Assembly (NCBI GenBank): GCA_016200085.1
Contig: JACQFL010000048.1
Coordinates: 15,350 to 79,349, forward strand
Reading direction: 5' to 3'
Source: Candidatus Rokuibacteriota bacterium
GTDB taxonomy: Bacteria > Methylomirabilota > Methylomirabilia > Rokubacteriales > CSP1-6
DNA: 64,000 nucleotides
In this document: positions 1 to 64,000 of the stretch, piece by piece
Position numbering within the stretch: the first letter of the stretch is position 1
How the letters are laid out: every line of letters starts with the position of its first letter
Notes under the pieces: model-generated
Told to the model about the DNA's origin: nothing
Database searches by the model: none
The model's input: the letters and a program-made list of their open reading frames with translations, nothing else
Program-made: the position numbers and the translations under genes

Positions 1-506
1 GCCATGCGGCAGCGCAGCGAGTAGTACCCCGTGACCATCACGATCTCGAAGATCTCCTCATCGCTGAAGCCGACCTGGCGCAGCGTCTCGACGTTCTCGG
101 GCGTCGCCTTCGCCGGCGCCAGCGCGAGGATCTCCACGTAGCCCAGCATCGCGCGCTCCGCCTCGGGCAAGGGCAGGGCGCGCCAGTTCTGCGCCAGGGT
201 CACGACCTGCGCGGCGTCACCACCGACGATCTGACGGAGAGCCTCTCCGTGAAAGGTCGTTCAGTAGGCGCAGCGATGCAGCGCCGAGGTGAGGACGGCG
301 ATCATCTCCTGTCGGCGTTTCCCGAGGGCGCAGTGCGGGCCCCTGAGCGCGTAGAGGAGGTCGGCGAGCGCCCGCATCACCCGCGCGTTGATGCTCGCCG
401 CGCGGGCGATGTTGGACACCGAGCCGTTTTGCTGCCAGACGTGCGCATACACGTCCGCCAGCTCTCCCGTCGCCTCAGCTTCCGAGATCGTCCTGATCCA
501 GGGCAT
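1..506 (-). CDS. AhpD-like / carboxymuconolactone decarboxylase family selenoprotein. It is partial and runs off the window start, with an in-frame TGA at 261..263 read as Sec.
   Basis: Minus ORF 261..878 carries the C-terminal AhpD-like core (MPWIRTISEAEATGELADVYAHVW...ALHRCAY) and stops at a TGA exactly where the CxxCxxxH motif needs its second Cys (HRCAY-U-TTFHGEAL). The same frame continues without a stop down to position 1 (…LRQIVGG…EEIFEIVMVTGYYSL…). There is a GGAAGGAGAGG Shine-Dalgarno sequence before the ATG at 504-506. Confidence 0.65.
234..250 (-). other. SECIS-like hairpin downstream of the Sec-UGA of the AhpD-like gene
   Basis: Minus-strand RNA reads UGA ACG ACC UUU C ACGGAGA-GGC-UCUCCGU. 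This is a perfect 7-bp stem with a GGC loop, starting about 10 nt after the UGA. Confidence 0.5.
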
Positions 507-910
507 CGTCCTCTCCTTCCTGATGGGAGTGGTCGAGGGAGACCGCCCGCCCGGCGGGAGGCGTTCGAAGCGTTCCCCCGGCGCCGCGTCAGCGGCGGGC
601 GTGTCGCCAAGGAGAGCGGCAGGGTGCTCCGCGCGACGCCGGTCATCGTACACCAGACACCGGGCGCCACTTCCGACCGGTGTGGGTGAAGTGCAGGACG
701 CCAACAGTCGTCTCGTGGCAGAACCTGTCGAGCCGCCGACCGGCGTCTTCGTCTCGCGCAGCGCGCCGAGCCATGGACGGGTATCCGCCGACGAGTCCTG
801 GCCCCGGCGCTCGCCTGGCTCCGGCGGTGAGGCGGGTCTCGGGGAATAAAGCTGGCACCTGGGCTGTTCTCCGAGCACGCACGAATCTCACCTTGCCGCG
901 GGAGGGACGC

Positions 911-1405
911 ATGAAGGGTTGGGGTCGGACCGTGGGGCTGACGGCGACGGCACTGGTCATGGGCGTCGGTGGGGCGTGGGCGCAGCAGCCTGCCAAGGGC
1001 ACCCCGGCAACGGTGACGGGGCGCGTCGTCGACAACATCTGCATGCTCGGCATGGGGCTCAAGGGCGAGGGACATCGGGAGTGTGCGATCGGCTGCGACA
1101 AGGCCGGTGTGCGCATGGCGCTCCTGGACGAGAAGGCCAACGTGCTTTACACGCTGATGGCCGACAAGCCGTTCGTCGATCCCAACGCCCAGATCCGCGA
1201 GTACTTCGAGCGCGTCGTGACGATCAAGGGCGACCTCTACAGCGCGCCGGGCGGCCAGAAGGTCCTCGCCATCAAGGAAGTGCAGGCGGCCCAGGCGGGC
1301 GCGGCGGCGAACCCCTGCGCCGCGAAGAATCCGTGTGCCACGAAGAATCCCTGTGCGGCCAGGAATCCTTGCGCCGCCAAGAAGCCGGCCAGCGCGACGA
1401 AGTAG
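911..1405 (+). CDS. Secreted protein with a cysteine-containing N-domain and a C-terminal tandem NPCA(A/T)(K/R) hexapeptide repeat
   Basis: GGGAGGG Shine-Dalgarno sequence before the ATG at 911. Signal peptide MKGWGRTVGLTATALVMGVGGAWAQQ. C-terminus is NPCAAKNPCATKNPCAARNPCAAKKP. Confidence 0.7.
   Translation: MKGWGRTVGLTATALVMGVGGAWAQQPAKGTPATVTGRVVDNICMLGMGLKGEGHRECAIGCDKAGVRMALLDEKANVLYTLMADKPFVDPNAQIREYFERVVTIKGDLYSAPGGQKVLAIKEVQAAQAGAAANPCAAKNPCATKNPCAARNPCAAKKPASATK
1309..1386 (+). repeat. 18-bp in-frame tandem repeat encoding NPCAAK units (about 4 copies)
   Basis: aacccctgcgccgcgaag / aatccgtgtgccacgaag / aatccctgtgcggccagg / aatccttgcgccgccaag. Confidence 0.7.
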
Positions 1406-1474
1406 CCAGGCGAGGCCGGGTGCCCTCGGCGGACCGAAGCGAGGCAGGCGCCGCTTCGCTTCGGCCCTCGCCTC

Positions 1475-1752
1475 TCAGCACGCCGTCATCTCGACGACGT
1501 TCATCTCCGCCCCGTCACCCCAGGGCGTGCACGGCAGGCCACTCGCTTCCGACGCCCTCTCACCCGTGCTCGCGGGCGGTGACAGGATGCAGGCGATCAG
1601 CGGGTTGTCGCGCGAGGTGAGCGCGGTGATGCTGGCAGGGGGCGGCTCGGTCGCGGCGGGGACGATGGGCGGCGGCTCCGAGACGCTCGAGAGCACCTCG
1701 AGCGCCACGAAGAGGGTGCCGGCCGCCAGCGCGCTGGCCGTGACGATACGCA
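1475..1752 (-). CDS. Small hypothetical secreted protein (about 92 aa)
   Basis: Internal Met of minus ORF 1475..1867 (MRIVTASALAAGTLFVALEVLSS...), with a signal-peptide-like N-terminus. No homology recognised. Confidence 0.3.
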
Positions 1753-1962
1753 TCGTGGTCCTCGACGAAGAAACCAGGTGACCCGTGAGGATATTCCCTG
1801 GGCGCCGCCGCGCTCGCCAGAGGATTCCGGCGACGGCGCGCATTCCCTTCCACACGAGAAGGGCCAACGTGGCGGAGAGTCAACAGTGTCCCCGCTGACC
1901 GTCACGGTTCTCCTGAGCGCTCATCTCGTTCCTGGGCATCGTGTCTCCTTGCCCGAGGGGAC

Positions 1963-2409
1963 TCAAAGCGTGCGCTGATTCTCGCGATCGGCGCGCCAGC
2001 GCCGGCCAACCATGTCCGCTTCCTGCGGGGACACCGGAACCACGAAGAGCGACAGCAGCGTCCGCCCTGTTCGTAGAGGATGTACGTGGCCTGGCGCCGC
2101 CGCGCCTCCGCCAGTCGGGCGCCCAGCAGCTGGGAGGCCTTCGCGGGAGAAGTCGGGGACGGCCACGCGTACGCCGGCACGCTGCCGGAACCACCGCTCG
2201 ATTTCGCCACCATGGCTCGAGACCAGCTCCGCCGGTGACGCCTCCCGCGGCTGCCACCGCACGACGCTGCTGAGCTGTCGCTCTCGCCGAACGAGGCCCA
2301 GGCAGTCGCCGCACGTCGCCACGTGGCAATCGGCTGCCCACATCGCGTCGGCTGGCAGCTCCTCGTCGATGTAGGGGTGCAGGATGGCCTCGAATGCCGC
2401 GCAGGTCAT
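1963..2409 (-). CDS. Zinc-finger (zf-HC2, HxxxCxxC) anti-sigma-factor-like protein, a paralog of the anti-sigma at 7151..7933 that lacks the TM segment
   Basis: MTCAAFEAILHPYIDEELPADAMWAADCHVATCGDCLG... Shares the RAGVRVAVPDFS and LLSLFVVPVS blocks with the other anti-sigma. It is the C-terminal 148 aa of the spurious 583-aa ORF. Confidence 0.6.
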   Translation of the reverse strand: MTCAAFEAILHPYIDEELPADAMWAADCHVATCGDCLGLVRRERQLSSVVRWQPREASPAELVSSHGGEIERWFRQRAGVRVAVPDFSREGLPAAGRPTGGGAAAPGHVHPLRTGRTLLSLFVVPVSPQEADMVGRRWRADRENQRTL

Positions 2410-2493
2410 ACCTGACGATCTAACCCGTCCCGGCCGTGGTTTATTCCGGACGCAGTGGAATGGCGTCACACGGTCGCGTGTTCTGTTCTGTTG

Positions 2494-3711
2494 ATGACGT
2501 TCCGCCGCGCGCTCTTGCGGGGGGCATCGCTGCTGCTGGTGCTTGGCGGCACGGCTCCGGCGGGCGGAGATGCTGGCGCCGACCGGGCCTTTCTCGATCG
2601 GCACTGGCGGAGACCGGTCCCGCCACAGGGCGAGGCGCCGGCGCGGTGGTCCGCACTCGAGAAGTCGCTCGCGCCGCAGAGCTGCGGGGCCTGCCATCAG
2701 GCCCAGCTCGCCGACTGGAAGACGAGCGTCCACGCGCGCAGCTTGGGGCCGGGCGTCGCCGGCCAGCTGGTGGAGATGCGCCGGAGCGATCCCGAATCCT
2801 TCCGGCTCTGTCTGTCCTGCCATGGGCCCCTGGCGGAGCAGCAGCCGGACATCGAGCGCCACGGCCGCTCCGTGCCGAATCCCGAGTTCGACCCCGGCCT
2901 CCAGGCCGCGGGTCTCGCGTGCGCGGTGTGCCACGTGCGCCAGCACGAACGGTTCGGCCCGCCCCGCCGGATCGGGATGGCGAAGGTCACGACGCCGCGG
3001 CCATCGCTTCCCCATGGTGGGGTGACGCGGACGCCGGCGTTCTCGCAGTCGACGTTCTGCACGAGCTGCCACCAGTTCTCCTCCGATGGCTTCGCGCTGA
3101 ACGGGAAGCTGCTGGAGAACACCTACGAGGAGTGGAAGCTCAGCGCCGCCGCGCGCGTGCGCCGGCAGTGTCAGGACTGTCACATGCCCGAGCGCCGGCA
3201 CCTCTGGCGCGGCATCCACGATCCGGACATGGTGAAGTCGGGCGTCGAGATCCTCGCGACGACGGCCCAGCGCTCGTATCGGCCGGGTGACGAGCTTGTG
3301 GCCACGATCGTGGTCAGGAGCGTCGGGGTCGGCCACGATTTCCCGACCTACGTCACGCCACGCGTCGTCGTGCGCGCGGCCCTGATCGACAACACGGGGG
3401 CTGCCGTGGGGGGCAGTGGGCAGGAGTACGCCATCGCACGCGAGGTCACTCTCGACCTGTCGCGGGAGATCTCGGACACCCGCATCCCTCCCGGTGGCAG
3501 CGCGAGCTTTACGTACCGGCGACGGCTCGAGCGCAAAGGCCTTTCGCTCAGCGTGAGCGTCATGGTGTATCCCGACCATTTCTACACGGGGTTCTTCGAG
3601 TCGCTGCTCGCCTCCGGTGCGGGCGCAGGCGCCCCCCAGATCCGCGAGGCGCTCGCGGCGAGCCGGCGATCGGCCTTCGAGATCTTCCGGAAGACCGTGC
3701 GCCTGACGTGA
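2494..3711 (+). CDS. Pentaheme c-type cytochrome (five CxxCH motifs), secreted
   Basis: CGACH, CLSCH, CAVCH, CTSCH, CQDCH. Signal peptide MTFRRALLRGASLLLVLGG. A GTG at 2455 is an alternative start. Confidence 0.8.
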   Translation: MTFRRALLRGASLLLVLGGTAPAGGDAGADRAFLDRHWRRPVPPQGEAPARWSALEKSLAPQSCGACHQAQLADWKTSVHARSLGPGVAGQLVEMRRSDPESFRLCLSCHGPLAEQQPDIERHGRSVPNPEFDPGLQAAGLACAVCHVRQHERFGPPRRIGMAKVTTPRPSLPHGGVTRTPAFSQSTFCTSCHQFSSDGFALNGKLLENTYEEWKLSAAARVRRQCQDCHMPERRHLWRGIHDPDMVKSGVEILATTAQRSYRPGDELVATIVVRSVGVGHDFPTYVTPRVVVRAALIDNTGAAVGGSGQEYAIAREVTLDLSREISDTRIPPGGSASFTYRRRLERKGLSLSVSVMVYPDHFYTGFFESLLASGAGAGAPQIREALAASRRSAFEIFRKTVRLT

Positions 3712-3728
3712 CACGAGGGGAGAGACGG

Positions 3729-4082
3729 ATGCGCGTGCTCATGACGGCAGCTCTGATCGTGCTGCTGAGCGCGTGCTCGACATCGGTCGTCGCCCAGGAG
3801 CGGCGGGTCACCGCGGTTTCGCGCGCTGCGTTCGCGAAGGTCGTCGAGGCGCTCGAGCAGGCCATCACGGACCAGCACCTGGCCCTGGGCTGCCAGGCCG
3901 ATCCCCCGAAGGGCGCGGCGGCGCGCGGCATCGCCATCAAGGACAAGGGCACGACGACCGTCTCGTACATGCCACCGCCGACCGTGTTCGCACCCTACAG
4001 ACATCCGGGCGTGCGCGCCGTCGCCGCCGGGCTCGATCCGATCTTCAACGCGACCGTCGATCAGGCACTGGGCGGGCGCTGA
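3729..4082 (+). CDS. Small lipoprotein (lipobox LSAC), hypothetical
   Basis: MRVLMTAALIVLLSACSTS... in ORF 3708..4082. Confidence 0.55.
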   Translation: MRVLMTAALIVLLSACSTSVVAQERRVTAVSRAAFAKVVEALEQAITDQHLALGCQADPPKGAAARGIAIKDKGTTTVSYMPPPTVFAPYRHPGVRAVAAGLDPIFNATVDQALGGR

Positions 4083-4083
4083 C

Positions 4084-4617
4084 ATGCGGCAACGCCTCGC
4101 GCTCGTGGTTGTCGGAGGCGTGGCCGGCAGTGGGCTGTTCTGGCTGGTCCAGGTGATGACGGGCGGCCCGACCATCACCGCGTTCATGGGCGAACAGGTC
4201 GCTGCTGCCGGCGGATATCCGGCAACCCTGGCGCCCGCCTTCGGGTGGATCATCCATGTCGCCGTCGGTCTCTCGTACGCGTCACTGTTTGGGGTCGTCG
4301 TCGCCCCGCTCCGCTTGCTGCCGCGGGCCGCGCTGGCCGGAACGTCGCTCGTCATGGCAATCGTGTTCGGCTGGCTGACGACCGCCATCGCGCCGTCGGC
4401 CATCAGCGTGACGGTCGGGCTGCTCGGGCACCGGCGGTGGCCCGCCGAGATCTTTCCTTTGAATTGGGACGTCGGCTTGCCGTTCTGGAATCATCAGCTC
4501 TTCTTTCTCGCCAACTGGATCATGCAGGTGCTCGGCGGGATGGTCGTCCGTGCACGGGCGAGGTCGCGGCGGCGGAGCCTGATCACCGGGCGCGAGGGCC
4601 AGGGCGAGCGGGAATAA
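4084..4617 (+). CDS. Hypothetical integral membrane protein (4-5 TM helices)
   Basis: Hydrophobic segments. Starts 2 nt after the preceding stop. No family recognised. Confidence 0.55.
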   Translation: MRQRLALVVVGGVAGSGLFWLVQVMTGGPTITAFMGEQVAAAGGYPATLAPAFGWIIHVAVGLSYASLFGVVVAPLRLLPRAALAGTSLVMAIVFGWLTTAIAPSAISVTVGLLGHRRWPAEIFPLNWDVGLPFWNHQLFFLANWIMQVLGGMVVRARARSRRRSLITGREGQGERE

Positions 4618-4671
4618 ACGCCGGGGCCGGCGGGTTCAGGGGGAAACGTTTGTATCAAGGAGGTGAGTCGA

Positions 4672-4944
4672 ATGATCCGTCAGGTGATCGGCGGCATCGC
4701 GGTCGCGGCCGCGCTCGCCCTCGCGGGGACAGACGCTCTGGCCCAGCAGGCCAACCCGTGCGCGGCCAAGAACCCGTGCGCCACGAAGGCGGCCAATCCG
4801 TGCGCGGCCAAGAACCCGTGTGCGGCCAAGAAGCCGGCTGCTGCGAAGAACCCCTGCGCGGCCAAGAACCCCTGCGCGGCCAAGAACCCGTGTGCGGCCA
4901 AGAATCCTTGCGCCGCCAAGAATCCCTGCGCCGCCAAGAAGTAG
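4672..4944 (+). CDS. Secreted peptide made almost entirely of about 11 tandem NPCAAK-like hexapeptide repeats (about 90 aa)
   Basis: Strong AAGGAGG Shine-Dalgarno sequence. Signal peptide MIRQVIGGIAVAAALALAGTDALAQQ, then ANPCAAKNPCATKAANPCAAKNPCAAKKPAAAKNPCAAK(x5)K. Confidence 0.7.
   Translation: MIRQVIGGIAVAAALALAGTDALAQQANPCAAKNPCATKAANPCAAKNPCAAKKPAAAKNPCAAKNPCAAKNPCAAKNPCAAKNPCAAKK
4749..4938 (+). repeat. 18-bp tandem repeat array encoding NPCAAK units
   Basis: Repeated aa(c/g)cc(c/g)tg(c/t)gc(g/c)gccaag units. Confidence 0.75.
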
Positions 4945-5033
4945 GATCTTTCCGGAGCCGGCCGTGCCCCCCGGGACGCCGGGGGGCCGCCGCCCCGATT
5001 CCCGTCCGTGAGGATGATCTCGGCTCGCCGGGA

Positions 5034-6188
5034 ATGGTTCTGCCGCTCGCGGGTTTGATGCACGTCGTGGTTCTTGCGCGTCGCCTTCTGTTGAAAGTCG
5101 CCACGGTGTTGGTCCTCCTTCCGGCGCTTGCCATCAGTCCCGCATTCGCGCACGACGGTCCCCCCGCTGGCGCCGTCGTACCCAGCGAGCGCATCGATCC
5201 GCGCCAGGTCTATCCCTTCGGCGTCGTCGCCGGCGGGGGCGGACACTTCCACGTCCTGCAGGTCATGCCAGGGGAGCGACGCGTCTTTGCCGGCACCCAT
5301 CTGGGGCTGTTCGTGAGCGAAGACCGAGGGCTCACGTGGCGTCTCGTCGCGCCTCGCTTCAGCGGCGTCGACGTCCACGGCCTCGCACGCGATGCGGCCA
5401 CGGGAGCGTTGTATGCGGCGACCCACGGACAGGGCCTTCTCGTCAGCGAGGACGGTGGCACCCGGTGGCGGGACGGCTCGGCGAGCCTGCCCGGCCGCGA
5501 CCTGCACGCCCTCGCCCTCGATGCCCATGATCGGGGCACGATCTACGTCTGGTCCGTTGGCCATGGTCTCTTCGCTCGGCGAGGTCGCGTGCGGATGTGG
5601 GAACGCCTGGCGGGGCGAGAGGCCCTCACCCAGGTGGAGAGCCTCGCCATCCATCCACAGAATTCGCGGCGGCTCTACGCGGGAACCGCGGCCGGGGTGC
5701 TTGTCAGCGAGGACGGCGGCCGCCGGTGGATGCTACCGCCCGGCGGCCTCGAGCGTCGGACCGCCGGCGTCGCGGTCGTCCCGAGCCGGCCTGACATGGT
5801 CCTCGCCGCGACGTTCGACGGGGTCTTCGCCGGTCACGCAGCCGGCGCGGACTGGAAGCCGCTCGAGGCAGCGCCCTCGTGGTGGGGCCCGATCGTGGGG
5901 TTCGCGTTCGTCGGCGATCGGCCCGACACCGTCTTTGCCGTCTCGCACGAGGGACCGGTCGTCATGCGCGCGGTGTGGGATGGCCCCTGGATACCTCTCG
6001 CGGCGCGACCGCCGGCCACGAGTCGGCGAATCAGCGCCCGCCCTTCGGGGCCGGTCCACGAGCGCGGACCAACCGCAGTGGTGAGCACCCGGCCGTCACG
6101 GCCGATCAAAACCACGGTGGGCGTCGCCCGGACGCCATACGCCCGGGCGACCCGCATGTCGGGATCGAGCACCACGGGAGCGCTGTAG
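5034..6188 (+). CDS. BNR/Asp-box repeat (sialidase-like / Ycf48-like beta-propeller) secreted protein. The 3' end is uncertain.
   Basis: Repeated SxDxGxTW motifs (SEDRGLTW, SEDGGTRW, SEDGGRRW). Signal peptide (...KVATVLVLLPALAISPAFA). A TTG about 57 nt downstream of the ATG is an alternative start. The tail beyond about 6000 overlaps the convergent TlpA-like gene and may not be coding. Confidence 0.6.
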   Translation: MVLPLAGLMHVVVLARRLLLKVATVLVLLPALAISPAFAHDGPPAGAVVPSERIDPRQVYPFGVVAGGGGHFHVLQVMPGERRVFAGTHLGLFVSEDRGLTWRLVAPRFSGVDVHGLARDAATGALYAATHGQGLLVSEDGGTRWRDGSASLPGRDLHALALDAHDRGTIYVWSVGHGLFARRGRVRMWERLAGREALTQVESLAIHPQNSRRLYAGTAAGVLVSEDGGRRWMLPPGGLERRTAGVAVVPSRPDMVLAATFDGVFAGHAAGADWKPLEAAPSWWGPIVGFAFVGDRPDTVFAVSHEGPVVMRAVWDGPWIPLAARPPATSRRISARPSGPVHERGPTAVVSTRPSRPIKTTVGVARTPYARATRMSGSSTTGAL

Positions 6189-6553
6189 CCACGCGCCTTC
6201 ACCTCGCGGGCGACAGTCGTGGCGTCTTCACCGACATCGACGAGCACCGCGGTGAAGCCGTCCGGGGCGAGCTCCTTCGCCATCGCGTCGATCGAGGGCA
6301 ACTCCCTCGCGCAGTGCGGTCACCAGGTGGCCCAGAAATAGAGCATGACGAGATGGCCGCGGAACTGATCCAGCGACACCGTGTGCCCGGTGACGTCGCG
6401 CAGGCTGAAGGCCGGCGCCGTCACGGGCTCGGCCGCGGGCGCCACCCCCAGCGCGTCCCACAGCGCCGAGTCCGTCGTGGCACCCGCCGCGGCGGAGGCG
6501 ACGAACAGGACGCCGAGGACCACACTCGCCCAGGGGGGTCGCCGCGTGATCAC
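5834..6553 (-). CDS. TlpA/thioredoxin-like (redoxin) selenoprotein, periplasmic. In-frame TGA at 6320..6322 read as Sec (U-P-H-C). The 3' end is uncertain.
   Basis: ORFs 6320..6553 and 5834..6301 are in the same frame, separated only by a TGA: ...LVMLYFWATW-U-PHCARELPSIDAMAKELAP...ATPTVVLIGRDGRV. This is the thioredoxin WCxxC motif with the first Cys coded as UGA. Signal peptide MITRRPPWASVVLGVLFVASAAAGA. Confidence 0.65.
6293..6309 (-). other. SECIS-like hairpin downstream of the Sec-UGA of the TlpA-like gene
   Basis: UGA CCG CAC UGC G CGAGGG-AGUUG-CCCUCG. A 6-bp stem with a 5-nt loop, starting 10-11 nt after the UGA. Confidence 0.5.
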
Positions 6554-7134
6554 GCTTGAACCTCCCGCATCGAGTGGGTGGGGCGCGCTCTCACGTCGAT
6601 CGCGAGACGGCTGAGGATCTCGAGCGAGCGATCGTTGAACGGATCCACGCCGGGATTGGCGAGGCGGTGCTCGGCGAGGCGTGTGATCTTTCCCTCCTGG
6701 AGCCGCTCGATCTGGGGAGTGAACGCCTGGAATACCAGATTGACGAACCGCACGAGGCGCGCGTCACCCCGGGTTTCGTCGATGCGAAACCGACGCGCAT
6801 ACCGTTTGAGAGCCGCCCCGCTCTCGTACCGGTCTCCGATCGCCCAGAGGTTCAGGGTGAACAGCGCCTGCGGCCAGCCGTCACGCGCCATGGAGATGGC
6901 GACGAGATGCACGGTGTGATCGGGGAACAGCCTTACCGTGTGGAAATGTCCGGCCTCGTGCGTCGCGCCGTCGTGACGGTGAAAATATGACTGGCAGCCC
7001 GTGTCGCGGTCGAAGACCCCGTAGTCGTCCGGATACAAGGTCCAGGGCGTCACGTCGCGACCGCCGCAGGCGAGCTCCATCACCGTCGTGCCGTCACGCT
7101 CGAGCGCGGTGAGCAGCTGGCGAAGCTCGGTCAT
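6550..7134 (-). CDS. Hypothetical cupin-like protein (HRHDG...EAGHFH His cluster)
   Basis: Internal Met MTELRQLL of ORF 6550..7221. ATGA overlap with the downstream TlpA-like gene. Confidence 0.5.
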   Translation of the reverse strand: MTELRQLLTALERDGTTVMELACGGRDVTPWTLYPDDYGVFDRDTGCQSYFHRHDGATHEAGHFHTVRLFPDHTVHLVAISMARDGWPQALFTLNLWAIGDRYESGAALKRYARRFRIDETRGDARLVRFVNLVFQAFTPQIERLQEGKITRLAEHRLANPGVDPFNDRSLEILSRLAIDVRARPTHSMREVQA

Positions 7135-7150
7135 GGCCCTGGCCACGGGA

Positions 7151-7933
7151 TCAGAGACGGTTGCGCTCGGCACGCTCGAGGCGGAGCCGGTCGGCGCACT
7201 CGAGGAGCGCGTCGTAATCAAGCGCCGACACCAGGCCGAAGACCGCGCGGCCGTCCGTCCACGCCACCGTCCGATAACCCTTCAGGTCTTTCGCGAAGTA
7301 CTCCTGCCCGCGGAAGGTCACAGGTCGGCCGGTCAGGTGCGCGTCGGGGCCGCTGACCGGCACGACGAACACCGACAGGAGCGTCCGGCCCTTCTCGTAG
7401 AAGATGTAGGCCACTTTGCGCTCGTGTGCCTCGGCGAGGCGGCCGCCGATCAACTGGATGCCCGCCGGCGAGTAGTCCGGAACGGCCACGCGAAGGCCGG
7501 CCCGCTGCTGGAACCACTGCTCGAGCTCGCCGCGGTCATTCGAGGCGAGCTCCACGGGCCGCTCGATCTGGGCGTAGGCGATGTGCTTGTCGACGAGCTC
7601 GGCCAGGAGCGGGGCGGAGGGCCGGCTCGCGGGCAAGAGGACCGCCACGAGGAGCGCCGCCACCGCGGCGGCGAGCGGCGCCACGAGCCAGGGGCGCCAC
7701 GCGACGCGGCGCTGCTCGCGGCGCACGAGCGCGGTGATCTTCGCGCGGAACTCCGGCGACGCCGCTTCCCGGGGCTGGCGGCGGAGGACCTCGCGGAACT
7801 GGCGCTCGCGCCCGAGGAGACCGGCGCAGTCCCGGCACCCCGCGAGGTGCGCGTCCGCCGCCGCCATCGCCTCCACCGGCAACTCGCCATCGAGGTAGGG
7901 ATGCACGCTCGCCGCGAATTCTCTGCAGCTCAT
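7151..7933 (-). CDS. Anti-sigma factor: zf-HC2 (HxxxCxxC) N-domain, one TM segment, periplasmic C-domain
   Basis: MSCREFAASVHPYLDGELPVEAMAAADAHLAGCRDCAG... 4-nt overlap with the upstream ECF sigma gene. Confidence 0.8.
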   Translation of the reverse strand: MSCREFAASVHPYLDGELPVEAMAAADAHLAGCRDCAGLLGRERQFREVLRRQPREAASPEFRAKITALVRREQRRVAWRPWLVAPLAAAVAALLVAVLLPASRPSAPLLAELVDKHIAYAQIERPVELASNDRGELEQWFQQRAGLRVAVPDYSPAGIQLIGGRLAEAHERKVAYIFYEKGRTLLSVFVVPVSGPDAHLTGRPVTFRGQEYFAKDLKGYRTVAWTDGRAVFGLVSALDYDALLECADRLRLERAERNRL

Positions 7934-8523
7934 TCCTCGTCCCTCACGTATCCATGCTCGCGCGCCAGCCGCGTGAGGGCCTGCCGCAGCAGGTGCCGGC
8001 CCCGCGACAGGCGGGACATCACGGTGCCCACCGGGCAGCCGACGACGTCGGCGACCTCCCGATAGCTGAGGCCCTCGAGGTCCACGAGCACCACGGCCTC
8101 GCGGAACACCAGGGGCAGGCCTTTGAGCGCCCGATCGACGTCACCATGCAGGACGGTCTGGAAGAACGCTTCCTCCGGGTTGACGAACCCCATCGACGTC
8201 GCGCTGGGCTGGCCGGTCTCCCACACGGCCGCATCGGGCTCCAGGACCTCACGCCCGTCCTTGCGCAGCCGATTCAGGAACACGTTTCTGAGAATCGTGA
8301 GGAGCCAGGCGCGACAGTTGGTCCCCGGGTTGAACCGGTGAAAGTTGCGGAACGCCCGCAGCACCGCCTCCTGGACCACATCCTCGGCCTCCCCCCGGCT
8401 GCGCGTCAGACGAAGCGCCGTCTGGTAGAGCGTCTCGAGATGGACGAGGGCCGTCCGCTCGAACTCGCTGCCCTCCGATGCCGCGGTCCGCCAGGGAATC
8501 GGAAACCCTCCTGTCGTGAGAAC
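7930..8523 (-). CDS. ECF (sigma-70 family, RpoE-like) sigma factor
   Basis: Regions 2 and 4 are recognisable (LVHLETLYQTALRLT..., LPLVFREAVVLVDLEGLSYREVADVVGCPVGTVMSRLSRGRHLLRQ). The GTG at 8523 is a guess. The ORF extends to 8682. Confidence 0.7.
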   Translation of the reverse strand, partial: VLTTGGFPIPWRTAASEGSEFERTALVHLETLYQTALRLTRSRGEAEDVVQEAVLRAFRNFHRFNPGTNCRAWLLTILRNVFLNRLRKDGREVLEPDAAVWETGQPSATSMGFVNPEEAFFQTVLHGDVDRALKGLPLVFREAVVLVDLEGLSYREVADVVGCPVGTVMSRLSRGRHLLRQALTRLAREHGYVRDEE

Positions 8524-8566
8524 ACCACGACCCGCGCGGATATTCCGGCCTCGGGGGTGGCCCCGC

Positions 8567-9655
8567 TCAGGGAGCCGTACCGAGGATCGTCGTCGGGTGA
8601 AACGCCGCCCAGGCGAACCAGAACGCATCGACGTGAGGGATCGCACGCAGCCGGCGTCCCGCCAGCGGCCCCTTGACCCCACGGCCGAGCAGGTTCCAGG
8701 TCGTGCCGGTCTCCCGGTCGCGGAAGCCCCCCTCGTTTGCCTCGAATGTCAGGCTCTTTCCGTCGAGCATTCGACTGTAGACGGCGGTGGCGCCGACCGC
8801 GCGCGACCGCTCGATCCGCGCATCGTCGAGCGCCGAGAGGGCGCCCGGCTGAAAGAAGATCACGAGCGCCTCGCGGTCGATGGCGTCGTGCAGCACCCGC
8901 CGCTCGGCCAGAATCGGCCAGGGGTACGCCTTGGCCGTCTCGCCGATCTTCACGCCGACCACGCGCTCCTTCGGTGGCCGACGCGTATCCGGCCGACCGT
9001 TGAAGAGGAACGGACGAAGCTCCGGCTGATCGTATGACCCGTAGGGATTGGCGCCGTACTGGCGCTGGTGTCCCGTCTCCCGCGACAGGACCTTGCCGTC
9101 CGGGTGGGCCGCCTTCCAGTCCGCGAACGCGATCGTGTTGGCGGGCACCAGCGCGAGCCGCGTCCCCGCACGCTGGCCGACGAGGGCCCGACCTTCCATC
9201 TGCGCCCAGAGCGAGTGGCTCTGACGGTCGTACATGACGAGGTCGCTCTTGTACACCTTGCCCGACGTCCCGAAGTCGAGCGTCACGTCTCCGACCACCC
9301 GGTCGAACGCGATGCCCGAGTTGCGCAGCGGACAGAAGGTCACGACGACAGGCTTGCCCCCGACGGTGTCGTTCACGATCTCGTGCCACATGAGAATCTG
9401 GAGCGGATACGCCCGCGCATCGCCGTTGATCTCCAGCGCGAGCACGGGCTCCTGGGGCACCAGCCACGCGGCTTGACGCGCGGCGATGAACGCCGGTCGA
9501 TCGATCGCCGGGATGCCGTCTGGAGGCGGGCCGCCGGGGATGATCTCGTCGAGCGGGACCAGCGCCTTGCTCTCGTCGGTCCTGAGCCGCTCGGCGGTCG
9601 CCGCCGAAGCGATCAGGACGGTCAGCGCCACCATGATCGGTACGCGTTTCAACAT
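8567..9655 (-). CDS. DUF3179 family secreted protein
   Basis: Internal Met MLKRVPIMVALTVLIASAATA of ORF 8567..10048. Confidence 0.6.
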   Translation of the reverse strand: MLKRVPIMVALTVLIASAATAERLRTDESKALVPLDEIIPGGPPPDGIPAIDRPAFIAARQAAWLVPQEPVLALEINGDARAYPLQILMWHEIVNDTVGGKPVVVTFCPLRNSGIAFDRVVGDVTLDFGTSGKVYKSDLVMYDRQSHSLWAQMEGRALVGQRAGTRLALVPANTIAFADWKAAHPDGKVLSRETGHQRQYGANPYGSYDQPELRPFLFNGRPDTRRPPKERVVGVKIGETAKAYPWPILAERRVLHDAIDREALVIFFQPGALSALDDARIERSRAVGATAVYSRMLDGKSLTFEANEGGFRDRETGTTWNLLGRGVKGPLAGRRLRAIPHVDAFWFAWAAFHPTTILGTAP

Positions 9656-10129
9656 CTGCCGGCTCACGTGGTCCCTCCCTCGGGCGCGTCCGGCCTTACG
9701 GCGCCTGCACGGGCTCGCTCCGGTGCGACGCATCGATGGTCCGGGAGGACGTTCCAGGCGACGCGGCGGGTGACAGCGTGTCCATCGTCGCCTCCTTGCA
9801 GCGCCCTTCTCGGCGCCGTCACTGTAGAACACGCGGCGGGCCACCTCCATTCCCGCTCGGTCGCGAATCGCCATCGTTTCAAGCTCGGCAGGGGGCGGAT
9901 CGTGCGACTCGGAGAGTCGCCGTAGCGGAAGTCGCTGACGACGATGGGGTTTGTGCCCCGAAACGCCATCGGAGGAGCGGCTGGAGAGAAGACCCGGGAC
10001 GTTCGCGCGGAGGGGTCCGGAGAGCGGAAAGATCGGGTGACGCTGCACGATGTCGAGGTTAGCGGCCGGTCATCGGCCCCGGGGCGCCCGGCGGTCGTGG
10101 ACAGATCGTTTCACGCGTCGTGGCGCTGA

Positions 10130-11020
10130 TTAGACCGTCCGCTCCCGCTCGCCGAAGAGGCCGGTGGGGCGGATGACGAGCAGGCCGATCAGGAACACGA
10201 AGCCGTAGAGATCCTTGTAGGCGGCCGAGAAGAACACCGAGCCCAGGGCCTCGATGAGGCCGAGGAGCACGCCGCCGACGACCGATCCCAGGATGGAGCC
10301 GAGGCCCCCGATCACGATGATCTCGAAGCCCTTGAACGTCGAGATCGCCCCGCCCTCCGGATAGACGAGGAAGTCCGGCGCGAGGAGGGCCCCGGCCGCC
10401 GCGGCCAGGGCCACGCCCACGCCGAACGCGAGCATGTCGAGTCGGAGCACGTCGACCCCGGCGGTCTGGATGCCGACGCGGTTCTGGGCGGCGCCACGGA
10501 ACGCCGTCCCGATCCACGTGCGCTTCACGAGCAGGTAGAAGAGCGCGAGCAGCGCCAGCGTGGCGATGAGGGCCACGAAGCGGTTGCCGGAGATGGGCAG
10601 GGTGAGCAGCGTGGTCGGGCGCGCGTAGTCCCGCGGCGCGTACTGGTTGGGCCCGCCGAGCACGACGGCGAGGTTCCGGAAGAGGACCATGAGCGCGATG
10701 GTGACGATCGTCGCGTACTCGTCACGCCGCTCGATCCCCCGCACGTACATCGGGCGCAGGAGCACGCGCTGCGTGACGAGCCCGAGCACGAAGACCGCCC
10801 CCATCGTGAGCGGCAGCGCGATCCACCAGCGCCCCGGGCCGAGCACGGTGGCCAGCAGCGCGTACTGCACGTAGCTGCCGATCATGTAGAACTCGCCCAT
10901 GGCCCAGTTGATCATCTTCATGATGCCGTAGATGAACGTGATCCCGAGCGCCATCAGGCTGTAGATGACCCCGATGACGAGCCCCGAGAGCACGTACTGG
11001 GACAGGAGGAACGCGTCCAC
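10130..11020 (-). CDS. livH: Branched-chain amino acid ABC transporter permease (LivH-type)
   Basis: 296-aa polytopic protein with a typical LivH signature. Confidence 0.8.
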   Translation of the reverse strand: MDAFLLSQYVLSGLVIGVIYSLMALGITFIYGIMKMINWAMGEFYMIGSYVQYALLATVLGPGRWWIALPLTMGAVFVLGLVTQRVLLRPMYVRGIERRDEYATIVTIALMVLFRNLAVVLGGPNQYAPRDYARPTTLLTLPISGNRFVALIATLALLALFYLLVKRTWIGTAFRGAAQNRVGIQTAGVDVLRLDMLAFGVGVALAAAAGALLAPDFLVYPEGGAISTFKGFEIIVIGGLGSILGSVVGGVLLGLIEALGSVFFSAAYKDLYGFVFLIGLLVIRPTGLFGERERTV

Positions 11021-11023
11021 GCC

Positions 11024-12244
11024 CTACTTTTTGGGGGCCATCAGCAGGTCGCCCGTCTTCAGCTCGGGCGGGAAGATGATCTTGGCCTCGGTGAAGACCT
11101 GCTCGGGCCGCGTGTACTGCATGAAGAGCATCGGCGGGGTCCACTGCTGCCAGTACGGGCCCTCGCCGCGGGTGAAGCTGATGGTGCCGTTCCAGCCCTC
11201 GAACTTGCTGGCGAGCAGGGCCTTGACGAGGCTCTCGCCCGCCTCGCTCCTGGCCGCGTTCAGCGCGTCGGCGAGCAGCGTGATCTGGGCGTAGCCGTTC
11301 AGCGCGCCGTAGACGGGATCCTCCTTGAACTGCTCGCGGTACTTCGTGCGGAACGCCTCGCCCCGCGGGGTCAGCTTCATCGTCGGGTGGTAGTAGGTGA
11401 TGAAGGTGACGTACGTGCCCTTCTCGCCGAGGTTCTTCCAGAACTCGGGACGGGCGGGCAGGTCGTAGGATACGAGCATCGGGGTGGCGGGGAAGAGCGC
11501 GACGTCGGAGGCCTGCTTGAGGATGAGGTACACGGGCGTGCCGACGCCCACGTTGATCAGGAGGTCCGGCTTCCAGCTCTTGATCTCCAGCAGCTGCGGG
11601 GTGAGGTCCACCACCGCCCGGTCGAACATGACCGTCTTGAGCTCGGCCGCGACGTCCATGGTCTTGAAGAGCTTCTTGGTGTCCTCGACCACGCCGACGC
11701 CGTAGTCGGTGTTCTCGGCCAGCACCGCTACCCGCTTGAAGCCCTGCTGCTTGATCCAGCGGTTCCAGATCGTCACGCGATCGGGGTCGATCACGTGGGT
11801 GCGGAACGTGTACGCGAGGTGCCGCTCGGTGATGCCCTTGGCGGAGGCCTGGGTGGAGAAGACGGGGATCTTGAACTGCTCGGCCAGGTCCTGCACGGCG
11901 CCCATCACCGAGCTGTGGAACTGGCCGATGACGGCCACGGCCCTGTCCTGGCTGGCCAGCTTCCGGAAGCCGGCCACGCCCTTCTCCGGCGTGCCGGAGT
12001 CGTCCTCGACGACCAGCTCGATCTTCCGCCCTCCGAGCACCCCGCCGCGGGCGTTCACGTCGTCGGCGGCCATCTTGGCGCCGCGGACGATGAACTGCCC
12101 GGCCGCGGCATCGCCGGGCGGCGAGAGCGGGGTCAGGACGCCGATCTTGACCGGATTCTGAGCGAGCGCCGGCGCGACGAGCCCCACACCGGCGATGGCC
12201 GTGAGCACCGCGACCGCACTGGCAAGCCAGCGATGACGTCTCAT
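11024..12244 (-). CDS. Branched-chain amino acid ABC transporter substrate-binding protein (LivK/LivJ family)
   Basis: Signal peptide, then a periplasmic binding protein type I fold. Confidence 0.8.
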   Translation of the reverse strand: MRRHRWLASAVAVLTAIAGVGLVAPALAQNPVKIGVLTPLSPPGDAAAGQFIVRGAKMAADDVNARGGVLGGRKIELVVEDDSGTPEKGVAGFRKLASQDRAVAVIGQFHSSVMGAVQDLAEQFKIPVFSTQASAKGITERHLAYTFRTHVIDPDRVTIWNRWIKQQGFKRVAVLAENTDYGVGVVEDTKKLFKTMDVAAELKTVMFDRAVVDLTPQLLEIKSWKPDLLINVGVGTPVYLILKQASDVALFPATPMLVSYDLPARPEFWKNLGEKGTYVTFITYYHPTMKLTPRGEAFRTKYREQFKEDPVYGALNGYAQITLLADALNAARSEAGESLVKALLASKFEGWNGTISFTRGEGPYWQQWTPPMLFMQYTRPEQVFTEAKIIFPPELKTGDLLMAPKK

Positions 12245-12359
12245 GTCGATCCTCCCCGGCGAGCCTTCGCGTGCCCGGCGCTCGAGCGCCGAGCGCCCGG
12301 CGGAAGGCCGCCATCCGCGCGGATTCTACCCGATGCGCGAGCGCCTCGTCTCCGGGCCC

Positions 12360-13142
12360 TCACGCCATGTCCGGTAACCCGGTATGGGCGGTGATCCCGC
12401 CGTCGACCACGATCGCGGCTCCCGTGATGAAGGAGGACTCGTCGGAGGCGAGGAAGCACACGGTGCTGGCGATCTCGTCCGGCTCGCCGATCCGGCCGAT
12501 GGGATGCGCGGCCGCGTTCCGACGCCGGAAGTCCTCCGCGCGATCCTTGCCGAGGAGCTCTGCGGCGCGGGTGTTGATGGCGCCCGGGCACACGCAGTTG
12601 ACCCGGATGCCGTCGCGGGCGTTCTCCCGCGCCGCGGAGCGGGTGAGGTTGATCACGCCGGCCTTGGCGGCGTTGTAGGACGACAGGCCGTAGTCGCCGG
12701 CGATCCCGGAGATCGAGGCCGTGTTGACGATGACGCCGCGCCCCTGGCGGCGCATGAGGGGCAGGCAGTACTTCATGCCGAGGAACGTGCCCGTCAAGGT
12801 GACGGCGATCACGCGGTTCCAGCTCTCGAGCGAGATCTCGTGGAGCGGCGCGGCCTCCGCCAGGCCGGCGTTGTTGACGACGATGTCCAGGCCACCGAAG
12901 GTGTCGAGCGCCAGCTGGATGGTGGCCTGGACGCGCTCGGGGACGGCCACGTCCATCTTGATCGCCACCGCGCGCCCACCGCCGGCCACGATGGCCGCCG
13001 CGACCTCATCGGCGCGTCGGCCGCTCAGGTCCGCGACGACCACCGCCGTGCCGTGACCGGCCAGGCGGCGTGCGGTCGCCGCGCCGATCCCGGAGCCGGC
13101 GGCCGTGACGATGGCGATCCGGCCCCCGAGCGAGGCGGTCAT
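12360..13142 (-). CDS. SDR family oxidoreductase (FabG-like 3-oxoacyl-ACP reductase)
   Basis: MTASLGGRIAIVTAAGSGIG...NAAK, the C-terminal 260 aa of the spurious ORF 12360..14240. Confidence 0.75.
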   Translation of the reverse strand: MTASLGGRIAIVTAAGSGIGAATARRLAGHGTAVVVADLSGRRADEVAAAIVAGGGRAVAIKMDVAVPERVQATIQLALDTFGGLDIVVNNAGLAEAAPLHEISLESWNRVIAVTLTGTFLGMKYCLPLMRRQGRGVIVNTASISGIAGDYGLSSYNAAKAGVINLTRSAARENARDGIRVNCVCPGAINTRAAELLGKDRAEDFRRRNAAAHPIGRIGEPDEIASTVCFLASDESSFITGAAIVVDGGITAHTGLPDMA

Positions 13143-13147
13143 GGCGC

Positions 13148-13921
13148 TCACACCGCCATGATGTGGTATCCGCAGTCCACGTAGATCACCTCGCCGGTGA
13201 TCCCCGAGGCGAGCGGGGAGGCCAGGAACGCCGCGGTGTCGCCGATCTCCTTCAGGGTCACGTTGCGGCGCAGCGGCGCCTTCTCGGCGGCGTGCTGGAG
13301 CATGCCGGTGAAGCCCTTGATCCCGCGCGCGGCCAGCGTGTTCACCGGGCCGGCGGAGATGGCGTTGACCCGGATGCCGCGCGGGCCGAGATCGGCGGCC
13401 AGGTAGCGCACGCTCGCCTCGAGCGAGGCCTTGGCCACGCCCATGACGTTGTAGTTGGGGGCGACCTTCTCGCTGCCGTAGTAGGTCATCGCGATCACCG
13501 AGCCCGGGCCGGACTTCTCGAGCAGGGGCGCCGCCGCGCGGGCGAGCCCGACCAGCGAGTAGGCCGAGATCTCGTGGGCGGTGAGGAAGCCGGCGCGCGA
13601 GGTGGCCGTGAAGGAGCCCTCGAGGTCGGCCCGCTCGGCGTAGCCGATGGAATGCACCAGGAGCGCCAGGGCGCCGAGCTCGCGCTCGAGGCCGGCGAAG
13701 ACCGCCGCGATCTCGGCCTCGGAGGTGACGTCGCAGGGGAACAGGAGCGAGCCGGGCAGCGTTGCGGCAAGCTCGGCGACGTTCTCGCGCAGCCGCTCGC
13801 CCTGATAGGTGAAGGCCAGACGCATGCCGGCCGCCGCGAGCGACTGGGCGATGCCCCAGGCGATCGAGCGCTTGTTGGCGACGCCGAAGACGACGCCGGT
13901 CTTGCCCGTGAGATCGATCAT
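13148..13921 (-). CDS. fabI: Enoyl-ACP reductase (NADH) FabI
   Basis: Matches E. coli FabI along its full length (AFTYQ, NYNVMGVAKASLEASVRY, NAISAGP). Confidence 0.9.
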   Translation of the reverse strand: MIDLTGKTGVVFGVANKRSIAWGIAQSLAAAGMRLAFTYQGERLRENVAELAATLPGSLLFPCDVTSEAEIAAVFAGLERELGALALLVHSIGYAERADLEGSFTATSRAGFLTAHEISAYSLVGLARAAAPLLEKSGPGSVIAMTYYGSEKVAPNYNVMGVAKASLEASVRYLAADLGPRGIRVNAISAGPVNTLAARGIKGFTGMLQHAAEKAPLRRNVTLKEIGDTAAFLASPLASGITGEVIYVDCGYHIMAV

Positions 13922-13942
13922 GAAGCCTCCGTGGGACCGGGC

Positions 13943-14338
13943 TCAGCCCGCCTGGCGCAGGCGGGCGACGAGGGCCGCATCCGCGGGCGGGAACTGGTAA
14001 CGCTGCAGCTCGCCCGGCGCGACCCAGTCCATGGCCTGGCCCTCGCGGGGCTCGATGGCGCCGGCCACGAGCCGGCAGCGGTAGAAGTGGAGCACGATCG
14101 TGCGGTCCGGGTACTCCCATTCCGTGGTGTCGACGGCCGCGCCGACCTCGAAGCGCCCGCCCAGCTCCTCGGTGAGCTCGCGGCCCAGGCAGGCCGCCAG
14201 GTCCTCGCCGGCCTGGCGCTTGCCGCCGGGGAACTCCCACAGGCCTTCGAGGTGCGTGCCGCGCCGGCGCTGGGTGATGAGATAGCGGCCCGTGGCGTCC
14301 TGGATGAGCGCGGCGGTGACGTCGACCACGAGCGGCAC
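13943..14338 (-). CDS. NUDIX hydrolase, MutT-like (8-oxo-dGTP diphosphatase-type)
   Basis: Complete Nudix box GGKRQAGEDLAACLGRELTEELG. Confidence 0.8.
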   Translation of the reverse strand: MPLVVDVTAALIQDATGRYLITQRRRGTHLEGLWEFPGGKRQAGEDLAACLGRELTEELGGRFEVGAAVDTTEWEYPDRTIVLHFYRCRLVAGAIEPREGQAMDWVAPGELQRYQFPPADAALVARLRQAG

Positions 14339-14339
14339 G

Positions 14340-14873
14340 TCAGGAGGCCGTCCAGCCGCCGTCGACGGCGAGCACGGCGCCCGTGACGTAGCGCGCGGCG
14401 TCGGAGGCCAGGCACAGGCTGGCGGCCGCGACGTCTTCCACCGTGCCGGCGCGGCGGATCGGGATGCGGTGCTCGATGACCCGCCGGTCGAAGTCGTTGA
14501 TGCCCTGGCCGAGGTCGGTGTCGATGGTCCCCGCCGCGACGACGTTGACCCGGATGCCTTCGCCGATCAACTCGACGGCCGCCGCGCGCGCCAGCATGTG
14601 CAGCCCGCCCTTGGAGGCGACGTAGGGCGCGAAATTCTGGACGGCCACGGTGCCGGCGGCCGAACCCACGTGGACGATCGAGCCTCCGCCGCTCACGGCC
14701 AGCCCCCGACCGCCCTCCTTCGTGACCGCCGCGACCGTCTCGGCCAGCGGCGCGGGCCGGCGACCGAAGACGACGACGCGCGCGCCTGCCGCGGCGAAGC
14801 GCTCCGCCGTCCCGCGGCCGCTGCCGGCACCGCCACCGGCGATCACCGCGACCTTGCCGTCGAGCGCGTTCAC
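14340..14873 (-). CDS. Truncated SDR-family protein (about 177 aa, central segment missing). Possible gene remnant.
   Basis: GKVAVIAGGGAGSG ... YVASKGG ... C-terminal SDR motifs, but too short for a complete SDR. GTG start overlaps the mutY-like stop (GTGA). Confidence 0.4.
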   Translation of the reverse strand: MNALDGKVAVIAGGGAGSGRGTAERFAAAGARVVVFGRRPAPLAETVAAVTKEGGRGLAVSGGGSIVHVGSAAGTVAVQNFAPYVASKGGLHMLARAAAVELIGEGIRVNVVAAGTIDTDLGQGINDFDRRVIEHRIPIRRAGTVEDVAAASLCLASDAARYVTGAVLAVDGGWTAS

Positions 14874-15604
14874 CGGACTTCGCGCCCCACCCGGCGGGGC
14901 CCGGCGCGCGCGGGTCGCCCGGCGCGCGCATGGCGTCGTGCCGGCGGAGCGACCGGATAGCTCACGCAGAGCCGGCGCATCGGGCACGTCGGGCAGCGGG
15001 GCGCGCGCGGCGTGCACCAGGTGGCGCCGAAGTCCATCAGCGCCTGGTTGAAGTCGTAGCCGCGCCCGCGGGGCACGAGGGCCGCGGCCAGATCCCACAA
15101 GGTCTTCTCGCCGCGCACGCGCCGCGCGCGGCGCGGCCCGAGGAACACGCGCGTGAGCACGCGGCGCACGTTGGTGTCGAGGATCGCGGCGTCGCGGCCA
15201 TAGGCGAAGGAGAGAATGGCGCCCGCCGTGTAGCGGCCGATCCCGGGCAGCCGGCGCAGGCGCTCGGCGTCGTCGGGCAACCGGCCGCCATAGGCCGCGA
15301 CGGTCTCGCGCGCGATGGCGTGCAGGCGCACGGGGCGGACGTTGTAGCCCAGCGGGTACCACAGCGCGCGCACGTCGTCGACCGGCGCGCCGGCCAGGCT
15401 CTGCATCGTGGGATAGCGGTCGAGGAACTGGCGGTACTTCGGCAGCACGCGATCGACCTGGGTCTGCTGGAGCATGATCTCGGAGACCAGCACGCGGTAG
15501 GGGTCGCGCGTTCGGCGCCACGGCAGGTCGCGCCCGTGACGGCGGTACCAGGTGAGCAACCGGCACTGGAAACGGCGGACCGTCCCGGCATCGGGACGTC
15601 GCAC
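14870..15604 (-). CDS. HhH-GPD DNA glycosylase with 4Fe-4S cluster loop, MutY/endonuclease III-like. Glycosylase domain only.
   Basis: DPYRVLVSEIMLQQTQVDRV; CTPRAPRCPTCPMRRLC. Confidence 0.8.
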   Translation of the reverse strand: MRRPDAGTVRRFQCRLLTWYRRHGRDLPWRRTRDPYRVLVSEIMLQQTQVDRVLPKYRQFLDRYPTMQSLAGAPVDDVRALWYPLGYNVRPVRLHAIARETVAAYGGRLPDDAERLRRLPGIGRYTAGAILSFAYGRDAAILDTNVRRVLTRVFLGPRRARRVRGEKTLWDLAAALVPRGRGYDFNQALMDFGATWCTPRAPRCPTCPMRRLCVSYPVAPPARRHARAGRPARAGPRRVGREVR

Positions 15605-15683
15605 GGTCAGAGGGTCGACTCCAGGGCCCGCGGCGTACGCTTCACGAGCCGGGATTCTAGCGCGGGACGTGTAGAATCAGGCC

Positions 15684-16754
15684 ATGGCAAATGCCGACCC
15701 GCTGCACGACCTGCACGCCGCCGCGGGGGCGCGCTTCGGCTCCCCGTGCGGCGTCGAGCTGCCGCTCGACTACGGCGACGCCGCAGCGGAGTACGAGGCC
15801 GTGCGGCGGGGCGTGGGGCTGCTCGACCATGGCGATTGCGGCGTGCTGGAGGTCACCGGGCGGGACCGCGCCACGTTCCTGCACGCGATGTTGAGCCAGG
15901 ACGTCAAGTCGCTGGCGCCGGGGCAGGGGGCGGCGGCCGCGTTCCTCGACATCCACGGCAAGGTCCAGGTGACCCTCCGGCTGCTCGTGCAGGACGATCG
16001 CATCCTCGTCATCACCCCGCCGGGGCTGGCCACCAAGACCTCGGAGGCGCTCGACCACTACCTGTTCTCCGAGAAGGCGGTGTTCCGCGACGCGACGGGC
16101 GAGTCGTGCATGCTCACCCTCGCGGGCCCGGAGGCTGCGGCGGTGGCCCAGAGGCTGACGGGGACGGTCGTGGCCGAGCCCGAGTGGTCCCACGTGCCCG
16201 CGCGGCTGGGTGACGTCGAGGTCAGGCTGGTGCGCGGTGACGGCGAGACCGGGGAGCCGGAGGTGTGGCTGATCGGCGCCGCCGCGGACGGGCCGGCGGT
16301 CTGGCGCGCGGCGCTCGCCGCCGGCGCGCGGCCCGTGGGCCTGCACGCGAAGGACGCGCTGCGCATAGAGGCCGGCACGCCGTACGACGGCCACGACGTC
16401 GACGAGACCGTGCTGCTGCCCGAGATCCCGCAGGAGCGGCTGGTCTCGCACACCAAGGGCTGCTACATCGGCCAGGAGGTCGTCGTCCGCATCCGCGACC
16501 GCGGCCACGTCAACCGTCACCTGCGCGGGCTCCTGGTGGAGGGCGGCCGTGTGCCCGTGGCGGGCGCGGCGGTGCTCGCGGGCGACGACGAGGTCGGCCG
16601 GGTGACGAGCGCCGCGTGGTCGTACGGGCGGCGCCAGCCTGTCGCGCTGGCCTTCGTCAAGCGCCAACACGCCGAGCCGGGCACGCCGCTCGCCGTCCGC
16701 CTCGATGGCAGCGTCGCGCGCGCGACCGTCTCGGCGCTGCCCTTCACGCGGTAA
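15684..16754 (+). CDS. ygfZ: Folate-binding Fe-S cluster repair / tRNA-modifying protein YgfZ (GcvT family)
   Basis: KGCYIGQE signature and GcvT-like fold. Confidence 0.8.
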   Translation: MANADPLHDLHAAAGARFGSPCGVELPLDYGDAAAEYEAVRRGVGLLDHGDCGVLEVTGRDRATFLHAMLSQDVKSLAPGQGAAAAFLDIHGKVQVTLRLLVQDDRILVITPPGLATKTSEALDHYLFSEKAVFRDATGESCMLTLAGPEAAAVAQRLTGTVVAEPEWSHVPARLGDVEVRLVRGDGETGEPEVWLIGAAADGPAVWRAALAAGARPVGLHAKDALRIEAGTPYDGHDVDETVLLPEIPQERLVSHTKGCYIGQEVVVRIRDRGHVNRHLRGLLVEGGRVPVAGAAVLAGDDEVGRVTSAAWSYGRRQPVALAFVKRQHAEPGTPLAVRLDGSVARATVSALPFTR

Positions 16755-16784
16755 GCCCGACCGGCCGGGAGATCGGGAGCGCGC

Positions 16785-18797
16785 ATGCCCAACCGCCTCG
16801 CCCAGGAGACCAGCCCCTACCTGCTCCAGCACCAGGACAACCCCGTCGACTGGTACGCGTGGGGGGAGGACGCCTTCGCCAGAGCCCGCGCCGAGGACAA
16901 GCCCGTCCTCCTGTCCGTCGGCTACTCGGCCTGTCACTGGTGCCACGTGATGGAGCACGAGTCGTTCGAGAACCCCGCCATTGCCGAGGTGATGAACCGC
17001 CACTTCGTCAGCGTCAAGGTTGACCGCGAGGAGCGGCCCGACGTGGACCAGATCTACATGCAGGCCGTGCAGTCGATGACGGGCCACGGCGGCTGGCCGA
17101 TGACGGTGTTCCTCACGCCCGAGGGCGTGCCGTTCTACGGCGGCACGTACTATCCCCCCGCGGACCGTCACGGGCTGCCGGGCTTCCCGCGGCTGCTCGA
17201 GGCCATCAGCGAGGCGTGGCGCACGCGGCGGGGCGAGGTCGTGCAGTCCTCGCAGCAGATCGCGGCCGGGCTCAATCGCGCCGAGGGGCTGCGGGCGGCG
17301 AGCACGCTGCTCACCCAGGACGTCCTGTTCTCCGCCTTCCAGGGGCTGGGGGCGCAGTTCGACGACGCCCAGGGCGGCCTCGGCGGCGCGCCCAAGTTCC
17401 CGCAGCCGATGATCTGGGAGTACGTGCTGCGCTTCTGGAAGCGCACGGGCAACGACGAGGCCGCGCGCATGGTCCGCACCACGCTCACGAAGATGGCGCG
17501 GGGCGGGATGTACGATCAGCTCGGCGGCGGCTTCCACCGTTACTCGGTCGACGCCCAGTGGCTCGTGCCCCACTTCGAGAAGATGCTCTACGACAACGGC
17601 CAGCTGGCCTCGCTGTACCTGCACGGGTGGCTGGCCTTCGGCGATGCCGAGTACCGGCGCATCACCGAGGAGACCCTCGACTACGTGCTCCGCGAGATGA
17701 CCGACCCGGCGGGCGGGTTCTACTCCGCGCAGGACGCCGACTCCGAGGGCCACGAGGGCAGGTTCTTCGTCTGGACCGCCGACGAGATCCGCGCGGTCCT
17801 GGGCGGCGGTGACGCGGACTTCGCTCTCCACTACTGGGGCGTGGACCGCGGCTCGAACTTCGAGGGCCGGAGCATCCTCTGGGTGCCAGGCGAGCCGGAT
17901 GTCGAGCGGATTGCGGCGGCGCGCGCCCGGCTCTTCGCCGCGCGCGAGCCGCGGGTGCATCCCGGGCGCGACGACAAGGTCCTGGCGGCGTGGAGCGGCC
18001 TGGCGTGCCGCGCGTTCGCCGAGGCCGGTCGGGCCCTCGGCCGGGCCGACTACGTGGCGGCGGCGGTCCGGAGCGCGGCGTTCCTGACCACGGCGATGCG
18101 TGATGCCGAGGGCCGCTTGCTGCGCACGTGGAAGGCCGGCCGCGGCAAGCTCAAGGGCTATCTCGAGGACTACAGCATGGTGGCGGCCGCCCTCCTCGAG
18201 GTCTACGAGGCGACGTTCGAGCGCCGCTGGCTCGACGCCGCCCGCGGCCTCGCCGACGACCTGCTGCGCCTCTTCTGGGACGACGCGCTCGACGGCTTCT
18301 ATGACACGGGCCACGACCACGAGCGGCTGATCGTGCGGCCGCGCAACCTGTACGACAACGCCGTGCCCTCGGGCACGGCGTTGGCCATCGAGACGCTCCT
18401 GCGCCTGGCCGTGCTCACGGGCGAGGCGCGCTACGAGACGAAGGCGCTGACGGCGCTGCGGCCCCTGGCGGACCTCATGGCCCGGCATCCCACCGCGTTC
18501 GGCCGCTTTCTCTGCGCGCTCGACTTCCACGTCGGCCCGAAGGTCGAGGTCGCGCTGCTCACGCCGCCCGGCGACGGCGCCGCGCCGCTGCTCGCGGAGA
18601 TCTTCGGCCGCTATCTCCCCAACCGAGTCGCGGCGGGTGCCCGCGCCGGCGACACCGCCCAGGCGGTGGGGCTGCCGCTGCTGGAAGGTCGTGAGGTCGT
18701 CGAGGGCAAGGCGACGGCTTTCGTCTGTCGCAACTACGCGTGTGAGCTGCCCGCGACGGATCCCGCGACCCTCGCGCGCCAGCTGGACGCCTCGTGA
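16785..18797 (+). CDS. Thioredoxin-domain protein YyaL (DUF255 plus six-hairpin glycosidase-like fold)
   Basis: [25 protein letters not shown]...[15 protein letters not shown]. Confidence 0.85.
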
Positions 18798-18870
18798 CCC
18801 CGCGCGTGTCACCGATCTATTGGAGGACGTGTTCGGCTCCGTTCACCGCTGAGGTCTTCCGGGAGGCCGC

Positions 18871-19266
18871 ATGCCCCACACGCTGATCCGCGCCCAGGGA
18901 CTCTCCGAGCCCATCAGCCACTACTCCGACGCCGTGCGCGCCGGGACGACCGTGTACGTCTCCGGGCAGGGCGCCTTCGACGCCCAGGGTCGGCTGGTCG
19001 GGCGAGGCGACGTCGTGGGCCAGACGCGCCAAGTCCTCGACAACATGAAGATCGCGCTGGCCGCCGCCGGCGGCAGTCTGGACGACGTGGTGAAGGTGAC
19101 CGTCTACCTCGCCGACGTCGCGGACCGGCCGCAGGTCAACAAGGTGCGCCAGGAGTACTTCGGGGCGAACAAGCCCGCCAGCACGCTGATCGGGATCAAC
19201 GAGTTCGCGCTCGACGGGATGCTGATCGAGATCGAGGCCGTGGCCGTCCTCCAGGGAGGCCGGTGA
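18871..19266 (+). CDS. ridA: RidA/YjgF family reactive-intermediate deaminase
   Basis: 131 aa with the typical RidA C-terminus. Confidence 0.8.
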   Translation: MPHTLIRAQGLSEPISHYSDAVRAGTTVYVSGQGAFDAQGRLVGRGDVVGQTRQVLDNMKIALAAAGGSLDDVVKVTVYLADVADRPQVNKVRQEYFGANKPASTLIGINEFALDGMLIEIEAVAVLQGGR

Positions 19267-20111
19267 GGGCCGCGGTCCGCGGTCGCGCGCGGCTGCTCGC
19301 CCTGCTGGGGCTGCCGGCGGCGCTGCTCGGGCTGCTGTTCGTCTACCCGCTCGCGCACATGGCAGCGCTGTCCGTGCGCACGGTGTTCCCCGGCGCGTTC
19401 CAGTACACCGGGGCTCACTACGCGAAGTTCGTCAGCGATGCGTACTTCCTGCGGGTGACGCAGACCTCCTTCGCGCTGGCGCTGACGGTGACCGTGCTCA
19501 CCGCCGCCGTGGGCTATCCCGTCGCCTACTACTTCGTCCGCTCCCGCTCACGCCACAAGCACTGGATCTTTCTCGGGGTCATCTCGCCGCTGCTCGTGAG
19601 CATCGTGGTGCGCACCATCGGCTGGACGATCGTGCTCGGCAACGAGGGCCTCGTGAACAACGCCCTGCGCATGCTCGGCATCGTGCGAGAGCCGCTCGCG
19701 CTCATGAACAGCTTCTGGTCGGTGACGGTGGGACTCGTCCACGTCCTGCTCCCGTTCATGATCCTTTCCATCGCCAGCGTGCTGGGCAAGATCGACACCG
19801 CGCTGGAGGAGTCGGCGGCCATCCTCGGCGCCGGCCCCCTGCGGACGTTCTGGCGCGTGACCCTGCCCCTGTCGATCCAGGGGGTCGCCGCGGGCTCCAT
19901 CCTCGTCTTCTGCCTCACCATCGGCGCCTACATCACCCCGTGGTGGCTGGGGCGCGGCAAGGTCCTGCTCTTCTCCACCACCATCTACGACCAGATCCTC
20001 GCGATCGTGGACTGGCCCTTCGGCTCGGCCGCCGCCATGATTCTCGTGGCCGCCACGCTGGCGATCATCCTCCTCTACTTCGCGCTGATCGGGCGGGTCG
20101 CGCGACGATGA
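19263..20111 (+). CDS. ABC transporter permease (PotB-like, spermidine/putrescine-type family)
   Basis: Polytopic, with an EAA-like loop. Confidence 0.75.
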   Translation: MRAAVRGRARLLALLGLPAALLGLLFVYPLAHMAALSVRTVFPGAFQYTGAHYAKFVSDAYFLRVTQTSFALALTVTVLTAAVGYPVAYYFVRSRSRHKHWIFLGVISPLLVSIVVRTIGWTIVLGNEGLVNNALRMLGIVREPLALMNSFWSVTVGLVHVLLPFMILSIASVLGKIDTALEESAAILGAGPLRTFWRVTLPLSIQGVAAGSILVFCLTIGAYITPWWLGRGKVLLFSTTIYDQILAIVDWPFGSAAAMILVAATLAIILLYFALIGRVARR

Positions 20112-20112
20112 A

Positions 20113-20889
20113 ATGAAGATCCTCGGCTGGTACGTGGCCGCCGTCCTTGCTTTTCTGGCGCTGCCGGTGCTCGTGGTGATTCCCTCGGCGCTCAGCGCGG
20201 GCTCCACCCTCGGCTTCCCGCCGCAGGGCCTCTCGCTCAAGTGGTTCAGGAACGTGGTGGATCATCCGGAGTTCCTGCGCGCGCTGGCGGTGAGCGTCGA
20301 GGTCGCGGCGGCCTCGACGGTGCTCGCGCTGGGCCTCGGCACCCTGGCGGCGTTCGCGTTCGTCCGGTACCGCTTCGCCGGTCGCGACGTGCTCCAGCTG
20401 GCGTTCGTGGCGCCCCTCGTGTTCCCGGCCATCGTCTACGGCGTGGCCATGCTGATGATGCTCACGCCACTCAAGCTCACGCGCACGATGCTGGGGTTGA
20501 CGCTGGCCCACGTCGTCATCACGCTGCCCTACGTCCTGCGCACGGTGGGCGCCACGCTGCACGGGGTGGACCGCCGCCTGGAGGAGTCGGCGCAGATCCT
20601 GGGCGCGGGCCCCTGGCGCACGTTCTGGCACGTGACGCTGCCCCTCATCCGGCCCGGACTCATCGCGGGGGCGACGTTTTCGCTCATCATCTCTTTCGAC
20701 GAGTTCACGGTCTCGCTGTTCCTCACGGGGCCCGGGCTGATGACCCTGCCCCTGGAGATCTACCACTACACCGAGTTCACCATCGACCCCACGATCGCGG
20801 CCATCTCGACGGTCTTGATCGTGCTGTCCGTTGCGACGATCATGGCCATCGAGCGCTTCCTGGGCTTCGAGCGCCATTTCCAGGTGTAA
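20113..20889 (+). CDS. ABC transporter permease (PotC-like)
   Basis: Polytopic, adjacent to the first permease. Confidence 0.75.
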   Translation: MKILGWYVAAVLAFLALPVLVVIPSALSAGSTLGFPPQGLSLKWFRNVVDHPEFLRALAVSVEVAAASTVLALGLGTLAAFAFVRYRFAGRDVLQLAFVAPLVFPAIVYGVAMLMMLTPLKLTRTMLGLTLAHVVITLPYVLRTVGATLHGVDRRLEESAQILGAGPWRTFWHVTLPLIRPGLIAGATFSLIISFDEFTVSLFLTGPGLMTLPLEIYHYTEFTIDPTIAAISTVLIVLSVATIMAIERFLGFERHFQV

Positions 20890-20895
20890 ACCTCG

Positions 20896-20916
20896 GAGGG
20901 GGGTTTCGCCCCCCTT
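20896..20916 (+). terminator. GC-rich hairpin after the permease gene
   Basis: gaGGGGGGtttcgCCCCCCtt. No clear U-tract. Confidence 0.4.
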
Positions 20917-21018
20917 CCGAAGCCTCTCCCCAGGAGGATTGCGCCGGCAAAGCCGGCGCTCGAACGGAGGTTTATTCCCGCGGCCTGTCGCGGTGAGGGC
21001 GGTGGGCCGCTTCGAGGG

Positions 21019-22170
21019 GTGTCGAAGAGCGAACGGCCCGTTCAGACGGGCAGAGGAGGCGAGATGAGTGACCACGAGAAGGACTACCTGTTGCAGTGCT
21101 TCGCGACGGACGTGCCGCGGCGGCGCGTGCTCAAGGGACTGGTCGCCGCCGGCGCCGGGCTGGCGACCCTCACGCGGTTCGCCGATCACCTGGCCGCTGC
21201 GCCGGCTGACGAGGCCGCCGAGCTGACGATCTTCGCGTGGCCGGGGCTCGTCCCCGACATCCTGAAGGAGCGCTCGGTGGCGCCCTTCAACCGGACGTAT
21301 CCAAAAGTCAATGTGAAGCTCGACATCAGCACCAACGCGACCATGTACCCGAAGATGCTGGCCAGCAAGGCCAACCCCGTCATCAGCGGCGGCATGTTCA
21401 ACGACGTCTTCGTGCAGCGGGGCATGGGCGACGGGCTGTGGGTGAAGCCCAACGACGAGTGGATGCCGCACCGCAAGGAGATCCCCCCGGACATCATGCC
21501 GCCGGGCGGTTACGGCACGATCTTCCAGCAGACACCGTTCGGCCTCATGTACAACCCCGACAAGGTGGAGAAGCCCAGGTCCTGGGCCGATCTCTGGGAC
21601 CCGAAGTACAAGGGGCGGGTGGAGATGTGGGACATCTACTTCGACGCCTACATCGCGGCCGCCGTCATGAGCGGCAAGGGGCCCAGCGTCGAGGAGGGCA
21701 TCAAGCTGTGGGCGCCGCACAGGCAGAACATCGGCGCGTGGACGATGTCGCCGACCAAGGTCGAGGACGACGTCTCACGCGGCGAGATGTGGCTGGCCCC
21801 GCACTGGGGCTCGTGGGCCGAGCAGGCGCGCAGCCAGGGCAAGAAGGTGGCCTTCACCATCCCCAAGGAGGGCGCCGTGCAGTGGGGCGGCCACATGGTG
21901 ACGGTGGCGGGCTTCTCACCCAAGGTGACCGAGTTGACCCAGCGGTACCTCGACACCTGGAACTCGGAGGAATGTCAGCTGGGCTGGGTGACCAAGGGCT
22001 TCTTCGGGCCTGCCAACAGGAAAGTCAAGATCCCGGCGGAGATGCTGAAGCTCGAGGCCATGATGACCGCGGAGGACGCGGCCAAGAAGCTCATCCGCTA
22101 CGACGTCAAGGCGGTGGGTGAGCGCATGACCAAGCTGAAGGCGATGATCGACCAGACCCTGAAGGTGTGA
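21019..22170 (+). CDS. ABC transporter substrate-binding protein (solute-binding family 1) with a Tat-like signal
   Basis: RRRVLKGLVAAGAGLATL. A start at MSDHEKDY (about 21064) is possible. Confidence 0.75.
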   Translation: MSKSERPVQTGRGGEMSDHEKDYLLQCFATDVPRRRVLKGLVAAGAGLATLTRFADHLAAAPADEAAELTIFAWPGLVPDILKERSVAPFNRTYPKVNVKLDISTNATMYPKMLASKANPVISGGMFNDVFVQRGMGDGLWVKPNDEWMPHRKEIPPDIMPPGGYGTIFQQTPFGLMYNPDKVEKPRSWADLWDPKYKGRVEMWDIYFDAYIAAAVMSGKGPSVEEGIKLWAPHRQNIGAWTMSPTKVEDDVSRGEMWLAPHWGSWAEQARSQGKKVAFTIPKEGAVQWGGHMVTVAGFSPKVTELTQRYLDTWNSEECQLGWVTKGFFGPANRKVKIPAEMLKLEAMMTAEDAAKKLIRYDVKAVGERMTKLKAMIDQTLKV

Positions 22171-23252
22171 GCAGCGACGTCCAGCTCGACCGCGTGACGA
22201 AGCGCTTCGGCGACGTCACCGCGGTCAGCGCCGTGTCGCTCGAGGTCCAGCCGGGCGAGGTGCTCGCCCTGCTGGGCCCGAGCGGCTGCGGCAAGACGAC
22301 GACGCTGCGCATGATCGCCGGCTTCGAGACGCCCAACGAGGGCGCCGTCCGCATCCGGGGCCACGTCGTCAACGACGTGGCGACGTATCGCCGTAACCTC
22401 GGCATGGTCTTCCAGCACTACGCGCTGTTCCCTCACATGTCCGTCTTCGACAACGTGGCCTTCGGCCTGCGCATGCGCCGCCTGCCGCGCGACCAGACGC
22501 GCGAGCGCGTGCGGGAAGCGATGGCGCTCGTGCGGCTGGCCGGGCTGGAGACACGCCGGCCGTCCGAGCTGTCGGGTGGCCAGCAGCAGCGTGTGGCGCT
22601 GGCCCGCGCCATCGTCACGCGGCCGGCCGTGCTCCTGCTCGACGAGCCGCTCGGCGCGCTGGACCGCAAGCTCCGGGAGCAGATGCAGATCGAGCTCCGC
22701 GCGCTGCAACGCACGCTCGCCATCACCACCATTTTCGTCACCCACGACCAGGAAGAGGCGCTCACCCTCGCCGACCGCATCGCGGTGATGGAAGCGGGCG
22801 AGATCGTGCAGATCGGCACCCCCACCGAGATCTACGAGCGCCCGCGCTCGCGGTTCGTCTCGGACTTCATCGGCGTGTCGAACTTCCTGCCGGGCAAGGT
22901 GGTCGAGCGCGACGGCGACGCCGTGACGGTGCAGGTGGCGGGTCTGCGCCTGCGCGCCGCGGGCGGCGATGGGGTGCAGCCCGGTGACCCCGTCGAGGTT
23001 GCCGTGCGGCCGGAGAAGGTCCGCCTCGGCACGGCGCCGTCGAGCGATGCGAACTGCGTGGCGGGGCGTGTCGAGAACGTCGTCTACCTGGGCGCGGTCA
23101 CCTACTACTACGTGCGGGTGACGGAGGACGTCAGGCTGGTGGCGATGGAGCAGAACCAGACGCCGCGCCCGGCGCACGCGGTGGGCGAGACGGTCCACGC
23201 GGCATGGGAGGCGGCGAGCGCGCTACCGCTCCGGGTCGCGGCTCAGCGGTAG
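22167..23252 (+). CDS. ABC transporter ATP-binding protein (PotA/MalK-like, with C-terminal TOBE-like domain)
   Basis: Walker A GPSGCGKTT, LSGGQQQRVALARA, Walker B LLLDEP. GTG start overlaps the preceding stop. Confidence 0.85.
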   Translation: MSSDVQLDRVTKRFGDVTAVSAVSLEVQPGEVLALLGPSGCGKTTTLRMIAGFETPNEGAVRIRGHVVNDVATYRRNLGMVFQHYALFPHMSVFDNVAFGLRMRRLPRDQTRERVREAMALVRLAGLETRRPSELSGGQQQRVALARAIVTRPAVLLLDEPLGALDRKLREQMQIELRALQRTLAITTIFVTHDQEEALTLADRIAVMEAGEIVQIGTPTEIYERPRSRFVSDFIGVSNFLPGKVVERDGDAVTVQVAGLRLRAAGGDGVQPGDPVEVAVRPEKVRLGTAPSSDANCVAGRVENVVYLGAVTYYYVRVTEDVRLVAMEQNQTPRPAHAVGETVHAAWEAASALPLRVAAQR

Positions 23253-24454
23253 GCGCAGGGCGGCACGGCCGTCTTGAATGGCGATTGCGGCAGGTGCTGG
23301 CCGTGCGGGAACAGGCGGAGCTGTCGCGCCGGCGGCGCGGGCGCGAGGCGTCTTCCGCGCAGGGCCAGGAAGTGAGCCGCCCGCGCGGTGTCGACGCCGA
23401 GCCGCCGGAGATCGCGGGCGCCTCGCAGCACCACGCGGCGCCGTTGCGCGATCACGGCGGCTGCCGCCTTCGGCCCGAGCCCGGGCACGCGCAGGAGCAG
23501 CTCGTGCGGCGCGTGCAGGACGTCGAGCGGAAAGTGCTCGGGGTGGGCGAGGGCCCACGCCGTCTTCGGATCGTCGTCGAGCGGCAGGTTGCCGTCCTCG
23601 CCGAACACGAGCTCGTCGAAGCCGAAGCCGTACTGGCGTAACAGGTGCTCCGCCTGGTAGAGCCTGAGCTTGCGCACGGCCGGGGTTCCCGGTGCACCTT
23701 CCATCGGCGTGCCGGCCACCGGTTGGAAGGCGCTGAAGTGCGCGTGGTGGAGCATGCGCTCGCGCTCCAGGCGCGCCACCAGCCCGAGCGTCTCGCGGTC
23801 CCGCTCGCCCGCCGCGCCCACCACGAACTGCGTCGTGGTTCCCGCCGTCGGCATCCCATCGCGCCGCCGCTGCTCGCGGCTGTCACGCGCCAGCCGCCCC
23901 GCCAGCATCAGCTTGGGCAGCAGGTCGCCGCCGAAATCCTTCTCGCGCGCGAGCGCCCGCACGTACCCATCTCCCGGCGCCTCGAGATTGGCCGACACCC
24001 GCGTGGCCAGCCGCGAGGCCTCCTCGACCTGCGCCGTCTCCGCCCCCGGCAACACCTTGACGTGGACGTAGCCGCGAAATCCTTCGCGCTGCCGGAGGAT
24101 CTGCAGGCTCGCCAGCATCCGATCCATCATCCGCACCGCCCGCCCCGGAACTCCCGAGGTGAGGAAGAGCCCTTGAGCGAGTCCCTTGCGATGCGCCTCC
24201 ATGAACGTGGTGGCGACCTCCTCCGGCGCCAGCCCCGTCCGCTTCACCTTTCCCCCACAAAACGTCGGACAGTACCCGCACGACAGCGAGCACGCGTTCG
24301 TCTGCATCACCCGCATGATCCGGGTCGTCCCCCGTCCCGGTACCCGCACCGGCCGGATCCCCACCGCCCCCGATTGGGGGTCGACGCGCTCAGGAGCCCC
24401 ATCCTCCCGATCATGCGATTCCGCCAAGATCTCCCACCGAGTCCGCCGATCCAT
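23243..24454 (-). CDS. Putative DNA modification/repair radical SAM protein (the family usually linked to family-4-like UDGs), with C-terminal helix-hairpin-helix
   Basis: CSLSCGYCPTF radical-SAM cluster motif and LLRVPGLGPKAAAAV HhH. Internal Met MDRRTRW of ORF 23243..25111. Confidence 0.65.
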   Translation of the reverse strand: MDRRTRWEILAESHDREDGAPERVDPQSGAVGIRPVRVPGRGTTRIMRVMQTNACSLSCGYCPTFCGGKVKRTGLAPEEVATTFMEAHRKGLAQGLFLTSGVPGRAVRMMDRMLASLQILRQREGFRGYVHVKVLPGAETAQVEEASRLATRVSANLEAPGDGYVRALAREKDFGGDLLPKLMLAGRLARDSREQRRRDGMPTAGTTTQFVVGAAGERDRETLGLVARLERERMLHHAHFSAFQPVAGTPMEGAPGTPAVRKLRLYQAEHLLRQYGFGFDELVFGEDGNLPLDDDPKTAWALAHPEHFPLDVLHAPHELLLRVPGLGPKAAAAVIAQRRRVVLRGARDLRRLGVDTARAAHFLALRGRRLAPAPPARQLRLFPHGQHLPQSPFKTAVPPCAYR

Positions 24455-24642
24455 ATACAGGTGAGGAATGATACTCAACACAAGACGAGTAGTCAAGTAA
24501 CACATCTCGATCCCGCGCCCGCGCGCAGCAACCGGGCGCGCACAGCAAAAGCCCGCTTGGCCGATGCGAGCAAAGCGAAGCGAGCGAGGCGTCAGGTCAA
24601 CGGAGGGAGCCCAGAGACCGGCGGCGGTAGACCGCCCACGAA

Positions 24643-24797
24643 GACGGCGGGGCCGAGCGGGTCGGGGGTGGCTCCCGGGCGCCGTTGGGTACGCTCGAAC
24701 ATCGGCGCGCGCCGAGCGCGTTTCGCGGACGCCCCGCTCGGTGGCCCCAGTGTCAGTCGGCGCCCGGGAGCCACCCCCGACCCGCTCGGCCCCGCCG
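24643..24797. repeat. About 155-bp intergenic element with 38-40 bp G-rich terminal inverted repeats (copy 1 of a 3-copy family)
   Basis: Left arm gacggcggggccgagcgggtcgggggtggctcccgggcgcc; right arm ggcgcccgggagccacccccgacccgctcggccccgccg. Loop begins TTGGGTACGC and ends CAGTGTCAGTC. Confidence 0.6.
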
Positions 24798-24827
24798 GAC
24801 CCCGCGAGGTGTATACTCCGGAGAGTC

Positions 24828-24915
24828 GTCGTGGGGGGAGGAATCCTGAGAACCGGGTGCGGCCCGGGACCCCTCGAACCTGCTCTGGATAATCCCAGCG
24901 AAGGGAACACGCCGA
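24828..24915 (+). promoter_or_regulatory. TPP (THI-box) riboswitch upstream of thiS
   Basis: ggggaggaatcCTGAGAaccgggtgcggcccgggACCCctcGAACCTGctCTGGATAATcCCAGCGaAGGGAA. The CGGCCGCGGAG immediately 5' of the thiS ATG can pair with an upstream GGCCGCG element, which would sequester the Shine-Dalgarno sequence. Confidence 0.85.
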
Positions 24916-24980
24916 CGGATCGCGGCCGCGCCCGAAGTCTCGGGACAGCGGCCGTTGCTGTTTCCGGCCGCGGAGCGGGC

Positions 24981-25181
24981 ATGAAGGTCAGTGTCAACGG
25001 ACGCGCGATGAACCTCGACGACGACCTCAGCGTGGAAGCGCTGCTCCAGCAGCTCGGCGTGAATCGCCGGTTCATGGCCGTGGCCGTGAACCGCGAGATC
25101 ACCCCGCGCACGCGGTACGGGCAGACGGTGCTGCGCGAGGGCGATCGGGTGGAGATCGTGCGTCCGATGGGAGGGGGCTGA
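24981..25181 (+). CDS. thiS: Thiamine biosynthesis sulfur-carrier protein ThiS
   Basis: 66 aa, ends GG, immediately upstream of thiG. Confidence 0.85.
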
Positions 25182-25182
25182 G

Positions 25183-25965
25183 ATGTACGACACGTCGCTC
25201 GTCATCGGCGGCAAGGAGTTCTCGTCGCGGCTGATCGTGGGCACGGGCAAGTACTCGTCGAACGAGGTCATGCGCCAGGCCCACGAGGCCTCGGGCGCCC
25301 AGGTGGTCACCGTCGCGGTGCGCCGGGTGAGCCTGCCGGGCACCGGCGAGTCCATCCTCGACTTCATCGACACCAACCGCTACACGCTGCTCCCGAACAC
25401 CGCCGGCTGCTACACCGCGGACGAGGCCATCCGCACCGCGTACCTGGCGCGCGAGGCCGGGCTCGGCGAGATGGTCAAGCTCGAGGTCATCGGCGACTCG
25501 CGCACGCTGTTTCCCGACGTGGCCGGGCTGCTCGAGGCGACGAAGACGCTGGCGCGCGAGGGCTTCACGGTCATGCCCTACACCAACGACGACCCCGTGA
25601 TGGCCAAGCGCCTGGAAGACGCGGGGGCGGCGGTGGTCATGCCGCTCGGCGCGCCGATCGGCTCCGGGCTCGGGATCCGCAACCCGTACAACATCAAGAT
25701 CATCCTCGAGACCGTGTCGGTGCCCGTCATCGTCGATGCCGGGGTCGGCACGGCCTCGGACGCCGCCATCGCCATGGAGCTCGGCTGCGACGGCGTGCTC
25801 ATGAACACGGCCATCGCGGGCGCGCGCGACCCGGTGGCCATGGCGACGGCGATGAAGCAGGCCGTGGAAGCCGGACGGCTCGCCTTCAAGGCCGGGCGCA
25901 TGCCCAAGCGCCTCTACGCGAGCGCGTCCTCGCCGCTCGAGGGCGTGCCCGATTGGTCGAGCTGA
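25183..25965 (+). CDS. thiG: Thiazole synthase ThiG
   Basis: [24 protein letters not shown]... a full-length ThiG match. Confidence 0.9.
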
Positions 25966-26588
25966 GGCTGCTCCTCGTCACCGACCGGGCCCAGACGCGC
26001 GGGCGCGAGCTCGTCGCCGTGGTGCGGGCCTGCCTCGACGCCGGACTGCCCGCCGTCCAGGTGCGCGAGAAGGACCTCGGCGCCGCCGACCTCGCGCGGC
26101 TCTGCCGTGCGCTCCGCGAGCCGACGCGTGAGCGCGGGGCGCTGCTGATCGTCAACGACCGCGCCGACGTGGCCCTCGCGGTCGGCGCCGACGGCGTGCA
26201 GCGCACGTCGTCCTCCTTGCCCGTGGCCGACCTCCGCGCGCTCGCCGACAAGCGCCTGCTCGTGGGCGCCTCGGTGCACTCGCGCGACGAGGCGCTCGCC
26301 GCCGAGGCCGCCGGCGCCGACTGGGTCGTGTTCGGGCCCGTCTACGACACGCCGTCCAAGCGCGCCTACGGGCCGCCGCAGGGCCTCGTCGCTCTCGAGC
26401 GGGTGACGGCCGCCGTGCGCGTGCCGGTGATCGCCATCGGCGGCATCACGCCCGAGCGGGTGGGCGCCGTGCGCGCGACCGGCGCGGCGGGCGTGGCCGC
26501 GATCTCGGCCATCCTCGACGCGGAGGCGCCGGCGGAGGCCACGCGCCGGTTCCTCGACGCCCTGGGGGCCGCCGCGGGACGCTCATGA
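25953..26588 (+). CDS. thiE: Thiamine-phosphate synthase ThiE
   Basis: LLLVTDR...VQVREKD...IAIGGI motifs. Overlaps the thiG end. Confidence 0.85.
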
Positions 26589-26666
26589 CCGGGTGATCGT
26601 GACGGGGCAGGTTTCGCCCGACGTGGAGGACGTCCTGCCCGCCCGATTCGTGAAAGGCTGAAGACC

Positions 26667-27995
26667 ATGACCAAGGACGAGTTGAAGGCGCGCGTGTACG
26701 AGGCCATCGACCGGCGGGCCCAGGAGATCGTCGGGCTCGGCGAGACCATCCGCAAGAATCCCGAGCTCGGCTTCAAGGAGGTCAAGACCGCCCGCCTGGT
26801 CGAGGAGACGTTCTCGAAACTCGGGCTGAGCCCCAAGGCCGGGCTCGCACTGACCGGCGTGCGCGCCGACGTGGCCGGGCGCGCCGGGGCCGGGCCGACG
26901 TTCGCGCTCCTCGGCGAGCTCGACGCCCTCGTCGTCGCGGGCCATCCCGTCGCCGACCCCGCCACGGGCGCCGCCCACGCCTGCGGCCACAACGCCCAGG
27001 TCGCGGGCCTCATCGGCGCCGCGATGGGCCTGCTCGACGCGAAGGCCTTCGACCTCCTTGCGGGACGCGTGGTCTTCTTCGCGGTGCCGGCGGAGGAGTA
27101 CGGGGACATCGAGTGGCGGGTGAGCCAGGCGCGCGCGGGGCGGCTCGAGTTCCTCGGCGGCAAGCCGGAGCTGCTGCGGCTCGGCCACTTCGACGACGTG
27201 GACCTCTCGATGATGATCCACCTGACCCCGCGGACCGAGGACGGCAAGGCGGGCGTGCCCCAGTCGAACAACGGCTGCATCGTGAAGACCATCCGCTACG
27301 TGGGGCGGGCCGCCCACGCCGGCGGCGCGCCCCACATGGGCATCAACGCCCTCTACGCCGCCAAGATCGGGCTCATGGCCGTCAACGCCATCCGCGAGAC
27401 CTTCAAGGACGAGGACACCATCCGCGTGCACCCGATCGTCACCCACGGCGGCTCGCAAGTGAACGTCATCCCCGGCGAGGCGCGCCTGGAGACGTACGTG
27501 CGCGGCCGCTCGGTGGAGGCCATCCTGGACGCCAACAAGAAGGTCGACCGCGCCTTCCGCGCCGGCGCGCTCGCGCTGGGCGCCAAGGTCGAGATCGAGA
27601 CCCTGCCGGGCTACATGCCGATGACGTGCGACGCCACGATGGCCGAGCACTTCAAGAAGAACGCGGCCACGCTCGTCGGCGCCGAGCACTACCGCCAGAT
27701 CGGCCACCGTACGGGCTCGACCGACATGGGCGATCTGAGCATGGTCATGCCCGTGCTGCATCCCTACATCGGCGGCGCCCGGGGCACCGGCCACGCCGCG
27801 GACTTCGAGATCGTCGACCAGCAGCTCGCCTACGTCACGCTGTCCAAGGCGCTGGCGGCGATGGCCGTCGACATGCTGGGCGACGGCGCGGCCGGCGCGA
27901 AGGACGTCATCGCCAAGGCCCGGCCGCCGATGACGCGCGAGCAGTACCTCACGTTCCAGCGCGGCATCGCCAAGCGCGAGGTTTACGAGGGGTGA
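26667..27995 (+). CDS. M20-family amidohydrolase (M20D aminoacylase/hippurate hydrolase-like)
   Basis: HACGHN metal-binding motif, 442 aa. Confidence 0.75.
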   Translation: MTKDELKARVYEAIDRRAQEIVGLGETIRKNPELGFKEVKTARLVEETFSKLGLSPKAGLALTGVRADVAGRAGAGPTFALLGELDALVVAGHPVADPATGAAHACGHNAQVAGLIGAAMGLLDAKAFDLLAGRVVFFAVPAEEYGDIEWRVSQARAGRLEFLGGKPELLRLGHFDDVDLSMMIHLTPRTEDGKAGVPQSNNGCIVKTIRYVGRAAHAGGAPHMGINALYAAKIGLMAVNAIRETFKDEDTIRVHPIVTHGGSQVNVIPGEARLETYVRGRSVEAILDANKKVDRAFRAGALALGAKVEIETLPGYMPMTCDATMAEHFKKNAATLVGAEHYRQIGHRTGSTDMGDLSMVMPVLHPYIGGARGTGHAADFEIVDQQLAYVTLSKALAAMAVDMLGDGAAGAKDVIAKARPPMTREQYLTFQRGIAKREVYEG

Positions 27996-28010
27996 TCCTC
28001 GGCGCGCGGC

Positions 28011-28172
28011 GACGGGGCCACGGGGGGTGGGGGGCAGGGGCCGACGAGACCACGTCGTACGCGCCCGCTACCCGATCGCGGCTGGGCTCCATCCCGGCGC
28101 CCGGGGTCCGTCGCCGGTCGGCGGGGTACGGGTCCTGCCGGCCCCTGTCTCCCACCCCCCGCGGCCCCGTCG
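28011..28172. repeat. About 160-bp intergenic element with imperfect 33-bp G-rich terminal inverted repeats (copy 2 of the family)
   Basis: gacggggccacggggggtggggggcaggggccgac ... cggcccctgtctcccaccccccgcggccccgtcg. Internal GTCGTACGCGCC. Confidence 0.5.
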
Positions 28173-28223
28173 GGCTCGGGCACCGGCATTCATTCGCTCC
28201 GACCTCGGACCCAGGACACGGGC

Positions 28224-29027
28224 GTGTACGGTAAGAGCGCGGCGGACTTTCCGCAGCGCGTCGTGTGCCTCACGTCCGAGACGGCGGAGATCGCGTATCT
28301 GCTCGGGGCGGGGGATCGCGTGGTCGGCGTGCCGGGCACGGCGCGGCGGCCGGAGGCCGTGCGCGAGAAGGCGAAGGTCGGCGGGTTCACCACGTTCCGG
28401 CTCGATCGCATCCTGGCGCTGGAGCCCGATCTCGTCCTCGCGTTCTCCGATCTCCAGAAGGACGTCGTGCGGGATCTCATCGGGGCGGGGGTGGCGGTGC
28501 TGTGCACCAACCAGCGCTCGTTCGACGAGGTGCTGGGCGCGATCCTGGTCATCGGCGGTGCGCTCGGCCTGCCCGACGAGGCGCGCGGGCTCGTGCAGGA
28601 CATGCGCGACGAGGTCAAGCAGATCCGCGAGTACTCGAGCGTGTGGCCGGACCGCCCACGCGTGTACTTCGAGGAGTGGCACGACCCGCTCATCGCGGGC
28701 ATTCGCTGGGTCTCGGATCTGATCGAGATGGCAGGGGGCGAGGACGTCTTCGCGGAGCTCCGCGCCCAGCCCCTCGCGGCCGGGCGTGTCGTCCAGCCCG
28801 ACGAGGTCGCCCGGCGTGACCCGCAGCTGATCCTCGCCTCGTGGTGCGGCAAGCCGGTCGACGTCGAGGCCATCAGGGGCCGGCCGGGCTGGAGCGAGGC
28901 GGCCGCGGTCAGGAGCGGCCAGATCCACGAGATCGACGGGGCCGACGTCCTCTCGCCCGGGCCGTCGCTGATGGTCGGCCTGCGCCGCATCCACGAGCTG
29001 ATCCAGGCCGTTCAGGCCGCCACCTGA
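28224..29027 (+). CDS. Periplasmic binding protein of the BtuF / iron-siderophore / cobalamin class (ABC SBP, helical-backbone type). No cognate permease or ATPase adjacent.
   Basis: RVVCLTSETAEIAYLLGAGDRVVGV... typical class III SBP. Confidence 0.7.
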   Translation: MYGKSAADFPQRVVCLTSETAEIAYLLGAGDRVVGVPGTARRPEAVREKAKVGGFTTFRLDRILALEPDLVLAFSDLQKDVVRDLIGAGVAVLCTNQRSFDEVLGAILVIGGALGLPDEARGLVQDMRDEVKQIREYSSVWPDRPRVYFEEWHDPLIAGIRWVSDLIEMAGGEDVFAELRAQPLAAGRVVQPDEVARRDPQLILASWCGKPVDVEAIRGRPGWSEAAAVRSGQIHEIDGADVLSPGPSLMVGLRRIHELIQAVQAAT

Positions 29028-29144
29028 GAGCCCCCGCCCGCTGGGCTCCCGGGCTAGAATGAAGGGGTCCTAAAAAGTTGGGTCGAGGGGGGCCTCCGGG
29101 CTAGGATCGGTCCCTCGTGACCCGTCCAAGGAGTCCGCTGATCC

Positions 29145-30590
29145 ATGGCTGATCTCGCTGTCGCCCGCCCCGAGCGCTTCTTCGCCGACCGGTTCAACGT
29201 GACGCCGTCCCTGATGGAGCGGCTGCTCGGTTCCTCGCTCCGCGGGCGCGTGGACGACGCCGACGTCTACCTCGAGTACCGTATCAACGAAGAGCTGGTA
29301 CTCGAGGAAGGAACAGTCAAAAAGGCCTCTCGGCACGTCAGCCAGGGCGCCGGGGTCCGGGCCCAGGCCGGCACCCGCACGGGCTACGCCCACACCGACG
29401 ACATCTCGATCGGGAACCTCGAGGAGGCCGCACGCCAGGCGCGTTCCATCGCCGATCAGTCGAGCGCCTCGGGGATCCTCGCCGTCCCCGGCCGGCGCCC
29501 GCACGACCTCTACGCGCTGGCCGAGCCGCCCATCGTCACGGAGCTCACCCGCAAGGTCGATCTGCTCCGGCGGGTGGACCGGGCCGCGCGCGAGGCCGAT
29601 CCGCGGGTCAAGCAGGTCATCGCCAGTATTGGCAGCGAGGACGTCGTGATGCTGATCGCCACCGCGGGCGGCTGGACGGTCGGGGACGTGCGCCCGCTGG
29701 CCCGGCTCAACGTCACGGTGATCGCCGAAGAGAACGGCAAGCGCGAGATCGGGTCGTACGGCGGCGGCGGCCGCGTGGCGTTCGACTTCTTCCTCGAGCA
29801 GGATCGCTGGAGGCGCTTCGCCACCGAGGCCGCGCGCCAGGCCACCCTCAAGCTCGGCGCGCTCGACGCGCCGGCCGGCACCATGACGGTGGTGCTCGGC
29901 CCGGGCTGGCCGGGGATCCTGCTCCACGAGGCGATCGGGCACGGCCTCGAGGGTGACTTCAACCGCAAGGGCGTGTCCGCCTTCGCCGGGCGCATGGGCC
30001 AGAAGGTCGCCTCCGAGCTGGTGACGGTGATCGACGACGGGACGATCCCGAACCGCCGCGGCTCGCTCAACGTCGACGACGAGGGCACGCCCACCGGGCG
30101 CACCGTGCTCATCGAGAAGGGCGTGCTCGTGGGCTACATGCAGGACAAGCTCAACGCCCGCCTCATGGGCGCGGCCCCGACGGGCAACGGCCGCCGCGAG
30201 TCGTACGCCTATCCGGCGATGCCGCGCATGACGAACACGTTCATGCTCGCGGGGGAGGATGACCCCGAGGACATCATCCGCTCGGTCAAGCACGGGCTCT
30301 ACGCGGTGACGTTCGGCGGCGGCCAGGTCGACATCACCAGCGGCAAGTTCGTGTTCTCGGCCACCGAGGCCTACCTGATCGACGACGGACGCATCGGCGC
30401 CCCGCTGAAAGGGGCCACGCTGATCGGCAACGGGCCCGACGCCCTGACGCGGGTGAGCCGCGTGGGGCGCGACCTCGCGCTCGACGAGGGCGTGGGCACG
30501 TGCGGCAAGGACGGGCAATCCGTGCCCGTGGGCGTGGGACTGCCGACGATCCGCATCGACGGCATGACGGTCGGCGGGAGCCAGGTGTGA
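29145..30590 (+). CDS. tldD: Metalloprotease TldD
   Basis: 481 aa, canonical TldD with HEAIGHGLE-type motif. Confidence 0.9.
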   Translation: MADLAVARPERFFADRFNVTPSLMERLLGSSLRGRVDDADVYLEYRINEELVLEEGTVKKASRHVSQGAGVRAQAGTRTGYAHTDDISIGNLEEAARQARSIADQSSASGILAVPGRRPHDLYALAEPPIVTELTRKVDLLRRVDRAAREADPRVKQVIASIGSEDVVMLIATAGGWTVGDVRPLARLNVTVIAEENGKREIGSYGGGGRVAFDFFLEQDRWRRFATEAARQATLKLGALDAPAGTMTVVLGPGWPGILLHEAIGHGLEGDFNRKGVSAFAGRMGQKVASELVTVIDDGTIPNRRGSLNVDDEGTPTGRTVLIEKGVLVGYMQDKLNARLMGAAPTGNGRRESYAYPAMPRMTNTFMLAGEDDPEDIIRSVKHGLYAVTFGGGQVDITSGKFVFSATEAYLIDDGRIGAPLKGATLIGNGPDALTRVSRVGRDLALDEGVGTCGKDGQSVPVGVGLPTIRIDGMTVGGSQV

Positions 30591-31945
30591 GCGGCGTCGA
30601 TCCCGGGCTGCTCGTCTCCGTCCTGCGGCGCGCGACGGCGCGCGGGGCCACGGCGGCCGACGGCTTCCTGGTGGAGGATCGCCACTTCAGCGCCATGGTG
30701 CGGCTGGGCGAGGTCGACACGGTGACCCACTCGCAGGACCAGCGGCTCTCGCTGCGCGTCTTCTACGGGCGCGCCACCGCGGCCGCCTCGAGCTCGGATC
30801 TGTCCCCCGCCTCGCTCGAGCGCGTGGTGGACGAGGCCACCGCGCTGGCCCGCATCACCGCCGAGGACGAGCACGCGGGCCTGCCGGACCCGGCCGAGGT
30901 GATCGAGCGCGTGCCGGACCTCGACCTCGAGGACCGCGAGGCGCCGGCGCTGTCGCCCGAGGAGAAGATCGACATCGCGCGGCGGGCCGAGGCGGCCGCG
31001 CTGGCCAGCGACCCGCGCATCAGCAACTCCGAGGGCGCGGAGTCCTTCGACCGGCGCTCGCACTACGTGTACGCCGCCGCGCACGGCTCGGGTCGCGTCT
31101 TCGCGGGCGACTACGCCACCACCTCCTTCGGCATCACCTGCTCGCCGGTGGCGGCGCAGGACGGCGAGATGCAGCGGGATTCCTGGTACTCGATGGCCCG
31201 CAAGCGCGCCGGGCTGGACGACCCGGCGTCGGTGGGGCGCACGGCGGCCGCGCGCGCGCTGCGCCGCCTGGGCGCGCGCAAGGTCAAGACCACCGAGGTG
31301 CCGGTGATCTTCGATCCCGAGAACGCGGCGAGCCTGCTCCGGTCGGTCGCGGCGGCGGCCAGCGGGCCGAGCCTGTACCGCCGCGCCTCGTTCCTCGTCG
31401 AGCGCCTCGGCCAGCGCATCGCCGCCTCCGGCGTCACCATCGTGGACGACGGCCTGCGCCCGGGGGCGCTCGGCTCACGGCCGTTCGACGGCGAGGGGCT
31501 CCCGACGCGCCGCACCGCGCTCGTCGAGGACGGCGTGCTGGTGACGTACCTGCTCGACACCTACAGCGCCCGCAAGCTCGGCCTGGCCTCGACCCACCAC
31601 GGCACCCGCGACGGCGCCGGGGTGACGGTGGGGACCACCAACCTCATGCTGCTGCCGGGCACGGCCTCGCCCGACGACCTCATCGCGTCGGTCGACAACG
31701 GCTTCTACGTCACCGAGCTGATCGGCTTCGGGGTCAACGGCGTCACCGGCGACTACTCTCGCGGCGCCGTCGGGCTGTGGATCGAGAACGGCAAGCTGGC
31801 GTACCCGGTCGAGGAGGTCACGGTGGCCGGCAACCTGCTGGAGATGCTCCTGGCCATCGACGGGGTCGCCAGCGACCTCGTGCTGCGCGACCGGACCGCG
31901 GCGCCAACGCTGAAGATCGCCAAGATGGTCGTCGCGGGAGCGTGA
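30587..31945 (+). CDS. pmbA: Metalloprotease PmbA/TldE
   Basis: GTG start overlapping the tldD stop (GTGA). Typical PmbA sequence. Confidence 0.85.
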   Translation: MSGVDPGLLVSVLRRATARGATAADGFLVEDRHFSAMVRLGEVDTVTHSQDQRLSLRVFYGRATAAASSSDLSPASLERVVDEATALARITAEDEHAGLPDPAEVIERVPDLDLEDREAPALSPEEKIDIARRAEAAALASDPRISNSEGAESFDRRSHYVYAAAHGSGRVFAGDYATTSFGITCSPVAAQDGEMQRDSWYSMARKRAGLDDPASVGRTAAARALRRLGARKVKTTEVPVIFDPENAASLLRSVAAAASGPSLYRRASFLVERLGQRIAASGVTIVDDGLRPGALGSRPFDGEGLPTRRTALVEDGVLVTYLLDTYSARKLGLASTHHGTRDGAGVTVGTTNLMLLPGTASPDDLIASVDNGFYVTELIGFGVNGVTGDYSRGAVGLWIENGKLAYPVEEVTVAGNLLEMLLAIDGVASDLVLRDRTAAPTLKIAKMVVAGA

Positions 31946-31977
31946 GCCTCGCTCCGGACAAGGAGACGTTGGGCGCG

Positions 31978-32763
31978 ATGGTGATCGACAGCCACTGTCA
32001 TTTGCACGACCCGGCCTTCGCGGACGTGCGCGAGACCGTGACGACCGCGCTGGCCCACGACGTCTGGGGCGTGGTGGCGGTCGGCTGCGATCCCGACAGC
32101 AACGAGACGACGCTGGCGCGCGCCGCCGCCCTCCCGAAGGCGATCTGGCCGTGTCTGGGGCTCCACCCGGACTGGGACAAGCTGGGCGACGCCGAGCTCG
32201 AGCGCGTCGAGGCGCAGCTGGCGCGATACCACGCGCGCATCGTCGCGCTGGGCGAGGTCGGGCTGCCGTGGTACTCGCTCGAGGGCGCCGCCGACGCCGC
32301 CGGTCGCATGGCGCGCGGCCTCGCCCGGCTCGAGCGCCTGCTCGCCCTCGCGGTTCGCTACGACCTGCCCGTGGTGCTGCACGCCCCGCACGGCGCCGCG
32401 GGAACGGCCCTCGAGGCGCTGCGGCGGCGCGGCGTCGAGCGCGCGGTCTTCCACTGGCACAAGGCCCCCGCCGCGATCACCGGCGCCATCGTGGAGGCCG
32501 GGTACCTGATCTCGGTGACGCCGGAAGTCGTGTACCGCGACCGCGATCGCGAGCTGGTCGAGGCGGTGCCGCTGGCCTCGCTCCTCGTCGAGAGCGACGC
32601 GCCGTGGCCGTACCGCGGGGAGTTCGAGGGGCGCCCGTCGGGCCCGTGGCTCGCGGCCCGGGCCGCGGAGGAGGTCGCGAAGATCAAGCGGCTGCCGGTG
32701 GACGACGTCATGCGCCAGCTCTGCGCGAACACGGTCAGCTTCTTCGACCTTCCCTGGCGGTAG
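31978..32763 (+). CDS. tatD: TatD-family metal-dependent DNase/hydrolase
   Basis: MVIDSHCHLHD... Confidence 0.8.
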   Translation: MVIDSHCHLHDPAFADVRETVTTALAHDVWGVVAVGCDPDSNETTLARAAALPKAIWPCLGLHPDWDKLGDAELERVEAQLARYHARIVALGEVGLPWYSLEGAADAAGRMARGLARLERLLALAVRYDLPVVLHAPHGAAGTALEALRRRGVERAVFHWHKAPAAITGAIVEAGYLISVTPEVVYRDRDRELVEAVPLASLLVESDAPWPYRGEFEGRPSGPWLAARAAEEVAKIKRLPVDDVMRQLCANTVSFFDLPWR

Positions 32764-32784
32764 ACCATAGAGGAACGTCGTCGC

Positions 32785-33474
32785 GTGGCGGTCCCAGGGA
32801 GCGAGCTGGCGCTCGTCCTGCACTTGCCCGAGGGAGGTGAGCGGGTGGCGTGCGTGGTGGCGTGCCACGGGCTGCGCGCATCCAAGGACAGCGAGAAGTA
32901 TCTCCTGCTCGCCAGCGAGCTGCCCGCGGCGGGCTTCGCGCTCGCGCGCTTCGACTTCCGCGGCTGCGGGGAGTCGAGCGGCCGCGAGGAGGACACCACG
33001 GTGGGCACGCGGGTCGAGGACGCGCGCGCGGTGCTGGCCGCGCTCCACGGCCATCCGCGGCTCGGCGGGCGGTTCGGGCTCCTGGGCTCGAGCATGGGCG
33101 GTTTCGTGGCCCTCTGCCTCGCCGCCGAGCGCGGGGACGGCCGGCCCGTGGTGACCTGGAACGCGCCCGCGAACTTCTCGGACCTGGCCGACCGGCCGAC
33201 GGTCGAGGGGGAGGGCCTCGGGGTGCCGTTCTTCGAGGAGCAGGCCGCCGGCCGCTACGGAGAGGCGCCGCACGGCGTCGCGGGGCACCTCGTGATCCAG
33301 GCCGAGGCCGACGACGTGGTTCCCCTGGAGCACGGCGTGCTGCTCCACGAGCGCGCCGCCGCGCCGTGCGACATCGTCATCGTGGCGGGCGCTGATCACC
33401 GGCTGAGCGACACGGTGCACCGTCGCGAGGCCGTGGCGCGCAGCCTCGAGTGGTTCAAGCGATACCTGGAGTGA
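32785..33474 (+). CDS. Alpha/beta hydrolase (dienelactone hydrolase / BAAT-like)
   Basis: GSSMGG nucleophile elbow. Confidence 0.65.
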   Translation: MAVPGSELALVLHLPEGGERVACVVACHGLRASKDSEKYLLLASELPAAGFALARFDFRGCGESSGREEDTTVGTRVEDARAVLAALHGHPRLGGRFGLLGSSMGGFVALCLAAERGDGRPVVTWNAPANFSDLADRPTVEGEGLGVPFFEEQAAGRYGEAPHGVAGHLVIQAEADDVVPLEHGVLLHERAAAPCDIVIVAGADHRLSDTVHRREAVARSLEWFKRYLE

Positions 33475-33502
33475 CGGCCGCGCCGCCGGCGAGGGACCGA
33501 GC

Positions 33503-34651
33503 ATGATCAACCGCGACCGTGTGACGGGCCAGTTCCTCGATCTCGTCCGCATCTCGAGCCCGTCGGGCCGGGAGGGCGAGGTGGCGCGCTATCTCGGGCC
33601 GGTGCTGAGGGACCTCGGCGCCAGCGTCGAGGTCGACGACGCGGGCGCGCAGGCCGGGAGCGACACGGGCAACGTGCTCGCCCGCATCCCGGCCACCGAC
33701 CCCAACGCGCCGCCCCTCTTCATCTGCGGCCACATGGACACCGTGGTGCCGTGCGAGCACGTGCGGCCGGTGGTGGAGGGCGACGTCGTCCGCACCGACG
33801 GCACCAGCGTGCTGGGCGGCGACGACAAGGCCGCCATCGTGGCGATCCTGGAGGCCGTGCGCGTGCTCGGCGAGCAGCGCATCGCCCACGGGGCGATCGA
33901 GCTCCTGTTCACGATCTGCGAGGAGAACGGCCTGCTCGGAGCCAAGGCCTTCGACGTCGGCCGCCTCACCGCGCGCACGGGCCTGGTGCTCGACTGCGAC
34001 GGCGTGGATGAGCTGATCACGCGGGCGCCGGCGACCAATCACATGCGCTTCATCGTGCATGGCCACGAGGCCCACGCCGGGATCGCGCCCGAGCAGGGGA
34101 TCAGCGCCATCAAGGTCGCCGCGGAGGCGGTCGCCGCCATGCGCCTCGGCCGCGTGGACGCCGAGACCAGCGCCAATCTCGGGCGGATCGAGGGCGGCCT
34201 GGCCACCAACATCGTGCCCAACCAGGTGACCCTTCGCGGCGAGGCCCGGAGCCTCACGGTCTCCGGCCTCGAGAAGCAGACCGAGCACATGACGGCCTGT
34301 TTCGAGGAGGCGGCGGCGCGCCATCGCGCGCGCATCGGCGCGCGCGAGTATCGGGCGCGCGTGGAGACCCAGGTGGTCCGCAGCTGCGAGCCGCTCGACG
34401 TGCCGGCCGATGCCCGCATCGTCCGCCTCCTCGCGCGGTCGGCGGCCGGGCTCGACCGCCCGTTCCGCACGCGATCCACGGGCGGCGGCTCGGACGCCAA
34501 CGTGTTCAGCCAGCGCGGGATCGAGATCGCCAACCTGGCCTGCGGGATGCGCGAGATCCACACCGTGCACGAGTGGGTCGACGTGCGCGACCTCGTCTCG
34601 ACCTCACGCCTGCTCGTGGAGGCCTGCCGGCTGAACGCGTCGGTTTCCTGA
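33503..34651 (+). CDS. M20-family peptidase (PepT/tripeptidase-like)
   Basis: HMDTV, GGDDKAAI, EENG motifs. Confidence 0.75.
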   Translation: MINRDRVTGQFLDLVRISSPSGREGEVARYLGPVLRDLGASVEVDDAGAQAGSDTGNVLARIPATDPNAPPLFICGHMDTVVPCEHVRPVVEGDVVRTDGTSVLGGDDKAAIVAILEAVRVLGEQRIAHGAIELLFTICEENGLLGAKAFDVGRLTARTGLVLDCDGVDELITRAPATNHMRFIVHGHEAHAGIAPEQGISAIKVAAEAVAAMRLGRVDAETSANLGRIEGGLATNIVPNQVTLRGEARSLTVSGLEKQTEHMTACFEEAAARHRARIGAREYRARVETQVVRSCEPLDVPADARIVRLLARSAAGLDRPFRTRSTGGGSDANVFSQRGIEIANLACGMREIHTVHEWVDVRDLVSTSRLLVEACRLNASVS

Positions 34652-34984
34652 AGCTGGGGGCTCCAGGCGTCCCCCGCTCCCCGGCGGCTCCCGCTCGCAC
34701 GACGAGCAGCGTGTGGTCGTCCTCAACCCGCCGCGGCGCTGGGCGAGACGGGCGTTCGCGCGTCGCGCTCGGAGTGGACCCGGTGGCGCTCGGAACGCGC
34801 GATTCCAGAGCGGTCGGATCCTCGAAATCGGCGCTCGGGGCGCGACTCCCATGGCCGGCCGTTCGGCATGCGGAATGTCATGGCGACGCGGAGATACACG
34901 GATATCCGGGATTTTCGATGGCCCGTCCCGGAACGCCGCGTCAGCGGGGTGACAATCGTCCGCCGGTTGTGTTACGAGTGAGCC

Positions 34985-36259
34985 GTGAGACGTCGTTTTC
35001 TGGCCAGCGCCGTTGCGGTCGTGACCGTGGTGGCGGTCGTGTGGGGCGGCATCGCCTGGTGGAAGTCCCGCTACACCGTCACGACCGACGACGCCTACGT
35101 CGACGGCACCCTGGCCCCCGTGAGCGCCAAGGTCTCGGGTCAGGTCGTCGAGCTCCTCGTCCGCGACAACCAGCAGGTCAAGGCCGGCCAGGTGCTCGTG
35201 CGCCTGGACTCGCGCGACTACCGCGCCAAGCTCGAGCAGGCGCGCGCCGCGGTCCTCATCGCCGAGCGGCGGCACCACGCCGCCATCGAGCGGGTGGGGC
35301 TCGGACGCGAACTGGCCGTCAGCCAGCGGACCCAGGCGCGCGCGGCGGCGATCCGCGCCGACGCGGCGCGCGTCTCGGCGGCGGCCCTGCTGGACTCCGC
35401 GCGCGCCACCGTGCACGCCCGCCGCGCGGCGCTCGCCTCGTTCAAGGCCGACCACGACCGCGCCATGGCGATGCGCGATCGCGCCACGCAGGACCTGGCG
35501 CGCGCGCGCGAGCTGTTCAAGAAGGAGCTGGTCGCCCGGGAGTTCGTCGACCACGCCGAGACCGACGCCCGCGCGGCGGAGGCCATGGTGACCTCGGCGG
35601 CCGAGCGCACGTCCCAGGCCCAGCGGGACCTCGAGTCGGCCGAGGCCGACGCGCGCACCCGCGAGCAGGGCTTCGATCCGCAGCAGCTCGGCACGCGCCT
35701 GGCCGAGGCGCGCATGGTCGACGCCAGCGCGGCGGACCTCAACGCGAAGGCGGTGCTCCAGGAAGTGAAGGTGCGCGAGGCCGAGCGCGATCTCGCCGAC
35801 GCGCAGTGGCGCGAGTCCCAGGCGGATCTCCAGCTCGCCACCCTGAACGTCGAGTACACCGAGCTGCGCTCGCCGATCGACGGCCTCGTCTCGAAGCGCA
35901 GCGTCGAGATCGGGCAGGTGGTGCAGCCGGGTCAGCCGCTGCTCGTGGTGGCGGCGCTGCACGATATCTGGATCACGGCCAACTTCAAGGAGACCCAGCT
36001 GCGCGGGGTGCGCGCGGGCATGCGCGCCGAGGTCTTCGTCGACACCTATCCCGATCGCCCCTGGCGCGGCGTCGTGGACTCGATCAGCGCGGGCACGGGC
36101 AGCCGGTTCTCGCTCCTGCCCGCGGAGAACGCGACGGGCAACTGGGTCAAGGTCGTGCAGCGCGTGCCGGTGAAGGTCGTCCTGGAGGAGACACCCTCCG
36201 GCAATCCGCACACCCTGCGCACCGGGATGTCCGCCGTGGTCACCATCCACTTCCGCTGA
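34985..36259 (+). CDS. HlyD/EmrA-family membrane fusion protein. Orphan: no pump partner adjacent.
   Basis: N-terminal TM segment, long coiled-coil, lipoyl and beta-barrel domains. Confidence 0.75.
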   Translation: MRRRFLASAVAVVTVVAVVWGGIAWWKSRYTVTTDDAYVDGTLAPVSAKVSGQVVELLVRDNQQVKAGQVLVRLDSRDYRAKLEQARAAVLIAERRHHAAIERVGLGRELAVSQRTQARAAAIRADAARVSAAALLDSARATVHARRAALASFKADHDRAMAMRDRATQDLARARELFKKELVAREFVDHAETDARAAEAMVTSAAERTSQAQRDLESAEADARTREQGFDPQQLGTRLAEARMVDASAADLNAKAVLQEVKVREAERDLADAQWRESQADLQLATLNVEYTELRSPIDGLVSKRSVEIGQVVQPGQPLLVVAALHDIWITANFKETQLRGVRAGMRAEVFVDTYPDRPWRGVVDSISAGTGSRFSLLPAENATGNWVKVVQRVPVKVVLEETPSGNPHTLRTGMSAVVTIHFR

Positions 36260-36292
36260 CGTCCGCCCGGCGGAAGGCGCGGCAGCGTGAGG

Positions 36293-37078
36293 TCAGCGGA
36301 GCGCGAACCAGAAGACGGCGGCGGCGACGAGCAAGCGGTAGACGACGAACGGGCGGAGCGAGCTGGATTTCAGGTACGCGATCAGGAACCAGACCGCGAA
36401 CCAGCCGGCCACGAACGCGCAGAGCACGGCGAGCGCGAGCGGGCCGCCGTCGCCCGGCCCGAGGCCCCCCCGCAGCAGGTGCAGGAGCTTCACGCCCCCC
36501 GCGCCCGCGGTGATGGGGATGCCGAGCAGGAACGCGAAGCGCGCCGCCGTCGCGCGATCCAGCCCCGTGAACAACCCCGCCGTGATGGTGATGCCGGAGC
36601 GCGACGTGCCCGGGACCAGCGCCAGGGCCTGGGCGACCCCGACGGTCAGCGCCTGGGCGGTCGAGACGCGCTCCAGCGGCTCCCGCGCCGCCGCCGGCGA
36701 TCGGGCGCCGCGGTCGGCGATCCACATCACGAGGGCCCAGAACGCCGTGGCCACGGCCACCACGAGCGCAGAGCGCAGGTGGGCCTCGATCCACTTGTCG
36801 AGCAGGAGACCCGCGAGCGCGCCGGGTATCGTGGCGAGCACGATGAGCGCCCCGACCCGGCGCGGGAGCGCGCCGGTGCCGAGCGCGAGCAGCTCCGCGC
36901 GGAAGTAGGCGAGCAGCGCGAGCAACGTGCCCAGGTGCATGGCGGCGTCGAAGGCGAGCCCTTGATCCGGCCAGCCGAAGAGGCGCGGCACCAGGATGAG
37001 GTGGCCGGACGACGACACGGGCAGGAACTCCGTGAGGCCCTGGACGATGCCCAGGACCAGCGCCTGGGTGTAGCTCAC
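36293..37078 (-). CDS. uppP: Undecaprenyl-diphosphate phosphatase UppP/BacA
   Basis: GLTEFLPVSSSGHL signature. Confidence 0.85.
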   Translation of the reverse strand: MSYTQALVLGIVQGLTEFLPVSSSGHLILVPRLFGWPDQGLAFDAAMHLGTLLALLAYFRAELLALGTGALPRRVGALIVLATIPGALAGLLLDKWIEAHLRSALVVAVATAFWALVMWIADRGARSPAAAREPLERVSTAQALTVGVAQALALVPGTSRSGITITAGLFTGLDRATAARFAFLLGIPITAGAGGVKLLHLLRGGLGPGDGGPLALAVLCAFVAGWFAVWFLIAYLKSSSLRPFVVYRLLVAAAVFWFALR

Positions 37079-37884
37079 CCGACGATGTCTTCGCCGCCGT
37101 CCACGCCGATCACGTTGCCCGTGATCCAGTAGGCTTCGGGGTGGGCGAGAACGACGATGGCGCGCGCGACGTCCTGGGGCGTGGTCATGCGGCCGCTCGG
37201 GTTGCGCTGGCGGGCCTGCTCGACGAGCGCCTCGTGGCCGGGGATCTTCGCCAGCGCCGGCGTCTCCGTGACGCCGGCGCGGATGGCGTTCACGGTGATC
37301 CCGCGCGGGGCCAACTCCACGGCGAGCTGGCGGACGTGGGATTCCAGCGCGGCCTTCGCCGCCGAGACCGGCCCGTAGTGGGGCAGCACGCGCGTGCTGC
37401 CGGCAGACGTCATGGCGAAGATACGTCCGCCTTCGCCCATCAGGCCGCGGGCGACGATCTCCTGGGTCCAGTAGACGAGCGTGTGGGCCATGACGTCGAG
37501 GGTCATGTCCAGCTGGGCGGCGGTCGCGGCGTCCGTCATCGGATCGGCGACGAGCGGCTTCAGCGTGCCGAAGGCGAGGGAGTGGAGCAGCACGCTCACG
37601 CGGCCGCCCGGGCCGAGGATGCGCTCGATCGCGGTCACGACCTCCACACGCTTGTCGGCGTCGGCGGCGTTGACGTTGAAGAAGTGCGCCTGCCGTCCCA
37701 GGCCGCGGATCTCCTCGCCCAGGCGCTCCACGTTGGGCAGCGTCACCTTGCGGTCGAGGTGCACGCCGAGGACGTCGAGGCCGGCGCGCGCCAGCGCGCG
37801 GCTCGCGGCGGCGCCGAAGCCCGAGGAGGCGCCGAGCACCAGCGCGGCGCCGCGAAGGCGAATCGCGTCGGTCACGTTGCGCAT
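37075..37884 (-). CDS. SDR family oxidoreductase (FabL/enoyl-reductase-like)
   Basis: GASSGFG Rossmann motif, 269 aa. 4-nt overlap with uppP. Confidence 0.7.
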   Translation of the reverse strand: MRNVTDAIRLRGAALVLGASSGFGAAASRALARAGLDVLGVHLDRKVTLPNVERLGEEIRGLGRQAHFFNVNAADADKRVEVVTAIERILGPGGRVSVLLHSLAFGTLKPLVADPMTDAATAAQLDMTLDVMAHTLVYWTQEIVARGLMGEGGRIFAMTSAGSTRVLPHYGPVSAAKAALESHVRQLAVELAPRGITVNAIRAGVTETPALAKIPGHEALVEQARQRNPSGRMTTPQDVARAIVVLAHPEAYWITGNVIGVDGGEDIVG

Positions 37885-37907
37885 TCTATCGTAGAATCCG
37901 GGAGGTT

Positions 37908-38645
37908 ATGCCGAAGACGGCGGGCATCATCCTCATCGGCAACGAGATCCTTTCGGGCAAGATCGCGGACGCCAACGCGGCGTATCTCTGCCGCGAGCTG
38001 CGCGAGCTGGGCGTGGAGGTCCGGCGCATCACGGTGATTCCCGACGAGGTGGACCTCATCGCGCGCGAGGTGGCGGAGTTCAGCCGCGCCTTCGACGTCG
38101 TGTTCACCTCGGGCGGGGTGGGGCCCACCCACGACGACGTCACCATGGAGGGCGTGGCGCAGGCGCTGGGCACCCGGGTCGTGCGCCATCCGCACCTGGT
38201 GGAGCTGCTGCAGCGCTACTACGGGGACCGGATCAACGACGCCAGCCTCCGCATGGCCGAGGTGCCGGACGGGGCCGAGCTGCTGAGCGGCGGGTCGCTG
38301 CGCTTTCCCACCGTGTTCGCGCGCAACGTCTACGTGCTCCCGGGCGTGCCGGAGATCTTCCGGCAGAAGTTCGACACGCTTCGCGAGCGCTTCCGGGACG
38401 AGCCCTACCACCTTCGCCAGGTCTTCGTCGTGATCGGCGAGTCGGCGATCGCCGAGCACCTGAACACTGTGCTCGCCGCGTTCCCGGAACTCCTGCTCGG
38501 CTCTTACCCCGAGTTCTCGAACCCGGAATACCGGGTGAAGGTGACACTGGAGTCGAAGGACCTCGGGTACGTCGAGGCCGCGCTGGCCGCGCTGCTCGAT
38601 CGCCTGCCGGCGGACGCGGTGGTCAAGGTGATCCAGGGGCGCTGA
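37908..38645 (+). CDS. CinA-like / molybdopterin-binding (MoCF biosynthesis) domain protein
   Basis: MPKTAGIILIGNEILSGKIADANAAYL. Confidence 0.7.
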   Translation: MPKTAGIILIGNEILSGKIADANAAYLCRELRELGVEVRRITVIPDEVDLIAREVAEFSRAFDVVFTSGGVGPTHDDVTMEGVAQALGTRVVRHPHLVELLQRYYGDRINDASLRMAEVPDGAELLSGGSLRFPTVFARNVYVLPGVPEIFRQKFDTLRERFRDEPYHLRQVFVVIGESAIAEHLNTVLAAFPELLLGSYPEFSNPEYRVKVTLESKDLGYVEAALAALLDRLPADAVVKVIQGR

Positions 38646-40381
38646 CGGCCCTGAGCGCGCTCGTCCCGCTCGCCGTCGCGGTCGTCGCGGCCGCGCTGTA
38701 CCTGATCGGCCTCGGCCGTGCGCCGTTCCTCGATCCGCCCGAGGGCTTCCACGCCGCCGTCGCGCTCGACATCGTGCGGAGCGGCGACTGGATCACGCTT
38801 CACGTCGACGGCGTCCGCTACTTCGACAAGCCCCCGCTGCCGTACTGGCTCATGGCGTCGGTCTTCCACGCCGCCGCGCCCGAGCCCTTTGCCGCGCGGC
38901 TCGTGCCGGCGCTGGCCGCGGTGGCGTGCGCGTCGCTGACCGCGTGGCTCGGGGTGCGGCTCGGGGGCGCGCGGGTCGGGCTGATCGCCGGCCTCATGAC
39001 CGCGGCGAACCTCGGCTTCTTCCTCTACGGGCGCATCGTCAAGCCCGACACGCTGTTCATCCTGTGCCTGTTCCTCGCGTGGGCCGGTTTCGTCCTCGCC
39101 TGGTTCGGCCGGGGCCGGCTGGTGCTCGCGCTCTTCTGGGCGGGCCTCGGCCTGGCCGCGATCGCCAAGGACGTGGTGGGCGCGCTGGCGCCCCTGGCCA
39201 TCGCCGCGCTCTTCTTCGGGCTCGTCGGCGAGCGGCGGTGGCGGGACTTCGTGCCCTGGTGGGGCCTTGGCGTCTTCGCCGTGCTCGCGCTGCCCTGGCA
39301 CCTGCTGGTCGAGCGGCGCAACCCCGGCTTCTTCTGGTACACGATCGTCGACAACCACCTCCTGAACTTCATGCGCCAGCGGAGGTTTCCCGACGAGGAC
39401 GTGACCCTCGGCGCGCTGGAGTTCCTGGCCGTGACCGCGGCCGCCTTCCTGCCGTGGCTGCTCGCGGTGCCGTGGGCGGTCGGGCAGGCCTTCCGCGACC
39501 GCCACGGCCTCGCCACCGAGCGGCTGTGGGCGCTCTTCGCGCTCTGGCCGCTCGTCCTCGTCGCGTTCTTCACGCTCTCGCCGTTCAAGCTGCCGCATTA
39601 CGGCCTGCCCGCGGTGCCCGCGCTCGCCCTGCTCGCGGCGCGGACGTGGGACGCGAGCATCGCGCGGGCGCCGGACGCGCCGGGCCCGCGAGCCCTGCTG
39701 GTGCCCATCGTGGTGCTGTTCGCGGCGGGCGCCGTCGCGCTCGCCGCGGCCTGGGCCGGGGCGCTGCCCCTGCCGGACGACGTCCTCGACGCGGTGGATC
39801 TGGCGTCCCGGAATCGCGCCGCCCAGGGCCTCGGCTCCGGGCCTTCCCCCTTCGTGACGTGGCGGCCGGTGATCGGCACCACGGCGCTCCTGCTCGGGGG
39901 CGGCGCCCTCGCGCTCGCGGTGGCCGCGTGGCGCCGGGCGGGCTCGGCCGGCGTCGCGCTCGCGCTCGCCGTCGTGCTGGGCTTCCTGCCGCTCGCGGGC
40001 CGGGGGATGGCCGACTTCGCGCGCCTGCGGTCGGTGGCGCCGCTCGCCGCGGGGCTCGCGACGCGCGTGCACCCCGGCGAGGTGGTGGCCCACGAGGGCC
40101 CGATCGAGAATGCCGCCTCGCTGCTGCTCACGCTGCGCGCGCCGCTGCGCATCGTGGACGGGCTGCAGTCGAACCTCGCCTTCGGCGCCACGTTCGCGGA
40201 GGCGCGCGACGTGTTCTGGGACGGCGCGCGCCTGCGCGCCGCGTGGACGGGAGCCGCGCGCTGTTACCTGGTCACCTCCCGGGGGCCGGAGGGCAGCGTC
40301 ACGGCCACGCTGCCCCCCGAGCGCCTGCACCTGCTCGCGCGCAACGGCACGCGGAGGCTCTACTCGAATCTTGCCGATTGA
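38642..40381 (+). CDS. GT39-family (ArnT/PMT-like) lipid-carrier-dependent glycosyltransferase. The start codon is uncertain.
   Basis: PMT_2 features, including a DPPEGFHAAVALDIVRSGDW motif resembling the ArnT DExRYAExAREM...SGDW motif. The conserved N-terminal TM helix lies upstream of the first ATG/GTG (38774). Only a CTG is available in frame, right after the CinA stop. Confidence 0.65.
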   Translation: MTALSALVPLAVAVVAAALYLIGLGRAPFLDPPEGFHAAVALDIVRSGDWITLHVDGVRYFDKPPLPYWLMASVFHAAAPEPFAARLVPALAAVACASLTAWLGVRLGGARVGLIAGLMTAANLGFFLYGRIVKPDTLFILCLFLAWAGFVLAWFGRGRLVLALFWAGLGLAAIAKDVVGALAPLAIAALFFGLVGERRWRDFVPWWGLGVFAVLALPWHLLVERRNPGFFWYTIVDNHLLNFMRQRRFPDEDVTLGALEFLAVTAAAFLPWLLAVPWAVGQAFRDRHGLATERLWALFALWPLVLVAFFTLSPFKLPHYGLPAVPALALLAARTWDASIARAPDAPGPRALLVPIVVLFAAGAVALAAAWAGALPLPDDVLDAVDLASRNRAAQGLGSGPSPFVTWRPVIGTTALLLGGGALALAVAAWRRAGSAGVALALAVVLGFLPLAGRGMADFARLRSVAPLAAGLATRVHPGEVVAHEGPIENAASLLLTLRAPLRIVDGLQSNLAFGATFAEARDVFWDGARLRAAWTGAARCYLVTSRGPEGSVTATLPPERLHLLARNGTRRLYSNLAD

Positions 40382-40409
40382 GGCGACGCGCCCGCATATC
40401 ATTTGACCG

Positions 40410-41198
40410 GTGAGCCCGATGGCAGGTGAGCGCTCGGCCCGGCCCAAAGTCGTGGTGGTCATGCCGGCCTACAACGCCGGCCGCACCCTGCGCCTCACGT
40501 ACGAGGAGCTGCCCAAGGACACGGTCAACCTCGTGATCCTGGTCGACGACGGCTCCTCGGACGCCACCCTCGAGGTCGCGCGCGAGCTGGGCCTGGAGGT
40601 CTTCGTCCACAACAAGAACTACGGCTACGGCGCCAACCAGAAGACGTGCTACGCGGAGGCCCTTCGCGCGGGGGCCGACGTGGTGGTGATGGTGCACCCG
40701 GACTACCAGTACGATCCGACCCTGGTGCCGCAGATCATCGAGCCCATCCTGCGCGACGAGGCCGACGTGGTGCTCGGCTCGCGGCTCAAGGCGGGCTCGG
40801 CGCTCGCGCAGGGGATGCCGTGGTGGAAATTCGTCGCCAACCGCTTCCTCACGGGGGTGGAGAACCGCGTCTTCGGGCTCGAGCTCTCCGAGTACCACAC
40901 CGGCTACCGGGCCTTCCGCCGCGAGGTGCTGGAGACCGTGAACTTCCGCGCGAACTCCGACGGGTTCGTCTTCGACCAGGAGATCATCGGGCAGGTGGTG
41001 GCGGCCGGCTTCCGGCTCGCCGAGATCCCGGTGCCCACGCGCTACTTTCCCGAGGCCTCCTCCGCCAGCTTCGTGGCCTCGACCGTCTACGGGCTGCGCA
41101 TCCTCTCGACGCTCTTCTGGTACACGCTCCACCGGCAGGGTCTGCGCCGCTCGCGCCGCTTCGACAGCCTGCGCGCCCGCTACACGCGCCTGGAGTGA
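40410..41198 (+). CDS. GT2-family glycosyltransferase (polyprenyl-phosphate sugar transferase, DPM/ArnC-like)
   Basis: VVMPAYNAG ... VDDGSSD ... GSRL motifs. Confidence 0.8.
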   Translation: MSPMAGERSARPKVVVVMPAYNAGRTLRLTYEELPKDTVNLVILVDDGSSDATLEVARELGLEVFVHNKNYGYGANQKTCYAEALRAGADVVVMVHPDYQYDPTLVPQIIEPILRDEADVVLGSRLKAGSALAQGMPWWKFVANRFLTGVENRVFGLELSEYHTGYRAFRREVLETVNFRANSDGFVFDQEIIGQVVAAGFRLAEIPVPTRYFPEASSASFVASTVYGLRILSTLFWYTLHRQGLRRSRRFDSLRARYTRLE

Positions 41199-42733
41199 CC
41201 GCCACCGTCCGCGTCCTCGACGGGCTCGCCGTCGTGATCGCCCTGGCCCTGCTCGTGATGCTCGCCACCGGCGTCATCGCGCTCGGCGCCGCCGTCCTCG
41301 ACCGGCCCGAGGATCTGCTCGTCGCCCTCGTGGTGGTGGTCGCGACGCGGGCGTGGCTACGTCCGATCCCCCTGCCGGCGGTGCGACCCGGGCGCGCCGT
41401 CGCCCTCGGGGTCGTGGTCTACGTGCTCGTGATGTCGTTCATCGCGCTCACGCGCCACGCTGCCCTCCGCAGCCACGCCCTCGATCTCGGCCAGTACCTG
41501 CAGATCGTCTGGAACATCGCGCACGGGCGCGGGCCGGTGTCGACGGTCGTGCCCACGTACATGACGGCCGAGCGCATGCACGCCTGGGGCGATCACTTCT
41601 CGCCGGTGTTCTATCTGCTCGCGCCGCTCCAGCGGGTGGCGCCGGGCGCCGCCTCGCTGCTCCTGGCCCAGACCGTCATCCTCGCCGCGGGCGCGCCGGT
41701 GGTGTACCGGTGGGCGACGCGCGTGCTCGGCGACCCGCGGGCGGCGGCCGCCTTCGCGCTGCTCTACCTCGTGAGCCCGAGCCTGCAGGGTATCAACGCG
41801 CGCGACATTCATCCGGCGGCCTTCGCGATCCCGCTCCTGCTGGCGGCGGCCTGGGCCGTCGATGCCGGACGCTGGGGCTGGGGCGTCGCGGCCCTCGTGC
41901 TGACGCTGGCGTGCCGGGAGGACGCGGCGGTCGCGGTCGTCGGCTTCGCCGTGTGGCTGGCCCTCGCGCGGCGGCGCCACGTCGCCGCCGCGGTCGTGGC
42001 GGCGGCCGCGCTGGCCGTGCTGGCGGTCGACGTCTCGCTCCTGATGCCGCGCTTCCGCGGCGGCGCCTACGTCCACCTCGGCCGCTACGCGCACCTCGGG
42101 ACGTCGCTCGGCGGGATCGTCGTCTCCCTCGCGCTCAGGCCGTGGCGGTGGATCGCGATCGGGCTGACCCCGGCCCGGCTCGTGTACCTCGGCGCCCTGC
42201 TGCTGCCGCTGGCCCTGCTGCCGCTCCGCGCCCCGCTCGTCGCGGCGGCGGCCGTGCCCGGCCTGGCCATCAACCTGCTCGCGCTGGATCCCAAGCTCGT
42301 CGATCCGCAGGCCCAGTACCAGGCCTTCGTGCTGCCCTTCCTCGTGCTGGCCGCGGTGGAGGGCTACCGCCGGCTGCGCGATGAGCGCTGGAGGCGCCTG
42401 GCCCTGCCCGCGGCGTTCGCGCTGAGCCTGGTCCTCACCGCGCGCACGGCGAACGACCTCAGCGTGAGGTTCTGGGGCTTCGGGGACGTCCAGCGCGGCG
42501 CCTACGCGCTGATGGCGCGCGTCCCGGCGGGCGCGGCGATCAGCGCCAACGAGCGGCTGGTGCCCCATCTGGCCACGCGCCCGGAGGTGCACGTGTTCCC
42601 GCGCGGGCTGGACACGAGCGAGTACGTCCTCGAGATGCGATCGGCGGCGGCCAGGGTGCCCTCCGACCGCTACGCGGTCGTCGCCAGCGCCGATCCCTGG
42701 GTGCTCTGGCAGCGCAGTGGCAGTGGGAGGTGA
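41195..42733 (+). CDS. DUF2079-family polytopic membrane protein
   Basis: GTG start overlapping the GT2 stop (GTGA). LGQYLQIVWNIAHGRGPVSTVV. Confidence 0.65.
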   Translation: MTATVRVLDGLAVVIALALLVMLATGVIALGAAVLDRPEDLLVALVVVVATRAWLRPIPLPAVRPGRAVALGVVVYVLVMSFIALTRHAALRSHALDLGQYLQIVWNIAHGRGPVSTVVPTYMTAERMHAWGDHFSPVFYLLAPLQRVAPGAASLLLAQTVILAAGAPVVYRWATRVLGDPRAAAAFALLYLVSPSLQGINARDIHPAAFAIPLLLAAAWAVDAGRWGWGVAALVLTLACREDAAVAVVGFAVWLALARRRHVAAAVVAAAALAVLAVDVSLLMPRFRGGAYVHLGRYAHLGTSLGGIVVSLALRPWRWIAIGLTPARLVYLGALLLPLALLPLRAPLVAAAAVPGLAINLLALDPKLVDPQAQYQAFVLPFLVLAAVEGYRRLRDERWRRLALPAAFALSLVLTARTANDLSVRFWGFGDVQRGAYALMARVPAGAAISANERLVPHLATRPEVHVFPRGLDTSEYVLEMRSAAARVPSDRYAVVASADPWVLWQRSGSGR

Positions 42734-42875
42734 GCCGCCGCCGCGGCGGCGAGCCGAGCGGGGTGTGAGGTGGGCGCGCGGCGCGCGCCCGCCCGAGCGG
42801 TGAAATGCCTGAATAGCGTGAGGTGAGCCACCGCCGCGGCCGCGAGATGAGCGGTGAGATTCCGAATCACGCGCC

Positions 42876-43283
42876 TCACTCGGCCGGCGCGGCGCCCAGG
42901 ACGTGGGAGGCGTGGTGGAGCGCCAGCCGCCAGCCATCCCGCGAGCGCTCGAACAGGTTGGTGGCGAGTACCGACGCCGCCGACAGGCGGCCGTCCACCT
43001 CGGAGAGGATGTTCTCGGTGCAGGTGACCCACGCCAGCTCGGCGCGGGCGACCACGGCGACGTCGGTGATCGTGAAGCGCATCTCGGCGGTGTTCTCGAA
43101 GATCGCCTCCCACGACTGGCGCACCGCCTCCCAGCCCACGAGCAACGGCCAGCCCGGGTGCACGCACTTGACGTGGGCACCATGGAGCCAGACCTTGTCC
43201 ATCTCGGCGAGGTCGAGGGCCTCGAAGGCGCGATAGAAGCGCGCGTTGGCCTCTTCGAGGGCCGCCTCGTCGCCGGGGCTCAC
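42876..43283 (-). CDS. SnoaL-like / NTF2-like (DUF4440) domain protein
   Basis: EEANARFYRAFEALDLAEMDKVW... GTG start overlapping the Rieske stop. Confidence 0.55.
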   Translation of the reverse strand: MSPGDEAALEEANARFYRAFEALDLAEMDKVWLHGAHVKCVHPGWPLLVGWEAVRQSWEAIFENTAEMRFTITDVAVVARAELAWVTCTENILSEVDGRLSAASVLATNLFERSRDGWRLALHHASHVLGAAPAE

Positions 43284-43627
43284 GGCAGGCCGGAGACCAC
43301 GAGGGCCTCGCCCTCGAGGCGCAGCGGCAGTGGAGTGAGCGCGTCGCCCGCGCAGGGGCCGGCGACGCAGGCGCCGCTGGCGGGCTCGAACACCGCGCCG
43401 TGCGTCGCGCAGATCAGCCAGCGGCCGTCGTCGCTCAGGAACTCGTTGGGCCAGAGGTCGAGCGTGGTGCCCGTGTGCGGACAGCGGTTGACGTACGCGC
43501 CGTACGTGCCCTGGTGGTTGACGACGAACGCCTGCACGGGACGGCCGCCGCACGCGACGGCGAAGGCGAGGGTGCGCCCCGGAGGCAGATCGGCCGCCTG
43601 GCAGCGCCACTCGGGCGGGGCCGTCAT
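43280..43627 (-). CDS. Rieske [2Fe-2S] domain protein
   Basis: CPHTG ... CATHGA cluster ligands. Confidence 0.7.
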   Translation of the reverse strand: MTAPPEWRCQAADLPPGRTLAFAVACGGRPVQAFVVNHQGTYGAYVNRCPHTGTTLDLWPNEFLSDDGRWLICATHGAVFEPASGACVAGPCAGDALTPLPLRLEGEALVVSGLP

Positions 43628-43650
43628 GGGCCGCATGGTACCATCGCCTC

Positions 43651-44586
43651 ATGCTCGCGATCGACGCGCGGGACGTCGTCAAGACGTTCCGCTCGGGGGT
43701 GTTTCGGCGTCGCGCGACGGCGGCCCTCTCCGGTGTCTCCCTGGCGGTCCCGCGTGGCGCGATCTTCGGCGTGCTGGGACCGAACGGCGCCGGCAAGACC
43801 ACTCTGCTCTCGATCCTGGCGACGCTGCTGATCCCGGACGGCGGGCAGGTGACGGTGCTCGGTCACGACGTGCGGCGCGAGGCGACGCTGATCCGCCGCC
43901 GGCTCAACATGGCGAGCGGCAACGCCTCGTTCCTCTGGAACCAGCGCCCCGCCGAGATCCTGGCCTTCTACGGGCGGCTCTACGGGCTCTCGGGCCGCGC
44001 GCTGCGCCGTCGCGTCGACGACCTGCTCGAGCTGTGCGAGCTGACGGCGTACCGCCGCGTCGCCTACAACGCGCTCTCAACGGGATTCAAGCAGCGCCTG
44101 GCGCTCGCGAAATCCCTGGTCAACGACCCGGAGCTCCTGTTCCTCGACGAGCCCACGCTCGGGCTCGATCCCGACGTCGCGGCCCGACTGCGCGGGCGCA
44201 TCGCCGATCTGCGGCGCGAGCGCGGGATGACCATCGTGCTCACGACCCACTACATGCGCGAGGCCGAGCAGCTCTGCGACGAGATCGCGTTCATCAAGGG
44301 CGGCCGCGTGCTCGCGCGGGGCACGGCGGGGGAGCTCAAGCGCCAGATCCGGATCGGCGAGGTCATCGCCTTCCGGCTCGATCCTCCGGCGGCGCCGTGG
44401 CTCGGCGAGGCCGCCGGGGTGCTCCGCTGCGTGACGCACGACGGGCGCATCGAGTGCACGGTGGACGAGGCCGAGAAGCGCCTGCCCGAGCTGCTCCGGC
44501 GCCTGCACGACGAGGGCGCGGTGGTGCGGGACGTCCAGGTGCGCGAGCCCGAGCTGGAGGAGGTGTTCGTTGAGCTGGCGCGCTGA
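43651..44586 (+). CDS. ABC transporter ATP-binding protein (ABC-2/DrrA-like exporter)
   Basis: GPNGAGKTT, LSTGFKQRLALA, LFLDEPT. Confidence 0.85.
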   Translation: MLAIDARDVVKTFRSGVFRRRATAALSGVSLAVPRGAIFGVLGPNGAGKTTLLSILATLLIPDGGQVTVLGHDVRREATLIRRRLNMASGNASFLWNQRPAEILAFYGRLYGLSGRALRRRVDDLLELCELTAYRRVAYNALSTGFKQRLALAKSLVNDPELLFLDEPTLGLDPDVAARLRGRIADLRRERGMTIVLTTHYMREAEQLCDEIAFIKGGRVLARGTAGELKRQIRIGEVIAFRLDPPAAPWLGEAAGVLRCVTHDGRIECTVDEAEKRLPELLRRLHDEGAVVRDVQVREPELEEVFVELAR

Positions 44587-45364
44587 GGCCGTCGCCGTCT
44601 GGGCCTTCGCGCTGCGCAACCTCCAGATGGCGTCGCGCAACGTGTTCCTGATCTTCGAGATCCTGTTCTGGCCGGTGCTCGGCGTGCTGATGATCGGGCT
44701 CATGACGTCGTTCCTCCGGCTGACCCCCGAGTCGACTGCGTTCCTGCTCATCGGGCAGATCACCATGTCGACGGTGCACGTCTGCCAGCTCGACGTGGCG
44801 TACTCCGTCCTCTACGACGTCTGGAGCAAGTCGATCAAGCACGGTTTCCTCGCCCCCATCGGCGTGCACCACCTGACGCTCGGCTCGTGGCTGGTGGGGA
44901 TGCTCCGCGGGCTGGTCGTGTTCGCGCTCGCCGCCGCGCTCGGCCGCTGGACGTTCGGCTTCCACCCGCTGCAGCCGGGCGTGCTCGCGCTGGCGACCTT
45001 TCTCGCCGGCTGCTTCCTGACGGCGTGGGTGGTGAGCGTGAGCGTCTGCGCCCTCATCATGCTGCTCGGCGCGCGCGCGGAGACGGCCGCGTGGGCGTGC
45101 GTCAACTTCATCCTCGTCCTCGCCGGGATCTACTACCCGATCGACGTGCTGCCCGGGCCGGTGGCCGCGGTGGCCATGGCCATCCCGCTCACGTACTTCC
45201 TCGACGCCTACCGCGCGCACTTCGGCTTTCCCTCGTCGTTCACGGCGCCGGTCGCGACCGGCTTCGCGCTGTCCGCGGCCTACGCGGCGCTGAGCCACTG
45301 GGCCCTCTGGGCGGCCGTCCGCCACGCGCGGCGCTCGGGCCTGCTCCTCAAGATGTCGGAATGA
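44570..45364 (+). CDS. ABC-2 family transporter permease
   Basis: 6-TM ABC-2 membrane protein. Overlaps the ATPase stop. Confidence 0.75.
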   Translation: MSWRAEAVAVWAFALRNLQMASRNVFLIFEILFWPVLGVLMIGLMTSFLRLTPESTAFLLIGQITMSTVHVCQLDVAYSVLYDVWSKSIKHGFLAPIGVHHLTLGSWLVGMLRGLVVFALAAALGRWTFGFHPLQPGVLALATFLAGCFLTAWVVSVSVCALIMLLGARAETAAWACVNFILVLAGIYYPIDVLPGPVAAVAMAIPLTYFLDAYRAHFGFPSSFTAPVATGFALSAAYAALSHWALWAAVRHARRSGLLLKMSE

Positions 45365-45425
45365 GCGCGCCGAGCGACCCGAGCGGGCGGCGCCCCGCCC
45401 GTCGCTGCCGCGCGCGCGGAATCCA

Positions 45426-45578
45426 ATGAGCGCCTCGACGCTGCCGGATCTGCCACTCGCGAGCGCCGGACCGGTGAGCGCGCTCTTCACCGCGCGGGGG
45501 CTCACCACCGTCGGCACGCTCGTGCTGGAGGAGGGGCGCGGCAAGTGCACGACCAAGCTGTCGGGCGTCGAGCTCTGA
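45426..45578 (+). CDS. Possible small protein (50 aa) not in the ORF track
   Basis: ATG...TGA with strong GC3 bias (MSASTLPDLPLASAGPVSALFTARGLTTVGTLVLEEGRGKCTTKLSGVEL). No obvious Shine-Dalgarno sequence. Confidence 0.25.
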   Translation: MSASTLPDLPLASAGPVSALFTARGLTTVGTLVLEEGRGKCTTKLSGVEL

Positions 45579-45612
45579 TATCCTGCGGCGTGCTGCCGAC
45601 TCCACCCAGGAG

Positions 45613-46242
45613 ATGACGCGCATGGACATCACCGCGTTCGCCCGCATCAGCCCGTGCACGTTCGCCGAGGTCGTCACGCGCGACCGCGTGATGGACCACG
45701 GCATGAAGCCGCTCTATCCCGACATGCCGCGGCTGGTAGGGCCGGCGTATCCCGTCGAGTGCCCCCCGGGCGACAACCTCATGCTCCACGTGGCCATCCA
45801 TCGCGCGCCCGAGGGATCGGTGATCGTGTGCAAAGCCGGGGACAGCAACTGGGCGATGGCGGGGGGCAACGTCTGCGCCTACGCCCAGCAGCGCGGCGTC
45901 GCGGGCCTCGTGGTCGACGGCGTGATCCGCGACCTTGCGGAGACGCGCAGCAACCGGTTCCCGGTCATCGCCCGCGGGGTGGTGCCCAAGCCCGGCGTGC
46001 GCAAGCAGGTCGGCACCCTGAACGGCCCCGTCGTGTGCGGCGGGGTCCGGGTCGAGCCCGGCGACCTCGTGGTCGGTGACGAGGAGGGCGTGGTCGTGGT
46101 GCCGGCGGCGCGCGCCAAGGAGATCCTCGAGGCCGCGCAGGCCCGCGCGGACAATGACGCGCAGACGCCGCTGGAGGCCTGGGTGGCCAATCACAAGAAG
46201 AACATCGACGCGGCCCTCGCGGAGCTGGGCTTCACGGGGTAG
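45613..46242 (+). CDS. RraA-family protein (RraA / 4-hydroxy-4-methyl-2-oxoglutarate aldolase-like)
   Basis: GDNLMLHVAI...GDVVVGDEEGVVVVP. Confidence 0.7.
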   Translation: MTRMDITAFARISPCTFAEVVTRDRVMDHGMKPLYPDMPRLVGPAYPVECPPGDNLMLHVAIHRAPEGSVIVCKAGDSNWAMAGGNVCAYAQQRGVAGLVVDGVIRDLAETRSNRFPVIARGVVPKPGVRKQVGTLNGPVVCGGVRVEPGDLVVGDEEGVVVVPAARAKEILEAAQARADNDAQTPLEAWVANHKKNIDAALAELGFTG

Positions 46243-46245
46243 TCC

Positions 46246-46983
46246 ATGCCGCCCGTCCTCTCGGCCCTCGTGCTGGGCTTCGTCCTCGGCTTGCAGCACG
46301 CGACGGATCCCGATCACCTCGTGGCGGTGGCCACCATCGTCACCCGCGAGCGCCGCCTCGGGGCCGGCGCGCTCGTGGGCGCCTTCTGGGGGCTGGGCCA
46401 CACCCTGACCCTGGGCGTCGTCGGCGGACTCATCATCGCGCTCGGCCTGCGCGTGCCCGACGCGCTGGGCCGCGGGCTGGAGCTGGCGGTCGCCGCGATG
46501 CTGGTCCTGCTCGGCGCGGCGCGCCTGCGGGACGCGCTGCGGGGCTGGGGCGCCGTCGACCGCGCGCACATCGTGGCCGATCACGAGCACGACGGTCACG
46601 AGGCCTTCCACAGCCATGGCCACGAGCACGGTGACCTGCGCCACGGCCATCCCCACGTGCATCCCTCGCGCGCGCTCGTCGACGCGCTGCGCGAGCGCCG
46701 GCCGGGCGCCCGGGCGTTCGTCGTGGGGATCGTGCACGGCCTGGCCGGCAGCGCGGCCGTCGCGCTCCTCGTGCTGACGACGCTGCGCTCCCCCTGGGCC
46801 GCCGCGCTCTATCTCCTCATCTTCGGCGCGGGCACCGTCGCGGGGATGACCGCGCTCACCGGCGCCATGGCGCTGCCGGTGACGCTCGCGCTCCGGCTCC
46901 GCTGGGCGCCGCGGGCGCTCGCCTTCGGCGCGGGGGTGGGTTCGGTGGCGTTCGGCGTCGTCTACGCCGTGCGCCTGCTCTAG
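46246..46983 (+). CDS. Nickel/cobalt transporter of the NiCoT/RcnA type (HX4DH signature, His-rich loop)
   Basis: GLQHATDPDHLVAV signature. Loop HEHDGHEAFHSHGHEHGDLRHGHPHVHP. Confidence 0.7.
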   Translation: MPPVLSALVLGFVLGLQHATDPDHLVAVATIVTRERRLGAGALVGAFWGLGHTLTLGVVGGLIIALGLRVPDALGRGLELAVAAMLVLLGAARLRDALRGWGAVDRAHIVADHEHDGHEAFHSHGHEHGDLRHGHPHVHPSRALVDALRERRPGARAFVVGIVHGLAGSAAVALLVLTTLRSPWAAALYLLIFGAGTVAGMTALTGAMALPVTLALRLRWAPRALAFGAGVGSVAFGVVYAVRLL

Positions 46984-47023
46984 TCGCGCGCCCCGCGCGC
47001 GCCTCCTCTCGCCCCCTCGAGGC

Positions 47024-47563
47024 TCAGCGACGGAGCGCCTGCTCGGCCTGACGCAGGTGCTGGCGCTGATGCGCCGCGATCAACCTGAAGCACGAGTAGA
47101 GGTTGTACGTCAGGCGCGCGTCGAAGGGCGAGACGACGCGCAAGGCTCGTAGATCGAGTCCCTCGGCCTTCGCCACGAGACCGACGACGGCGTCCTGAAG
47201 GACGTCGAAGTCGGAGAGGACTGCGGTGCGGGGCCGGTCGACCGACGGCACGAACGCCTCGGTCGTCTTGACCGGTAACCTGAGCGTCGAGGCCCACCAC
47301 AGCAGGCGCCCGAGGACATCCATCCGATGGCTCCCGGACCCGCCGGGCATGCCCCGACCGCGAGCGATGGCGTCCTCGATCAGCGGCAGGAAGGCGCGCG
47401 ACGTGAGGTTGAGGTGGACCAGACACTGCGCCGCCGACCATCGACCCGGCGCCGGGGGCGTCTCCCACGCGGCGTCTCCCGCGACGGCCGCGACGTCGTG
47501 GGCGCGGCGGCGGGCCTCCGCGAGCTCGCCCTGGATGGCGGCCAGCTGCTCCGTGCGGCCCAT
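47024..47563 (-). CDS. DinB/YfiT-like (DinB_2) metal-dependent hydrolase/thiol transferase family protein
   Basis: 179 aa with the conserved His triad pattern. Confidence 0.65.
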   Translation of the reverse strand: MGRTEQLAAIQGELAEARRRAHDVAAVAGDAAWETPPAPGRWSAAQCLVHLNLTSRAFLPLIEDAIARGRGMPGGSGSHRMDVLGRLLWWASTLRLPVKTTEAFVPSVDRPRTAVLSDFDVLQDAVVGLVAKAEGLDLRALRVVSPFDARLTYNLYSCFRLIAAHQRQHLRQAEQALRR

Positions 47564-47572
47564 GGCCGGCGC

Positions 47573-49135
47573 TCAGGCGTCCAGCGAGTCCATGAAGCCG
47601 GCGATCTGCTCGACGCGCACGCCCGAGACCGCGATCTCCGGCGCGTAGATCACCTCGTCGGCCGCCCACACGATCGTGCCCTTGGCCTCTCTCGTCACGC
47701 CCATGACGTTCTCGAGCACGGTGGCGATGTTGTCGTTGATACGCAGCGCGTTGGCGCGCAGGGGCGCCGCCAGGCGGCCGTCGCGGATGACCCAGGAGTC
47801 GCCGACCACGGTGCAGGTGAAGTCGCCGGCGCGCAGGCCGTTGACCGGGTACGTGTACCAGATCCGGCCGACGTAGAGGCCGTCGCGCACCGTGCGGATC
47901 AGCTCCTCGAGGCTCACGGCCTCCGCGCCCTGCACCACCACGTTGGAGGCCGCCACGCCGGGGCCGCGGTCGAACTGGCGGCCGCCGCCGGCGCCGAAGC
48001 GGAAGCCGTTGCGCGGCACGAGCGCCCGCGCGGCCTCGTCGCCCGTCGCGCCGAGCTTGGCGGCCAGCGCCGGGTCGCGCAGCAGGCGCTGGGTCTGGTA
48101 CCAGCTGGACAGGCAGCCGACGAGCACGCCGTCCCTGATCAGGTCGGTGCGTCCCGTCGGCAGGCCCTCGCACGTGATGCCCTTGGAGCCGGTGTAGCCG
48201 GGGACGTTGCCCGCGTCCCAGACGCTCAGGCGCGGCGAGGCCACCTGCCGGCCGAGGCGGCCGAGGAACGGCGTGTTCGAGGCGTAGAAGGTGCCGGCGG
48301 AGCAGGCGGGCACGATGACGTTGTTGAGCAGGTCGCTGACCGGCTGCTTGCCGAAGATGACCGTGTACTCGCCCGAGGGCACGCGCTCGCCGCCGACGGC
48401 GGCGATGGCGTTGCCCGCCGCCTCGATGCCGGCCTCGTCGGAGAACTCCTCGAGGCGCGTGCCCGTCGACCAGCCCGAGCCCTTGGCGTCGCGCGCTTCC
48501 ACCATCGCCGTCACGAACGCCGTGATCAGGGTGGACTCGTCCGTCTGCGCCTCGGGCATGCGCGTCGAGACGATGGCGATGCGCTCCTGGAGGATCGTGA
48601 CGTCGCCGCCGAGGATGAGCCCCAGCGCGCGCAGCGCCTCGTCGCTGCCCGCCAGCTCCGCCAGCCTGGACGAGGCGAGGAAGGTGCGGAGCGCGCCGTT
48701 GACGATCGTCCAGCCCGCGCCCACGAGGGCCTCGTCGTCGATGGCCAGGAGCCTCGGGTCGGCGTAGTCCGTGAGGGTGCGCCGCTCGCGCGCCGGCTCG
48801 GGCAGGGAGACGAAGTCCGGATCGCGCACCGCCGCGGCGCGCGCCTTGTCGAGCGCGCGGCGGGCGCCCGCCTCGCCGAGGTCGGTGGGCTCGCTGCCGA
48901 AGCCGACCACCGGGCCCTGGGGCCCGTCGAAGACCACGTGGAGGCCGAGGCCCGAGGACTCGTCGGACTTCGGCTCCTCGACCCCGTTCGAGGGGATGTG
49001 CGAGGTGTAGCAGAGCCGGGTGAGCAGGCTCGCGTTCGAGGCGACGAAGACCTCGACCTCGCGCACGCCGGGCGCCCGGCGCGCGCCCTCGAAGGCGATG
49101 CGCGCGGCGCGCTCGAGCTCGGTCAGGGTCCGCAC
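47573..49135 (-). CDS. TldD/PmbA-family metallopeptidase homolog (divergent, 520 aa)
   Basis: TldD/PmbA fold, lacking a signal peptide. GAGGTGA Shine-Dalgarno sequence overlapping the upstream rhodanese stop. GTG start. Confidence 0.75.
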   Translation of the reverse strand: MRTLTELERAARIAFEGARRAPGVREVEVFVASNASLLTRLCYTSHIPSNGVEEPKSDESSGLGLHVVFDGPQGPVVGFGSEPTDLGEAGARRALDKARAAAVRDPDFVSLPEPARERRTLTDYADPRLLAIDDEALVGAGWTIVNGALRTFLASSRLAELAGSDEALRALGLILGGDVTILQERIAIVSTRMPEAQTDESTLITAFVTAMVEARDAKGSGWSTGTRLEEFSDEAGIEAAGNAIAAVGGERVPSGEYTVIFGKQPVSDLLNNVIVPACSAGTFYASNTPFLGRLGRQVASPRLSVWDAGNVPGYTGSKGITCEGLPTGRTDLIRDGVLVGCLSSWYQTQRLLRDPALAAKLGATGDEAARALVPRNGFRFGAGGGRQFDRGPGVAASNVVVQGAEAVSLEELIRTVRDGLYVGRIWYTYPVNGLRAGDFTCTVVGDSWVIRDGRLAAPLRANALRINDNIATVLENVMGVTREAKGTIVWAADEVIYAPEIAVSGVRVEQIAGFMDSLDA

Positions 49136-49139
49136 GGCG

Positions 49140-49559
49140 TCACCTCGCGGGCGTGCCCGCCGCGCGGCCCTCGACGGGGTAGCCCTTCTCCTGCCAGCCC
49201 GGCAGGCCCTCGTCGAGCACCTTGTGGTTCCGCCACCCCATCGCGTACAGCATGTTGCTGGCCCCCCGGGACAGCGCGTGGGGGCAGCCTCAGTAGAAGA
49301 CGGCGAGCCCCGTCTTCGTGATCTCGCCGGCGCGCTCGGGCACCGCGCGCAGCGGCATCGAGCGCGCGCCCTTGATGTGCAGCTCCGCGTACTCGGCCCA
49401 GTGGCGCACGTCGATGATGTCCGCCTTCGTGCCCGCGGCGAGGGCGGCGTGCAGCTCGGCGACCTTGATGAAGGCCACGGGGGACTCGGGCGGCGCCGCG
49501 GGCGCGGCGCCCAGCAGCACGCCGGCCGCGGCGAGCACGGGGATCAGGGTGCGGCGCAT
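49140..49559 (-). CDS. Periplasmic single-domain rhodanese (sulfurtransferase) selenoprotein. In-frame TGA at 49290..49292 at the active-site Cys position (VFY-U-GCPHALSRG).
   Basis: Signal peptide MRRTLIPVLAAAGVLLGAAPAAP. The rhodanese core (ADIIDVRHWAEYAELHIKGARSMPL...) runs up to the TGA. The same frame continues for 49 more codons through the rest of the domain (GASNMLYAMGWRNHKVLDEGLPGWQEKGYPV) to a TGA at 49140. It sits between two TldD/PmbA-like genes with 4-nt gaps. Confidence 0.65.
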
Positions 49560-49563
49560 GGGG

Positions 49564-51126
49564 CTAGCCTCCGAGGATCCGGGCGCGGCTGCGCATGGTA
49601 GGCCCGCCGTTGCCGAGCTTCTTGACCTGCATGGGCTGGCCCTTGCCACAGTTGGGGATGGGGTAGAGCGTGAAGTCGGAGCCCACGGCGTCGACGTTGA
49701 GAAGATAGTCGCGCGTGTCAGCGGCGATGCCGCCGTCGCGGTAGACCTGCCCCAGCTCGCCGTGCACGATCTCGTACACGCGGCGCGCCGAGATGCGGAA
49801 GTTCTCGCGGCTCTCGGCGATGGACGGCGTGCGGTGACCGCACACGTACCAGCCGCGGTCGACCTCGCGGATCATCTCTGCGGCCTCGCGGTCGCCGCCC
49901 GCGAAGACCGTGTTCGACATCCGGATCAGCGGCACCAGCGAGGCCTCGGTGGCCTTGAAGTGGCCGTTGGGCGCGCCCCCGAAGATCGCCGCGGTCTGGC
50001 GGCTGTTCATGAAGCCCTGGAAGATCCCGCGATCGATGTGCACCACGCGCCGCGCGGGCGTGCCCTCGTGGTCGTAGGCGTAATGGCCATAGCCGGGGAG
50101 CGCGGGGTCGGAGAAGGCGGTGACCAGCGGCGAGGCCACGCGCTTGCCGACCTGGTGCTGGTCGAGCCCGCGCAGCAACCAGGAGCGCCCGGCATACGCG
50201 GTCTCCATCTTGAGCGCGCGATCGAGCTCGACGGGGTGGCCGATGATCTCGTGGGACACGAGCGTGTTGTAGTGCGGATCGGTGACCACGACGACCTCGC
50301 GGTCCGACGAGGGCAGTACCGGCGCCTCGGCCATCTCGCCCGCCTCGCGCGCAAGATCGAGGGCGAGATCGACGAAGGGCGGGAAGCGGATCCACGGCTC
50401 GCTGACCCCGGTGGCGAGGATCTCCCAGCCGCGCTGATGGCCGGCCGCGTCGGAGATCCCGTGGCTCGTGGAGCCCGAGACCCCGACGGCGCTCACCCAG
50501 CCCTGGGTCAGCGCGAAGGACTGGTCGATCAGGCTGCCCTCGCTGGAGGCGAAGAGCTCGCGCGAGAGCTGGGTGAGCACGCCGATGTAGTTGTAGGACA
50601 CGCGCGGATCGCGCCCCGCGACCTGGCGCGAGACGTCGACGGCGTAGCGCACCATCTCGCCGAGCGGCATCGCGCGGGGGTCGATCGCGTACTCGGCGGC
50701 CACCGTGTCCTCCCGGACCTCGACGGGATGCAGGCGCGTGTCGGCCAGCGCGGCGCCGAGGGGACCGTGCTTGCCGCGCGCCTGGGCCTTCATCTCGGCG
50801 TTGACCCACGCCCGGCGGTAGGCGCGCTCCAGCGCCGCGCGGATAAGCCGCTCGAGGTCGGGGAGATCGGCGGCGCCGAGCGCCTGACCCATCCAGCCGG
50901 CCGCCACCGCGCGGTCGCCCGCGAGCACGCGGACCCCGAGGGCCAGCGTCGCGTCCTCGCCCGCGTACCGCGCGGCACCGTTCTCCGCCCCGGCGGACTT
51001 CGCCTCGGTGACCTCAAGGCGCAGGTCCGCATAGCGCAGGTGCGGCAGCCGCCCGGCAGCGTTGCGGAGGAGGTCACGCGCGCTGGACTTCACCGAGTCG
51101 AGATGGTCAACGCGTATCGGTGCCAC
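49564..51126 (-). CDS. TldD/PmbA-family metallopeptidase homolog (divergent, 520 aa)
   Basis: GAAAGGAG Shine-Dalgarno sequence and GTG start. TldD/PmbA fold. Confidence 0.75.
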   Translation of the reverse strand: MAPIRVDHLDSVKSSARDLLRNAAGRLPHLRYADLRLEVTEAKSAGAENGAARYAGEDATLALGVRVLAGDRAVAAGWMGQALGAADLPDLERLIRAALERAYRRAWVNAEMKAQARGKHGPLGAALADTRLHPVEVREDTVAAEYAIDPRAMPLGEMVRYAVDVSRQVAGRDPRVSYNYIGVLTQLSRELFASSEGSLIDQSFALTQGWVSAVGVSGSTSHGISDAAGHQRGWEILATGVSEPWIRFPPFVDLALDLAREAGEMAEAPVLPSSDREVVVVTDPHYNTLVSHEIIGHPVELDRALKMETAYAGRSWLLRGLDQHQVGKRVASPLVTAFSDPALPGYGHYAYDHEGTPARRVVHIDRGIFQGFMNSRQTAAIFGGAPNGHFKATEASLVPLIRMSNTVFAGGDREAAEMIREVDRGWYVCGHRTPSIAESRENFRISARRVYEIVHGELGQVYRDGGIAADTRDYLLNVDAVGSDFTLYPIPNCGKGQPMQVKKLGNGGPTMRSRARILGG

Positions 51127-51213
51127 GCCGCTCCTTTCTCAGGCCACCCACGCCGGTCCCGGACTCGCGGACCCCGCTACCATGAACCCCCGCTACAATG
51201 TGTCCCGCTACAA

Positions 51214-52407
51214 TCAAAACGGCTCGACGAGCACCGCTTCGCCCTCGGCGACGTCGCCGCGCTCTTCCTCCAGGATCACCAGGCAGTTGCCGACGACCAT
51301 CGAGCTGAGGATGCCGGAGCCCTGGGGCCCGGTGGTGCGCACGGACCAGCCGCCGTCGGCGTAGCGCAGGACCCCGCGCTTGAACTCGCGGCGGCCGGCT
51401 TTCTTGCTCATGGGCTCGGCGGCGCGGGCGAGGAACGTCTCGGGGAAGAGGCGGCGGCGGCCGGCGAGCTTGTAGAGGGCCGGACGCACGAAGAGCATGA
51501 ACGTCAGCATGGAGGCGACGGGATTGCCGGGCAGGCCGAAGAAGTGCGCGGCGCCGATGCGGCCGACCGCGAGCGGGCGGCCCGGCTGCATGGCGACCTG
51601 CCAGAAGTCGACGCCGCCGATCTCGCCCAGGACCTCCTTGACCAGGTCATAGACGCCGACGGAGACCCCGCCCGAGGTCAGCACCACGTCGGCGATGCGG
51701 CCCGCGTCGAGCAGGCGCGCGCGCAGGTCCTCCTTGCGGTCGGGCACGATGCCGAGGTCCGTCACCGAGGCGCCGCACTCCTCGGCCAGCCCACGCAGGG
51801 TGAAGCGGTTGGCGTCGTAGATCTGGCCGGGCGTGCGCTGGGTGCCGGGCTCGGCCACCTCGTCGCCGGTCGAGAGGACGGCCACGCGCGGGCGCTGGCG
51901 CACCAGCACCTGGCGCGCCCCGAGGGAGGCCACGAGGCCGAGCTCCTGGGCGCGCAGCACGGTGCCGCGCTCCACCACGATGACGCCGGCGGTGACGTCC
52001 TCGCCCCGGCGGCGCACGTTCGCGCCCTTGGCGATGGCCACGATCCGCACGCGCGCCCCCGCGCGCTCGACGATCTCCTGCGGCAGCACGGTGTCGGCGC
52101 CGACGGGCATCGGGGCGCCAGTCATGATACGCACGGATTGCCCGGGCGCCAGGGTGCCCCCGAACACGGAGCCGGCGGGGAGATCGGCGACGACGTCGAG
52201 CTCGCGTGTGCCGCTCGCGGGAACGTCGGCGCTGGTGACGGCGTAGCCGTCGACGGCGGAGTTGTCGGCGGGCGGCACGTCGAAGGGCGCGTGCACGTCC
52301 TCCGCGAGCACGCGGCCGCGCGCGTCGACGAGCGCGACGAACTCGGGCGGGGCGACGGCGGTGACCCGGGCCAGGATGTGATTTTGGCCATCCCGCACCG
52401 AAATCAT
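51214..52407 (-). CDS. moeA: Molybdopterin molybdotransferase MoeA
   Basis: Full-length MoeA with the MoCF-binding domain (GGVSVG). Confidence 0.85.
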   Translation of the reverse strand: MISVRDGQNHILARVTAVAPPEFVALVDARGRVLAEDVHAPFDVPPADNSAVDGYAVTSADVPASGTRELDVVADLPAGSVFGGTLAPGQSVRIMTGAPMPVGADTVLPQEIVERAGARVRIVAIAKGANVRRRGEDVTAGVIVVERGTVLRAQELGLVASLGARQVLVRQRPRVAVLSTGDEVAEPGTQRTPGQIYDANRFTLRGLAEECGASVTDLGIVPDRKEDLRARLLDAGRIADVVLTSGGVSVGVYDLVKEVLGEIGGVDFWQVAMQPGRPLAVGRIGAAHFFGLPGNPVASMLTFMLFVRPALYKLAGRRRLFPETFLARAAEPMSKKAGRREFKRGVLRYADGGWSVRTTGPQGSGILSSMVVGNCLVILEEERGDVAEGEAVLVEPF

Positions 52408-52427
52408 GCCGGTATTATACCCGCGCC

Positions 52428-52952
52428 GTGAGCGAGGTCATGTCCGTCGCACCACGTCCCGCGGGGTTCTGGATCCGCGCCGTCGCTGCGCTCGTCGACC
52501 TCGCGCTCTTCTTCATGGTGCAGCGGTCGCTCACGCTCCTCGGCGGCCGCCTGTGGGGCGGCAGCGGGGAGGGCTTCACGGGCGTGGTGGGATCCTTCAC
52601 GCTGCTCTTCGCCGCGGTGTACGCGATCGTGCTGCACGCCGGGCCCGGACAGACGCTCGGCAAGCTCGTGGTCGGGGCGCGCGTGGTGGACGTCGACGGC
52701 GGCCCGGCCGGGGTGGGGCCCGCGCTGCTGCGGTGGTTCGGCTACTTCCTCTCGGGCGCGACGTTCGGCGCGGGGTTCGTGATCGCGGGGCTGCGGCGCG
52801 ACAAGCGTGCGCTGCACGATCTCGTCGCCGGCACGCGCGTCGAGCGCATGCCCCGGCGCCGTCCCGTGGCCGGCGTGCCGCCCACCCCTCCACCCGGCCC
52901 GCCTGCCGTGCCTGGCGAGGCGGAGCCACCGGCGCCCCCGACCGGATACTGA
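52428..52952 (+). CDS. RDD-family membrane protein with a Pro-rich C-tail
   Basis: WIRAVAALVDLALFF...GKLVVGARVV. Confidence 0.7.
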   Translation: MSEVMSVAPRPAGFWIRAVAALVDLALFFMVQRSLTLLGGRLWGGSGEGFTGVVGSFTLLFAAVYAIVLHAGPGQTLGKLVVGARVVDVDGGPAGVGPALLRWFGYFLSGATFGAGFVIAGLRRDKRALHDLVAGTRVERMPRRRPVAGVPPTPPPGPPAVPGEAEPPAPPTGY

Positions 52953-52990
52953 CCGGCAGCGACTTCGGGATCGACCGGGGAGGGTAGGCC

Positions 52991-53785
52991 ATGGACCTCG
53001 AGCTCAGGGGCAAGTCGGCGCTCGTGACCGGAGGCAGCCGCGGCATCGGCCGGGCGGTGGCGATGGGGCTGGCGAAGGAAGGCGCGCGGGTGGCGATCTG
53101 CTCGCGCTCGGCCCAGTCGCTGGCGGCGACGGCCGCCGACATCCGGGCGAAGACCGGCGTGGAGGTGCTGCAGATCCCCGCGGACCTGTCATCGCTGGCC
53201 GGGGTGACGACGGTGGCGACCCGCGCGGTGGAGCACTTCGGGGGCCTCGACGTCCTCGTCAACAACGCCGGCGCGATCCGAGGCGGCGATTTCATGAAGA
53301 TTCCCGACGAGCAGTGGATGGGTGACTGGAGCCTCAAGCTCCTCGGCTACATCCGCATGTGTCGCGCGATCTTCCCGGTGATGCAGCAGCACGGCGGCGG
53401 CCGCATCTGCAACGTCGTCGGCGCGGCGGCCCGCAACCCCTCGCCCGGCTACCTGGTCGGCGGCACCGCCAACGCGGCGCTGATCAACTTCACGAAGGGC
53501 CTCGCCGACCTCGGCGCGCCGTCCCAGATTCTCGTCACTGGCGTGTCGCCCGCGGCGACGGCGACGGAGCGCTGGGAGTCGCTCATCGAGCAGCAGGCCA
53601 AGGCCGCCGGCCAGCCGTACGAGGACTACCGGGCGGACGCGGTTCGCGCCTACCCCCTCGGCCGCATCGGCACCTCCGAGGACGTCGCCGACCTCGTCTG
53701 CTTCCTTGTCTCCGCCCGCGCCGCCTTCCTGACGGGCATCACCATCACCATCGACGGCGGCTCCACCCGCGGCGTGTATCCATAG
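52991..53785 (+). CDS. SDR family oxidoreductase
   Basis: TGGSRGIGRA ... NNAG. Paralog of the SDR at 58106. Confidence 0.8.
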   Translation: MDLELRGKSALVTGGSRGIGRAVAMGLAKEGARVAICSRSAQSLAATAADIRAKTGVEVLQIPADLSSLAGVTTVATRAVEHFGGLDVLVNNAGAIRGGDFMKIPDEQWMGDWSLKLLGYIRMCRAIFPVMQQHGGGRICNVVGAAARNPSPGYLVGGTANAALINFTKGLADLGAPSQILVTGVSPAATATERWESLIEQQAKAAGQPYEDYRADAVRAYPLGRIGTSEDVADLVCFLVSARAAFLTGITITIDGGSTRGVYP

Positions 53786-53841
53786 GAACCTGGGTGGAAC
53801 CCCTTCGGTGATCCGCGACTGGATTGGGCAGCGCCGCGCGC

Positions 53842-53987
53842 GGCAGGGGTGGGGCTGGAGAGGGGTCCCGGGAGCCCTTGGGTACGCGTGGAGAACGGCG
53901 CGCCTCGATGACCGCGACAGCGTGTCCCCGGCGGAGAGTAGGCACAGTCAGTGGGCTCCCGGACCCCTCTCCAGCCCCACCCCTGCC
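53842..53987. repeat. About 145-bp intergenic element with 35-36 bp G-rich terminal inverted repeats (copy 3 of the family)
   Basis: ggcaggggtggggctggagaggggtcccgggagccc ... gggctcccggacccctctccagccccacccctgcc. Loop begins TTGGGTACGCG and ends CACAGTCAGT. Confidence 0.6.
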
Positions 53988-54130
53988 TTCGCCGACGCCC
54001 GCGCCATCACGCGCCGCGTGGCTGTAAAGTGGCTTGACAGGCGTCGCCTCCTGTCACTACTGTAGCGCCGGGTACAGTCGGGTCCCACTTTCCATCAGCC
54101 CCTGTCATCGAGGGCAGGAGGTCGCGCGCG

Positions 54131-54469
54131 ATGCCCGCTAAGCTGTTCGTCGGCAACCTCTCGTTTCAGGCCCCGGAGGAGGATCTGCGCGAGCTGTTCG
54201 CGCAGGCAGGGACCGTTGAGACGGTCCGCATCATCACCGATCAGTTCACCGGGCGCCCGCGCGGATTCGGCTTCGTCGAGATGGCGACCAAGGAAGAGGC
54301 GACCAAGGCCGTGGAGATGCTCAACGGCCGGCTCTTCAGGGATCGCAATCTTGTCGTCGACGAGGCCCGTCCCCAGCCCCAGCGCGGCCCCGGCGGCGGA
54401 GGCGGTGACCGTGGCCCACGCGGCCCGCGCCCCGGCGGCGGGGGCGGCGGAGGCGGCTGGCGCCGCTGA
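54131..54469 (+). CDS. RRM-type RNA-binding protein with Gly/Arg-rich tail
   Basis: KLFVGNLSF (RNP2) ... RGFGFVEM (RNP1). Confidence 0.85.
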   Translation: MPAKLFVGNLSFQAPEEDLRELFAQAGTVETVRIITDQFTGRPRGFGFVEMATKEEATKAVEMLNGRLFRDRNLVVDEARPQPQRGPGGGGGDRGPRGPRPGGGGGGGGWRR

Positions 54470-54477
54470 CGTCCGTG

Positions 54478-54512
54478 CGGGGTGAGCGGCGGTCGAGCGG
54501 GATCGGCCGCCG
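54478..54512. terminator. Bidirectional GC-rich hairpin between convergent genes
   Basis: gcggcggtcgagcgggatcggccgccgc. Confidence 0.4.
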
Positions 54513-54515
54513 CGC

Positions 54516-56693
54516 TCAGAACAGGTTGAGCTGCGCCGCCGGGTCGGCCTCCGGGGCGGGTGGCCGCAGCGCCGTGTCCTCCGTGAACGCGCGGAAGCGG
54601 TCCCAGATCTCGCGAACCTTCGCCTGGTAGTACTCGACGTTCTCGTCGGGCGCGGCCGGGTCCCACTCCGTCACCAGACGGGCGCGCTCGTTCACCGCCA
54701 CCGAGGCGCCCCGTCCCGCCACGTAGTACGCGATCTGATCACCGGGCTGCCAGGGCCGTCCCGACGCGCACGCGAGCTCGTAGCCCGCCGACGGGTTGCG
54801 CGCGCCCGCCCGGATCTTCTCGCGGTAGGCCTCGAGGGACTCGCCGAGGGTCTCGGTGCGCGCGAAGAGCTTCACGGGCACGCGGCGGTGGGCGAAGTCG
54901 TCGAGCCAGCGATCGACGGCGAGCCTGACCTCGGGAGCGCGGCCGGTGAGGAGCAGACCGATGACTTCCTCGATCAGGCGGCGCTGGAAGGGCTCGAGGC
55001 CGCGCGAGCGGAAGCCCGAGCCCCTGAGCGTGACGCGCCCGCGGTCGTCGAGCAGCGCGTAGGTCTTCGCCTTGTAGGAGAACATCGCGGCGTAGCGCTC
55101 CTCGAGCTCGAGCTGGATCCCGGCCGGGAGCGCCGGCGCCACGCGCTCCAGGAGGGTCTCGTGGGCGGGCGGGGCGTGCTGCGGAGGCGGCACGAAGTAG
55201 ACGCCGTCGGTATCCGCCTCGACGACGACCGCGCCCAGCTCGCCGAGCCGGTCGATGATTGCCCGGATCACGCCCTGGCCCTGGGACGTGACCCGGTTGG
55301 CGGCGTCGAAGTCGTTCCAGTGGCCGTGGCCGAAAGCGAGGTAGCCGTAGAAGGAGTTGATGAGGATCTTGAAGGACTGCGACAGCGCGGCCCAGTGCGC
55401 CCGCTCGTCGGCGGTGGCGGCGGCTTGCATCCGTCGCTTGGCGTCGACGCGGACGTCGCGCAGGTGGGCCAGCAGCGTCGGGAAGGCGCCCAGGTGATCG
55501 CTCGCCGGCGCGATGCCGGAGGCCAGCATCAGCGACGGGTACAGCGAGGTCACGTCGGCGTGCAGCACGGGCCGGGCGACGCCTTCCCGGAAGAGCGCGA
55601 CGTAGCCGCCGCCGACCGCGGTGCCCGGGCGCGGCGCCGGCACGGCCTGGCGCTCGTGAAGGTACGCGCGCATGAGCAGGGCGTCCACCTTGGCCGCGCT
55701 GCCGCGCAGCATCGCCGACTGGTAGTCGAACGGCACGAGCTGGGCCTGGGCGAAGTACGGCGGCGACAGGATCTCGGAGATCCTCAGCGTCTCGAGGGCG
55801 TCGTCGGCGGCGTAGGCCATCAGGCGGTCCGGGGCCTCGCGCAGCTCGCGGGCGATGGCGGAGGCGTCGACGTACGTCCGGTCGGGCGCGGCCACGCCGA
55901 AGTGTCGCGCGATGTCCTTGAGCCCGAAGGAGGGCAGGTCGCGCGCGCCGACGTCGAAGAGCTGGGCGAGCATCCAGGTGTCGACGATGGCGCGCCCGGC
56001 GACGTCGTAGCGGCGGTAGTCGAGCGTGCGCTCGGCGATCTGCAGGCGGCTGTAGCGCCCGCGCAGCGCGCTGCCGTCGCGGCCCCAGGCCAGGCTCACC
56101 CCGTGACGGCGGGAGCGGGCTTCGAGGTATTCCAGGTCGAACCGGAAGATGTTGTGGCCCTCGAGGACGTCGGGATCGCGCTCGCGGATGATGCGGGTGC
56201 ACTCGGCGAGGAGCTCGGCCTCGCCCATGCGGTCGCCCCGGATCACGTGCGAGAAGCCGCCGCTGTCGGCCAGGCCGACGGCCACGATGCGGTCACCCTC
56301 GCGGGCGGCGTTGGGGAAGTCGTAGCCCTCGGTGGTGACGACCTCGATGTCGAGGGCCAGCCTTCGCAGGTCCTTGAACGTCATGCCGCCGAACGACGTC
56401 CGCCCGGTCGAGAGGAGGTACTGGTGCACGGGGTCGGGAAGGAAATGGTAGGGCGCATCGGCAGCGCCGGGTCCGCGGCCGCTGGCCTGGCGGCACCGGT
56501 CGCGCGCGGCGAGCGCCGCGGACCACGACCCGAAGCGGGCGAGCCAGCGGAAGGCTCCCGGCCCGTCGAGCTTGACGAGGTCGACGAGACCGTCGGCGCC
56601 CGCGAGCAGGACCTCCTCCGCCGCGAGCAGGAACGGCGCGAAGGCGTCGGTCTCGACGGCGATGCCCGACGGGGAGCGGCGGTAGAGCCGCAT
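54516..56693 (-). CDS. Family-B DNA polymerase (Pol II-like)
   Basis: Exonuclease motifs, SLYPS, KILINSFYG (motif B), ADTDGV (motif C variant). Confidence 0.75.
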   Translation of the reverse strand: MRLYRRSPSGIAVETDAFAPFLLAAEEVLLAGADGLVDLVKLDGPGAFRWLARFGSWSAALAARDRCRQASGRGPGAADAPYHFLPDPVHQYLLSTGRTSFGGMTFKDLRRLALDIEVVTTEGYDFPNAAREGDRIVAVGLADSGGFSHVIRGDRMGEAELLAECTRIIRERDPDVLEGHNIFRFDLEYLEARSRRHGVSLAWGRDGSALRGRYSRLQIAERTLDYRRYDVAGRAIVDTWMLAQLFDVGARDLPSFGLKDIARHFGVAAPDRTYVDASAIARELREAPDRLMAYAADDALETLRISEILSPPYFAQAQLVPFDYQSAMLRGSAAKVDALLMRAYLHERQAVPAPRPGTAVGGGYVALFREGVARPVLHADVTSLYPSLMLASGIAPASDHLGAFPTLLAHLRDVRVDAKRRMQAAATADERAHWAALSQSFKILINSFYGYLAFGHGHWNDFDAANRVTSQGQGVIRAIIDRLGELGAVVVEADTDGVYFVPPPQHAPPAHETLLERVAPALPAGIQLELEERYAAMFSYKAKTYALLDDRGRVTLRGSGFRSRGLEPFQRRLIEEVIGLLLTGRAPEVRLAVDRWLDDFAHRRVPVKLFARTETLGESLEAYREKIRAGARNPSAGYELACASGRPWQPGDQIAYYVAGRGASVAVNERARLVTEWDPAAPDENVEYYQAKVREIWDRFRAFTEDTALRPPAPEADPAAQLNLF

Positions 56694-56874
56694 GGCGCAG
56701 CCGCCATCGGCGAGGTCGAAGGCCAGCAGGCCGGGGGTGCGATCCCAGCCGAGGAGCAGGGAGTCTACCGCCGCGCCTCCGCCACCAGCGCGCGAGACGA
56801 CTCCAGGTGCCCAACGGTGGCGCGGCCCGTGGAGGGGGCGAAGACGGCGGCGATCAGCGCGACGGGTGCGTGGC

Positions 56875-57060
56875 TCATGACGGGATTCTACCGTGTCTCC
56901 ACGACTCGACGCGACCCGAGCGAAGCGTCACGGTGACGTCGGCGATCGCGGGGTCGACATCGCGGATCTCGATCTTCTCTATGTCCGCCGTCGCAATATC
57001 GCGCGCGTCGAGCTCGTGCTGGAACGCCGGCCAGTTCTCTGGACGGAACCCGTACGTCAT
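56875..57060 (-). CDS. Small hypothetical protein (61 aa)
   Basis: GGGGAAAGGCGGAG Shine-Dalgarno sequence before ATG. MTYGFRPENWPAFQHELDARDIATADIEKIEIRDV... Confidence 0.35.
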   Translation of the reverse strand: MTYGFRPENWPAFQHELDARDIATADIEKIEIRDVDPAIADVTVTLRSGRVESWRHGRIPS

Positions 57061-57176
57061 GCCGCTCCGCCTTTCCCCGTGGCGTGTGGAGTCGCCGCGC
57101 GCGTGACGTCGCCTCGCCTCGTACTCTCCCACGTGCGTGGGGTGGGCGCAATCGCCGTAGGCGCCGACGTCACGGT

Positions 57177-58053
57177 ATGCTGAAGCGCATGCCCTCCCGG
57201 AGCGGCGTCTCGCGTGCGCGCGGAGGATCGTGGACGATCGTCATCGTGCTGCTGCTCGCGGCCGGATGCGCCAGCGTCAGCTTCCCGAGCCTGTCACCCA
57301 CGCCGTCGATCCGGATCACCGGCCGGATCTTCCGGCCCAAAGGGCGCGGCCCGTTCCCGGCGGTGGTGCTGCTGCACAGCTGCCACGGGGTCTCGGCGTC
57401 GGCCCCTCGACTGGGGGCGATGGTTCGCGACGGAGGGCCATGTCGCGCTCGTGGCCGATAGCTGGGGAGCGCGCGGGATGAAGGAGAGCTGCACGCCGGC
57501 GTCGAAGGACGTCGAGACCACCGCGCGGCTCGACGACGCGCTCGGGGCGCCGCGTTTCTTACAGTCCGACCCCACGGTCGATCCGCGGCGCGTCGGCGCC
57601 ATCGGCTGGTCCAACGGCGGGGATTCGCCATCGGCGTGATCAACGGCCCGAGTCTCGAGCGGGCGCGCGCACGCGGCGTGGCCGTCCCCGAGCCGGGCTT
57701 TGCCGCTGCCGTCGGGGTGTATCCGGGCACGTGCGGGCCGTTCACGCCGGAGCTGGTGGTGCGGCCGCTGCTCGTGCTCATCGGCGAGGCGGACGACTGG
57801 ACGGTCGCCCGGCGCTGCGTCGAGATGGTCGAGGCGATGCGGGCGCGCGGCGCCGAGGCCTCGATCGTGCTCTATCCCGGTGCCTACCACTACTTCGACA
57901 TCGAGGGCCAGGCCAAGGCCTACCTCGCCGACGTGAAACCAGAACAAGCCCGACGCCTGCTGCGGCGCCACCGTCGCCTACGACCCCGCCGCGGCCGCCG
58001 ACGCCCACCGCCAGGTGCGCGACTTCTTCGGCTATCATCTCAGGGCCCGGTAG
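57177..58053 (+). pseudogene. Dienelactone hydrolase-family lipoprotein gene, disrupted by at least 3 frameshifts
   Basis: Homology runs across three ORFs in different frames (57084.., 57214.., 57636..). The C-terminal segment …ATVAYDPAAAADAHRQVRDFFGYHL is in yet another frame. Lipobox LLLAAGCAS. Confidence 0.6.
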
Positions 58054-58105
58054 GACATCGAAGGGGACCTCGCCGGCCCCCTCCGAGCCAGCGAGGAGAC
58101 GACCG

Positions 58106-58885
58106 ATGGATCTCGGACTCAAGGGGAAGACGGCGCTGGTCACGGCGTCGAGCAAGGGCATGGGGCGGGCCTGCGCGCTGGGGCTGGCCGCAGAGGGCGC
58201 GCGGGTGGTGATGTGCGCGCGGACCGAGGCCGATCTCCAGGCCACCGCCGATGACGTCCGGGCCAGGACGGGCGCCGAGGTCCTCGCGCTGCCCGCGGAC
58301 GTCACCAGGGAAACGGACGTGAAGAATCTTGTCGCGCGCGCCACCGAGCGGTTCGGCGGCGTGGACATCCTCATCGCCAACGCGGGCGGGCCGCCGCGCG
58401 GCAACTTCGACGACGTCAACGACCAGCAGTGGATCGGCGCCTTCGAGGTCTCCGTCCTCTCCGTGGTCCGGCTGATCCGCGCGGTGCTGCCGTCGATGCG
58501 GAAGAAGCGGTGGGGGCGGATCCTCACCATCCAGTCCGTGTCGGTCAAGCAGCCCGTGGAGGGGCTGCTCCTCTCCAATGCCGTGCGGCCGGGCGTCGCC
58601 GGCATGATGAAGACCATGACGCCCGAGCTCGGGAAGGACAACATCACGTTCAACGTGCTGTGCCCGGGCCGGATCATGACCGAGCGCTTGCTCGGTGGCG
58701 CCAGGCAGGCGGGCATGCCGGAGAAGGAATACCTCGAGAAGGTCGCGCTGGACATCCCGCTGCTCCGCGTGGGCACCCCCGAGGAGTTCGCCAACGTCGC
58801 GGTGTTCCTGGCCTCGGAGCGCTCCTCCTACGTCACGGGCGTCGCGCTGCAGATCGACGGAGGAGTGGTGCGCGCGCTGCTCTGA
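58106..58885 (+). CDS. SDR family oxidoreductase
   Basis: TASSKGMGRA ... NAG. 259 aa. Confidence 0.8.
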   Translation: MDLGLKGKTALVTASSKGMGRACALGLAAEGARVVMCARTEADLQATADDVRARTGAEVLALPADVTRETDVKNLVARATERFGGVDILIANAGGPPRGNFDDVNDQQWIGAFEVSVLSVVRLIRAVLPSMRKKRWGRILTIQSVSVKQPVEGLLLSNAVRPGVAGMMKTMTPELGKDNITFNVLCPGRIMTERLLGGARQAGMPEKEYLEKVALDIPLLRVGTPEEFANVAVFLASERSSYVTGVALQIDGGVVRALL

Positions 58886-58897
58886 GCCGACCGGCGC

Positions 58898-59692
58898 ATG
58901 CTGCGCGGCACGATCTCGCGGTTCTTCGCCAACGACGGCTTCTTCCTGGCCGCGGGACTCTCGTTCTTCTTCCTGATCTGCGTGATCCCGCTCGTCCTGA
59001 TCGGGGTCTCGACGGTCGGCTTCGTGCTGTCCAGCGAGCAGGCGACCCACGCCGTCATCGGCCAGCTCGTGCGGAACTTCCCCGTCTACCGGCACGAGAT
59101 CGAGCGAGCGATCCTGCGCATCGTGCAGACGCGCCGCGCCTCCGGCCTGGTGGGCACCGCGATGCTGGTGTTCTTCTCCACCCCCATCCTCGGGGCCTGC
59201 CGGCTCGTGCTGCACCGGATGCTCGGCGTGCGGGGAACGCGAGGCTATCTCCGCAATCTCCTGGTGGACGCCAGCATCGTCCTCATGCTGGGCGTGCTGC
59301 TCTTCGCGGGCACGATCGTGATCTGGACGGCGGACTGGCTCCAGGCCTTCGTGCTGGAGCCGGCCCGGGTGCCCGGGCGGTGGATCGACGCCGCCCAGAA
59401 CGGGGTCAGCCTGCTCCTGTCGATCTGGATGTTCTATCTCGCCTACCGCTTCGTGCCCCAGCGCCAGCCCCGCAAGGCCGCCGCCCTGGCGGGCGCCGTC
59501 CTGGCCGCGGTGCTGTGGGAGATCGCCAAGCAGCTTTTCCGGATGTACATCCGCAACGTCGGTATCTACGACCAGATCTACGGCACGCTGGGGGTGCTCG
59601 TGGCCTTCGTGATGTTCGTCTACTACTCGGCCATGGTGTTCGTGCTCGGCGCGTCGTTCGTGGCCTCGGTCGAGGCCCGGCGCCGCGGGTGA
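58898..59692 (+). CDS. YihY/BrkB (ribonuclease BN-like) family inner-membrane protein
   Basis: FFLAAGLSFFFLICVIPL ... 6 TM segments. Confidence 0.75.
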   Translation: MLRGTISRFFANDGFFLAAGLSFFFLICVIPLVLIGVSTVGFVLSSEQATHAVIGQLVRNFPVYRHEIERAILRIVQTRRASGLVGTAMLVFFSTPILGACRLVLHRMLGVRGTRGYLRNLLVDASIVLMLGVLLFAGTIVIWTADWLQAFVLEPARVPGRWIDAAQNGVSLLLSIWMFYLAYRFVPQRQPRKAAALAGAVLAAVLWEIAKQLFRMYIRNVGIYDQIYGTLGVLVAFVMFVYYSAMVFVLGASFVASVEARRRG

Positions 59693-59707
59693 GAGGAGGG
59701 TCCTGCC

Positions 59708-60232
59708 ATGGAGCGCACCCCCGAGGGGCTCGACCACACGGTGACGAGCCGGGACATCACCTTCGAGGCGGACGTCACGTCGGTGACCCCGTTCCTGAAG
59801 CTCGCCACGGTGAGCCGCGGCGGCGGTGATCACATGACGTTCGCGTGCGACGAGGGACCGAGCCTCGGCGGGCTGGGCTCGGCGCCCACGCCGCTGATGT
59901 ATTTCAGCGCCGCCCTCGCCTTCTGACTCATGACCCAGGTGTCCCGGTACGGGCACATGCTCAAGGTCGAGGTGACGCGCATGCGCATGCGCGTCCGGGC
60001 GCATTACCGCGTCACGGGGTCGGTCCTGAACGACACGATCGAGGGGGAGATGGTCGGCGCCGACACCATCCTGGAGCTCGAGTCGCCGGCGCCGCCCGAC
60101 CAGGTCGCCCGGGTGATCCGCAACGCGGAGCGCGGCTGCTTCGTCATGCAGGCGCTGCTGAAGCCCGTGCCCGTGGCCGCCACGACGGTGCTGAATGGCC
60201 AGGCCCTGCCGGCGCGACGCGACGCGTTGTGA
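59708..60232 (+). CDS. OsmC/Ohr-family peroxiredoxin-like selenoprotein. In-frame TGA at 59924..59926 at the first conserved Cys (SAALAF-U-LMTQV).
   Basis: ORFs 59708..59926 and 59930..60232 are in the same frame with only a TGA between them. The second conserved OsmC Cys is present (AERGCFVMQAL). Confidence 0.6.
59939..59956 (+). other. SECIS-like hairpin downstream of the OsmC Sec-UGA
   Basis: UGA CUC AUG ACC CAG GUGuCCCG-GUA-CGGGCAC. The stem has one bulge, the loop GUA contains a G, and it starts about 12 nt after the UGA. Confidence 0.4.
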
Positions 60233-60274
60233 TATCGTTCCGGCGCCCAGAACACGGCGAGCCGGAGGATCTCC

Positions 60275-61186
60275 ATGGTGCTCAAGGACAAGGTGGCGGT
60301 GGTGACGGGCGCGGCGCGAGGCATCGGCCGCGAGATCGCGCTGCTGATGGCGCGCCATGGCGCGCGGGTCGTGGTCAACGACTACGGCGGCTCCGAGTCG
60401 GGGCAGGGCGGCGCGAAGGCGCCGGCCGACGAGGTCGTCGGCGAGATCAAGTCCGGCGGCGGCGAGGCGGTCGCCAGCTACGACAGCGTCGCGACCATGG
60501 CGGGCGGCCAGAGGATCGTGCAGACCGCGCTCGACGTCTTCAAGCGGATCGACATCGTCGTCAACAACGCCGGCATCCTGCGCGACCGGATGATCTTCAA
60601 CATGACGGAGGAGGAGTGGGACGCCGTCATCGACACTCACCTCAAGGGCACCTTCGCGGTGACGCGGGCGGCGGCCCCGCTCATGCGCGAGCAGCGCTCG
60701 GGCCGCTTCATCAACATGACGTCCACCTCGGGGCTGGTGGGCAACGTCGGCCAGGCGAACTACGCCGCGGCCAAGCTCGGCATCGTGGGGCTCACGAAGG
60801 TCGTCGCGCTCGACATGGCGCGCTACAACGTGACCGCCAACTGCATCTCGCCGTTCGCGTGGACGCGGATGATCGGCACAATCCCGACCACGACCGAGGC
60901 GCAGTCGTCGCGCGTGGAGAAGATCAAGAAGATGTCGCCCGCCCACATCGCGCCCGTGGCCGCCTTTCTCGCCACCGATCAGGCCAAGGACATCACCGGG
61001 CAGGTCTTCGGCGTCCGCGGCAAGGAGATCATGCTCTTCGGCCACATGCGCCCGATCATGCGCGTGCACCACGCCGACGGCTGGACGGTCGATCGCATCG
61101 CCGAGATGTTCCCGGGCACGCTGCAGCACCACCTGGTGCCGCTGGAGACCAGCGGCCAGTATTTTGATTACGATCCGCTCGTATGA
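60275..61186 (+). CDS. SDR family oxidoreductase (MFE-2/HSD17B4 dehydrogenase-domain-like)
   Basis: VTGAARGIGR ... NNAGILRD ... YAAAK. Confidence 0.8.
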   Translation: MVLKDKVAVVTGAARGIGREIALLMARHGARVVVNDYGGSESGQGGAKAPADEVVGEIKSGGGEAVASYDSVATMAGGQRIVQTALDVFKRIDIVVNNAGILRDRMIFNMTEEEWDAVIDTHLKGTFAVTRAAAPLMREQRSGRFINMTSTSGLVGNVGQANYAAAKLGIVGLTKVVALDMARYNVTANCISPFAWTRMIGTIPTTTEAQSSRVEKIKKMSPAHIAPVAAFLATDQAKDITGQVFGVRGKEIMLFGHMRPIMRVHHADGWTVDRIAEMFPGTLQHHLVPLETSGQYFDYDPLV

Positions 61187-61200
61187 CCCGCGGGGAACGG

Positions 61201-61226
61201 CCGGGGGGTTCTCGACCTCCCCCCTT
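61201..61226 (+). terminator. GC hairpin after the SDR gene
   Basis: ccGGGGGGttctcgaccTCCCCCCtt. Confidence 0.35.
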
Positions 61227-61429
61227 GTAGACGCCACGACCGAACGACGACGACTGCAGCACCACGGGCGCAGCTGATCGCGCCTGCCCCGTTCTCGGGC
61301 GGCGTCGACGCTCGACCCGAGCGGGAACGGCGTCGCCGGTGCTGGCCACTGGAAGCTTTGACAACACGGCACGTGAAAAGCTCTTCCCTTCCTGCGTGGT
61401 CTGGTGCAAGATCGCGCGGGCGCTGGGAA

Positions 61430-62302
61430 ATGGATTTCTCGCGTACGAGCGCGTGCGTTCTGTCCCGAGGGATCGGGCTCCTCGTGCTCGTCACTCTCGT
61501 GCTCGTGGCCGGCTGCGGCAGCGGGCGCGTGGTCCTCCCGCTGACCATCGACGGCGGGGCGTCGCCTCCGGGCAGCGATCCCCGCACCTTCACCACCGAC
61601 GAGTCCGCCGTCCGCGCGATCGCCGCGCTCATGGTCCACGAGCTGGACCTGCCCATCCCCGACCGCCTCACGGTCTTCGTCTACGAGTCGCGGCGCGTGT
61701 TCGAGCAGGGGCTCGTGCACGACGGGCAGATCGCGCCGGTGCGCGCCGCCGAGCTGGGTGAGTTCGCCATCGGGGTGGGCAAGCGCCGCCAGCTGTTGCT
61801 CAACTCCGAGGGGGCCGATCGCCGGGGGCGGGAGTGGCTCCGGCTCATCGCCCACGAGCTGACCCACGTCTCCCAGATCGAGCTGGCCCAGGGCGAGGGC
61901 CGGGCCGAGCAGTGGCTCGCGGAGGGCATGGCGGAGTGGGTCGCCTTCAGCGTGCTGGAGCGCCTGCGCCTCGACACCGTCGCCCACCGGCGCGTGGTCT
62001 CGCGCTCGGGCATCCGCAACTACGCGGCCCTGGTCGCCGCCCGCCTGGACATCGAGACCCTGGGCTCGCCGCGTGGCTTCACCGTCCGCCACCGGCGCGA
62101 TGGCTCGCTGCCCACGTACCAGCTCGCGTTCCTGATGGCCGATTACCTGATCGAGCGCGAGGGGTTCACCAAGGTGATCGAGTACTTCCGGTCGTTCTCG
62201 ACCTCGCTCGACCGCCACGAGAACTTCGAGCGAGCGTTCGGCCAGACCCTGGCCGGCTTCGAGAGCGAGATCCTGACCCACCTCAAGACCGTCGTTCCCT
62301 GA
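61430..62302 (+). CDS. Lipoprotein with an HExxH zincin-like motif (putative metallopeptidase; DUF-like)
   Basis: Lipobox LVAGCGS. HELTHV...EGMAEW. Confidence 0.55.
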   Translation: MDFSRTSACVLSRGIGLLVLVTLVLVAGCGSGRVVLPLTIDGGASPPGSDPRTFTTDESAVRAIAALMVHELDLPIPDRLTVFVYESRRVFEQGLVHDGQIAPVRAAELGEFAIGVGKRRQLLLNSEGADRRGREWLRLIAHELTHVSQIELAQGEGRAEQWLAEGMAEWVAFSVLERLRLDTVAHRRVVSRSGIRNYAALVAARLDIETLGSPRGFTVRHRRDGSLPTYQLAFLMADYLIEREGFTKVIEYFRSFSTSLDRHENFERAFGQTLAGFESEILTHLKTVVP

Positions 62303-63998
62303 CGCCGGCGCTCCGGCGCCGCCACGCGACAGCCGCCGCCGTCGCCGCCCCCAGCACGCTCACGGCCATCCCGGCCGCGTCCGCGGGCCCGGGCGCGTAG
62401 ACCAGATCGATGCGCGCGCCCGGTGCCGGCGCACGCACCTCGAGATCGCCCGCCATCCCGCGCCGCAGGGCCACGGGCCGGCCGCCGCTCGTCGCCGTCC
62501 AGAGGGGGTAATAGGCGAGTCCCGCCGGCGCCCAGCCCGGGGACGCGGCGGACGCGACGAGCTGCCACCGGCCGGGGCCCAGACGCACGGCGCCGGGCGC
62601 CGGGCCGGAGCGAAGGAACAGCACGAACGGCGGGGACGTCACCCGGCGCGCGAACGTGCGATCGACGGCGAGGGCGCGCAGACGGGGCACGTCCTCGTCC
62701 AGGGCCACGATCACGCTGATCCCCAGCCGATCGACGACGGCGTCGAAGGCCGCGGCGTCGATCGTTGCGAGGGGCTCGCCGAAGACGCTGACGCCGTCGA
62801 GCTGCTCGGCGAGCTCGCGTAGCGGCGCGCGCCCGTCGCGGGGCCCGCGGTAGAAGAACGCGGCGACCGGTGAAGGGTGGGTGAACGTGCCCGAGATGAT
62901 CGCGCGCCCGGCGAAGAGCGGGGTGAGCGCGGTGACGTGGGTGTGCGGCCGGTACCACTCGCGGCCGTAGACGAGCGGCACCCCGGAGCGCAGGAAGAGC
63001 ACGCGGCCGGGTGGCGCGGCACGCAGCGCGTCCCAGAGCGCGGTGAGGCGGAGCCCGCGCGCCGTCGGCTCCCAGGCGGGCCACTCCGCGGCGCGCGCCC
63101 ACAGGGTGAGGGTGCCCGCGGGCAGCGAGAGCAGCACGGCCGCGGCGATCGCCACGCCGCTGGCGGCAGCGAGACGGCTGTTGGAGTATCGAGGAGCGGC
63201 CTGGGTTCCCCGGGGCGCTCCCGAGCGTGGGGGGCTTGGGGGCCATCTCGGGGCCCCCATGTGAGTCAATCCCAGCAGCCAGCGTCCGCCGACGGTACCC
63301 GCCGCGAGCACGGATGCCATCGCGACGCCGTCGACGGCGCGGTTCGCCGGCAGCCAGCGCAGCCCGAGCGGCTCCACCACCAGGGCGTCGAGGGCGACGA
63401 GGCCGGCGGCGACCAGCGGCAGCGCGCCCACGAGCAGCCCGGCCGGCGCGGACAGCGCGCGCGAGCGCCGGACCGCGATCAGCGCGGCGACCGCGAGGAG
63501 CGCGGGCAGGGGACGGAGCAGGAGCTCCGGCTGGAGCGCGCCCCACGCGAGCGCCCGCGCCTCCGCGAGCCGCACCAGGAGGGGCAGCGTCCAGAACGCG
63601 GTGAAGGCCGCCGCGAGCGCGAGGACGAAGGCCGCCGCCACCAGACGCTTCCGGCGCTCACCGCCCACACCGAGGGCGGCGAGGATGACGGCGGCGACGG
63701 CGGTGGGGAGGTGCGCGGGGTGGGTGAGCACGACGAGGGCGACGAGCGGCGCGCTGGCGAGGGGCGGACGGACAGCCGTCCATCCCGCGAGGACGAAGAC
63801 GAGGAGCGGCAGCAGCGCCCAGCCGAGCCGCGCCGCCACCATCCCGATGTGCAAGCCGCCTTCGACGCCGCTCGCCAGCCCGCCGGAGAGGGTCAGCGCG
63901 ACGAAGGCGCCCGGCAGCGCGGCCCAGCCGTTGCCGGTCAGCCGGGTCAGGGCCAGCCACGCCGTGAGCCCGGGCGCCACGTAGATGAGCCAGAGCAT
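62283..63998 (-). CDS. Large hypothetical polytopic membrane protein. It may extend past the window end.
   Basis: 571-aa ORF with many hydrophobic segments and a 20-nt overlap with the convergent lipoprotein gene. Function unknown. Confidence 0.5.
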   Translation of the reverse strand: MLWLIYVAPGLTAWLALTRLTGNGWAALPGAFVALTLSGGLASGVEGGLHIGMVAARLGWALLPLLVFVLAGWTAVRPPLASAPLVALVVLTHPAHLPTAVAAVILAALGVGGERRKRLVAAAFVLALAAAFTAFWTLPLLVRLAEARALAWGALQPELLLRPLPALLAVAALIAVRRSRALSAPAGLLVGALPLVAAGLVALDALVVEPLGLRWLPANRAVDGVAMASVLAAGTVGGRWLLGLTHMGAPRWPPSPPRSGAPRGTQAAPRYSNSRLAAASGVAIAAAVLLSLPAGTLTLWARAAEWPAWEPTARGLRLTALWDALRAAPPGRVLFLRSGVPLVYGREWYRPHTHVTALTPLFAGRAIISGTFTHPSPVAAFFYRGPRDGRAPLRELAEQLDGVSVFGEPLATIDAAAFDAVVDRLGISVIVALDEDVPRLRALAVDRTFARRVTSPPFVLFLRSGPAPGAVRLGPGRWQLVASAASPGWAPAGLAYYPLWTATSGGRPVALRRGMAGDLEVRAPAPGARIDLVYAPGPADAAGMAVSVLGAATAAAVAWRRRSAGVRERRS

Positions 63999-64000
63999 CG

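What the first reader, a model, noticed from the sequence alone, without database searches (positions are those of the whole stretch)
5834..8523. ECF sigma, zinc-finger anti-sigma, cupin-like protein and Sec-TlpA as one overlapping operon
Four minus-strand genes are chained by 4-nt overlaps and short gaps. They are the ECF sigma (ends 7930), the anti-sigma with an HxxxCxxC motif (7933..7151), the cupin-like protein (7134..6550) and the Sec-TlpA (6553..5834). HxxxCxxC zinc-finger anti-sigmas of the RsrA type sense thiol or redox stress. This one is also membrane-anchored. Its regulon would include a selenocysteine redoxin, which suggests a redox-stress circuit whose effector is a selenoprotein.
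Basis: inference. Interest (0 to 1): 0.65.

Follow-up and report, generated by a model that had tools for sequence, protein, structure and literature searches.

The report
ECF sigma operon ending in selenoprotein TlpA
An uncultured soil bacterium (Candidatus Rokubacteria) carries a stress sigma factor, its membrane anti-sigma factor, an unknown protein and a genuine selenocysteine-containing periplasmic thioredoxin-like reductase as one operon, and that sigma factor appears to drive about eight promoters packed into a 10-kb island of exported cysteine- and haem-rich proteins.

Summary
On the minus strand an ECF sigma gene (stop 7930), a zf-HC2 anti-sigma gene (7151-7933), a DUF6969 gene (6550-7134) and a TlpA/redoxin gene (5834-6553) are linked by ATGA and GTGA overlaps and one 16-nt gap.

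The TlpA gene has an in-frame TGA (6320-6322) in place of the first Cys of WCxxC. It is a real selenoprotein. Six species-level genomes and at least 120 metagenome contigs keep the same TGA, and an invariant hairpin built from rare codons follows it.

Three corrections:
- "Cupin-like" is wrong. The protein is DUF6969, and its model has no PDB fold match.
- Position 8523 lies in the -10 box, not in a start codon.
- DUF3179, the gene upstream, belongs to the conserved module.

GGAAT-N17-19-GTT occurs 8 times in the window against 0.94 expected, and all 8 hits lie in 843-9853, each correctly placed upstream of an ORF.

The sigma is closest to SigH/SigR. The anti-sigma differs from RsrA: it spans the membrane, has an RseB/LolA-like periplasmic domain and lacks RsrA's redox-determinant residues. 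The redox reading is therefore only partly supported.

Sec-TlpA is one recurrent but optional member of a selenoprotein-rich envelope regulon. This is a new variant of a known kind.

The parts
8521..8546 (-). Autoregulatory ECF-type promoter P7 (GGAATATCCGCGCGGGTCGTGGTGTT; -35 GGAAT, -10 GTT) in the DUF3179-sigma intergenic region
   Evidence: Pattern hit. The same GGAATA-N16-GGTT motif lies upstream of the sigma gene in 12 other Rokubacteria loci.
7930..8499 (-). ECF sigma factor, 189 aa if started at ATT 8499 (alternative ATG 8628, 232 aa, would overlap DUF3179)
   Evidence: Pfam r2 + r4_2. Best NCBIfam hit TIGR02947 SigH_actino, 160 bits, below its cut-off. Best PDB sequence hit M. tuberculosis SigH, E 1e-36. 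Homologues start with GTG/ATG/CTG one codon before the conserved I-x-W.
7151..7933 (-). Single-pass membrane ZAS anti-sigma factor (260 aa): cytoplasmic C3/H29/C33/C36 zinc motif, TM at about 82-102, periplasmic RseB/MucB-like domain at about 107-260 with invariant C246
   Evidence: Pfam zf-HC2. TIGR03988 RsrA 47.8 bits, below its cut-off. Alignment A3 gives the invariant residues. AF2 model pLDDT 83. Foldseek MucB/RseB E 6.5e-4.
6550..7134 (-). DUF6969 protein (194 aa), cytoplasmic, with invariant H52, H54, E60, H65, H76 (H63 is conserved in at least 90% of sequences); function unknown
   Evidence: Pfam PF22308 E 9e-34. Alignment A1. AF2 pLDDT 87.5. No PDB fold match. Small family: 751 cluster representatives.
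5834..6553 (-). Selenoprotein TlpA-like periplasmic thiol:disulfide oxidoreductase (239 aa including Sec78; active site W-U-P-H-C). The last ~50 aa are a lineage-specific tail that overlaps the convergent propeller gene.
   Evidence: Pfam AhpC-TSA/Redoxin. Cys homologues have WCPYC and end about 50 aa earlier. Five other species carry the same in-frame TGA.
6320..6322 (-). In-frame UGA read as selenocysteine
6293..6309 (-). bSECIS-like hairpin CGAGGG-AGUUG-CCCUCG, starting 10 nt after the UGA
   Evidence: Centroid fold. Identical in 6 species apart from one loop base. 24 of 30 nt are invariant around the UGA against 5-13 elsewhere, and the hairpin uses rare AGG and TTR codons. Sec paralogues have different-sequence hairpins at the same offset; a Cys paralogue has none.
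8567..9655 (-). DUF3179 exported protein (about 362 aa). Its active-site motif is CPLR here, against CPLC in all relatives.
   Evidence: Pfam PF11376 E 4e-105. Lies between the anti-sigma and DUF6969 in relatives. Motif comparison.
9828..9853 (-). ECF-type promoter P8 upstream of DUF3179
5031..5055 (+). ECF-type promoter P6 upstream of the BNR/F510_1955-like propeller gene (GTG 5067..6188, convergent with TlpA)
   Evidence: BNR/Sortilin and NCBIfam NF045728 hits.
4611..4636 (+). ECF-type promoter P5 upstream of the (NPCAAK)10 secreted repeat protein (4672..4944)
   Evidence: NPCAAK genes sit behind the same motif in 7 loci.
2457..2482 (+). ECF-type promoter P4 upstream of the five-haem cytochrome c (2494..3711), a DUF302-like lipoprotein (3729..4082) and a membrane protein (4084..4617)
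2422..2447 (-). ECF-type promoter P3 upstream of a decayed, TM-less paralogue of the anti-sigma gene (1963..2409)
1772..1797 (-). ECF-type promoter P2 upstream of a 92-aa secreted protein ending in MTAC (1475..1753)
843..868 (+). ECF-type promoter P1 upstream of a 164-aa secreted protein with a C-terminal NPCAAK x4 tail (911..1405)

Best explanation
This is the autoregulated core operon of a SigH/SigR-like ECF sigma factor in Candidatus Rokubacteria.

Proposed mechanism:
1. The sigma factor is held at the membrane by a zinc-finger (C-H-C-C) anti-sigma factor. Its large, very conserved periplasmic domain has the RseB/MucB (LolA-like) fold and one invariant cysteine.
2. On an envelope signal the anti-sigma is inactivated. 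Inactivation is most likely triggered from the periplasmic side, probably followed by proteolysis as in RsiW-type factors. The signal itself is unknown.
3. The freed sigma transcribes promoters of the form GGAAT-N17-19-GTT.

In this window there are eight such promoters, all within a 10-kb island. One of them (8521-8546) drives sigma, anti-sigma, DUF6969 and Sec-TlpA as one translationally coupled unit.

TlpA is a true selenoprotein. UGA 6320-6322 is decoded as Sec with the help of the hairpin at 6293-6309, giving a periplasmic, membrane-anchored U-x-x-C thiol:disulfide reductase.

The other products are mostly exported proteins rich in Cys, Sec or haem: DUF3179, (NPCAAK)n repeat proteins, a five-haem cytochrome, a DUF302-like lipoprotein, a propeller and small Cys proteins. 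The regulon is therefore best read as an inducible envelope thiol/selenol redox system in which Sec-TlpA supplies reducing power.

Shown here: the gene anatomy, the Sec codon and its hairpin, the conserved synteny, and the promoter motif with its clustering.

Inferred: that this sigma uses these promoters, the direction of signalling, the role of Sec-TlpA, and the stress sensed.
For: Anatomy and overlaps. Domains.

Conserved order sigma, anti-sigma, DUF3179, DUF6969, then (Sec-TlpA): seen in 13-15 genome loci and in metagenome contigs, including minimal sigma, anti-sigma, Sec-TlpA versions.

Sec:
- The same in-frame TGA is found in 6 species at 43-57% protein identity.
- An invariant hairpin built from rare codons follows it.
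- Sec paralogues have co-varying hairpins and a Cys paralogue has none.
- The UGA-plus-hairpin signature occurs in at least 120 metagenome contigs.
- UxxC redoxin and TlpA selenoproteins are known families, and Methylomirabilota are reported as selenoprotein-rich (PMC9312934, PMC13188914).

Promoter:
- GGAATA-N16-GGTT is conserved upstream of 12 sigma genes.
- The window has 8 hits against 0.94 expected (maximum 3 in 100 shuffles). All lie in 843-9853, each upstream of an ORF in the right orientation.
- No hit lies inside the operon in any locus.
- No sigma-70-like promoter was found in 5500-10200. The only terminator-like site (8861-8875) lies in the DUF3179 gene, upstream of P7.

Sigma identity: best matches are SigH_actino and M. 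tuberculosis SigH.

Anti-sigma: the zinc ligands and C246 are invariant, and the periplasmic domain has the RseB/MucB fold.

Regulon theme: genes first behind the motif in relatives are NPCAAK proteins, multihaem cytochrome, YeeE/YedE (with an in-frame TGA), Sec-Prx, DUF547, DUF302 and FGE-like proteins.
Against: - There is no expression or binding data. Assigning the motif to this sigma is an inference from position, conservation and similarity to the SigH/SigR consensus.
- The hairpin region as a whole does not fold better than shuffled sequence (z = +1.1). The hairpin itself never varies among orthologues, so the support comes from synonymous-site conservation and from paralogues.
- No Sec machinery gene and no tRNA-Sec lie in the window.
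- Sec-TlpA is absent from more than half of the related loci, and half of the contigs with this Sec-TlpA type lie outside the ECF cluster without the motif. It may be an add-on rather than a core effector.
- The full C-H-C-C motif and the RsrA-like top hit leave cytoplasmic thiol sensing possible.
- The functions of DUF6969, DUF3179 and the NPCAAK proteins are unknown.
Confidence: 0.6

Rival explanations
1. The anti-sigma works like RsrA/RshA: oxidation of its cytoplasmic zinc-bound cysteines by thiol or disulfide stress releases the sigma, and Sec-TlpA is the principal effector of a redox-stress circuit.
For: All four zinc ligands (C3, H29, C33, C36) are invariant. The best NCBIfam hits are RsrA for the anti-sigma and SigH_actino for the sigma. 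The promoter matches the SigR/SigH type GGAAT-N18-GTT. The regulon contains thioredoxin-fold reductases, as the SigR regulon does.
Against: Both NCBIfam scores are below cut-off (47.8 against 62.5 bits; 160 against 251 bits). RsrA's redox determinants E39, E40, L45, E46 (PMC3177212) are A31, G32, A37, G38 here. The protein is 260 aa with a TM segment and a strongly conserved RseB-like periplasmic domain that a purely cytoplasmic sensor would not need. The products are periplasmic, not cytoplasmic. TlpA is optional in the family.
Confidence: 0.2
2. The island is a specific defence or trafficking system for a soft, thiophilic species: Cu/Hg/Ag/Cd, selenite or tellurite, or sulfane sulfur or thiosulfate. 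In this model the NPCAAK repeat proteins act as a periplasmic binding sponge or carrier, and Sec-TlpA and DUF3179 keep their thiols reduced.
For: The exported proteins carry a Cys every six residues. Related loci have a neighbouring MerR plus HMA P-type ATPase. YeeE/YedE, DUF302, DUF547 and DoxD/DoxX lie behind the same promoter motif. In Alphaproteobacteria DUF6969 sits next to rhodanese, YeeE, cytochrome c, NPCAxK proteins, a MerR regulator and a Sec-Prx. DUF3179, YeeE and metal-handling proteins are known selenoprotein families (PMC9312934, PMC13188914).
Against: The evidence is purely contextual. No metal-binding domain (HMA, CopC, MerP) lies in the window island. No protein of the set has been characterised, and the contexts are heterogeneous.
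Confidence: 0.25
3. Sec-TlpA is a maturation factor rather than a stress effector. It would be a ResA/CcmG/TlpA-type reductase that prepares the CxxCH sites of the co-induced five-haem cytochrome, or another exported client, for cofactor attachment.
For: Reducing apocytochrome c and Cu-protein cysteines is the established role of this family (general knowledge of ResA, CcmG and B. japonicum TlpA). A multihaem cytochrome is driven by the divergent copy of the same promoter in most loci.
Against: The two genes do not co-occur consistently. L002, L003 and L014 have the cytochrome but no Sec-TlpA directly downstream of the operon (L003 carries a Sec-TlpA paralogue about 750 nt away on the opposite strand). 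L006 and L017 have Sec-TlpA, but no cytochrome hit was found in the fetched DNA.
Confidence: 0.15
4. The TGA is an ordinary stop or a nonsense mutation, giving a split or dead TlpA gene. Alternatively, the motif cluster is a repeated sequence unrelated to this sigma, so the genes have independent regulation.
For: Public annotation splits the gene into 77-aa and 149-aa ORFs. Rfam finds no SECIS family in the window. The hairpin region as a whole does not fold better than shuffled sequence. No experimental data exist.
Against: The TGA sits exactly at the catalytic Cys position. It is kept in frame, with conserved protein on both sides, in 6 species and at least 120 contigs. Nucleotide-level conservation uses rare codons. 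The motif hits are 8 against 0.94 expected, all correctly oriented before ORFs and conserved across 15 loci.
Confidence: 0.04

Closest known systems
SigR-RsrA (Streptomyces) / SigH-RshA (Mycobacterium, Corynebacterium), ECF12 thiol-oxidative stress system
   Same: The sigma is most similar to SigH (PDB 5zx2_F, E 1e-36; TIGR02947 top hit). The anti-sigma domain has the C-H-C-C zinc motif and RsrA as its top hit. The promoter is autoregulated and of the form GGAAT-N17-18-GTT. The regulon contains thioredoxin-fold reductases.
   Different: Scores are below the family cut-offs. The anti-sigma spans the membrane and carries a 150-aa periplasmic RseB-like domain. RsrA's redox-determinant residues are absent. 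The targets are exported, not cytoplasmic. The reductase is a selenoprotein.
SigW-RsiW (Bacillus subtilis) and RslA-SigL (M. tuberculosis): membrane-anchored ZAS anti-sigma factors
   Same: The architecture is the same: a zinc-finger anti-sigma domain, a single TM segment and an extracytoplasmic domain. RsiW is the only PDB sequence hit for the anti-sigma (E 0.2). The likely release mechanism is signalling from outside the membrane, or proteolysis.
   Different: The extracytoplasmic domain here has the RseB/MucB (LolA-like) fold and an invariant Cys. The sigma belongs to the SigH lineage, not the SigW or SigL lineage. No protease genes were identified.
Known bacterial UxxC selenoprotein redoxins (Prx-like thiol:disulfide oxidoreductase, thiol:disulfide interchange protein, Redoxin family, TlpA family; PMC9312934, PMC13188914)
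   Same: Thioredoxin fold, Sec replacing the N-terminal Cys of CxxC, a hairpin right after the UGA, and Cys-containing homologues.
   Different: In the papers I could search, none of these is described as the terminal gene of an ECF sigma/anti-sigma operon or linked to DUF6969 and DUF3179.
RseB/MucB, periplasmic partner of the anti-sigma factors RseA/MucA
   Same: The fold of the anti-sigma's periplasmic domain (Foldseek E 6.5e-4, about 100 residues, rmsd 2.8-4.4 A).
   Different: Here the domain is fused to the anti-sigma itself rather than being a separate protein. Sequence identity is only 13-19%. The ligand is unknown.

Membership tests
ECF (group IV) sigma factor | Only sigma-2 and sigma-4 domains, about 170-200 aa | tested here: met
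   Pfam Sigma70_r2 E 1.5e-17 and Sigma70_r4_2 E 4e-14, with nothing else. TIGR02937 sigma70-ECF scores 87.6 bits, above its cut-off of 42.9.
ECF (group IV) sigma factor | Cognate anti-sigma gene co-transcribed immediately downstream | tested here: met
   ATGA overlap at 7930-7933. The same overlap is seen in 13 loci.
ECF (group IV) sigma factor | Autoregulation from a conserved -35/-10 ECF-type promoter | tested here: inconclusive
   The motif is present and conserved upstream of the sigma gene in the window and 12 loci. Use of the motif by this sigma has not been tested.
SigR/SigH-RsrA/RshA (ECF12) thiol-oxidative stress pair | Sigma scores above the SigH family cut-off | tested here: not met
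   TIGR02947 scores 160 bits against a cut-off of 251.55.
SigR/SigH-RsrA/RshA (ECF12) thiol-oxidative stress pair | Anti-sigma scores above the RsrA cut-off and is a small soluble protein | tested here: not met
   TIGR03988 scores 47.8 bits against a cut-off of 62.5. The protein is 260 aa with a TM helix and a periplasmic domain.
SigR/SigH-RsrA/RshA (ECF12) thiol-oxidative stress pair | C/H-x(23-26)-H-x3-C-x2-C zinc ligands | tested here: met
   C3, H29, C33, C36 are invariant in 25 sequences.
SigR/SigH-RsrA/RshA (ECF12) thiol-oxidative stress pair | Redox-determinant residues flanking the cysteines (E39, E40, L45, E46 of RsrA; PMC3177212) | tested here: not met
   The equivalent residues are A31, G32, A37, G38 in the window. 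The family consensus keeps at most the E before C33.
SigR/SigH-RsrA/RshA (ECF12) thiol-oxidative stress pair | Promoter GGAAT-N18-GTT | tested here: met
   That this is the SigR/SigH consensus rests on my own knowledge of the literature.
Membrane ZAS anti-sigma released by regulated proteolysis (RsiW type) | ZAS domain, one TM segment, extracytoplasmic domain | tested here: met
Membrane ZAS anti-sigma released by regulated proteolysis (RsiW type) | Site-1 and site-2 cleavage on signal | not testable with these tools
   Needs biochemistry or genetics.
Bacterial selenoprotein | In-frame UGA aligned with a catalytic Cys of homologues, with conserved coding sequence on both sides | tested here: met
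   WCPYC in Cys homologues against W-TGA-PHC here. Six species. At least 120 contigs.
Bacterial selenoprotein | SECIS stem-loop immediately downstream of the UGA | tested here: met
   The hairpin starts 10 nt after the UGA and its loop contains GU. Synonymous sites are conserved. Sec paralogues have different hairpins at the same offset and a Cys paralogue has none. No Rfam family matched.
Bacterial selenoprotein | selA, selB, selC (tRNA-Sec) and selD in the genome | not tested
   The window has no tRNA at all, and a motif scan found no SelD-like or SelB-type GTPase motif. The rest of the genome was not available. The phylum is reported as Sec-rich (PMC13188914).
Bacterial selenoprotein | Selenium actually incorporated | not testable with these tools
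   Needs 75Se labelling or mass spectrometry.
TlpA/ResA/CcmG periplasmic thiol:disulfide oxidoreductase | Thioredoxin fold with a W-C/U-x-x-C active site, a cis-Pro (TPT) motif and an N-terminal signal or anchor | tested here: met
   Pfam AhpC-TSA, Redoxin and Thioredoxin_8. W-U-P-H-C and A-T-P-T-V are visible in the sequence. The hydrophobic N-terminus is VVLGVLFVASAAAGA.
   Only PF22308 DUF6969 matches. The AF2 model (pLDDT 87.5) has 6 strands plus helices. The best Foldseek PDB hit has E 0.045 and TM 0.17, and no cupin is among the 50 hits shown.

The most novel reading that the evidence does not exclude
A SigH-like ECF sigma factor, gated by a membrane zinc-finger anti-sigma with an RseB-like sensor domain, governs a compact envelope regulon built largely around selenoproteins. 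Across genomes these are Sec-TlpA, Sec-peroxiredoxin, Sec-YeeE/YedE and Sec-DUF3179. The regulon also holds secreted (NPCAAK)n cysteine-repeat proteins, a multihaem cytochrome and the unknown metalloprotein-like DUF6969. Together they would form an inducible, selenium-dependent periplasmic thiol buffer, or a sulfur/selenium/soft-metal handling system, that has not been described. Its DUF3179-DUF6969-NPCAxK-Sec-redoxin core is shared with Alphaproteobacteria under a different regulator (MerR).
Probability: 0.3. Interest if true: 0.75.

Novelty: new variant of a known kind. Interest (0 to 1): 0.55.

Why it matters
ECF sigma/anti-sigma pairs and UxxC selenoprotein redoxins are each well known. 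A sigma regulon whose conserved targets are selenoproteins and cysteine-repeat secreted proteins is not described in the papers I could search.

The system is common in soil Rokubacteria: hundreds of near-full-length homologues and at least 120 metagenome contigs. It is compact (8 promoters in 10 kb) and has a sharply defined promoter motif. That makes it unusually easy to test in a heterologous host for an uncultured phylum.

It could show three things:
- what signal a SigH-type sigma senses when its ZAS partner is moved to the membrane;
- why these bacteria invest selenium in envelope redox proteins;
- what DUF6969, DUF3179 and the NPCAAK proteins do.

Tried and rejected
- **Rfam at gathering threshold.** It found only a TPP riboswitch and no SECIS family.
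- **ARAGORN.** No tRNA, and so no tRNA-Sec, in the window.
- **Motif scan for Sec machinery.** No SelD-like or SelB-type GTPase motif in the window.
- **Whole-region folding after the UGA.** Not better than shuffles. The evidence for the SECIS had to come from comparative data instead.
- **Sigma-70 promoter and terminator scan of 5500-10200.** Nothing relevant.
- **Protein database search with TlpA.** It returned mainly Cys paralogues and the truncated 149-aa annotation. It missed the Sec orthologues because gene callers split them. They were recovered from DNA.
- **Profile search for DUF6969.** A small family, with no informative domain fusions.
- **Literature searches.** DUF6969, NPCAAK, and ECF sigma plus selenocysteine gave nothing relevant.
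- **Scan for further in-frame TGA selenoprotein candidates in the window.** It found only adjacent genes that share a frame, and it also missed the known TlpA TGA, so it was not sensitive.
- **Start codon at 8523.** Rejected: it is a GTT codon.

Full report
**1. What is in the sequence**

The window is about 72% G+C. Its closest public relative is a Candidatus Rokubacteria MAG contig: GCA_016178425.1, locus L001, whose proteins in this region are 99-100% identical to the window's.

- The sigma ORF ends with TGA at 7930-7932. This overlaps the ATG of the next gene (7931-7933) as ATGA.
- That gene ends at 7151.
- After 16 nt a 194-aa ORF runs from 7134 to 6550. Its TGA overlaps the GTG of the last gene (6551-6553) as GTGA.
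- The last frame runs to 5834 and is interrupted once, by TGA at 6320-6322, in the context FWATW-TGA-PHC.

Pfam gives:
- Sigma70_r2 plus r4_2 for the first protein;
- zf-HC2 at residues 3-37 of the second;
- DUF6969 (PF22308, E 9e-34) for the third;
- AhpC-TSA/Redoxin/Thioredoxin families (E about 5e-25) for the fourth, when the TGA is read as Cys.

**2. Corrections to the observation**

- **The "cupin-like" protein is not a cupin.** Only DUF6969 matches it. An AlphaFold2 model built on 26 homologues (pLDDT 87.5) has six strands and several helices. It finds nothing in the PDB by Foldseek (best E 0.045, TM 0.17). The histidine cluster that probably prompted the label is real and conserved: H52, H54, E60, H65 and H76 are invariant, and H63 is conserved in at least 90% of sequences.
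- **Position 8523 is a GTT codon, not a start.** It lies inside the -10 box of a promoter-like motif (see section 5). Homologous sigma genes start with GTG, ATG or CTG one codon before a conserved I-x-W. The window has CCG-ATT there. ATT 8499, 7 nt after AGGAGG, is therefore the likely start (189 aa, which matches the homologue lengths of 176-192 aa). NCBI's ATG 8628 would overlap the upstream gene and lies upstream of the promoter.
- **The upstream same-strand gene belongs to the module.** It is a signal-peptide-bearing DUF3179 protein (8567..about 9655; PF11376, E 4e-105).

**3. Comparative anatomy**

A DUF6969 alignment was used to scan GTDB species representatives. It returned 13 Rokubacteria/Methylomirabilota loci (58-68% identity) and 67 mostly alphaproteobacterial loci (about 30% identity).

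A tblastn of the window's proteins against these loci, together with gene tables for three metagenome or MAG contigs, shows a canonical Rokubacteria order:
- (NPCAAK-repeat secreted proteins);
- a multihaem cytochrome, divergent;
- sigma, anti-sigma, DUF3179, DUF6969, and in L006, L009, L011, L016 and L017 a TlpA gene directly downstream.

The window differs only in that DUF3179 sits upstream of the sigma.

**4. The selenocysteine**

All five other TlpA genes that follow DUF6969 carry an in-frame TGA at the same position: FW(A/G)(T/S)W-TGA-PHC(A/T)RELPS. Protein identity to the window's TlpA is 43-57%. In four of the five the start codon overlaps the DUF6969 stop (ATGA or TTGA). In L016 there is a 20-nt gap.

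The closest full-length database homologues are Cys forms (WCPYC, 46-49% identity). They end about 50 residues earlier than the window ORF.

Ten nucleotides after the UGA lies the hairpin CGAGGG-AGUUR-CCCUCG. It is identical in all six species except for one loop base. It is encoded by AGG (Arg) and TTG/TTA (Leu), which are rare codons in a genome with GC3 of 0.8-0.98.

In the ten-codon window starting two codons before the UGA, 24 of 30 nucleotides are invariant. Ten-codon windows downstream of it have 4-13, and the windows just upstream rise from 11 to 20.

Other TlpA paralogues in these loci are also Sec forms. Their hairpins differ in sequence but sit at the same offset: L003 has GGAGGG/CCCUCC, and L005b and L017b differ again. 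A Cys paralogue (L005a, WCPPC) has no such hairpin.

The 33-nt UGA-plus-hairpin signature occurs in at least 120 metagenome contigs; the scan stopped at its limit.

Reviews list UxxC Prx-like, Redoxin and TlpA selenoproteins as known families. They also report a Methylomirabilota MAG with 63 predicted selenoprotein genes (PMC9312934, PMC13188914).

I conclude the TGA is a Sec codon.

Caveats:
- The region as a whole does not fold better than shuffles.
- Rfam has no match.
- No Sec machinery lies in the window.

**5. The promoter and the regulon**

The 260 nt upstream of 12 homologous sigma genes share GGAATA-N16-GGTT(T), with N15 in one locus. This equals GGAAT-N17/18-GTT. Many loci also carry its reverse complement 40-70 nt further upstream, facing the divergent cytochrome or DUF302 gene.

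In the window GGAAT-N17-19-GTT occurs 8 times. Dinucleotide shuffles give 0.94 on average and at most 3. All 8 hits lie between 843 and 9853, and each sits upstream of an ORF in the right orientation:

| Promoter | Position and strand | Downstream unit |
|---|---|---|
| P1 | 843-868 + | 164-aa secreted protein with an NPCAAK x4 tail (911..1405) |
| P2 | 1772-1797 - | 92-aa secreted protein ending in MTAC (1475..1753) |
| P3 | 2422-2447 - | decayed anti-sigma paralogue (1963..2409) |
| P4 | 2457-2482 + | five-haem cytochrome (2494..3711), DUF302-like lipoprotein, membrane protein |
| P5 | 4611-4636 + | (NPCAAK)10 protein (4672..4944) |
| P6 | 5031-5055 + | BNR/F510_1955-like propeller (5067..6188) |
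| P7 | 8521-8546 - | sigma operon |
| P8 | 9828-9853 - | DUF3179 |

Three units (P3, P4, P6) have only 11-12 nt between the -10 box and the start codon, and P2 has 18 nt.

In the related Rokubacteria loci fetched from genomes and metagenomes, the motif lies before the sigma gene wherever that gene is present with its upstream DNA. It also lies before the NPCAAK genes and the divergent cytochrome. It never lies inside the stretch from sigma to DUF6969/TlpA. No sigma-70-like promoter was found in 5500-10200. The only terminator-like site lies inside DUF3179, upstream of P7.

The motif, however, is of the SigR/SigH type rather than AAC...CGT.

Assigning the motif to this sigma is an inference. 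It is supported by the sigma's closest relatives: TIGR02947 SigH_actino (160 bits) and M. tuberculosis SigH in the PDB (E 1e-36).

**6. The anti-sigma factor**

Hundreds of homologues of nearly constant length (258-261 aa, 60-80% identity) exist in soil metagenomes.

In an alignment of 25 sequences, C3, H29, C33 and C36 are invariant. So is a single periplasmic cysteine, C246.

The N-terminal domain's best NCBIfam hit is RsrA: 47.8 bits, below the 62.5 cut-off. RsiW is the only PDB sequence hit (E 0.2).

Jung et al. (PMC3177212) showed that the HxxxCxxC motif alone does not confer redox sensitivity. They identified E39, E40, L45 and E46 of RsrA as the determinants. The equivalent residues here are A31, G32, A37 and G38.

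The AlphaFold2 model (pLDDT 83) has a TM helix and a confidently predicted periplasmic domain. That domain matches the N-terminal LolA-like domain of MucB/RseB (E 6.5e-4, probability 1.0, about 100 residues, rmsd 2.8-4.4 A).

On this evidence I favour signalling from the periplasmic side, as in RsiW-type factors. Cytoplasmic thiol sensing is not excluded.

**7. How tightly Sec-TlpA is tied to the operon**

Sixty metagenome contigs with the Sec-TlpA signature have enough upstream sequence to judge:
- 21 have DUF6969 directly upstream;
- 6 have DUF3179 directly upstream;
- 3 have the anti-sigma directly upstream, i.e. a minimal sigma, anti-sigma, Sec-TlpA operon;
- 30 sit in other contexts, and 29 of those lack the ECF motif.

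Among the genome loci about 6 of 15 have it.

Sec-TlpA is thus a recurrent but optional terminal gene of the operon. Its Sec state is a property of the wider Rokubacteria TlpA family, not of the ECF system alone.

**8. Theme of the regulon**

I took the first ORF behind each motif in 16 Rokubacteria loci (the first 12 kb of the window plus 15 relatives) and clustered them. The counts are:
- sigma operon: 13;
- NPCAAK proteins: 9, in 7 loci;
- multihaem cytochrome: 7;
- DUF547: 3;
- YeeE/YedE: 3;
- DUF302: 3;
- small secreted proteins ending in MTAC: 3;
- FGE-sulfatase-like: 2;
- single cases of DoxD/DoxX and a radical SAM protein.

Further selenoproteins appear in the same islands:
- The YeeE/YedE genes of L006 and L016 have an in-frame TGA (KG-U-ATS).
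- The AhpC/Prx gene of L016 has AHW-TGA-PYC, and the matching ORF in L017 ends at ...AHW followed by a stop.
- L003 and L004 carry a DUF3179 paralogue with TW-TGA-PLC.

The regulon therefore repeatedly recruits selenoproteins of four families.

In Alphaproteobacteria DUF6969 neighbours cytochrome c (17 of 67 loci), rhodanese (10), YeeE (6) and NPCAxK-repeat proteins (about 8). One locus, L066, has DUF3179, DUF6969, an NPCAGK-repeat protein and a Sec-Prx (GAW-TGA-PYC) next to a MerR regulator.

This points to envelope thiol/selenol chemistry. Soft metals or reactive sulfur/selenium species are possible targets, but no member has been characterised.

**9. Verdict**

Supported:
- There is one operon.
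- The selenoprotein is real.
- An ECF promoter sits upstream of the sigma operon and throughout the island.
- The lineage is SigH/RsrA-like.

Not supported:
- The RsrA-type sensing mechanism is not supported by the residue test or by the architecture.
- Sec-TlpA is one optional member of a larger exported regulon rather than the sole effector.

I rate this a new variant of a known kind, with interest 0.55.

Noticed in passing
window 4672..4944 (+) and 911..1405 (+): Two secreted proteins built on the hexapeptide NPCAAK. One has a signal peptide followed by about 10 tandem repeats (18-nt period, TRF score 187). The other has a 125-aa domain followed by 4 repeats. Both sit behind the ECF-type motif. 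NPCAxK-repeat ORFs also lie directly next to DUF6969 in several Alphaproteobacteria (L048, L052, L058, L059, L066, L070, L074, L081). They have no Pfam or NCBIfam family and no literature hit.
   Followed up: partly
window 1963..2409 (-): A decayed paralogue of the anti-sigma gene, about 70% identical at nucleotide level. It keeps the ZAS motif but has a 201-nt in-frame deletion that removes the TM segment, two compensating frameshifts and a truncated end. It has its own ECF-type promoter 12 nt upstream of its ATG and lies divergent to the cytochrome gene, which is where relatives have the sigma operon. It could be a relic of a rearrangement or a soluble anti-sigma.
   Followed up: partly
window 5834..6188: The TlpA ORF (-) and the BNR/F510_1955-like propeller ORF (+) converge and overlap by 355 nt. 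The window's TlpA has a tail of about 50 aa that is absent from all five orthologues and from the Cys homologues. Apparent propeller hits in L009 and L011 are antisense translations of TlpA.
   Followed up: partly
window 8497..8499 (-); homologues in L003, L005, L014, L015, L016: The sigma gene appears to start with ATT here. In five relatives it starts with CTG, at the position where others have GTG or ATG. Non-canonical starts may keep basal sigma levels low.
   Followed up: partly
window 8567..9655 (-); L003 5260..5749; L004 55..541: The window's DUF3179 has CPLR where all 16 relatives have CPLC, so the second Cys is lost. L003 and L004 carry a second DUF3179 copy with an in-frame TGA (TW-U-PLC), the known Sec form of this family.
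   Followed up: partly
L006 4715..4990 (-) and downstream; L016 289..564 (+); L016 7374..7936 (-); L017 6412..6609 (+): In relatives, YeeE/YedE genes with an in-frame TGA (KG-U-ATS) and an AhpC/Prx gene with an in-frame TGA (AHW-U-PYC in L016; the matching L017 ORF stops right after ...AHW) sit directly behind the same ECF-type motif.
   Followed up: partly
L066 6800..10167 (alphaproteobacterial MAG): The order is DUF3179, DUF6969, an NPCAGK-repeat secreted protein and an AhpC/TSA gene with an in-frame TGA (GAW-U-PYC), next to a divergent MerR regulator and flanked by pyridine nucleotide-disulfide oxidoreductases and a CMD/AhpD-like protein. The same module occurs under a different regulator in another phylum.
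   Followed up: partly
window 1..10100 against the rest: Genes of the island have GC3 of about 0.80-0.84. Genes elsewhere in the window have 0.93-0.98. This suggests horizontal acquisition or different expression or selection.
   Followed up: no
window 1475..1753 (-); L012 890..1147 (-); L016 1290..1568 (+): Three small (85-92 aa) secreted proteins behind the ECF-type motif all end with the C-terminal tetrapeptide M-T-A-C.
   Followed up: no
window 24824..24924 (+): TPP riboswitch (Rfam RF00059, 56.3 bits against a gathering score of 54.3). It is unrelated to the finding.
   Followed up: no

What the first reader, a model, noticed from the sequence alone, without database searches (positions are those of the whole stretch)
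24643..24797. Intergenic element of about 155 bp with perfect 38-40 bp G-rich terminal inverted repeats just upstream of the TPP riboswitch (family copy 1)
Arms gacggcggggccgagcgggtcgggggtggctcccgggcgcc and its exact reverse complement enclose about 75 nt. The enclosed segment starts TTGGGTACGC and ends CAGTGTCAGTC. The same architecture and core recur at 28011 and 53842. The element lies between the radical-SAM gene start and the thi leader. It could be a MITE-like mobile repeat, a long structured sRNA, or a protein-binding palindrome.
Basis: seen in the sequence. Interest (0 to 1): 0.65.

Follow-up and report, generated by a model that had tools for sequence, protein, structure and literature searches.

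The report
Self-complementary foldback repeat in Rokubacteria
A 153-bp stretch of non-coding DNA just upstream of the thiamine-operon promoter in an uncultured soil or groundwater bacterium (Rokubacteria) has two perfectly complementary 40-base arms around a 73-base core, and belongs to a small family of probably mobile hairpin repeats whose arms change in sequence yet stay complementary.

Summary
Arms 24645-24684 and 24758-24797 are 40/40 complementary around a 73-nt loop. Two elements of the same architecture lie at 28010-28172 and 53842-53987.

The window comes from a Candidatus Rokubacteria MAG. Copy 3 is a true homologue of copy 1 (loop alignment z=5.8). Copy 2 shares only the architecture and a 9/10-matching outer terminus.

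A relative whose neighbouring gene is 87% identical carries a decayed orthologue of copy 1 at the same junction. Copies 2 and 3 are absent from the orthologous spacers of relatives. Nothing similar turned up in Rfam, plasmids, or pattern scans of viral, genome and metagenome collections.

Copy 1 lies between two divergent promoters, 14 nt upstream of the thi -10 box, so it is not part of the TPP leader.

The arms differ between copies at roughly chance level for G-rich sequence, yet are 86-100% complementary within each copy with no strand-biased G·U excess.

My best reading is a lineage-restricted, REPIN/MITE-like foldback DNA repeat whose arms are homogenised by hairpin-templated (template-switch) correction. 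It fails the defining tests for a classical MITE, a REPIN, an attC site and an intrinsic terminator. Function and mobiliser are unknown, and interest is moderate.

The parts
24645..24684 (+). Copy 1, left arm (40 nt, G-rich: 23 G, 13 C)
   Evidence: 40/40 complementary to 24758-24797. Base composition.
24685..24757 (+). Copy 1, asymmetric 73-nt core (loop). Conserved blocks: TTGGGTACGC 24685-24694, CGGCGCGC 24703-24710, GTCAGT 24752-24757.
   Evidence: The blocks are shared with copy 3 at the same offsets. They are partly shared with the L102 orthologue.
24758..24797 (+). Copy 1, right arm (exact reverse complement of the left arm). It covers the -35 region of the thi promoter.
   Evidence: It ends 14 nt before the TATACT of the conserved block GGTGTATACTCC.
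53842..53877 (+). Copy 3, left arm (36 nt, one bulged C)
   Evidence: 97% complementary to 53953-53987. The inner 15 nt are homologous to copy 1.
53878..53952 (+). Copy 3, 75-nt core, homologous to the copy 1 core and in the same orientation
   Evidence: Loop alignment z=5.8. Core model R2 scores 103.5 bits.
53953..53987 (+). Copy 3, right arm
   Evidence: It ends 46 nt upstream of the conserved TTGACA (54034-54039) of the RRM-gene promoter.
28010..28172 (.). Copy 2: same architecture (42-nt arms, 36/42 paired, 79-nt largely self-paired loop) and the same outer terminus CGACGGGGCC. Loop homology is not demonstrable.
   Evidence: The six arm mismatches are all transitions, 3 G·T and 3 A·C by direct reading. 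The element is absent from the M20-to-binding-protein spacer of L090.
24808..24819 (+). Context: conserved thi promoter block GGTGTATACTCC (-10 TATACT at 24812-24817), directly 5' of the TPP aptamer at 24824-24924
   Evidence: Conserved in the window, L049, L051, L052 and L102. TPP riboswitch.
24468..24496 (-). Context: promoter of the divergent radical-SAM/HhH gene (TTGACT-17-TATCAT). The gene runs 23243-24454 on the minus strand.
   Evidence: The gene length of 403 aa is taken from homologues.

Best explanation
Copy 1 belongs to a small family of intergenic foldback DNA repeats that is restricted to one Rokubacteria lineage.

Each element has an asymmetric core of about 70-75 nt with conserved end motifs (T-W-S-GGTA-S-GC at the 5' side, CAGT..GT at the 3' side). 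The core is flanked by long arms that are G-rich on the 5' side and C-rich on the 3' side.

I read it as a non-autonomous, REPIN/MITE-like element. It has been copied between intergenic sites at least once, probably as a single-stranded DNA hairpin handled by an enzyme encoded elsewhere in the genome. After insertion it persists for long periods.

The arms are not conserved as sequence. They are kept complementary at the DNA level by hairpin-templated correction, meaning replication template switching between the two arms. A change in one arm is thereby either reverted or copied onto the other.

At its present site the element is not part of the thi leader RNA. It sits between two divergent promoters and has replaced the -35 region of the thi promoter.

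Shown: the anatomy, the homology of copies 1 and 3, the orthologue in L102/L103, absence from relatives at the other two sites, arm covariation, and position relative to the promoters.

Inferred: mobility through a hairpin intermediate, template switching as the homogenising process, and the absence of an RNA role.
For: 1. Copies 1 and 3 lie 29 kb apart in unrelated intergenic contexts and have homologous cores and inner arms. The element has therefore been duplicated to a new site.

2. Presence and absence vary between relatives. In relatives with conserved synteny, the SDR-to-RRM spacer is 131-136 nt with no hairpin, against 345 nt in the window. In the closest relative, L090, the spacer between the M20 peptidase and the binding-protein gene is 45 nt, against 228 nt in the window. 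About 66 kb of related Rokubacteria DNA contains no long-loop hairpin.

3. L102/L103 (neighbouring gene 87% identical) carry a decayed orthologue of copy 1 at the same radical-SAM/thiS junction. About 25 of 33 arm positions pair, and the loop is 68 nt. That loop is similar to copy 1 (z=4.2) and to copy 3 (z=3.9), while the adjacent spacer is unalignable (z=1.4).

4. Arm behaviour. Complementarity within copies is 100%, 97% and 86%. Left arms aligned between copies score little or no better than shuffled sequence (p=0.02-0.18). In the confidently aligned inner 15 pairs of copy 1, copy 3 and L102, 5 pairs changed on both sides and 91% of cells are paired. Slid controls give 22-53%.

5. A DNA-level process fits better than RNA-level selection. 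There is no G·U or mismatch in about 75 stem pairs of copies 1 and 3, apart from one bulge. The six mismatches of copy 2 are 3 G·T and 3 A·C, so no strand is favoured (read).

6. Copy 1 lies 148 nt upstream of the minus-strand -35 box and 14 nt upstream of the plus-strand -10 box. It is therefore outside both flanking transcripts.

7. Template switching is documented to create and perfect inverted repeats and to produce multi-base compensatory changes (PMC8794818, PMC5941160). [quoted passage not shown]

8. No Rfam family matches beyond sub-threshold hits to eukaryotic miRNA-precursor hairpin models.
Against: - Only two demonstrably homologous copies, plus one architectural look-alike, are visible. 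The genome-wide copy number could not be measured.
- There is no target-site duplication at any copy.
- No transposase, integrase, RAYT or reverse transcriptase was found among about 48 window ORFs.
- The pattern scans of genome, metagenome and viral collections returned only chance hits. The patterns required exact matches to motifs defined from two copies, so these scans were insensitive.
- Copies 1 and 3 are far too diverged to be recent transpositions from one master, yet their arms are perfect. Perfection must therefore be maintained in place, and that could equally reflect strong selection for a function I have not identified.
- Retention of copy 1's orthologue at the thi promoter, and the conserved loop-end motifs, could point to a cis-regulatory role rather than selfish persistence.
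- Promoter positions are inferred from conservation and consensus, not from transcript data.
Confidence: 0.45

Rival explanations
1. Functional RNA hairpin. When transcribed, the element forms a 36-42 bp stem. The stem acts as a U-tract-less terminator or transcriptional insulator, or as an RNase III processing site that shapes the 3' ends of upstream mRNAs and shields downstream promoters from read-through.
For: - Copies 2 and 3 lie 14 nt and 56 nt downstream of the stop codons of plus-strand genes.
- Relatives carry ordinary hairpins at the position of copy 2: a 25-33 bp G-rich stem with a 5-nt loop in L049, a 13-bp stem in L091 and an 8-bp stem in L050.
- The folds are very stable (z = -6 to -11).
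- The loop-end motifs are conserved beyond the neutral background.
Against: - Copy 1 and its L102 orthologue lie between divergent promoters, with no upstream gene to terminate on either strand.
- No T-tract follows any copy.
- The stems are purely Watson-Crick, with no strand-biased G·U.
- The elements are absent from the same gene junctions in relatives, so they are not a conserved requirement.
- A 73-nt loop is atypical for terminators.
Confidence: 0.2
2. A palindrome-targeting insertion. The roughly 70-nt core, with perhaps 10-15 bp of its own inverted ends, is the mobile unit, and it inserts into the apex of pre-existing long GC-rich hairpins. The variable outer arms are then host hairpins. 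This resembles IS1397/ISKpn1 inserting into REP/BIME loops (from my own knowledge).
For: - Between copies 1 and 3, the core and the inner ~15 nt of each arm are conserved, while the outer ~25 nt are not.
- A long G-rich hairpin with only a small loop, and a similar CGGCGGG terminus, sits in L049 at the position equivalent to copy 2. It scores 38.8 bits with the full-length model.
Against: - Even the inner-arm differences are all compensated, so arm co-evolution is needed in any case.
- The window has no 'empty' hairpin with a stem of at least 20 bp and a small loop.
- The SDR-to-RRM spacer of relatives has no hairpin that could have served as the target for copy 3.
- Copy 1's left arm, including its outer part, aligns with L102 left-flank sequence, part of which lies outside the L102 repeat, whereas the outer part of copy 1's right arm falls in alignment gaps against L102. 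This fits arm growth by inverted copying of the left side (or a deletion in L102), not a pre-formed host hairpin.
Confidence: 0.15
3. A protein-binding or structural DNA site. The conserved loop-end motifs, or G-quadruplexes formed by the G-rich arms, recruit a regulator or nucleoid protein that affects the adjacent promoters.
For: - Copy 1 and its orthologue abut the thi -10 region.
- Copy 3 ends 46 nt upstream of the RRM-gene -35 box and has the same orientation relative to the downstream gene.
- The arms of copies 2 and 3 fit the canonical G4 motif, and copy 1's arm does so with one 8-nt loop. Four of the 14 G4 motifs in the window lie in the arms of copies 2 and 3.
Against: - Arm sequences are not conserved between copies.
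- The distance to the promoter differs between copy 1 and copy 3.
- More distant relatives have the same thi promoter block without any element.
- G-richness alone produces G4 motifs.
- Cruciform extrusion across a 73-bp spacer is kinetically unfavourable (general knowledge).
Confidence: 0.1

Closest known systems
REPINs (REP doublets forming hairpins, mobilised by RAYT transposases; Bertels & Rainey 2011, PMC3116915)
   Same: Both are extragenic. The whole unit folds into a long hairpin in ssDNA or RNA. Both have two inverted ends separated by a less conserved spacer of tens of nucleotides. Compensatory changes across the hairpin are common, there is no target-site duplication, and copies are strain- or lineage-specific.
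   Different: REPIN ends contain an invariant 16-25-mer shared by hundreds of copies. Here the arms are the least conserved part and the loop ends are the most conserved. The 73-nt centre is not an extension of the stem. No RAYT is seen, and only 2-3 copies are seen.
Bacterial MITEs and ERIC- or Correia-type palindromic repeats
   Same: Both are small (about 150 bp), non-coding, intergenic, have terminal inverted repeats, fold as hairpins, and vary in presence between relatives.
   Different: MITE terminal repeats are conserved across copies and match a parent IS, and most produce target-site duplications. Neither holds here.
Quasipalindrome correction and template-switch-maintained inverted repeats (PMC8794818, PMC5941160)
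   Same: This mechanism explains perfect Watson-Crick arms, multi-base compensated differences, the absence of G·U intermediates, and possible outward growth of arms.
   Different: It is a mutational mechanism, not an element family. It does not explain the conserved loop motifs or the second homologous copy at an unlinked site.
Integron attC sites
   Same: In both, folded structure is conserved and stem sequence is variable. The length range overlaps (attC sites are 57-141 bp, from my own knowledge).
   Different: There are no R''/R' core sites (RYYYAAC...GTTRRRY) at the ends, no extrahelical-base pattern, no IntI gene and no cassette array in the window.
Intrinsic (including U-tract-less 'I-shaped') terminators of high-GC bacteria
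   Same: Both are GC-rich perfect stems with a G-rich 5' arm. Copies 2 and 3 are positioned after genes.
   Different: The stem is 3-5 times longer and the loop is 73-79 nt instead of 3-8 nt. There is no T-tract, and copy 1 is not downstream of any gene.

Membership tests
Classical MITE | Terminal inverted repeats conserved in sequence among copies | tested here: not met
   Left arms aligned between copies score at or near the level of shuffled sequence (p=0.02-0.18). Only the inner ~15 nt and the outer ~9 nt are shared.
Classical MITE | Direct target-site duplication flanking the element | tested here: not met
   The flanks are GAAGA|...|GACCC for copy 1, GCGCGG|...|GGCTCG for copy 2 and GCGCGC|...|TTCGCC for copy 3. 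There are no direct repeats.
Classical MITE | Many dispersed copies and a related autonomous IS | not testable with these tools
REPIN | Two inverted copies of a highly conserved REP 16-25-mer | tested here: not met
   No invariant arm oligomer is shared by the three elements.
REPIN | The whole unit forms a hairpin, with compensatory changes | tested here: met
   Within-copy complementarity is 86-100%.
REPIN | A cognate RAYT (Y1 transposase) in the genome | not testable with these tools
Intrinsic terminator | Short-loop GC hairpin followed by a U-tract, downstream of a gene | tested here: not met
   The loop is 73-79 nt, no T-run follows, and copy 1 lies between divergent promoters.
Integron attC | R''/R' core sites RYYYAAC and GTTRRRY at the outer ends, with an adjacent integrase or cassette array | tested here: not met
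   The outer ends read CGGCGGGG...CCCCGCCG. No integrase was found among the scanned ORFs.
Any Rfam RNA family | Score at or above the family's gathering threshold | tested here: not met
   Only the TPP riboswitch passes in the window. E-value scans of all three elements gave only sub-threshold hits to eukaryotic miRNA-precursor models.
thi (TPP) leader | Lies within the riboswitch-containing transcript | tested here: not met
   The element ends 14 nt upstream of the conserved -10 block, which directly precedes the aptamer. This is an inference from promoter conservation, not from a mapped transcription start.

The most novel reading that the evidence does not exclude
The family could represent an undescribed kind of structure-specified mobile or recombination site. 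An enzyme would recognise a long stem of arbitrary sequence together with conserved stem-loop junction motifs (TTGGGTACGC ... ACAGTCAGT). This would be analogous in logic to attC sites or IS200/IS605 ends. Each copy's arms would be regenerated from one another during transposition or replication, which would explain perfect arms on highly diverged copies.
Probability: 0.12. Interest if true: 0.7.

Novelty: new variant of a known kind. Interest (0 to 1): 0.4.

Why it matters
Rokubacteria are abundant, uncultured soil and groundwater bacteria with large genomes, and my one literature search found no description of their repeat content.

This family shows clearly that a long perfect inverted repeat can be an evolving structure and not a conserved sequence. 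The two paralogous copies, which are about as diverged as the orthologous pair, each keep 36-40 perfectly paired arm positions. If the arms are maintained by template switching, the elements are a natural record of that mutational process in bacteria. If instead an enzyme recognises the stem-loop junction, they point to an unknown mobilisation system.

There are two practical consequences. The element should not be annotated as part of the TPP riboswitch leader. It has also displaced the -35 region of the thi promoter, which may affect regulation of the operon.

Tried and rejected
- **Collection scans.** I ran exact-pattern scans for the shared loop motifs against GTDB genomes (TTGGGTACGCN{45,75}GTCAGTNGGC), JGI metagenomes (TTGGGTACGCN8CGGCGCGC) and IMG/VR. 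They returned 47, 30 and 6 hits. All were chance matches without flanking inverted repeats. Only the loop gives polarity.\n- **Full-length covariance model R1.** It mostly rediscovered generic hairpins.

Full report
**1. The observation**

The sequence at 24645-24797 consists of a 40-nt arm (CGGCGGGGCCGAGCGGGTCGGGGGTGGCTCCCGGGCGCCG), a 73-nt loop and the exact reverse complement of the arm. It is the longest inverted repeat in the window. The arm sequence occurs nowhere else in the window, and no shuffled window matched it. As a single strand the element folds at -139.9 kcal/mol, z = -10.9.

Two further elements have the same layout:
- 28010-28172, with 42-nt arms, 86% complementary, and a 79-nt loop.
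- 53842-53987, with 36-nt arms, one bulge, and a 75-nt loop.

In 30 Markov-simulated windows, only one inverted repeat of at least 28 bp with a 40-120 nt spacer appeared, against three observed. The same sequences occur in two other independent assemblies. They are therefore real and not assembly artefacts.

**2. Organism and context**

The window has 71.7% GC. Its M20 amidohydrolase is identical to proteins of Candidatus Rokubacteria MAGs.

- Copy 1 lies in the 517-nt spacer between a minus-strand radical-SAM/helix-hairpin-helix gene (23243-24454, 403 aa by comparison with homologues) and the TPP riboswitch and thiS-thiG-thiE operon.
- Copy 2 lies 14 nt after the stop codon of the M20 peptidase gene and 51 nt before a periplasmic binding-protein gene.
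- Copy 3 lies 56 nt after the stop codon of an SDR gene and upstream of an RRM (cold-inducible-type) RNA-binding protein gene.

None of about 48 ORFs scanned against Pfam is a transposase, integrase or reverse transcriptase.

**3. Copy 1 is not part of the thi leader**

The block GGTGTATACTCC (24808-24819) directly precedes the aptamer. It is conserved in the window, L049, L051, L052 and L102, whereas the sequence upstream of it is not. I take it to be the thi -10 region.

Copy 1 ends 14 nt upstream of TATACT, so its right arm occupies the -35 region. On the other strand, a 10/12 consensus promoter (TTGACT-17-TATCAT, 24496-24468) serves the radical-SAM gene. Copy 1 lies 148 nt upstream of that -35 box.

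Copy 1 therefore sits between two divergent promoters. This rests on conservation and consensus, not on mapped transcription starts.

**4. Which copies are related**

The loops of copies 1 and 3 are significantly similar (z=5.8, p<0.0005). They share TTGGGTACGC at the 5' end, CGGCGCGC exactly 8 nt later, and GTCAGT at the 3' end, together with the inner arm TCCCGGGnGCCn.

The loop of copy 2 is not significantly similar to either (p=0.25-0.32). A covariance model of the core does not find it. Copy 2 shares the architecture, the terminus CGACGGGGCC (9/10 with copy 1) and a GTACGC. I treat it as a probable distant relative or a look-alike.

Because the arms are palindromic, both strands read 'G-rich arm first'. 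Only the loop gives polarity. Copies 1 and 3 have the same polarity relative to the downstream gene, but with n=2 this is not significant.

**5. Comparative evidence**

*Copy 2 site.*
- Relatives with 83-85% identical M20 protein have other genes at this junction and no long-loop hairpin.
- Several carry ordinary hairpins just after the M20 gene. One is a 25-33 bp G-rich stem with a 5-nt loop in L049.
- The closest relative, L090 (88%), has the same adjacency of M20 and the binding-protein gene, with a 45-nt spacer and no element.

*Copy 3 site.* Relatives keep the gene order MoeA-RDD-SDR-RRM-PolB and a conserved RRM promoter, but have a 131-136 nt spacer without any hairpin.

*Copy 1 site.*
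- L102 and L103 are two independent assemblies in which the radical-SAM protein is 87% identical. Both keep the divergent junction between the radical-SAM gene and thiS.
- At the same place they carry an imperfect inverted repeat (about 25 of 33 positions paired with three gaps, and a 12-bp perfect inner stem) around a 68-nt loop, TACGGTAGGCG...GACAGTGCGT.
- That loop is similar to copy 1 (z=4.2) and to copy 3 (z=3.9). The spacer next to it is not alignable (z=1.4).

The family therefore predates the split of these two lineages. One copy has been retained at the thi promoter, while copies 2 and 3 are absent from the orthologous spacers of every relative sampled (the L102/L103 clade could not be sampled at the copy 3 site).

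The core model finds only copy 1, copy 3, L102 and L103 in about 256 kb of Rokubacteria loci.

**6. The key property: arms covary**

Within copies the arms are 100%, 97% and 86% complementary. Between copies the left arms align no better, or barely better, than shuffled sequence (p=0.02-0.18).

In the confidently aligned inner 15 pairs of copy 1, copy 3 and L102:
- 5 pairs changed on both sides.
- 91% of cells are paired.
- Slid controls give 22-53%.

Copies 1 and 3 have no G·T and no mismatch in about 75 pairs, apart from one bulged C. The six mismatches of copy 2 are all transitions, three G·T and three A·C on the plus strand. Neither strand is favoured, as it would be under selection on an RNA.

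Copies 1 and 3 are about as diverged from each other as copy 1 is from its orthologue in L102. Their perfect arms therefore cannot be the result of recent transposition from one master. The arms must be kept complementary in place.

Copy 1's left arm, including its outer part, aligns with L102 left-flank sequence, part of which lies outside the L102 repeat. By contrast, much of the outer part of copy 1's right arm falls in alignment gaps against L102. This is what inverted copying of the left side (arm growth) would produce. A deletion in L102 is an equally possible explanation.

**7. Mechanism proposed**

The pattern to be explained has four parts: Watson-Crick-perfect arms, multi-base compensated differences, no strand bias, and possible outward growth.

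This is the signature of replication template switching between the arms of a quasi-palindrome. That process is documented to create and perfect inverted repeats and to yield compensatory changes in one event (PMC8794818, PMC5941160). REPINs, which are thought to move as ssDNA hairpins, also show frequent compensatory changes (PMC3116915).

I therefore read the family as a REPIN/MITE-like foldback repeat. It has been copied between intergenic sites, its arms evolve in concert, and the enzyme that moves it, if any, is encoded outside the window.

The conserved loop-end motifs are not explained by template switching. They suggest either a recognition site for that enzyme or some cis function.

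**8. Rivals**

- *RNA terminator, insulator or RNase III site.* This fits the positions of copies 2 and 3 and the hairpins found in relatives. It does not fit copy 1's position, the missing T-tract, the 73-nt loop or the pure Watson-Crick stems.
- *A core that inserts into pre-existing hairpins.* This fits the conserved core with variable outer arms and the 'loop-less' hairpin in L049. It does not fit the absence of empty long hairpins in the window or the absence of a target hairpin at the copy 3 site in relatives.
- *A protein-binding or G-quadruplex site.* This fits the proximity to promoters and the G4 motifs in the arms. It does not fit the variable arm sequences and the variable distances to promoters.

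**9. Comparison with known families and novelty**

The element works most like a REPIN or MITE, but it fails their defining tests. There is no conserved REP or terminal-repeat sequence, no target-site duplication, and no visible transposase.

It is not an attC site, because it lacks the core sites and no integrase is present. It is not an intrinsic terminator. It matches no Rfam family.

I classify it as a new variant of a known kind, namely the bacterial intergenic foldback repeat. Interest is moderate. The arm covariation is striking and the taxon is poorly explored, but the family is small in the data available, and neither function nor mobility is demonstrated.

**10. Limits**

The rest of the genome could not be searched. 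Promoter assignments are inferential. With only three or four sequences, the covariation statistics are indicative only.

Noticed in passing
L102:2283-2380 (minus strand) and L103:1247-1344: A decayed orthologue of copy 1 lies at the same radical-SAM/thiS junction in a related Rokubacteria lineage. It has an imperfect 29-33 nt inverted repeat and a 68-nt loop, and its right arm abuts the thi -10 block.
   Followed up: yes
L049:11339-11393: A near-perfect (24/25) 25-bp G-rich hairpin, about 33 bp with a bulge, with a 5-nt loop lies 9 nt after the M20 peptidase stop codon, between convergent genes. It occupies the same relative position as copy 2 and has a similar CGGCGGG terminus. L091 and L050 have shorter hairpins at the same place.
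   Followed up: partly
window 23243-24454 (minus strand): The radical-SAM/helix-hairpin-helix gene is annotated as 354 aa in the NCBI MAG, but homologues are about 403-405 aa. The ATG at 24454 lies only 13 nt after the -10 box TATCAT, which suggests a very short leader.
   Followed up: partly
window 24808-24924: The TPP riboswitch (56.3 bits) is preceded by a strongly conserved GGTGTATACTCC block with no conserved -35 box in any relative. The window's thi operon (thiS-thiG-thiE) lacks the DAO/thiO-like gene that follows thiE in L049.
   Followed up: partly
window 28010-28051, 28131-28172, 53842-53877, 53953-53987: The arms of copies 2 and 3 fit the canonical G-quadruplex motif (G3+N1-7, four tracts), and copy 1's arm does so with one 8-nt loop. 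Four of the 14 such motifs in the whole window lie in these arms.
   Followed up: partly
window 3712-10129: This block has lower third-position GC (0.80-0.83, against 0.90-0.98 elsewhere). It encodes an ECF sigma factor, a zf-HC2 anti-sigma protein, DUF3179, DUF6969 and a redoxin, and may be horizontally acquired.
   Followed up: no
window 54030-54130 and L092:9960-10000: The RRM (cold-inducible-type) RNA-binding protein gene has a promoter, CTTGACAnGCGTC...CTGTCAnTAC, that is conserved across relatives. It is followed by a partly conserved 5' UTR of about 70 nt, which could be a regulatory leader.
   Followed up: no
L104:4638-7037: A radical SAM protein in a related MAG contains an intein (Intein_splicing plus LAGLIDADG_3).
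   Followed up: no
window 29145-31945 (+) and 47573-51126 (-): There are two separate tandem pairs of PmbA/TldD-family metallopeptidase genes. A 41-nt, 76% complementary inverted repeat (48830-48870 and 49069-49109) lies at the 5' end of one of them.
   Followed up: no

What the first reader, a model, noticed from the sequence alone, without database searches (positions are those of the whole stretch)
49140..49559. Periplasmic single-domain rhodanese with UGA at the catalytic Cys position (VFY-U-GCPHALSRG)
The rhodanese domain follows a clear signal peptide and runs into a TGA at the point where the active-site cysteine loop begins. The frame continues for 49 codons through the rest of the domain (GASNMLYAMGWRNHKVLDEGLPGWQEKGYPV) to a TGA at 49140. 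That stop lies 5 nt upstream of the downstream gene's GTG start at 49135 and overlaps its Shine-Dalgarno sequence. The U is followed by G-C, so a selenenylsulfide could form. GC-rich pairing (GCUGCCCCC…GGGGGGCCAGC) directly follows the UGA. Sec-containing rhodanese-like sulfurtransferases are a recognised but rare class. One with an export signal is unusual.
Basis: partly seen in the sequence, partly recalled or inferred. Interest (0 to 1): 0.85.

Follow-up and report, generated by a model that had tools for sequence, protein, structure and literature searches.

The report
Exported selenocysteine rhodanese, mis-annotated as truncated
This is almost certainly a real gene for a small exported rhodanese enzyme whose active-site residue is selenocysteine, encoded by a "stop" codon, so public databases record only a truncated 89-residue fragment; it is a new sub-type of a known class of selenoproteins.

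Summary
On the minus strand, an ORF (ATG 49559) runs into TGA 49292..49290 in the middle of a rhodanese domain and continues in frame for 49 codons to TGA 49142..49140.

Evidence that the TGA encodes selenocysteine:
- 106 of 107 orthologous or paralogous loci from Rokubacteria/Methylomirabilota carry TGA at exactly this codon. Their true stop varies (TGA/TAG/TAA).
- The 41 codons after the TGA have dN/dS 0.20, against 0.36 upstream.
- More distant homologues have Cys here (YCxCP). A paralogue family has both TGC and TGA forms.
- A 17-nt hairpin (49274..49258, G-K-G loop) starts 15 nt after the UGA. Its codons are frozen at synonymous sites and three of its pairs show compensatory changes.
- In the paralogue, only the Sec form has this hairpin.

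Sec sits at the canonical catalytic position, and a clade-conserved Cys lies two residues later (UxC). The catalogued relative NF041203 is CxU, and our protein scores below its cutoff. GenBank annotates the gene as an 89-aa protein.

Conserved gene order is MoeA, TldD-like, Sec-rhodanese, PmbA-like. The biochemical function is inferred, not shown.

The parts
49140..49559 (-). Complete coding sequence of the selenoprotein rhodanese: 139 aa (89 + Sec + 49) plus the true stop TGA at 49142..49140.
   Evidence: In-frame conservation across 57 genomes. dN/dS 0.20 downstream of the TGA.
49290..49292 (-). In-frame UGA read as selenocysteine (residue 90), at the canonical catalytic position of the rhodanese fold.
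   Evidence: TGA in 106/107 loci. Cys in distant homologues. TGC/TGA pair in the paralogue. Aligned to the catalytic Cys of 6mxv and 1yt8.
49284..49286 (-). Cys92 (TGC), the conserved second residue of the U-x-C pair.
   Evidence: Invariant in all orthologues and nearly invariant in CxC homologues.
49258..49274 (-). Putative SECIS hairpin CUGUCCC-GGG-GGGCCAG. It starts 15 nt 3' of the UGA and has a G-K-G loop at 49267..49265. The window copy has a U.C mismatch.
   Evidence: Synonymous sites frozen: mean codon entropy 0.19 bit against 1.04, 0/200000 permutations. Compensatory changes in 3 of 7 pairs. The hairpin is present in Sec forms of the paralogue and absent from Cys forms.
49494..49559 (-). 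Predicted signal peptide or membrane anchor: MRR, then a 16-residue hydrophobic stretch, then AAPA|AP. A Pro-rich linker follows.
   Evidence: Read from the sequence. Homologues have equivalent N-termini with AxA-type sites. The AF2 model has pLDDT of about 47-50 over the first 20 residues and about 71 over residues 21-30. No signal-peptide predictor was available.
49185..49460 (-). Rhodanese domain (Pfam PF00581, residues 34-125).
   Evidence: AF2 model of orthologue P0001 has core pLDDT >94. Foldseek top hits are single-domain rhodaneses: 3nhv, 3ilm, YgaP.
49564..51126 (-). Upstream gene: divergent TldD-like metalloprotease (520 aa) that keeps HEIIGH. Its TAG stop lies 4 nt before the rhodanese ATG.
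   Evidence: Conserved upstream neighbour in 56 of 57 related loci.
47573..49135 (-). Downstream gene: divergent PmbA/TldE-like protein (520 aa). Its GTG start lies 4 nt after the rhodanese stop.
   Evidence: Conserved downstream neighbour in 52 of 57 loci; the five without it are four contigs that end just after the rhodanese and L014.
51214..52407 (-). MoeA (molybdopterin molybdenumtransferase), first gene of the conserved same-strand block.
   Evidence: Found in 53 of the 57 related loci. Directly precedes the rhodanese in L014, which lacks the protease pair.

Best explanation
Supported by comparative sequence analysis here (no experiment):
- The gene at 49559..49140 (minus strand) encodes a 139-residue pre-protein.
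- Its UGA at 49292..49290 is translated, not used as a stop.
- The residue inserted sits at the canonical catalytic position of a single rhodanese domain.

Strongly inferred:
- The inserted residue is selenocysteine, delivered by SelB/Sec-tRNA(Sec).
- Delivery is directed by a 17-nt stem-loop (49274..49258). It starts 15 nt after the UGA and presents a G-(G/U)-G apical loop 22 nt downstream of the UGA.

Inferred:
- An N-terminal Sec-type signal peptide sends the domain to the periplasm.
- There, Sec90 and the clade-conserved Cys92 (U-x-C-P-H loop) act as a redox pair able to close into a selenenylsulfide.
- The protein therefore works as a two-chalcogen redox or transfer catalyst (sulfane sulfur, selenium or a soft metal), not as a plain one-cysteine persulfide carrier.
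- It is co-transcribed and probably translationally coupled with a divergent TldD-like/PmbA-like protease pair.
For: Conservation of the UGA and the downstream frame:
- TGA at the same codon in 57/57 species-level genomes and in 106/107 loci overall.
- The true stop varies among TGA, TAG and TAA.
- dN/dS after the TGA is 0.20 (0.16 without the hairpin codons), against 0.36 before it.

Rhodanese identity:
- The Pfam rhodanese match spans the TGA.
- The AF2 model is confident, and its Foldseek hits are rhodaneses.

Sec/Cys correspondence:
- The U position aligns with the catalytic Cys of solved rhodaneses.
- It aligns with the first Cys of YCxCP in 16 of the 23 more distant full-length homologues aligned.
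- A paralogue family has TGC forms (L071, L076) and TGA forms (L077-L082) with an identical neighbouring peptide.

SECIS hairpin:
- Six codons (CTG KCC CGK GGG GCC AGC) are nearly invariant at synonymous sites: GGG 55/55, AGC 55/55, GCC 55/56, and Arg is only CGG or CGT. Mean codon entropy is 0.19 bit against 1.04 +/- 0.30 elsewhere, with 0 of 200,000 permutations as low.
- Compensatory double changes occur at pairs 30-42 (GC to CG, L083 and L123), 33-39 (CG to UA, L124) and 34-38 (CG to AU, paralogue). 2/500 shuffles reach this number of pairs and 0/500 reach the cell count or covariation score.
- The competing RNAalifold structure has no compensatory change.
- Sec forms of the paralogue use the codons AGT TTG, which build the hairpin (-7.4 kcal/mol). 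Cys forms use AGC CTC for the same amino acids and lose it (-3.0 and 0 kcal/mol).
- The loop lies at nt 26-28, counted from the U of UGA. The unrelated CxU rhodanese of L058 has its GUG loop at the same position.

Sec use in this organism and phylum:
- A second in-frame TGA in the window lies in a WxPHC thioredoxin-fold gene that has its own hairpin.
- The literature reports Sec use in Methylomirabilota, including a MAG predicted to carry 63 selenoprotein genes (PMC13188914; PMC13582414).

Operon: 4-nt intergenic gaps on both sides and conserved gene order.
Against: - No tRNA-Sec was found by ARAGORN in the 64-kb window. No selA/B/D was seen among the roughly 15 window ORFs scanned, but the other ORFs were not checked. 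The Sec machinery of this genome therefore rests on the literature for the phylum and on a second candidate gene.
- The window's own hairpin has a U.C mismatch and folds weakly (-4.9 kcal/mol).
- Local folds are not better than shuffled sequence in this 70% GC context (z = 0.14 and -0.22).
- RNAalifold prefers another pairing.
- One short metagenome contig has AGA (Arg) instead of TGA.
- One genome (L026) has a TAG 16 codons after the TGA.
- Export, the redox-pair chemistry and any link to the protease pair are inferred from sequence and context only. L014 shows the rhodanese persisting without the protease genes.
Confidence: 0.85

Rival explanations
1. The UGA is a genuine stop. The gene makes the 89-residue protein annotated in GenBank, and the downstream 49 codons are untranslated spacer.
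For: This is how every gene caller and GenBank treat it: 89 aa, MBI1845696.1 / MBI3827384.1. Local RNA folding is not statistically unusual.
Against: - An 89-residue product ends at the last residue of the central beta-strand. It lacks the active-site loop and the C-terminal third of the fold.
- The downstream 41 codons have dN/dS 0.20, lower than the upstream part, and stay in frame in all loci.
- The true stop varies while the internal TGA never does.
- Homologues with Cys read straight through.
Confidence: 0.02
2. The UGA is read through, but not as selenocysteine. Possibilities are near-cognate Trp/Cys/Arg insertion, a reassigned UGA, or a recently inactivated pseudogene.
For: The Sec machinery was not seen in the window. 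One contig has AGA (Arg) at this codon.
Against: - UGA is not reassigned. It is the true stop of this gene in the window and in most orthologues.
- A pseudogene would not keep the same TGA in 106 of 107 loci with low dN/dS.
- The position is Cys in homologues, which is the classic Sec/Cys pair.
- The codons downstream are constrained as RNA and covary as a hairpin whose spacing and G-K-G loop fit bacterial SECIS elements.
- The AGA contig still has the compensated hairpin, which points to a recent change or an assembly error.
Confidence: 0.04
3. Functional rival: the [C/U]-x-C rhodanese clade is not a sulfurtransferase. It is a periplasmic soft-metal (copper) handling or metal-redox protein, with the UxC/CxC pair as ligand or reductant.
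For: Relatives sit next to copper or metal genes in several independent contexts:
- SCO1/SenC lies 277 nt upstream of the rhodanese, with one small ORF between them (L072).
- CusF overlaps the rhodanese start by 4 nt (L074).
- A BufA1(DUF2282)/MbnB-like/HvfC cluster lies upstream, and a Fur-family regulator follows downstream: overlapping the read-through stop in L077 and L080-L082, about 170-200 nt after the rhodanese stop in L076 and L078 (L076-L082).
- CopD lies near the L014 copy.
In addition, a NicO/His-rich transporter lies 600 nt downstream in the window, and UxC is a listed motif of a Cu/Zn efflux selenoprotein (PMC13188914).
Against: - Only a handful of contexts were examined, most on short contigs.
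- In the window's own locus the neighbours are MoeA and TldD/PmbA-like genes, not copper genes.
- U sits at the catalytic position of a fold whose known chemistry is sulfur, selenium or arsenate transfer.
Confidence: 0.25
4. The TldD-like, Sec-rhodanese and PmbA-like genes form one functional machine. For example, the protease pair might process the conserved N-terminal GAAPAAPP segment, or the rhodanese might serve a peptide-modification pathway.
For: - 4-nt gaps on both sides.
- The order is conserved wherever the contig is long enough, in 52-56 of 57 loci.
- The pair is a divergent extra copy alongside a canonical TldD/PmbA pair in the same window.
- The GAAPAAPP[DE] segment is unusually conserved for a signal-peptide c-region.
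Against: - All the loci come from one clade in which flanking unrelated genes (RDD, SDR) are also syntenic, so the conserved order is weak evidence.
- L014 keeps MoeA and the rhodanese without the protease pair.
- Paralogues and Cys homologues lack TldD/PmbA neighbours.
- The proteases have no signal peptides, whereas the rhodanese appears to be exported.
- No paper links the two.
Confidence: 0.12

Closest known systems
[quoted passage not shown]
   Same: Small single-domain rhodanese. It has two chalcogen residues spaced by one residue at the end of the central strand, followed by Pro. It is the best NCBIfam hit for the window protein. Its relative in L058 also has a signal peptide and a hairpin with a GUG loop at the same distance from the UGA.
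   Different: Sec and Cys are swapped: U-x-C here, C-x-U there. The window protein scores 43.8 bits against a cutoff of 115, so it is not a member by NCBI's criterion.
Rhodanese-like selenoproteins forms 1, 2 and 4 (UxxS / UxxG; 'rhodanese-related sulfurtransferase' of the Sargasso Sea and GOS surveys)
   Same: Sec replaces the catalytic Cys of a rhodanese domain and is encoded by UGA with a downstream bacterial SECIS (PMC13188914; PMC1088965).
   Different: Those have the ordinary C-x-x-G-type loop with a single chalcogen. This one has a second conserved Cys at +2 and P-H after it. No UxC rhodanese form is listed in the 2026 table.
Single-domain rhodaneses GlpE / PspE / YgaP (E. coli) and the structural-genomics rhodaneses 3nhv and 3ilm
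   Same: Same fold and size. The helix after the loop aligns well (SRGASNMLYAMGW against SKGAAQYLLQQGY of GlpE, the latter recalled from memory). PspE is periplasmic (own knowledge). Hits.
   Different: Those use one Cys and a 6-residue loop. By sequence alignment, the loop here is one residue longer and contains Sec plus Cys.
Bacterial SECIS elements (E. coli fdhF type; bSECISearch model)
   Same: A stem-loop inside the coding region shortly after the UGA, with G then U/G in a small apical loop. The loop lies 22 nt after the UGA, within the 16-37 nt range I recall for the bSECISearch model (own knowledge). The hairpin is 17 nt long, like the minimal fdhF element.
   Different: The spacer is 15 nt rather than 11. 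The loop is G-G-G or G-U-G. About half of the orthologues carry a U.C mismatch in mid-stem. No Rfam family was matched.
TlpA/Redoxin-type UxxC selenoproteins
   Same: Exported thiol/selenol redox proteins of the same phylum. One candidate lies in the same window at 6322..6320.
   Different: A different fold (thioredoxin) and a different spacing (UxxC).

Membership tests
Bacterial selenoprotein gene | In-frame UGA conserved among orthologues while the true stop varies | tested here: met
   TGA in 57/57 genomes and 106/107 loci. True stops are TGA, TAG or TAA.
Bacterial selenoprotein gene | Sequence downstream of the UGA is protein-coding and under purifying selection | tested here: met
   dN/dS 0.20 downstream against 0.36 upstream. 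The Pfam domain spans the UGA.
Bacterial selenoprotein gene | Homologues carry Cys at the position of the UGA | tested here: met
   YCxCP in distant homologues. TGC against TGA within one paralogue family.
Bacterial selenoprotein gene | SECIS stem-loop shortly 3' of the UGA with G/U in the apical loop | tested here: met
   Hairpin at 49274..49258: frozen synonymous sites, 3 compensated pairs, present only in Sec forms of the paralogue. Caveats: thermodynamic z-scores are not significant and the window copy has a U.C mismatch.
Bacterial selenoprotein gene | Genome encodes selA, selB, selC (tRNA-Sec) and selD | not testable with these tools
   No tRNA in the window. Only 64 kb of this genome is available. 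Indirect support: a second candidate selenoprotein in the window, and published Sec use in Methylomirabilota.
Bacterial selenoprotein gene | Selenium actually incorporated at the UGA | not testable with these tools
   Needs 75Se labelling or mass spectrometry.
Rhodanese homology domain (PF00581) | Sequence match above the Pfam gathering score, and the alpha/beta rhodanese fold | tested here: met
   53.4 bits against 22.2. AF2 core pLDDT >94. Foldseek hits to 3nhv, 3ilm, YgaP and 1yt8 with probability 1.00.
Rhodanese homology domain (PF00581) | Catalytic Cys (here Sec) as the first residue of the loop after the central beta-strand | tested here: met
   The model has a strand at 85-89, a loop at 90-94 and a helix at 95-106. 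HMMER aligns U with the Cys of FYCGGGFRS in 6mxv and with the Cys of 1yt8 domain 4.
NF041203 rhodanese_LYCAU (CxU form) | Score at or above the curated cutoff of 115 bits; motif L-Y-C-A-U | tested here: not met
   43.8 bits. The motif here is F-Y-U-x-C.
Sec-pathway exported protein | n-region with positive charge, hydrophobic h-region, AxA-type cleavage site | tested here: inconclusive
   MRR + TLIPVLAAAGVLLGAA + AAPA|AP, read from the sequence. Homologues have similar N-termini. No predictor or experiment was available, and an uncleaved anchor is not excluded.
TldD/TldE (PmbA) protease pair | Two paralogous subunits; the TldD subunit carries HExxxH; scores above the NCBIfam equivalog cutoffs | tested here: inconclusive
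   Pfam PmbA_TldD_3rd E of about 1e-35 for both genes, and HEIIGH is present in the TldD-like gene. NCBIfam scores are far below the cutoffs (119 against 635; 30 against 438). The pair belongs to the superfamily but is not a TldD/PmbA equivalog.

The most novel reading that the evidence does not exclude
The [C/U]-x-[C/U] exported rhodaneses are a distinct functional class, not sulfurtransferases. They would be periplasmic selenol/thiol redox or soft-metal (copper) handling proteins. Either position of the pair can be upgraded to Sec (UxC in Rokubacteria, CxU in the LYCAU family). In Rokubacteria this class would have been recruited into a dedicated module with a divergent TldD/TldE-like protease pair and MoeA.
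Probability: 0.2. Interest if true: 0.7.

Novelty: new variant of a known kind. Interest (0 to 1): 0.5.

Why it matters
- Annotation. This gene is recorded as an 89-aa fragment, and more than 100 of the public protein entries listed end at the same residue (89-91 aa), out of 840 hits. The family is invisible to function prediction and to selenoproteome counts, in a phylum already reported to hold the largest bacterial selenoproteome.
- Mechanism. UxC here and CxU in the LYCAU relatives, plus TGC/TGA pairs inside one paralogue family, form a natural experiment on which member of a two-chalcogen rhodanese site benefits from selenium.
- SECIS. In the paralogue, the Sec form builds the hairpin purely by synonymous codon choice and the Cys form lacks it. 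This is a clean illustration of how a SECIS arises inside a coding sequence, and it gives a lineage-specific SECIS template (6-7 bp stem, G-K-G loop at nt 26-28).
- Function. Recurring copper/metal gene neighbours and the TldD/PmbA-like pair suggest testable roles for a rhodanese sub-class of unknown function.

Tried and rejected
Neither has compensatory changes, and variation breaks the RNAalifold structure (L124 and the paralogue), whereas hairpin 28-34/38-44 is compensated.
- Thermodynamic significance of local folds: uninformative in this GC-rich sequence.
- Rfam: no SECIS family hit; the only hit is a TPP riboswitch elsewhere.
- tRNA-Sec in the window: none.
- C(X)5R arsenate-reductase/Cdc25 reading of CPHALSR: dropped, because the Arg is not conserved in Cys homologues.
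- Tat export: the RR is not invariant (RG, SR and RA variants) and the n-region is only 3 residues, so Sec-type export is preferred.
Orthologue P0001 was modelled instead.
- Homologue search with the TldD-like protein: the 120 listed hits are all close orthologues (72-100% identity; those that carry a source name are mostly Rokubacteria/Methylomirabilota), so it says nothing about more distant contexts.
- Literature search for rhodanese or selenoprotein with TldD/PmbA: nothing relevant. 'Bufferin' matched 'buffering'. Haft & Tolstoy 2025 is not held. Deng et al. (ref. 66 of PMC13188914) could not be read, so prior listing of this exact family cannot be excluded.
Full report
**1. Observation**

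All features below are on the minus strand.
- A TldD-like gene ends with TAG at 49566..49564.
- Four bases later an ORF starts at ATG 49559, with a GGAGG Shine-Dalgarno sequence at 49572..49568.
- After 89 codons (…TGLAVFY) the ORF meets TGA at 49292..49290.
- The same frame stays open for 49 more codons, GCPHALSRGASNMLYAMGWRNHKVLDEGLPGWQEKGYPVEGRAAGTPAR, up to TGA at 49142..49140.
- Four bases later, the GTG at 49135 starts a PmbA-like gene.

With the TGA bridged, Pfam Rhodanese matches residues 34-125 (E 3.8e-14), so the domain spans the stop codon.

**2. Is the UGA translated?**

A protein search returned 840 relatives.
- 110 of the 120 listed are 89-91 residues long, so they end where ours does.
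- The identical protein is GenBank MBI1845696.1 / MBI3827384.1, an 89-aa "rhodanese-like domain-containing protein" from a Candidatus Rokubacteria MAG.

I fetched the DNA of 57 species-level representatives, nearly all labelled Rokubacteria/Methylomirabilota (two are labelled Acidoferrum and Binatia, three 'uncultured bacterium').
- Every one has TGA at this codon.
- Each is followed by x-C-P-H-A-[LM]-[SA]-R-G-A-S…GWRN…LDEGLPGW…GYPV.G in frame.
- The real stop is TGA, TAG or TAA.

Adding 42 metagenome loci and a paralogue gives 106 TGA in 107 loci. The single exception is AGA, on an 836-nt contig.

Nei-Gojobori dN/dS is 0.36 for the 64 codons before the TGA. It is 0.20 for the 41 codons after it, or 0.16 without the hairpin codons. 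It is 0.87 for the variable C-terminal tail. The segment after the UGA is therefore translated and constrained. Termination, pseudogenisation and chance are excluded.

**3. Is it Sec?**

*(a) Sec/Cys correspondence.*
- A search of 1.8 billion cluster representatives with the full-length relative P0001 found single-domain homologues at 27-50% identity to the window protein. All have signal-peptide-like N-termini and the motif Y-C-x-C-[PS] exactly here.
- The closest of them, the P0123/P0274 family (VVVYCACPHHLASLAYGKL), has sister genes in Methylomirabilota that read VVLY-TGA-ACPHHLASLAYGKL (L077-L082).

*(b) RNA signal.*
- In a codon-aware alignment of 56 orthologues, the six codons CTG-KCC-CGK-GGG-GCC-AGC are almost frozen at synonymous positions. 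These are positions +6 to +11 after the UGA.
- Counts are GGG 55/55, AGC 55/55, GCC 55/56, CTG 51/52, and Arg only as CGG or CGT. Elsewhere in the gene the same amino acids use GGC, CGC and TCS freely.
- Mean codon entropy is 0.19 bit, against 1.04 ± 0.30 for the other 56 columns of at least four-fold degeneracy. None of 200,000 permutations was as low.
- These 17 nt form the hairpin CUGKCC(C)-GKG-(G)GGCCAG.
- On 95 distinct sequences, three of its seven pairs show compensatory double changes:
  - G30-C42 to C-G in L083 and L123;
  - C33-G39 to U-A in L124;
  - C34-G38 to A-U in the paralogue.
- Only 2 of 500 shuffles reach that number of pairs, and 0 of 500 reach the cell count or covariation score.
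- The paralogue is the most telling case. Its Sec forms encode Ser-Leu as AGT TTG, giving GGCCA-GUU-UGGCC (-7.4 kcal/mol). Its Cys forms encode the same two residues as AGC CTC and have no hairpin.

*(c) Geometry.*
- The loop lies at nt 26-28, counted from the U of UGA.
- A CxU rhodanese from a Blastocatellia genome (L058) has an 8-bp stem with a GUG loop at the same nt 26-28.
- The window's second candidate has a 6-bp stem with an AGUUG loop at nt 20-24.

*(d) Lineage.*
- The window contains another in-frame TGA, in an exported TlpA/Redoxin-like gene (LYFWATW-U-PHC, 6322..6320). Pfam matches of about 1e-25 run across the codon.
- A 2026 review reports a Methylomirabilota MAG predicted to carry 63 selenoprotein genes (PMC13188914).
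- Sec-type [NiFeSe] hydrogenases are also reported in the phylum (PMC13582414).

*Not shown:* the selA/B/C/D genes of this genome, because the window has no tRNA, and selenium in the protein.

**4. Anatomy of the protein**

- Residues 1-22 (MRR-TLIPVLAAAGVLLGAA-PAAP) look like a Sec-type signal peptide with an A-x-A site. A conserved Pro-rich linker (PPESPV) follows. Equivalent N-termini occur throughout the clade.
- An AF2 model of orthologue P0001 has mean pLDDT 83.7 and a core above 94. It shows a disordered N-terminus, then a rhodanese fold with a strand at 85-89, a loop at 90-94 (U/R-T-C-P-N) and a helix at 95-106.
- Its Foldseek neighbours are single-domain rhodaneses: 3nhv, 3ilm, YgaP and 1yt8.
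- HMMER aligns the U with the active-site Cys of 6mxv and of 1yt8 domain 4, with a one-residue insertion in our loop.
- Sec therefore occupies the canonical nucleophile position. Cys92 is a second, clade-conserved residue.
- Relatives have CxC, UxC (here) or CxU (NF041203 "LYCAU"; L058). Either member can be Sec, as in thioredoxin-type UxxC/CxxU families. This argues for a redox pair (selenenylsulfide), not a lone persulfide carrier. This step is inference.

**5. Context**

- The order MoeA, TldD-like, Sec-rhodanese, PmbA-like holds in nearly all loci that are long enough. In this window the gaps on either side of the rhodanese gene are only 4 nt; in most orthologues the genes are also close, although PmbA-like matches starting at query residue 1 begin 3-132 nt after the rhodanese match.
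- The two protease-like genes are divergent extra copies. Their NCBIfam scores are far below the equivalog cutoffs, and the TldD-like gene keeps HEIIGH. A canonical TldD/PmbA pair sits at 29145..31945 in the same window.
- Flanking unrelated genes (RDD, SDR) are also syntenic across the clade.
- One locus (L014) has MoeA and the rhodanese without the protease pair. A functional coupling is therefore possible but unproven.
- Relatives outside this arrangement lie next to SCO1 and CusF. Others have a BufA1/MbnB-like/HvfC cluster upstream (beyond a divergent HAMP-guanylate cyclase gene) and a Fur-type regulator just downstream. CopD lies near the L014 copy. This hints at periplasmic copper or metal stress. 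I keep that as a functional rival, not a conclusion.

**6. Comparison with what is known**

- Sec-containing rhodaneses have been known since the Sargasso Sea survey (PMC1088965).
- The 2026 review lists five forms: UxxS, UxxG, CxU (NF041203), UxxG and TsoB (UxxxxU). None is UxC.
- The window protein's best NCBIfam hit is NF041203, at 43.8 bits against a cutoff of 115. It is a relative, not a member.
- No paper in the library links rhodanese or selenoproteins with TldD/PmbA.
- I could not read the groundwater-MAG study (ref. 66 of the review), which may already list this family among its candidates.

**7. Verdict**

- It is a new variant (UxC, exported, Rokubacteria-wide) of a known kind of selenoprotein, systematically mis-annotated as a truncated protein.
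- Confidence that the UGA is decoded as Sec is about 0.9.
- Confidence in export is about 0.7.
- Confidence in the redox-pair mechanism is about 0.5.
- The physiological substrate is unknown.
- Interest is moderate (0.5). It is solid and useful for annotation and for Sec/Cys and SECIS evolution, but not surprising in a phylum already known to be selenoprotein-rich.

Noticed in passing
window 6320..6322 (-), gene roughly 6560..5836 (-): Second candidate selenoprotein: an exported TlpA/Redoxin-like thioredoxin-fold gene with an in-frame TGA in the motif LYFWATW-U-PHC. Pfam AhpC-TSA/Redoxin matches of about 1e-25 span the codon. The hairpin CGAGGG-AGUUG-CCCUCG at 6309..6293 starts 10 nt after the UGA.
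   Followed up: partly
window 29145..30590 (+) and 30500..31945 (+): A canonical TldD/PmbA pair with strong matches to all three Pfam domains. The pair flanking the rhodanese is therefore an additional, divergent copy.
   Followed up: partly
L076-L082 (e.g. L077 6001..6498): A paralogous exported rhodanese family in Methylomirabilota has both Cys (TGC) and Sec (TGA) forms, VV[VL]Y-[C/U]-ACPHHLASLAYGKL. A Fur-family regulator follows it, overlapping the read-through stop codon (L077, L080-L082) or lying 170-200 nt downstream (L076, L078). On the other side it is divergent from a HAMP-guanylate cyclase and a BufA1(DUF2282)/MbnB-like/HvfC cluster. The Sec forms are annotated as a 95-aa fragment, in most loci followed by a separate 53-61-aa ORF.
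   Followed up: partly
L072 2..439; L074 2..307; L014 5419..6987 (-): Cys-type and Sec-type relatives of the rhodanese lie next to copper genes: SCO1/SenC, CusF (with a 4-nt overlap) and CopD. This suggests a copper-related role for the [C/U]xC rhodanese clade.
   Followed up: partly
L058 around 4190 (Blastocatellia MAG JAXDFO010000107.1): A signal-peptide-bearing rhodanese with ITYCS-TGA-PNEH (CxU). It has a conserved downstream frame and an 8-bp hairpin with a GUG loop at nt 26-28 from the UGA. It scores 65 bits against NF041203 (cutoff 115).
   Followed up: partly
L014 2730..4420: A copy of the Sec-rhodanese directly follows MoeA, without the TldD-like/PmbA-like genes. Another contig of the same MAG (L032) has TldD-like plus the rhodanese. 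This reflects strain heterogeneity or two loci.
   Followed up: partly
L083 537..620 (protein P0001): The only relative with a sense codon at the Sec position has AGA (Arg). It still keeps the hairpin with a compensated pair (CUCGCC…GGCGAG). This is either a recent mutation or an assembly error on an 836-nt contig.
   Followed up: yes
L026 about 4265..4320: One orthologue has a TAG 16 codons after the Sec codon (…SDILY*). This is a probable pseudogene or sequencing error.
   Followed up: no
window 24824..24924 (+): A TPP riboswitch (Rfam RF00059, 56.3 bits) lies about 260 nt upstream of ThiG (25183..25965).
   Followed up: no
window 46246..46983 (+): A membrane protein with a His-rich loop (HEHDGHEAFHSHGHEHGDLRHGHPHVHP) and weak NicO/DsbD_2 matches, likely a metal transporter. 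It lies 600 nt beyond the PmbA-like gene and is present in 9 related loci.
   Followed up: no
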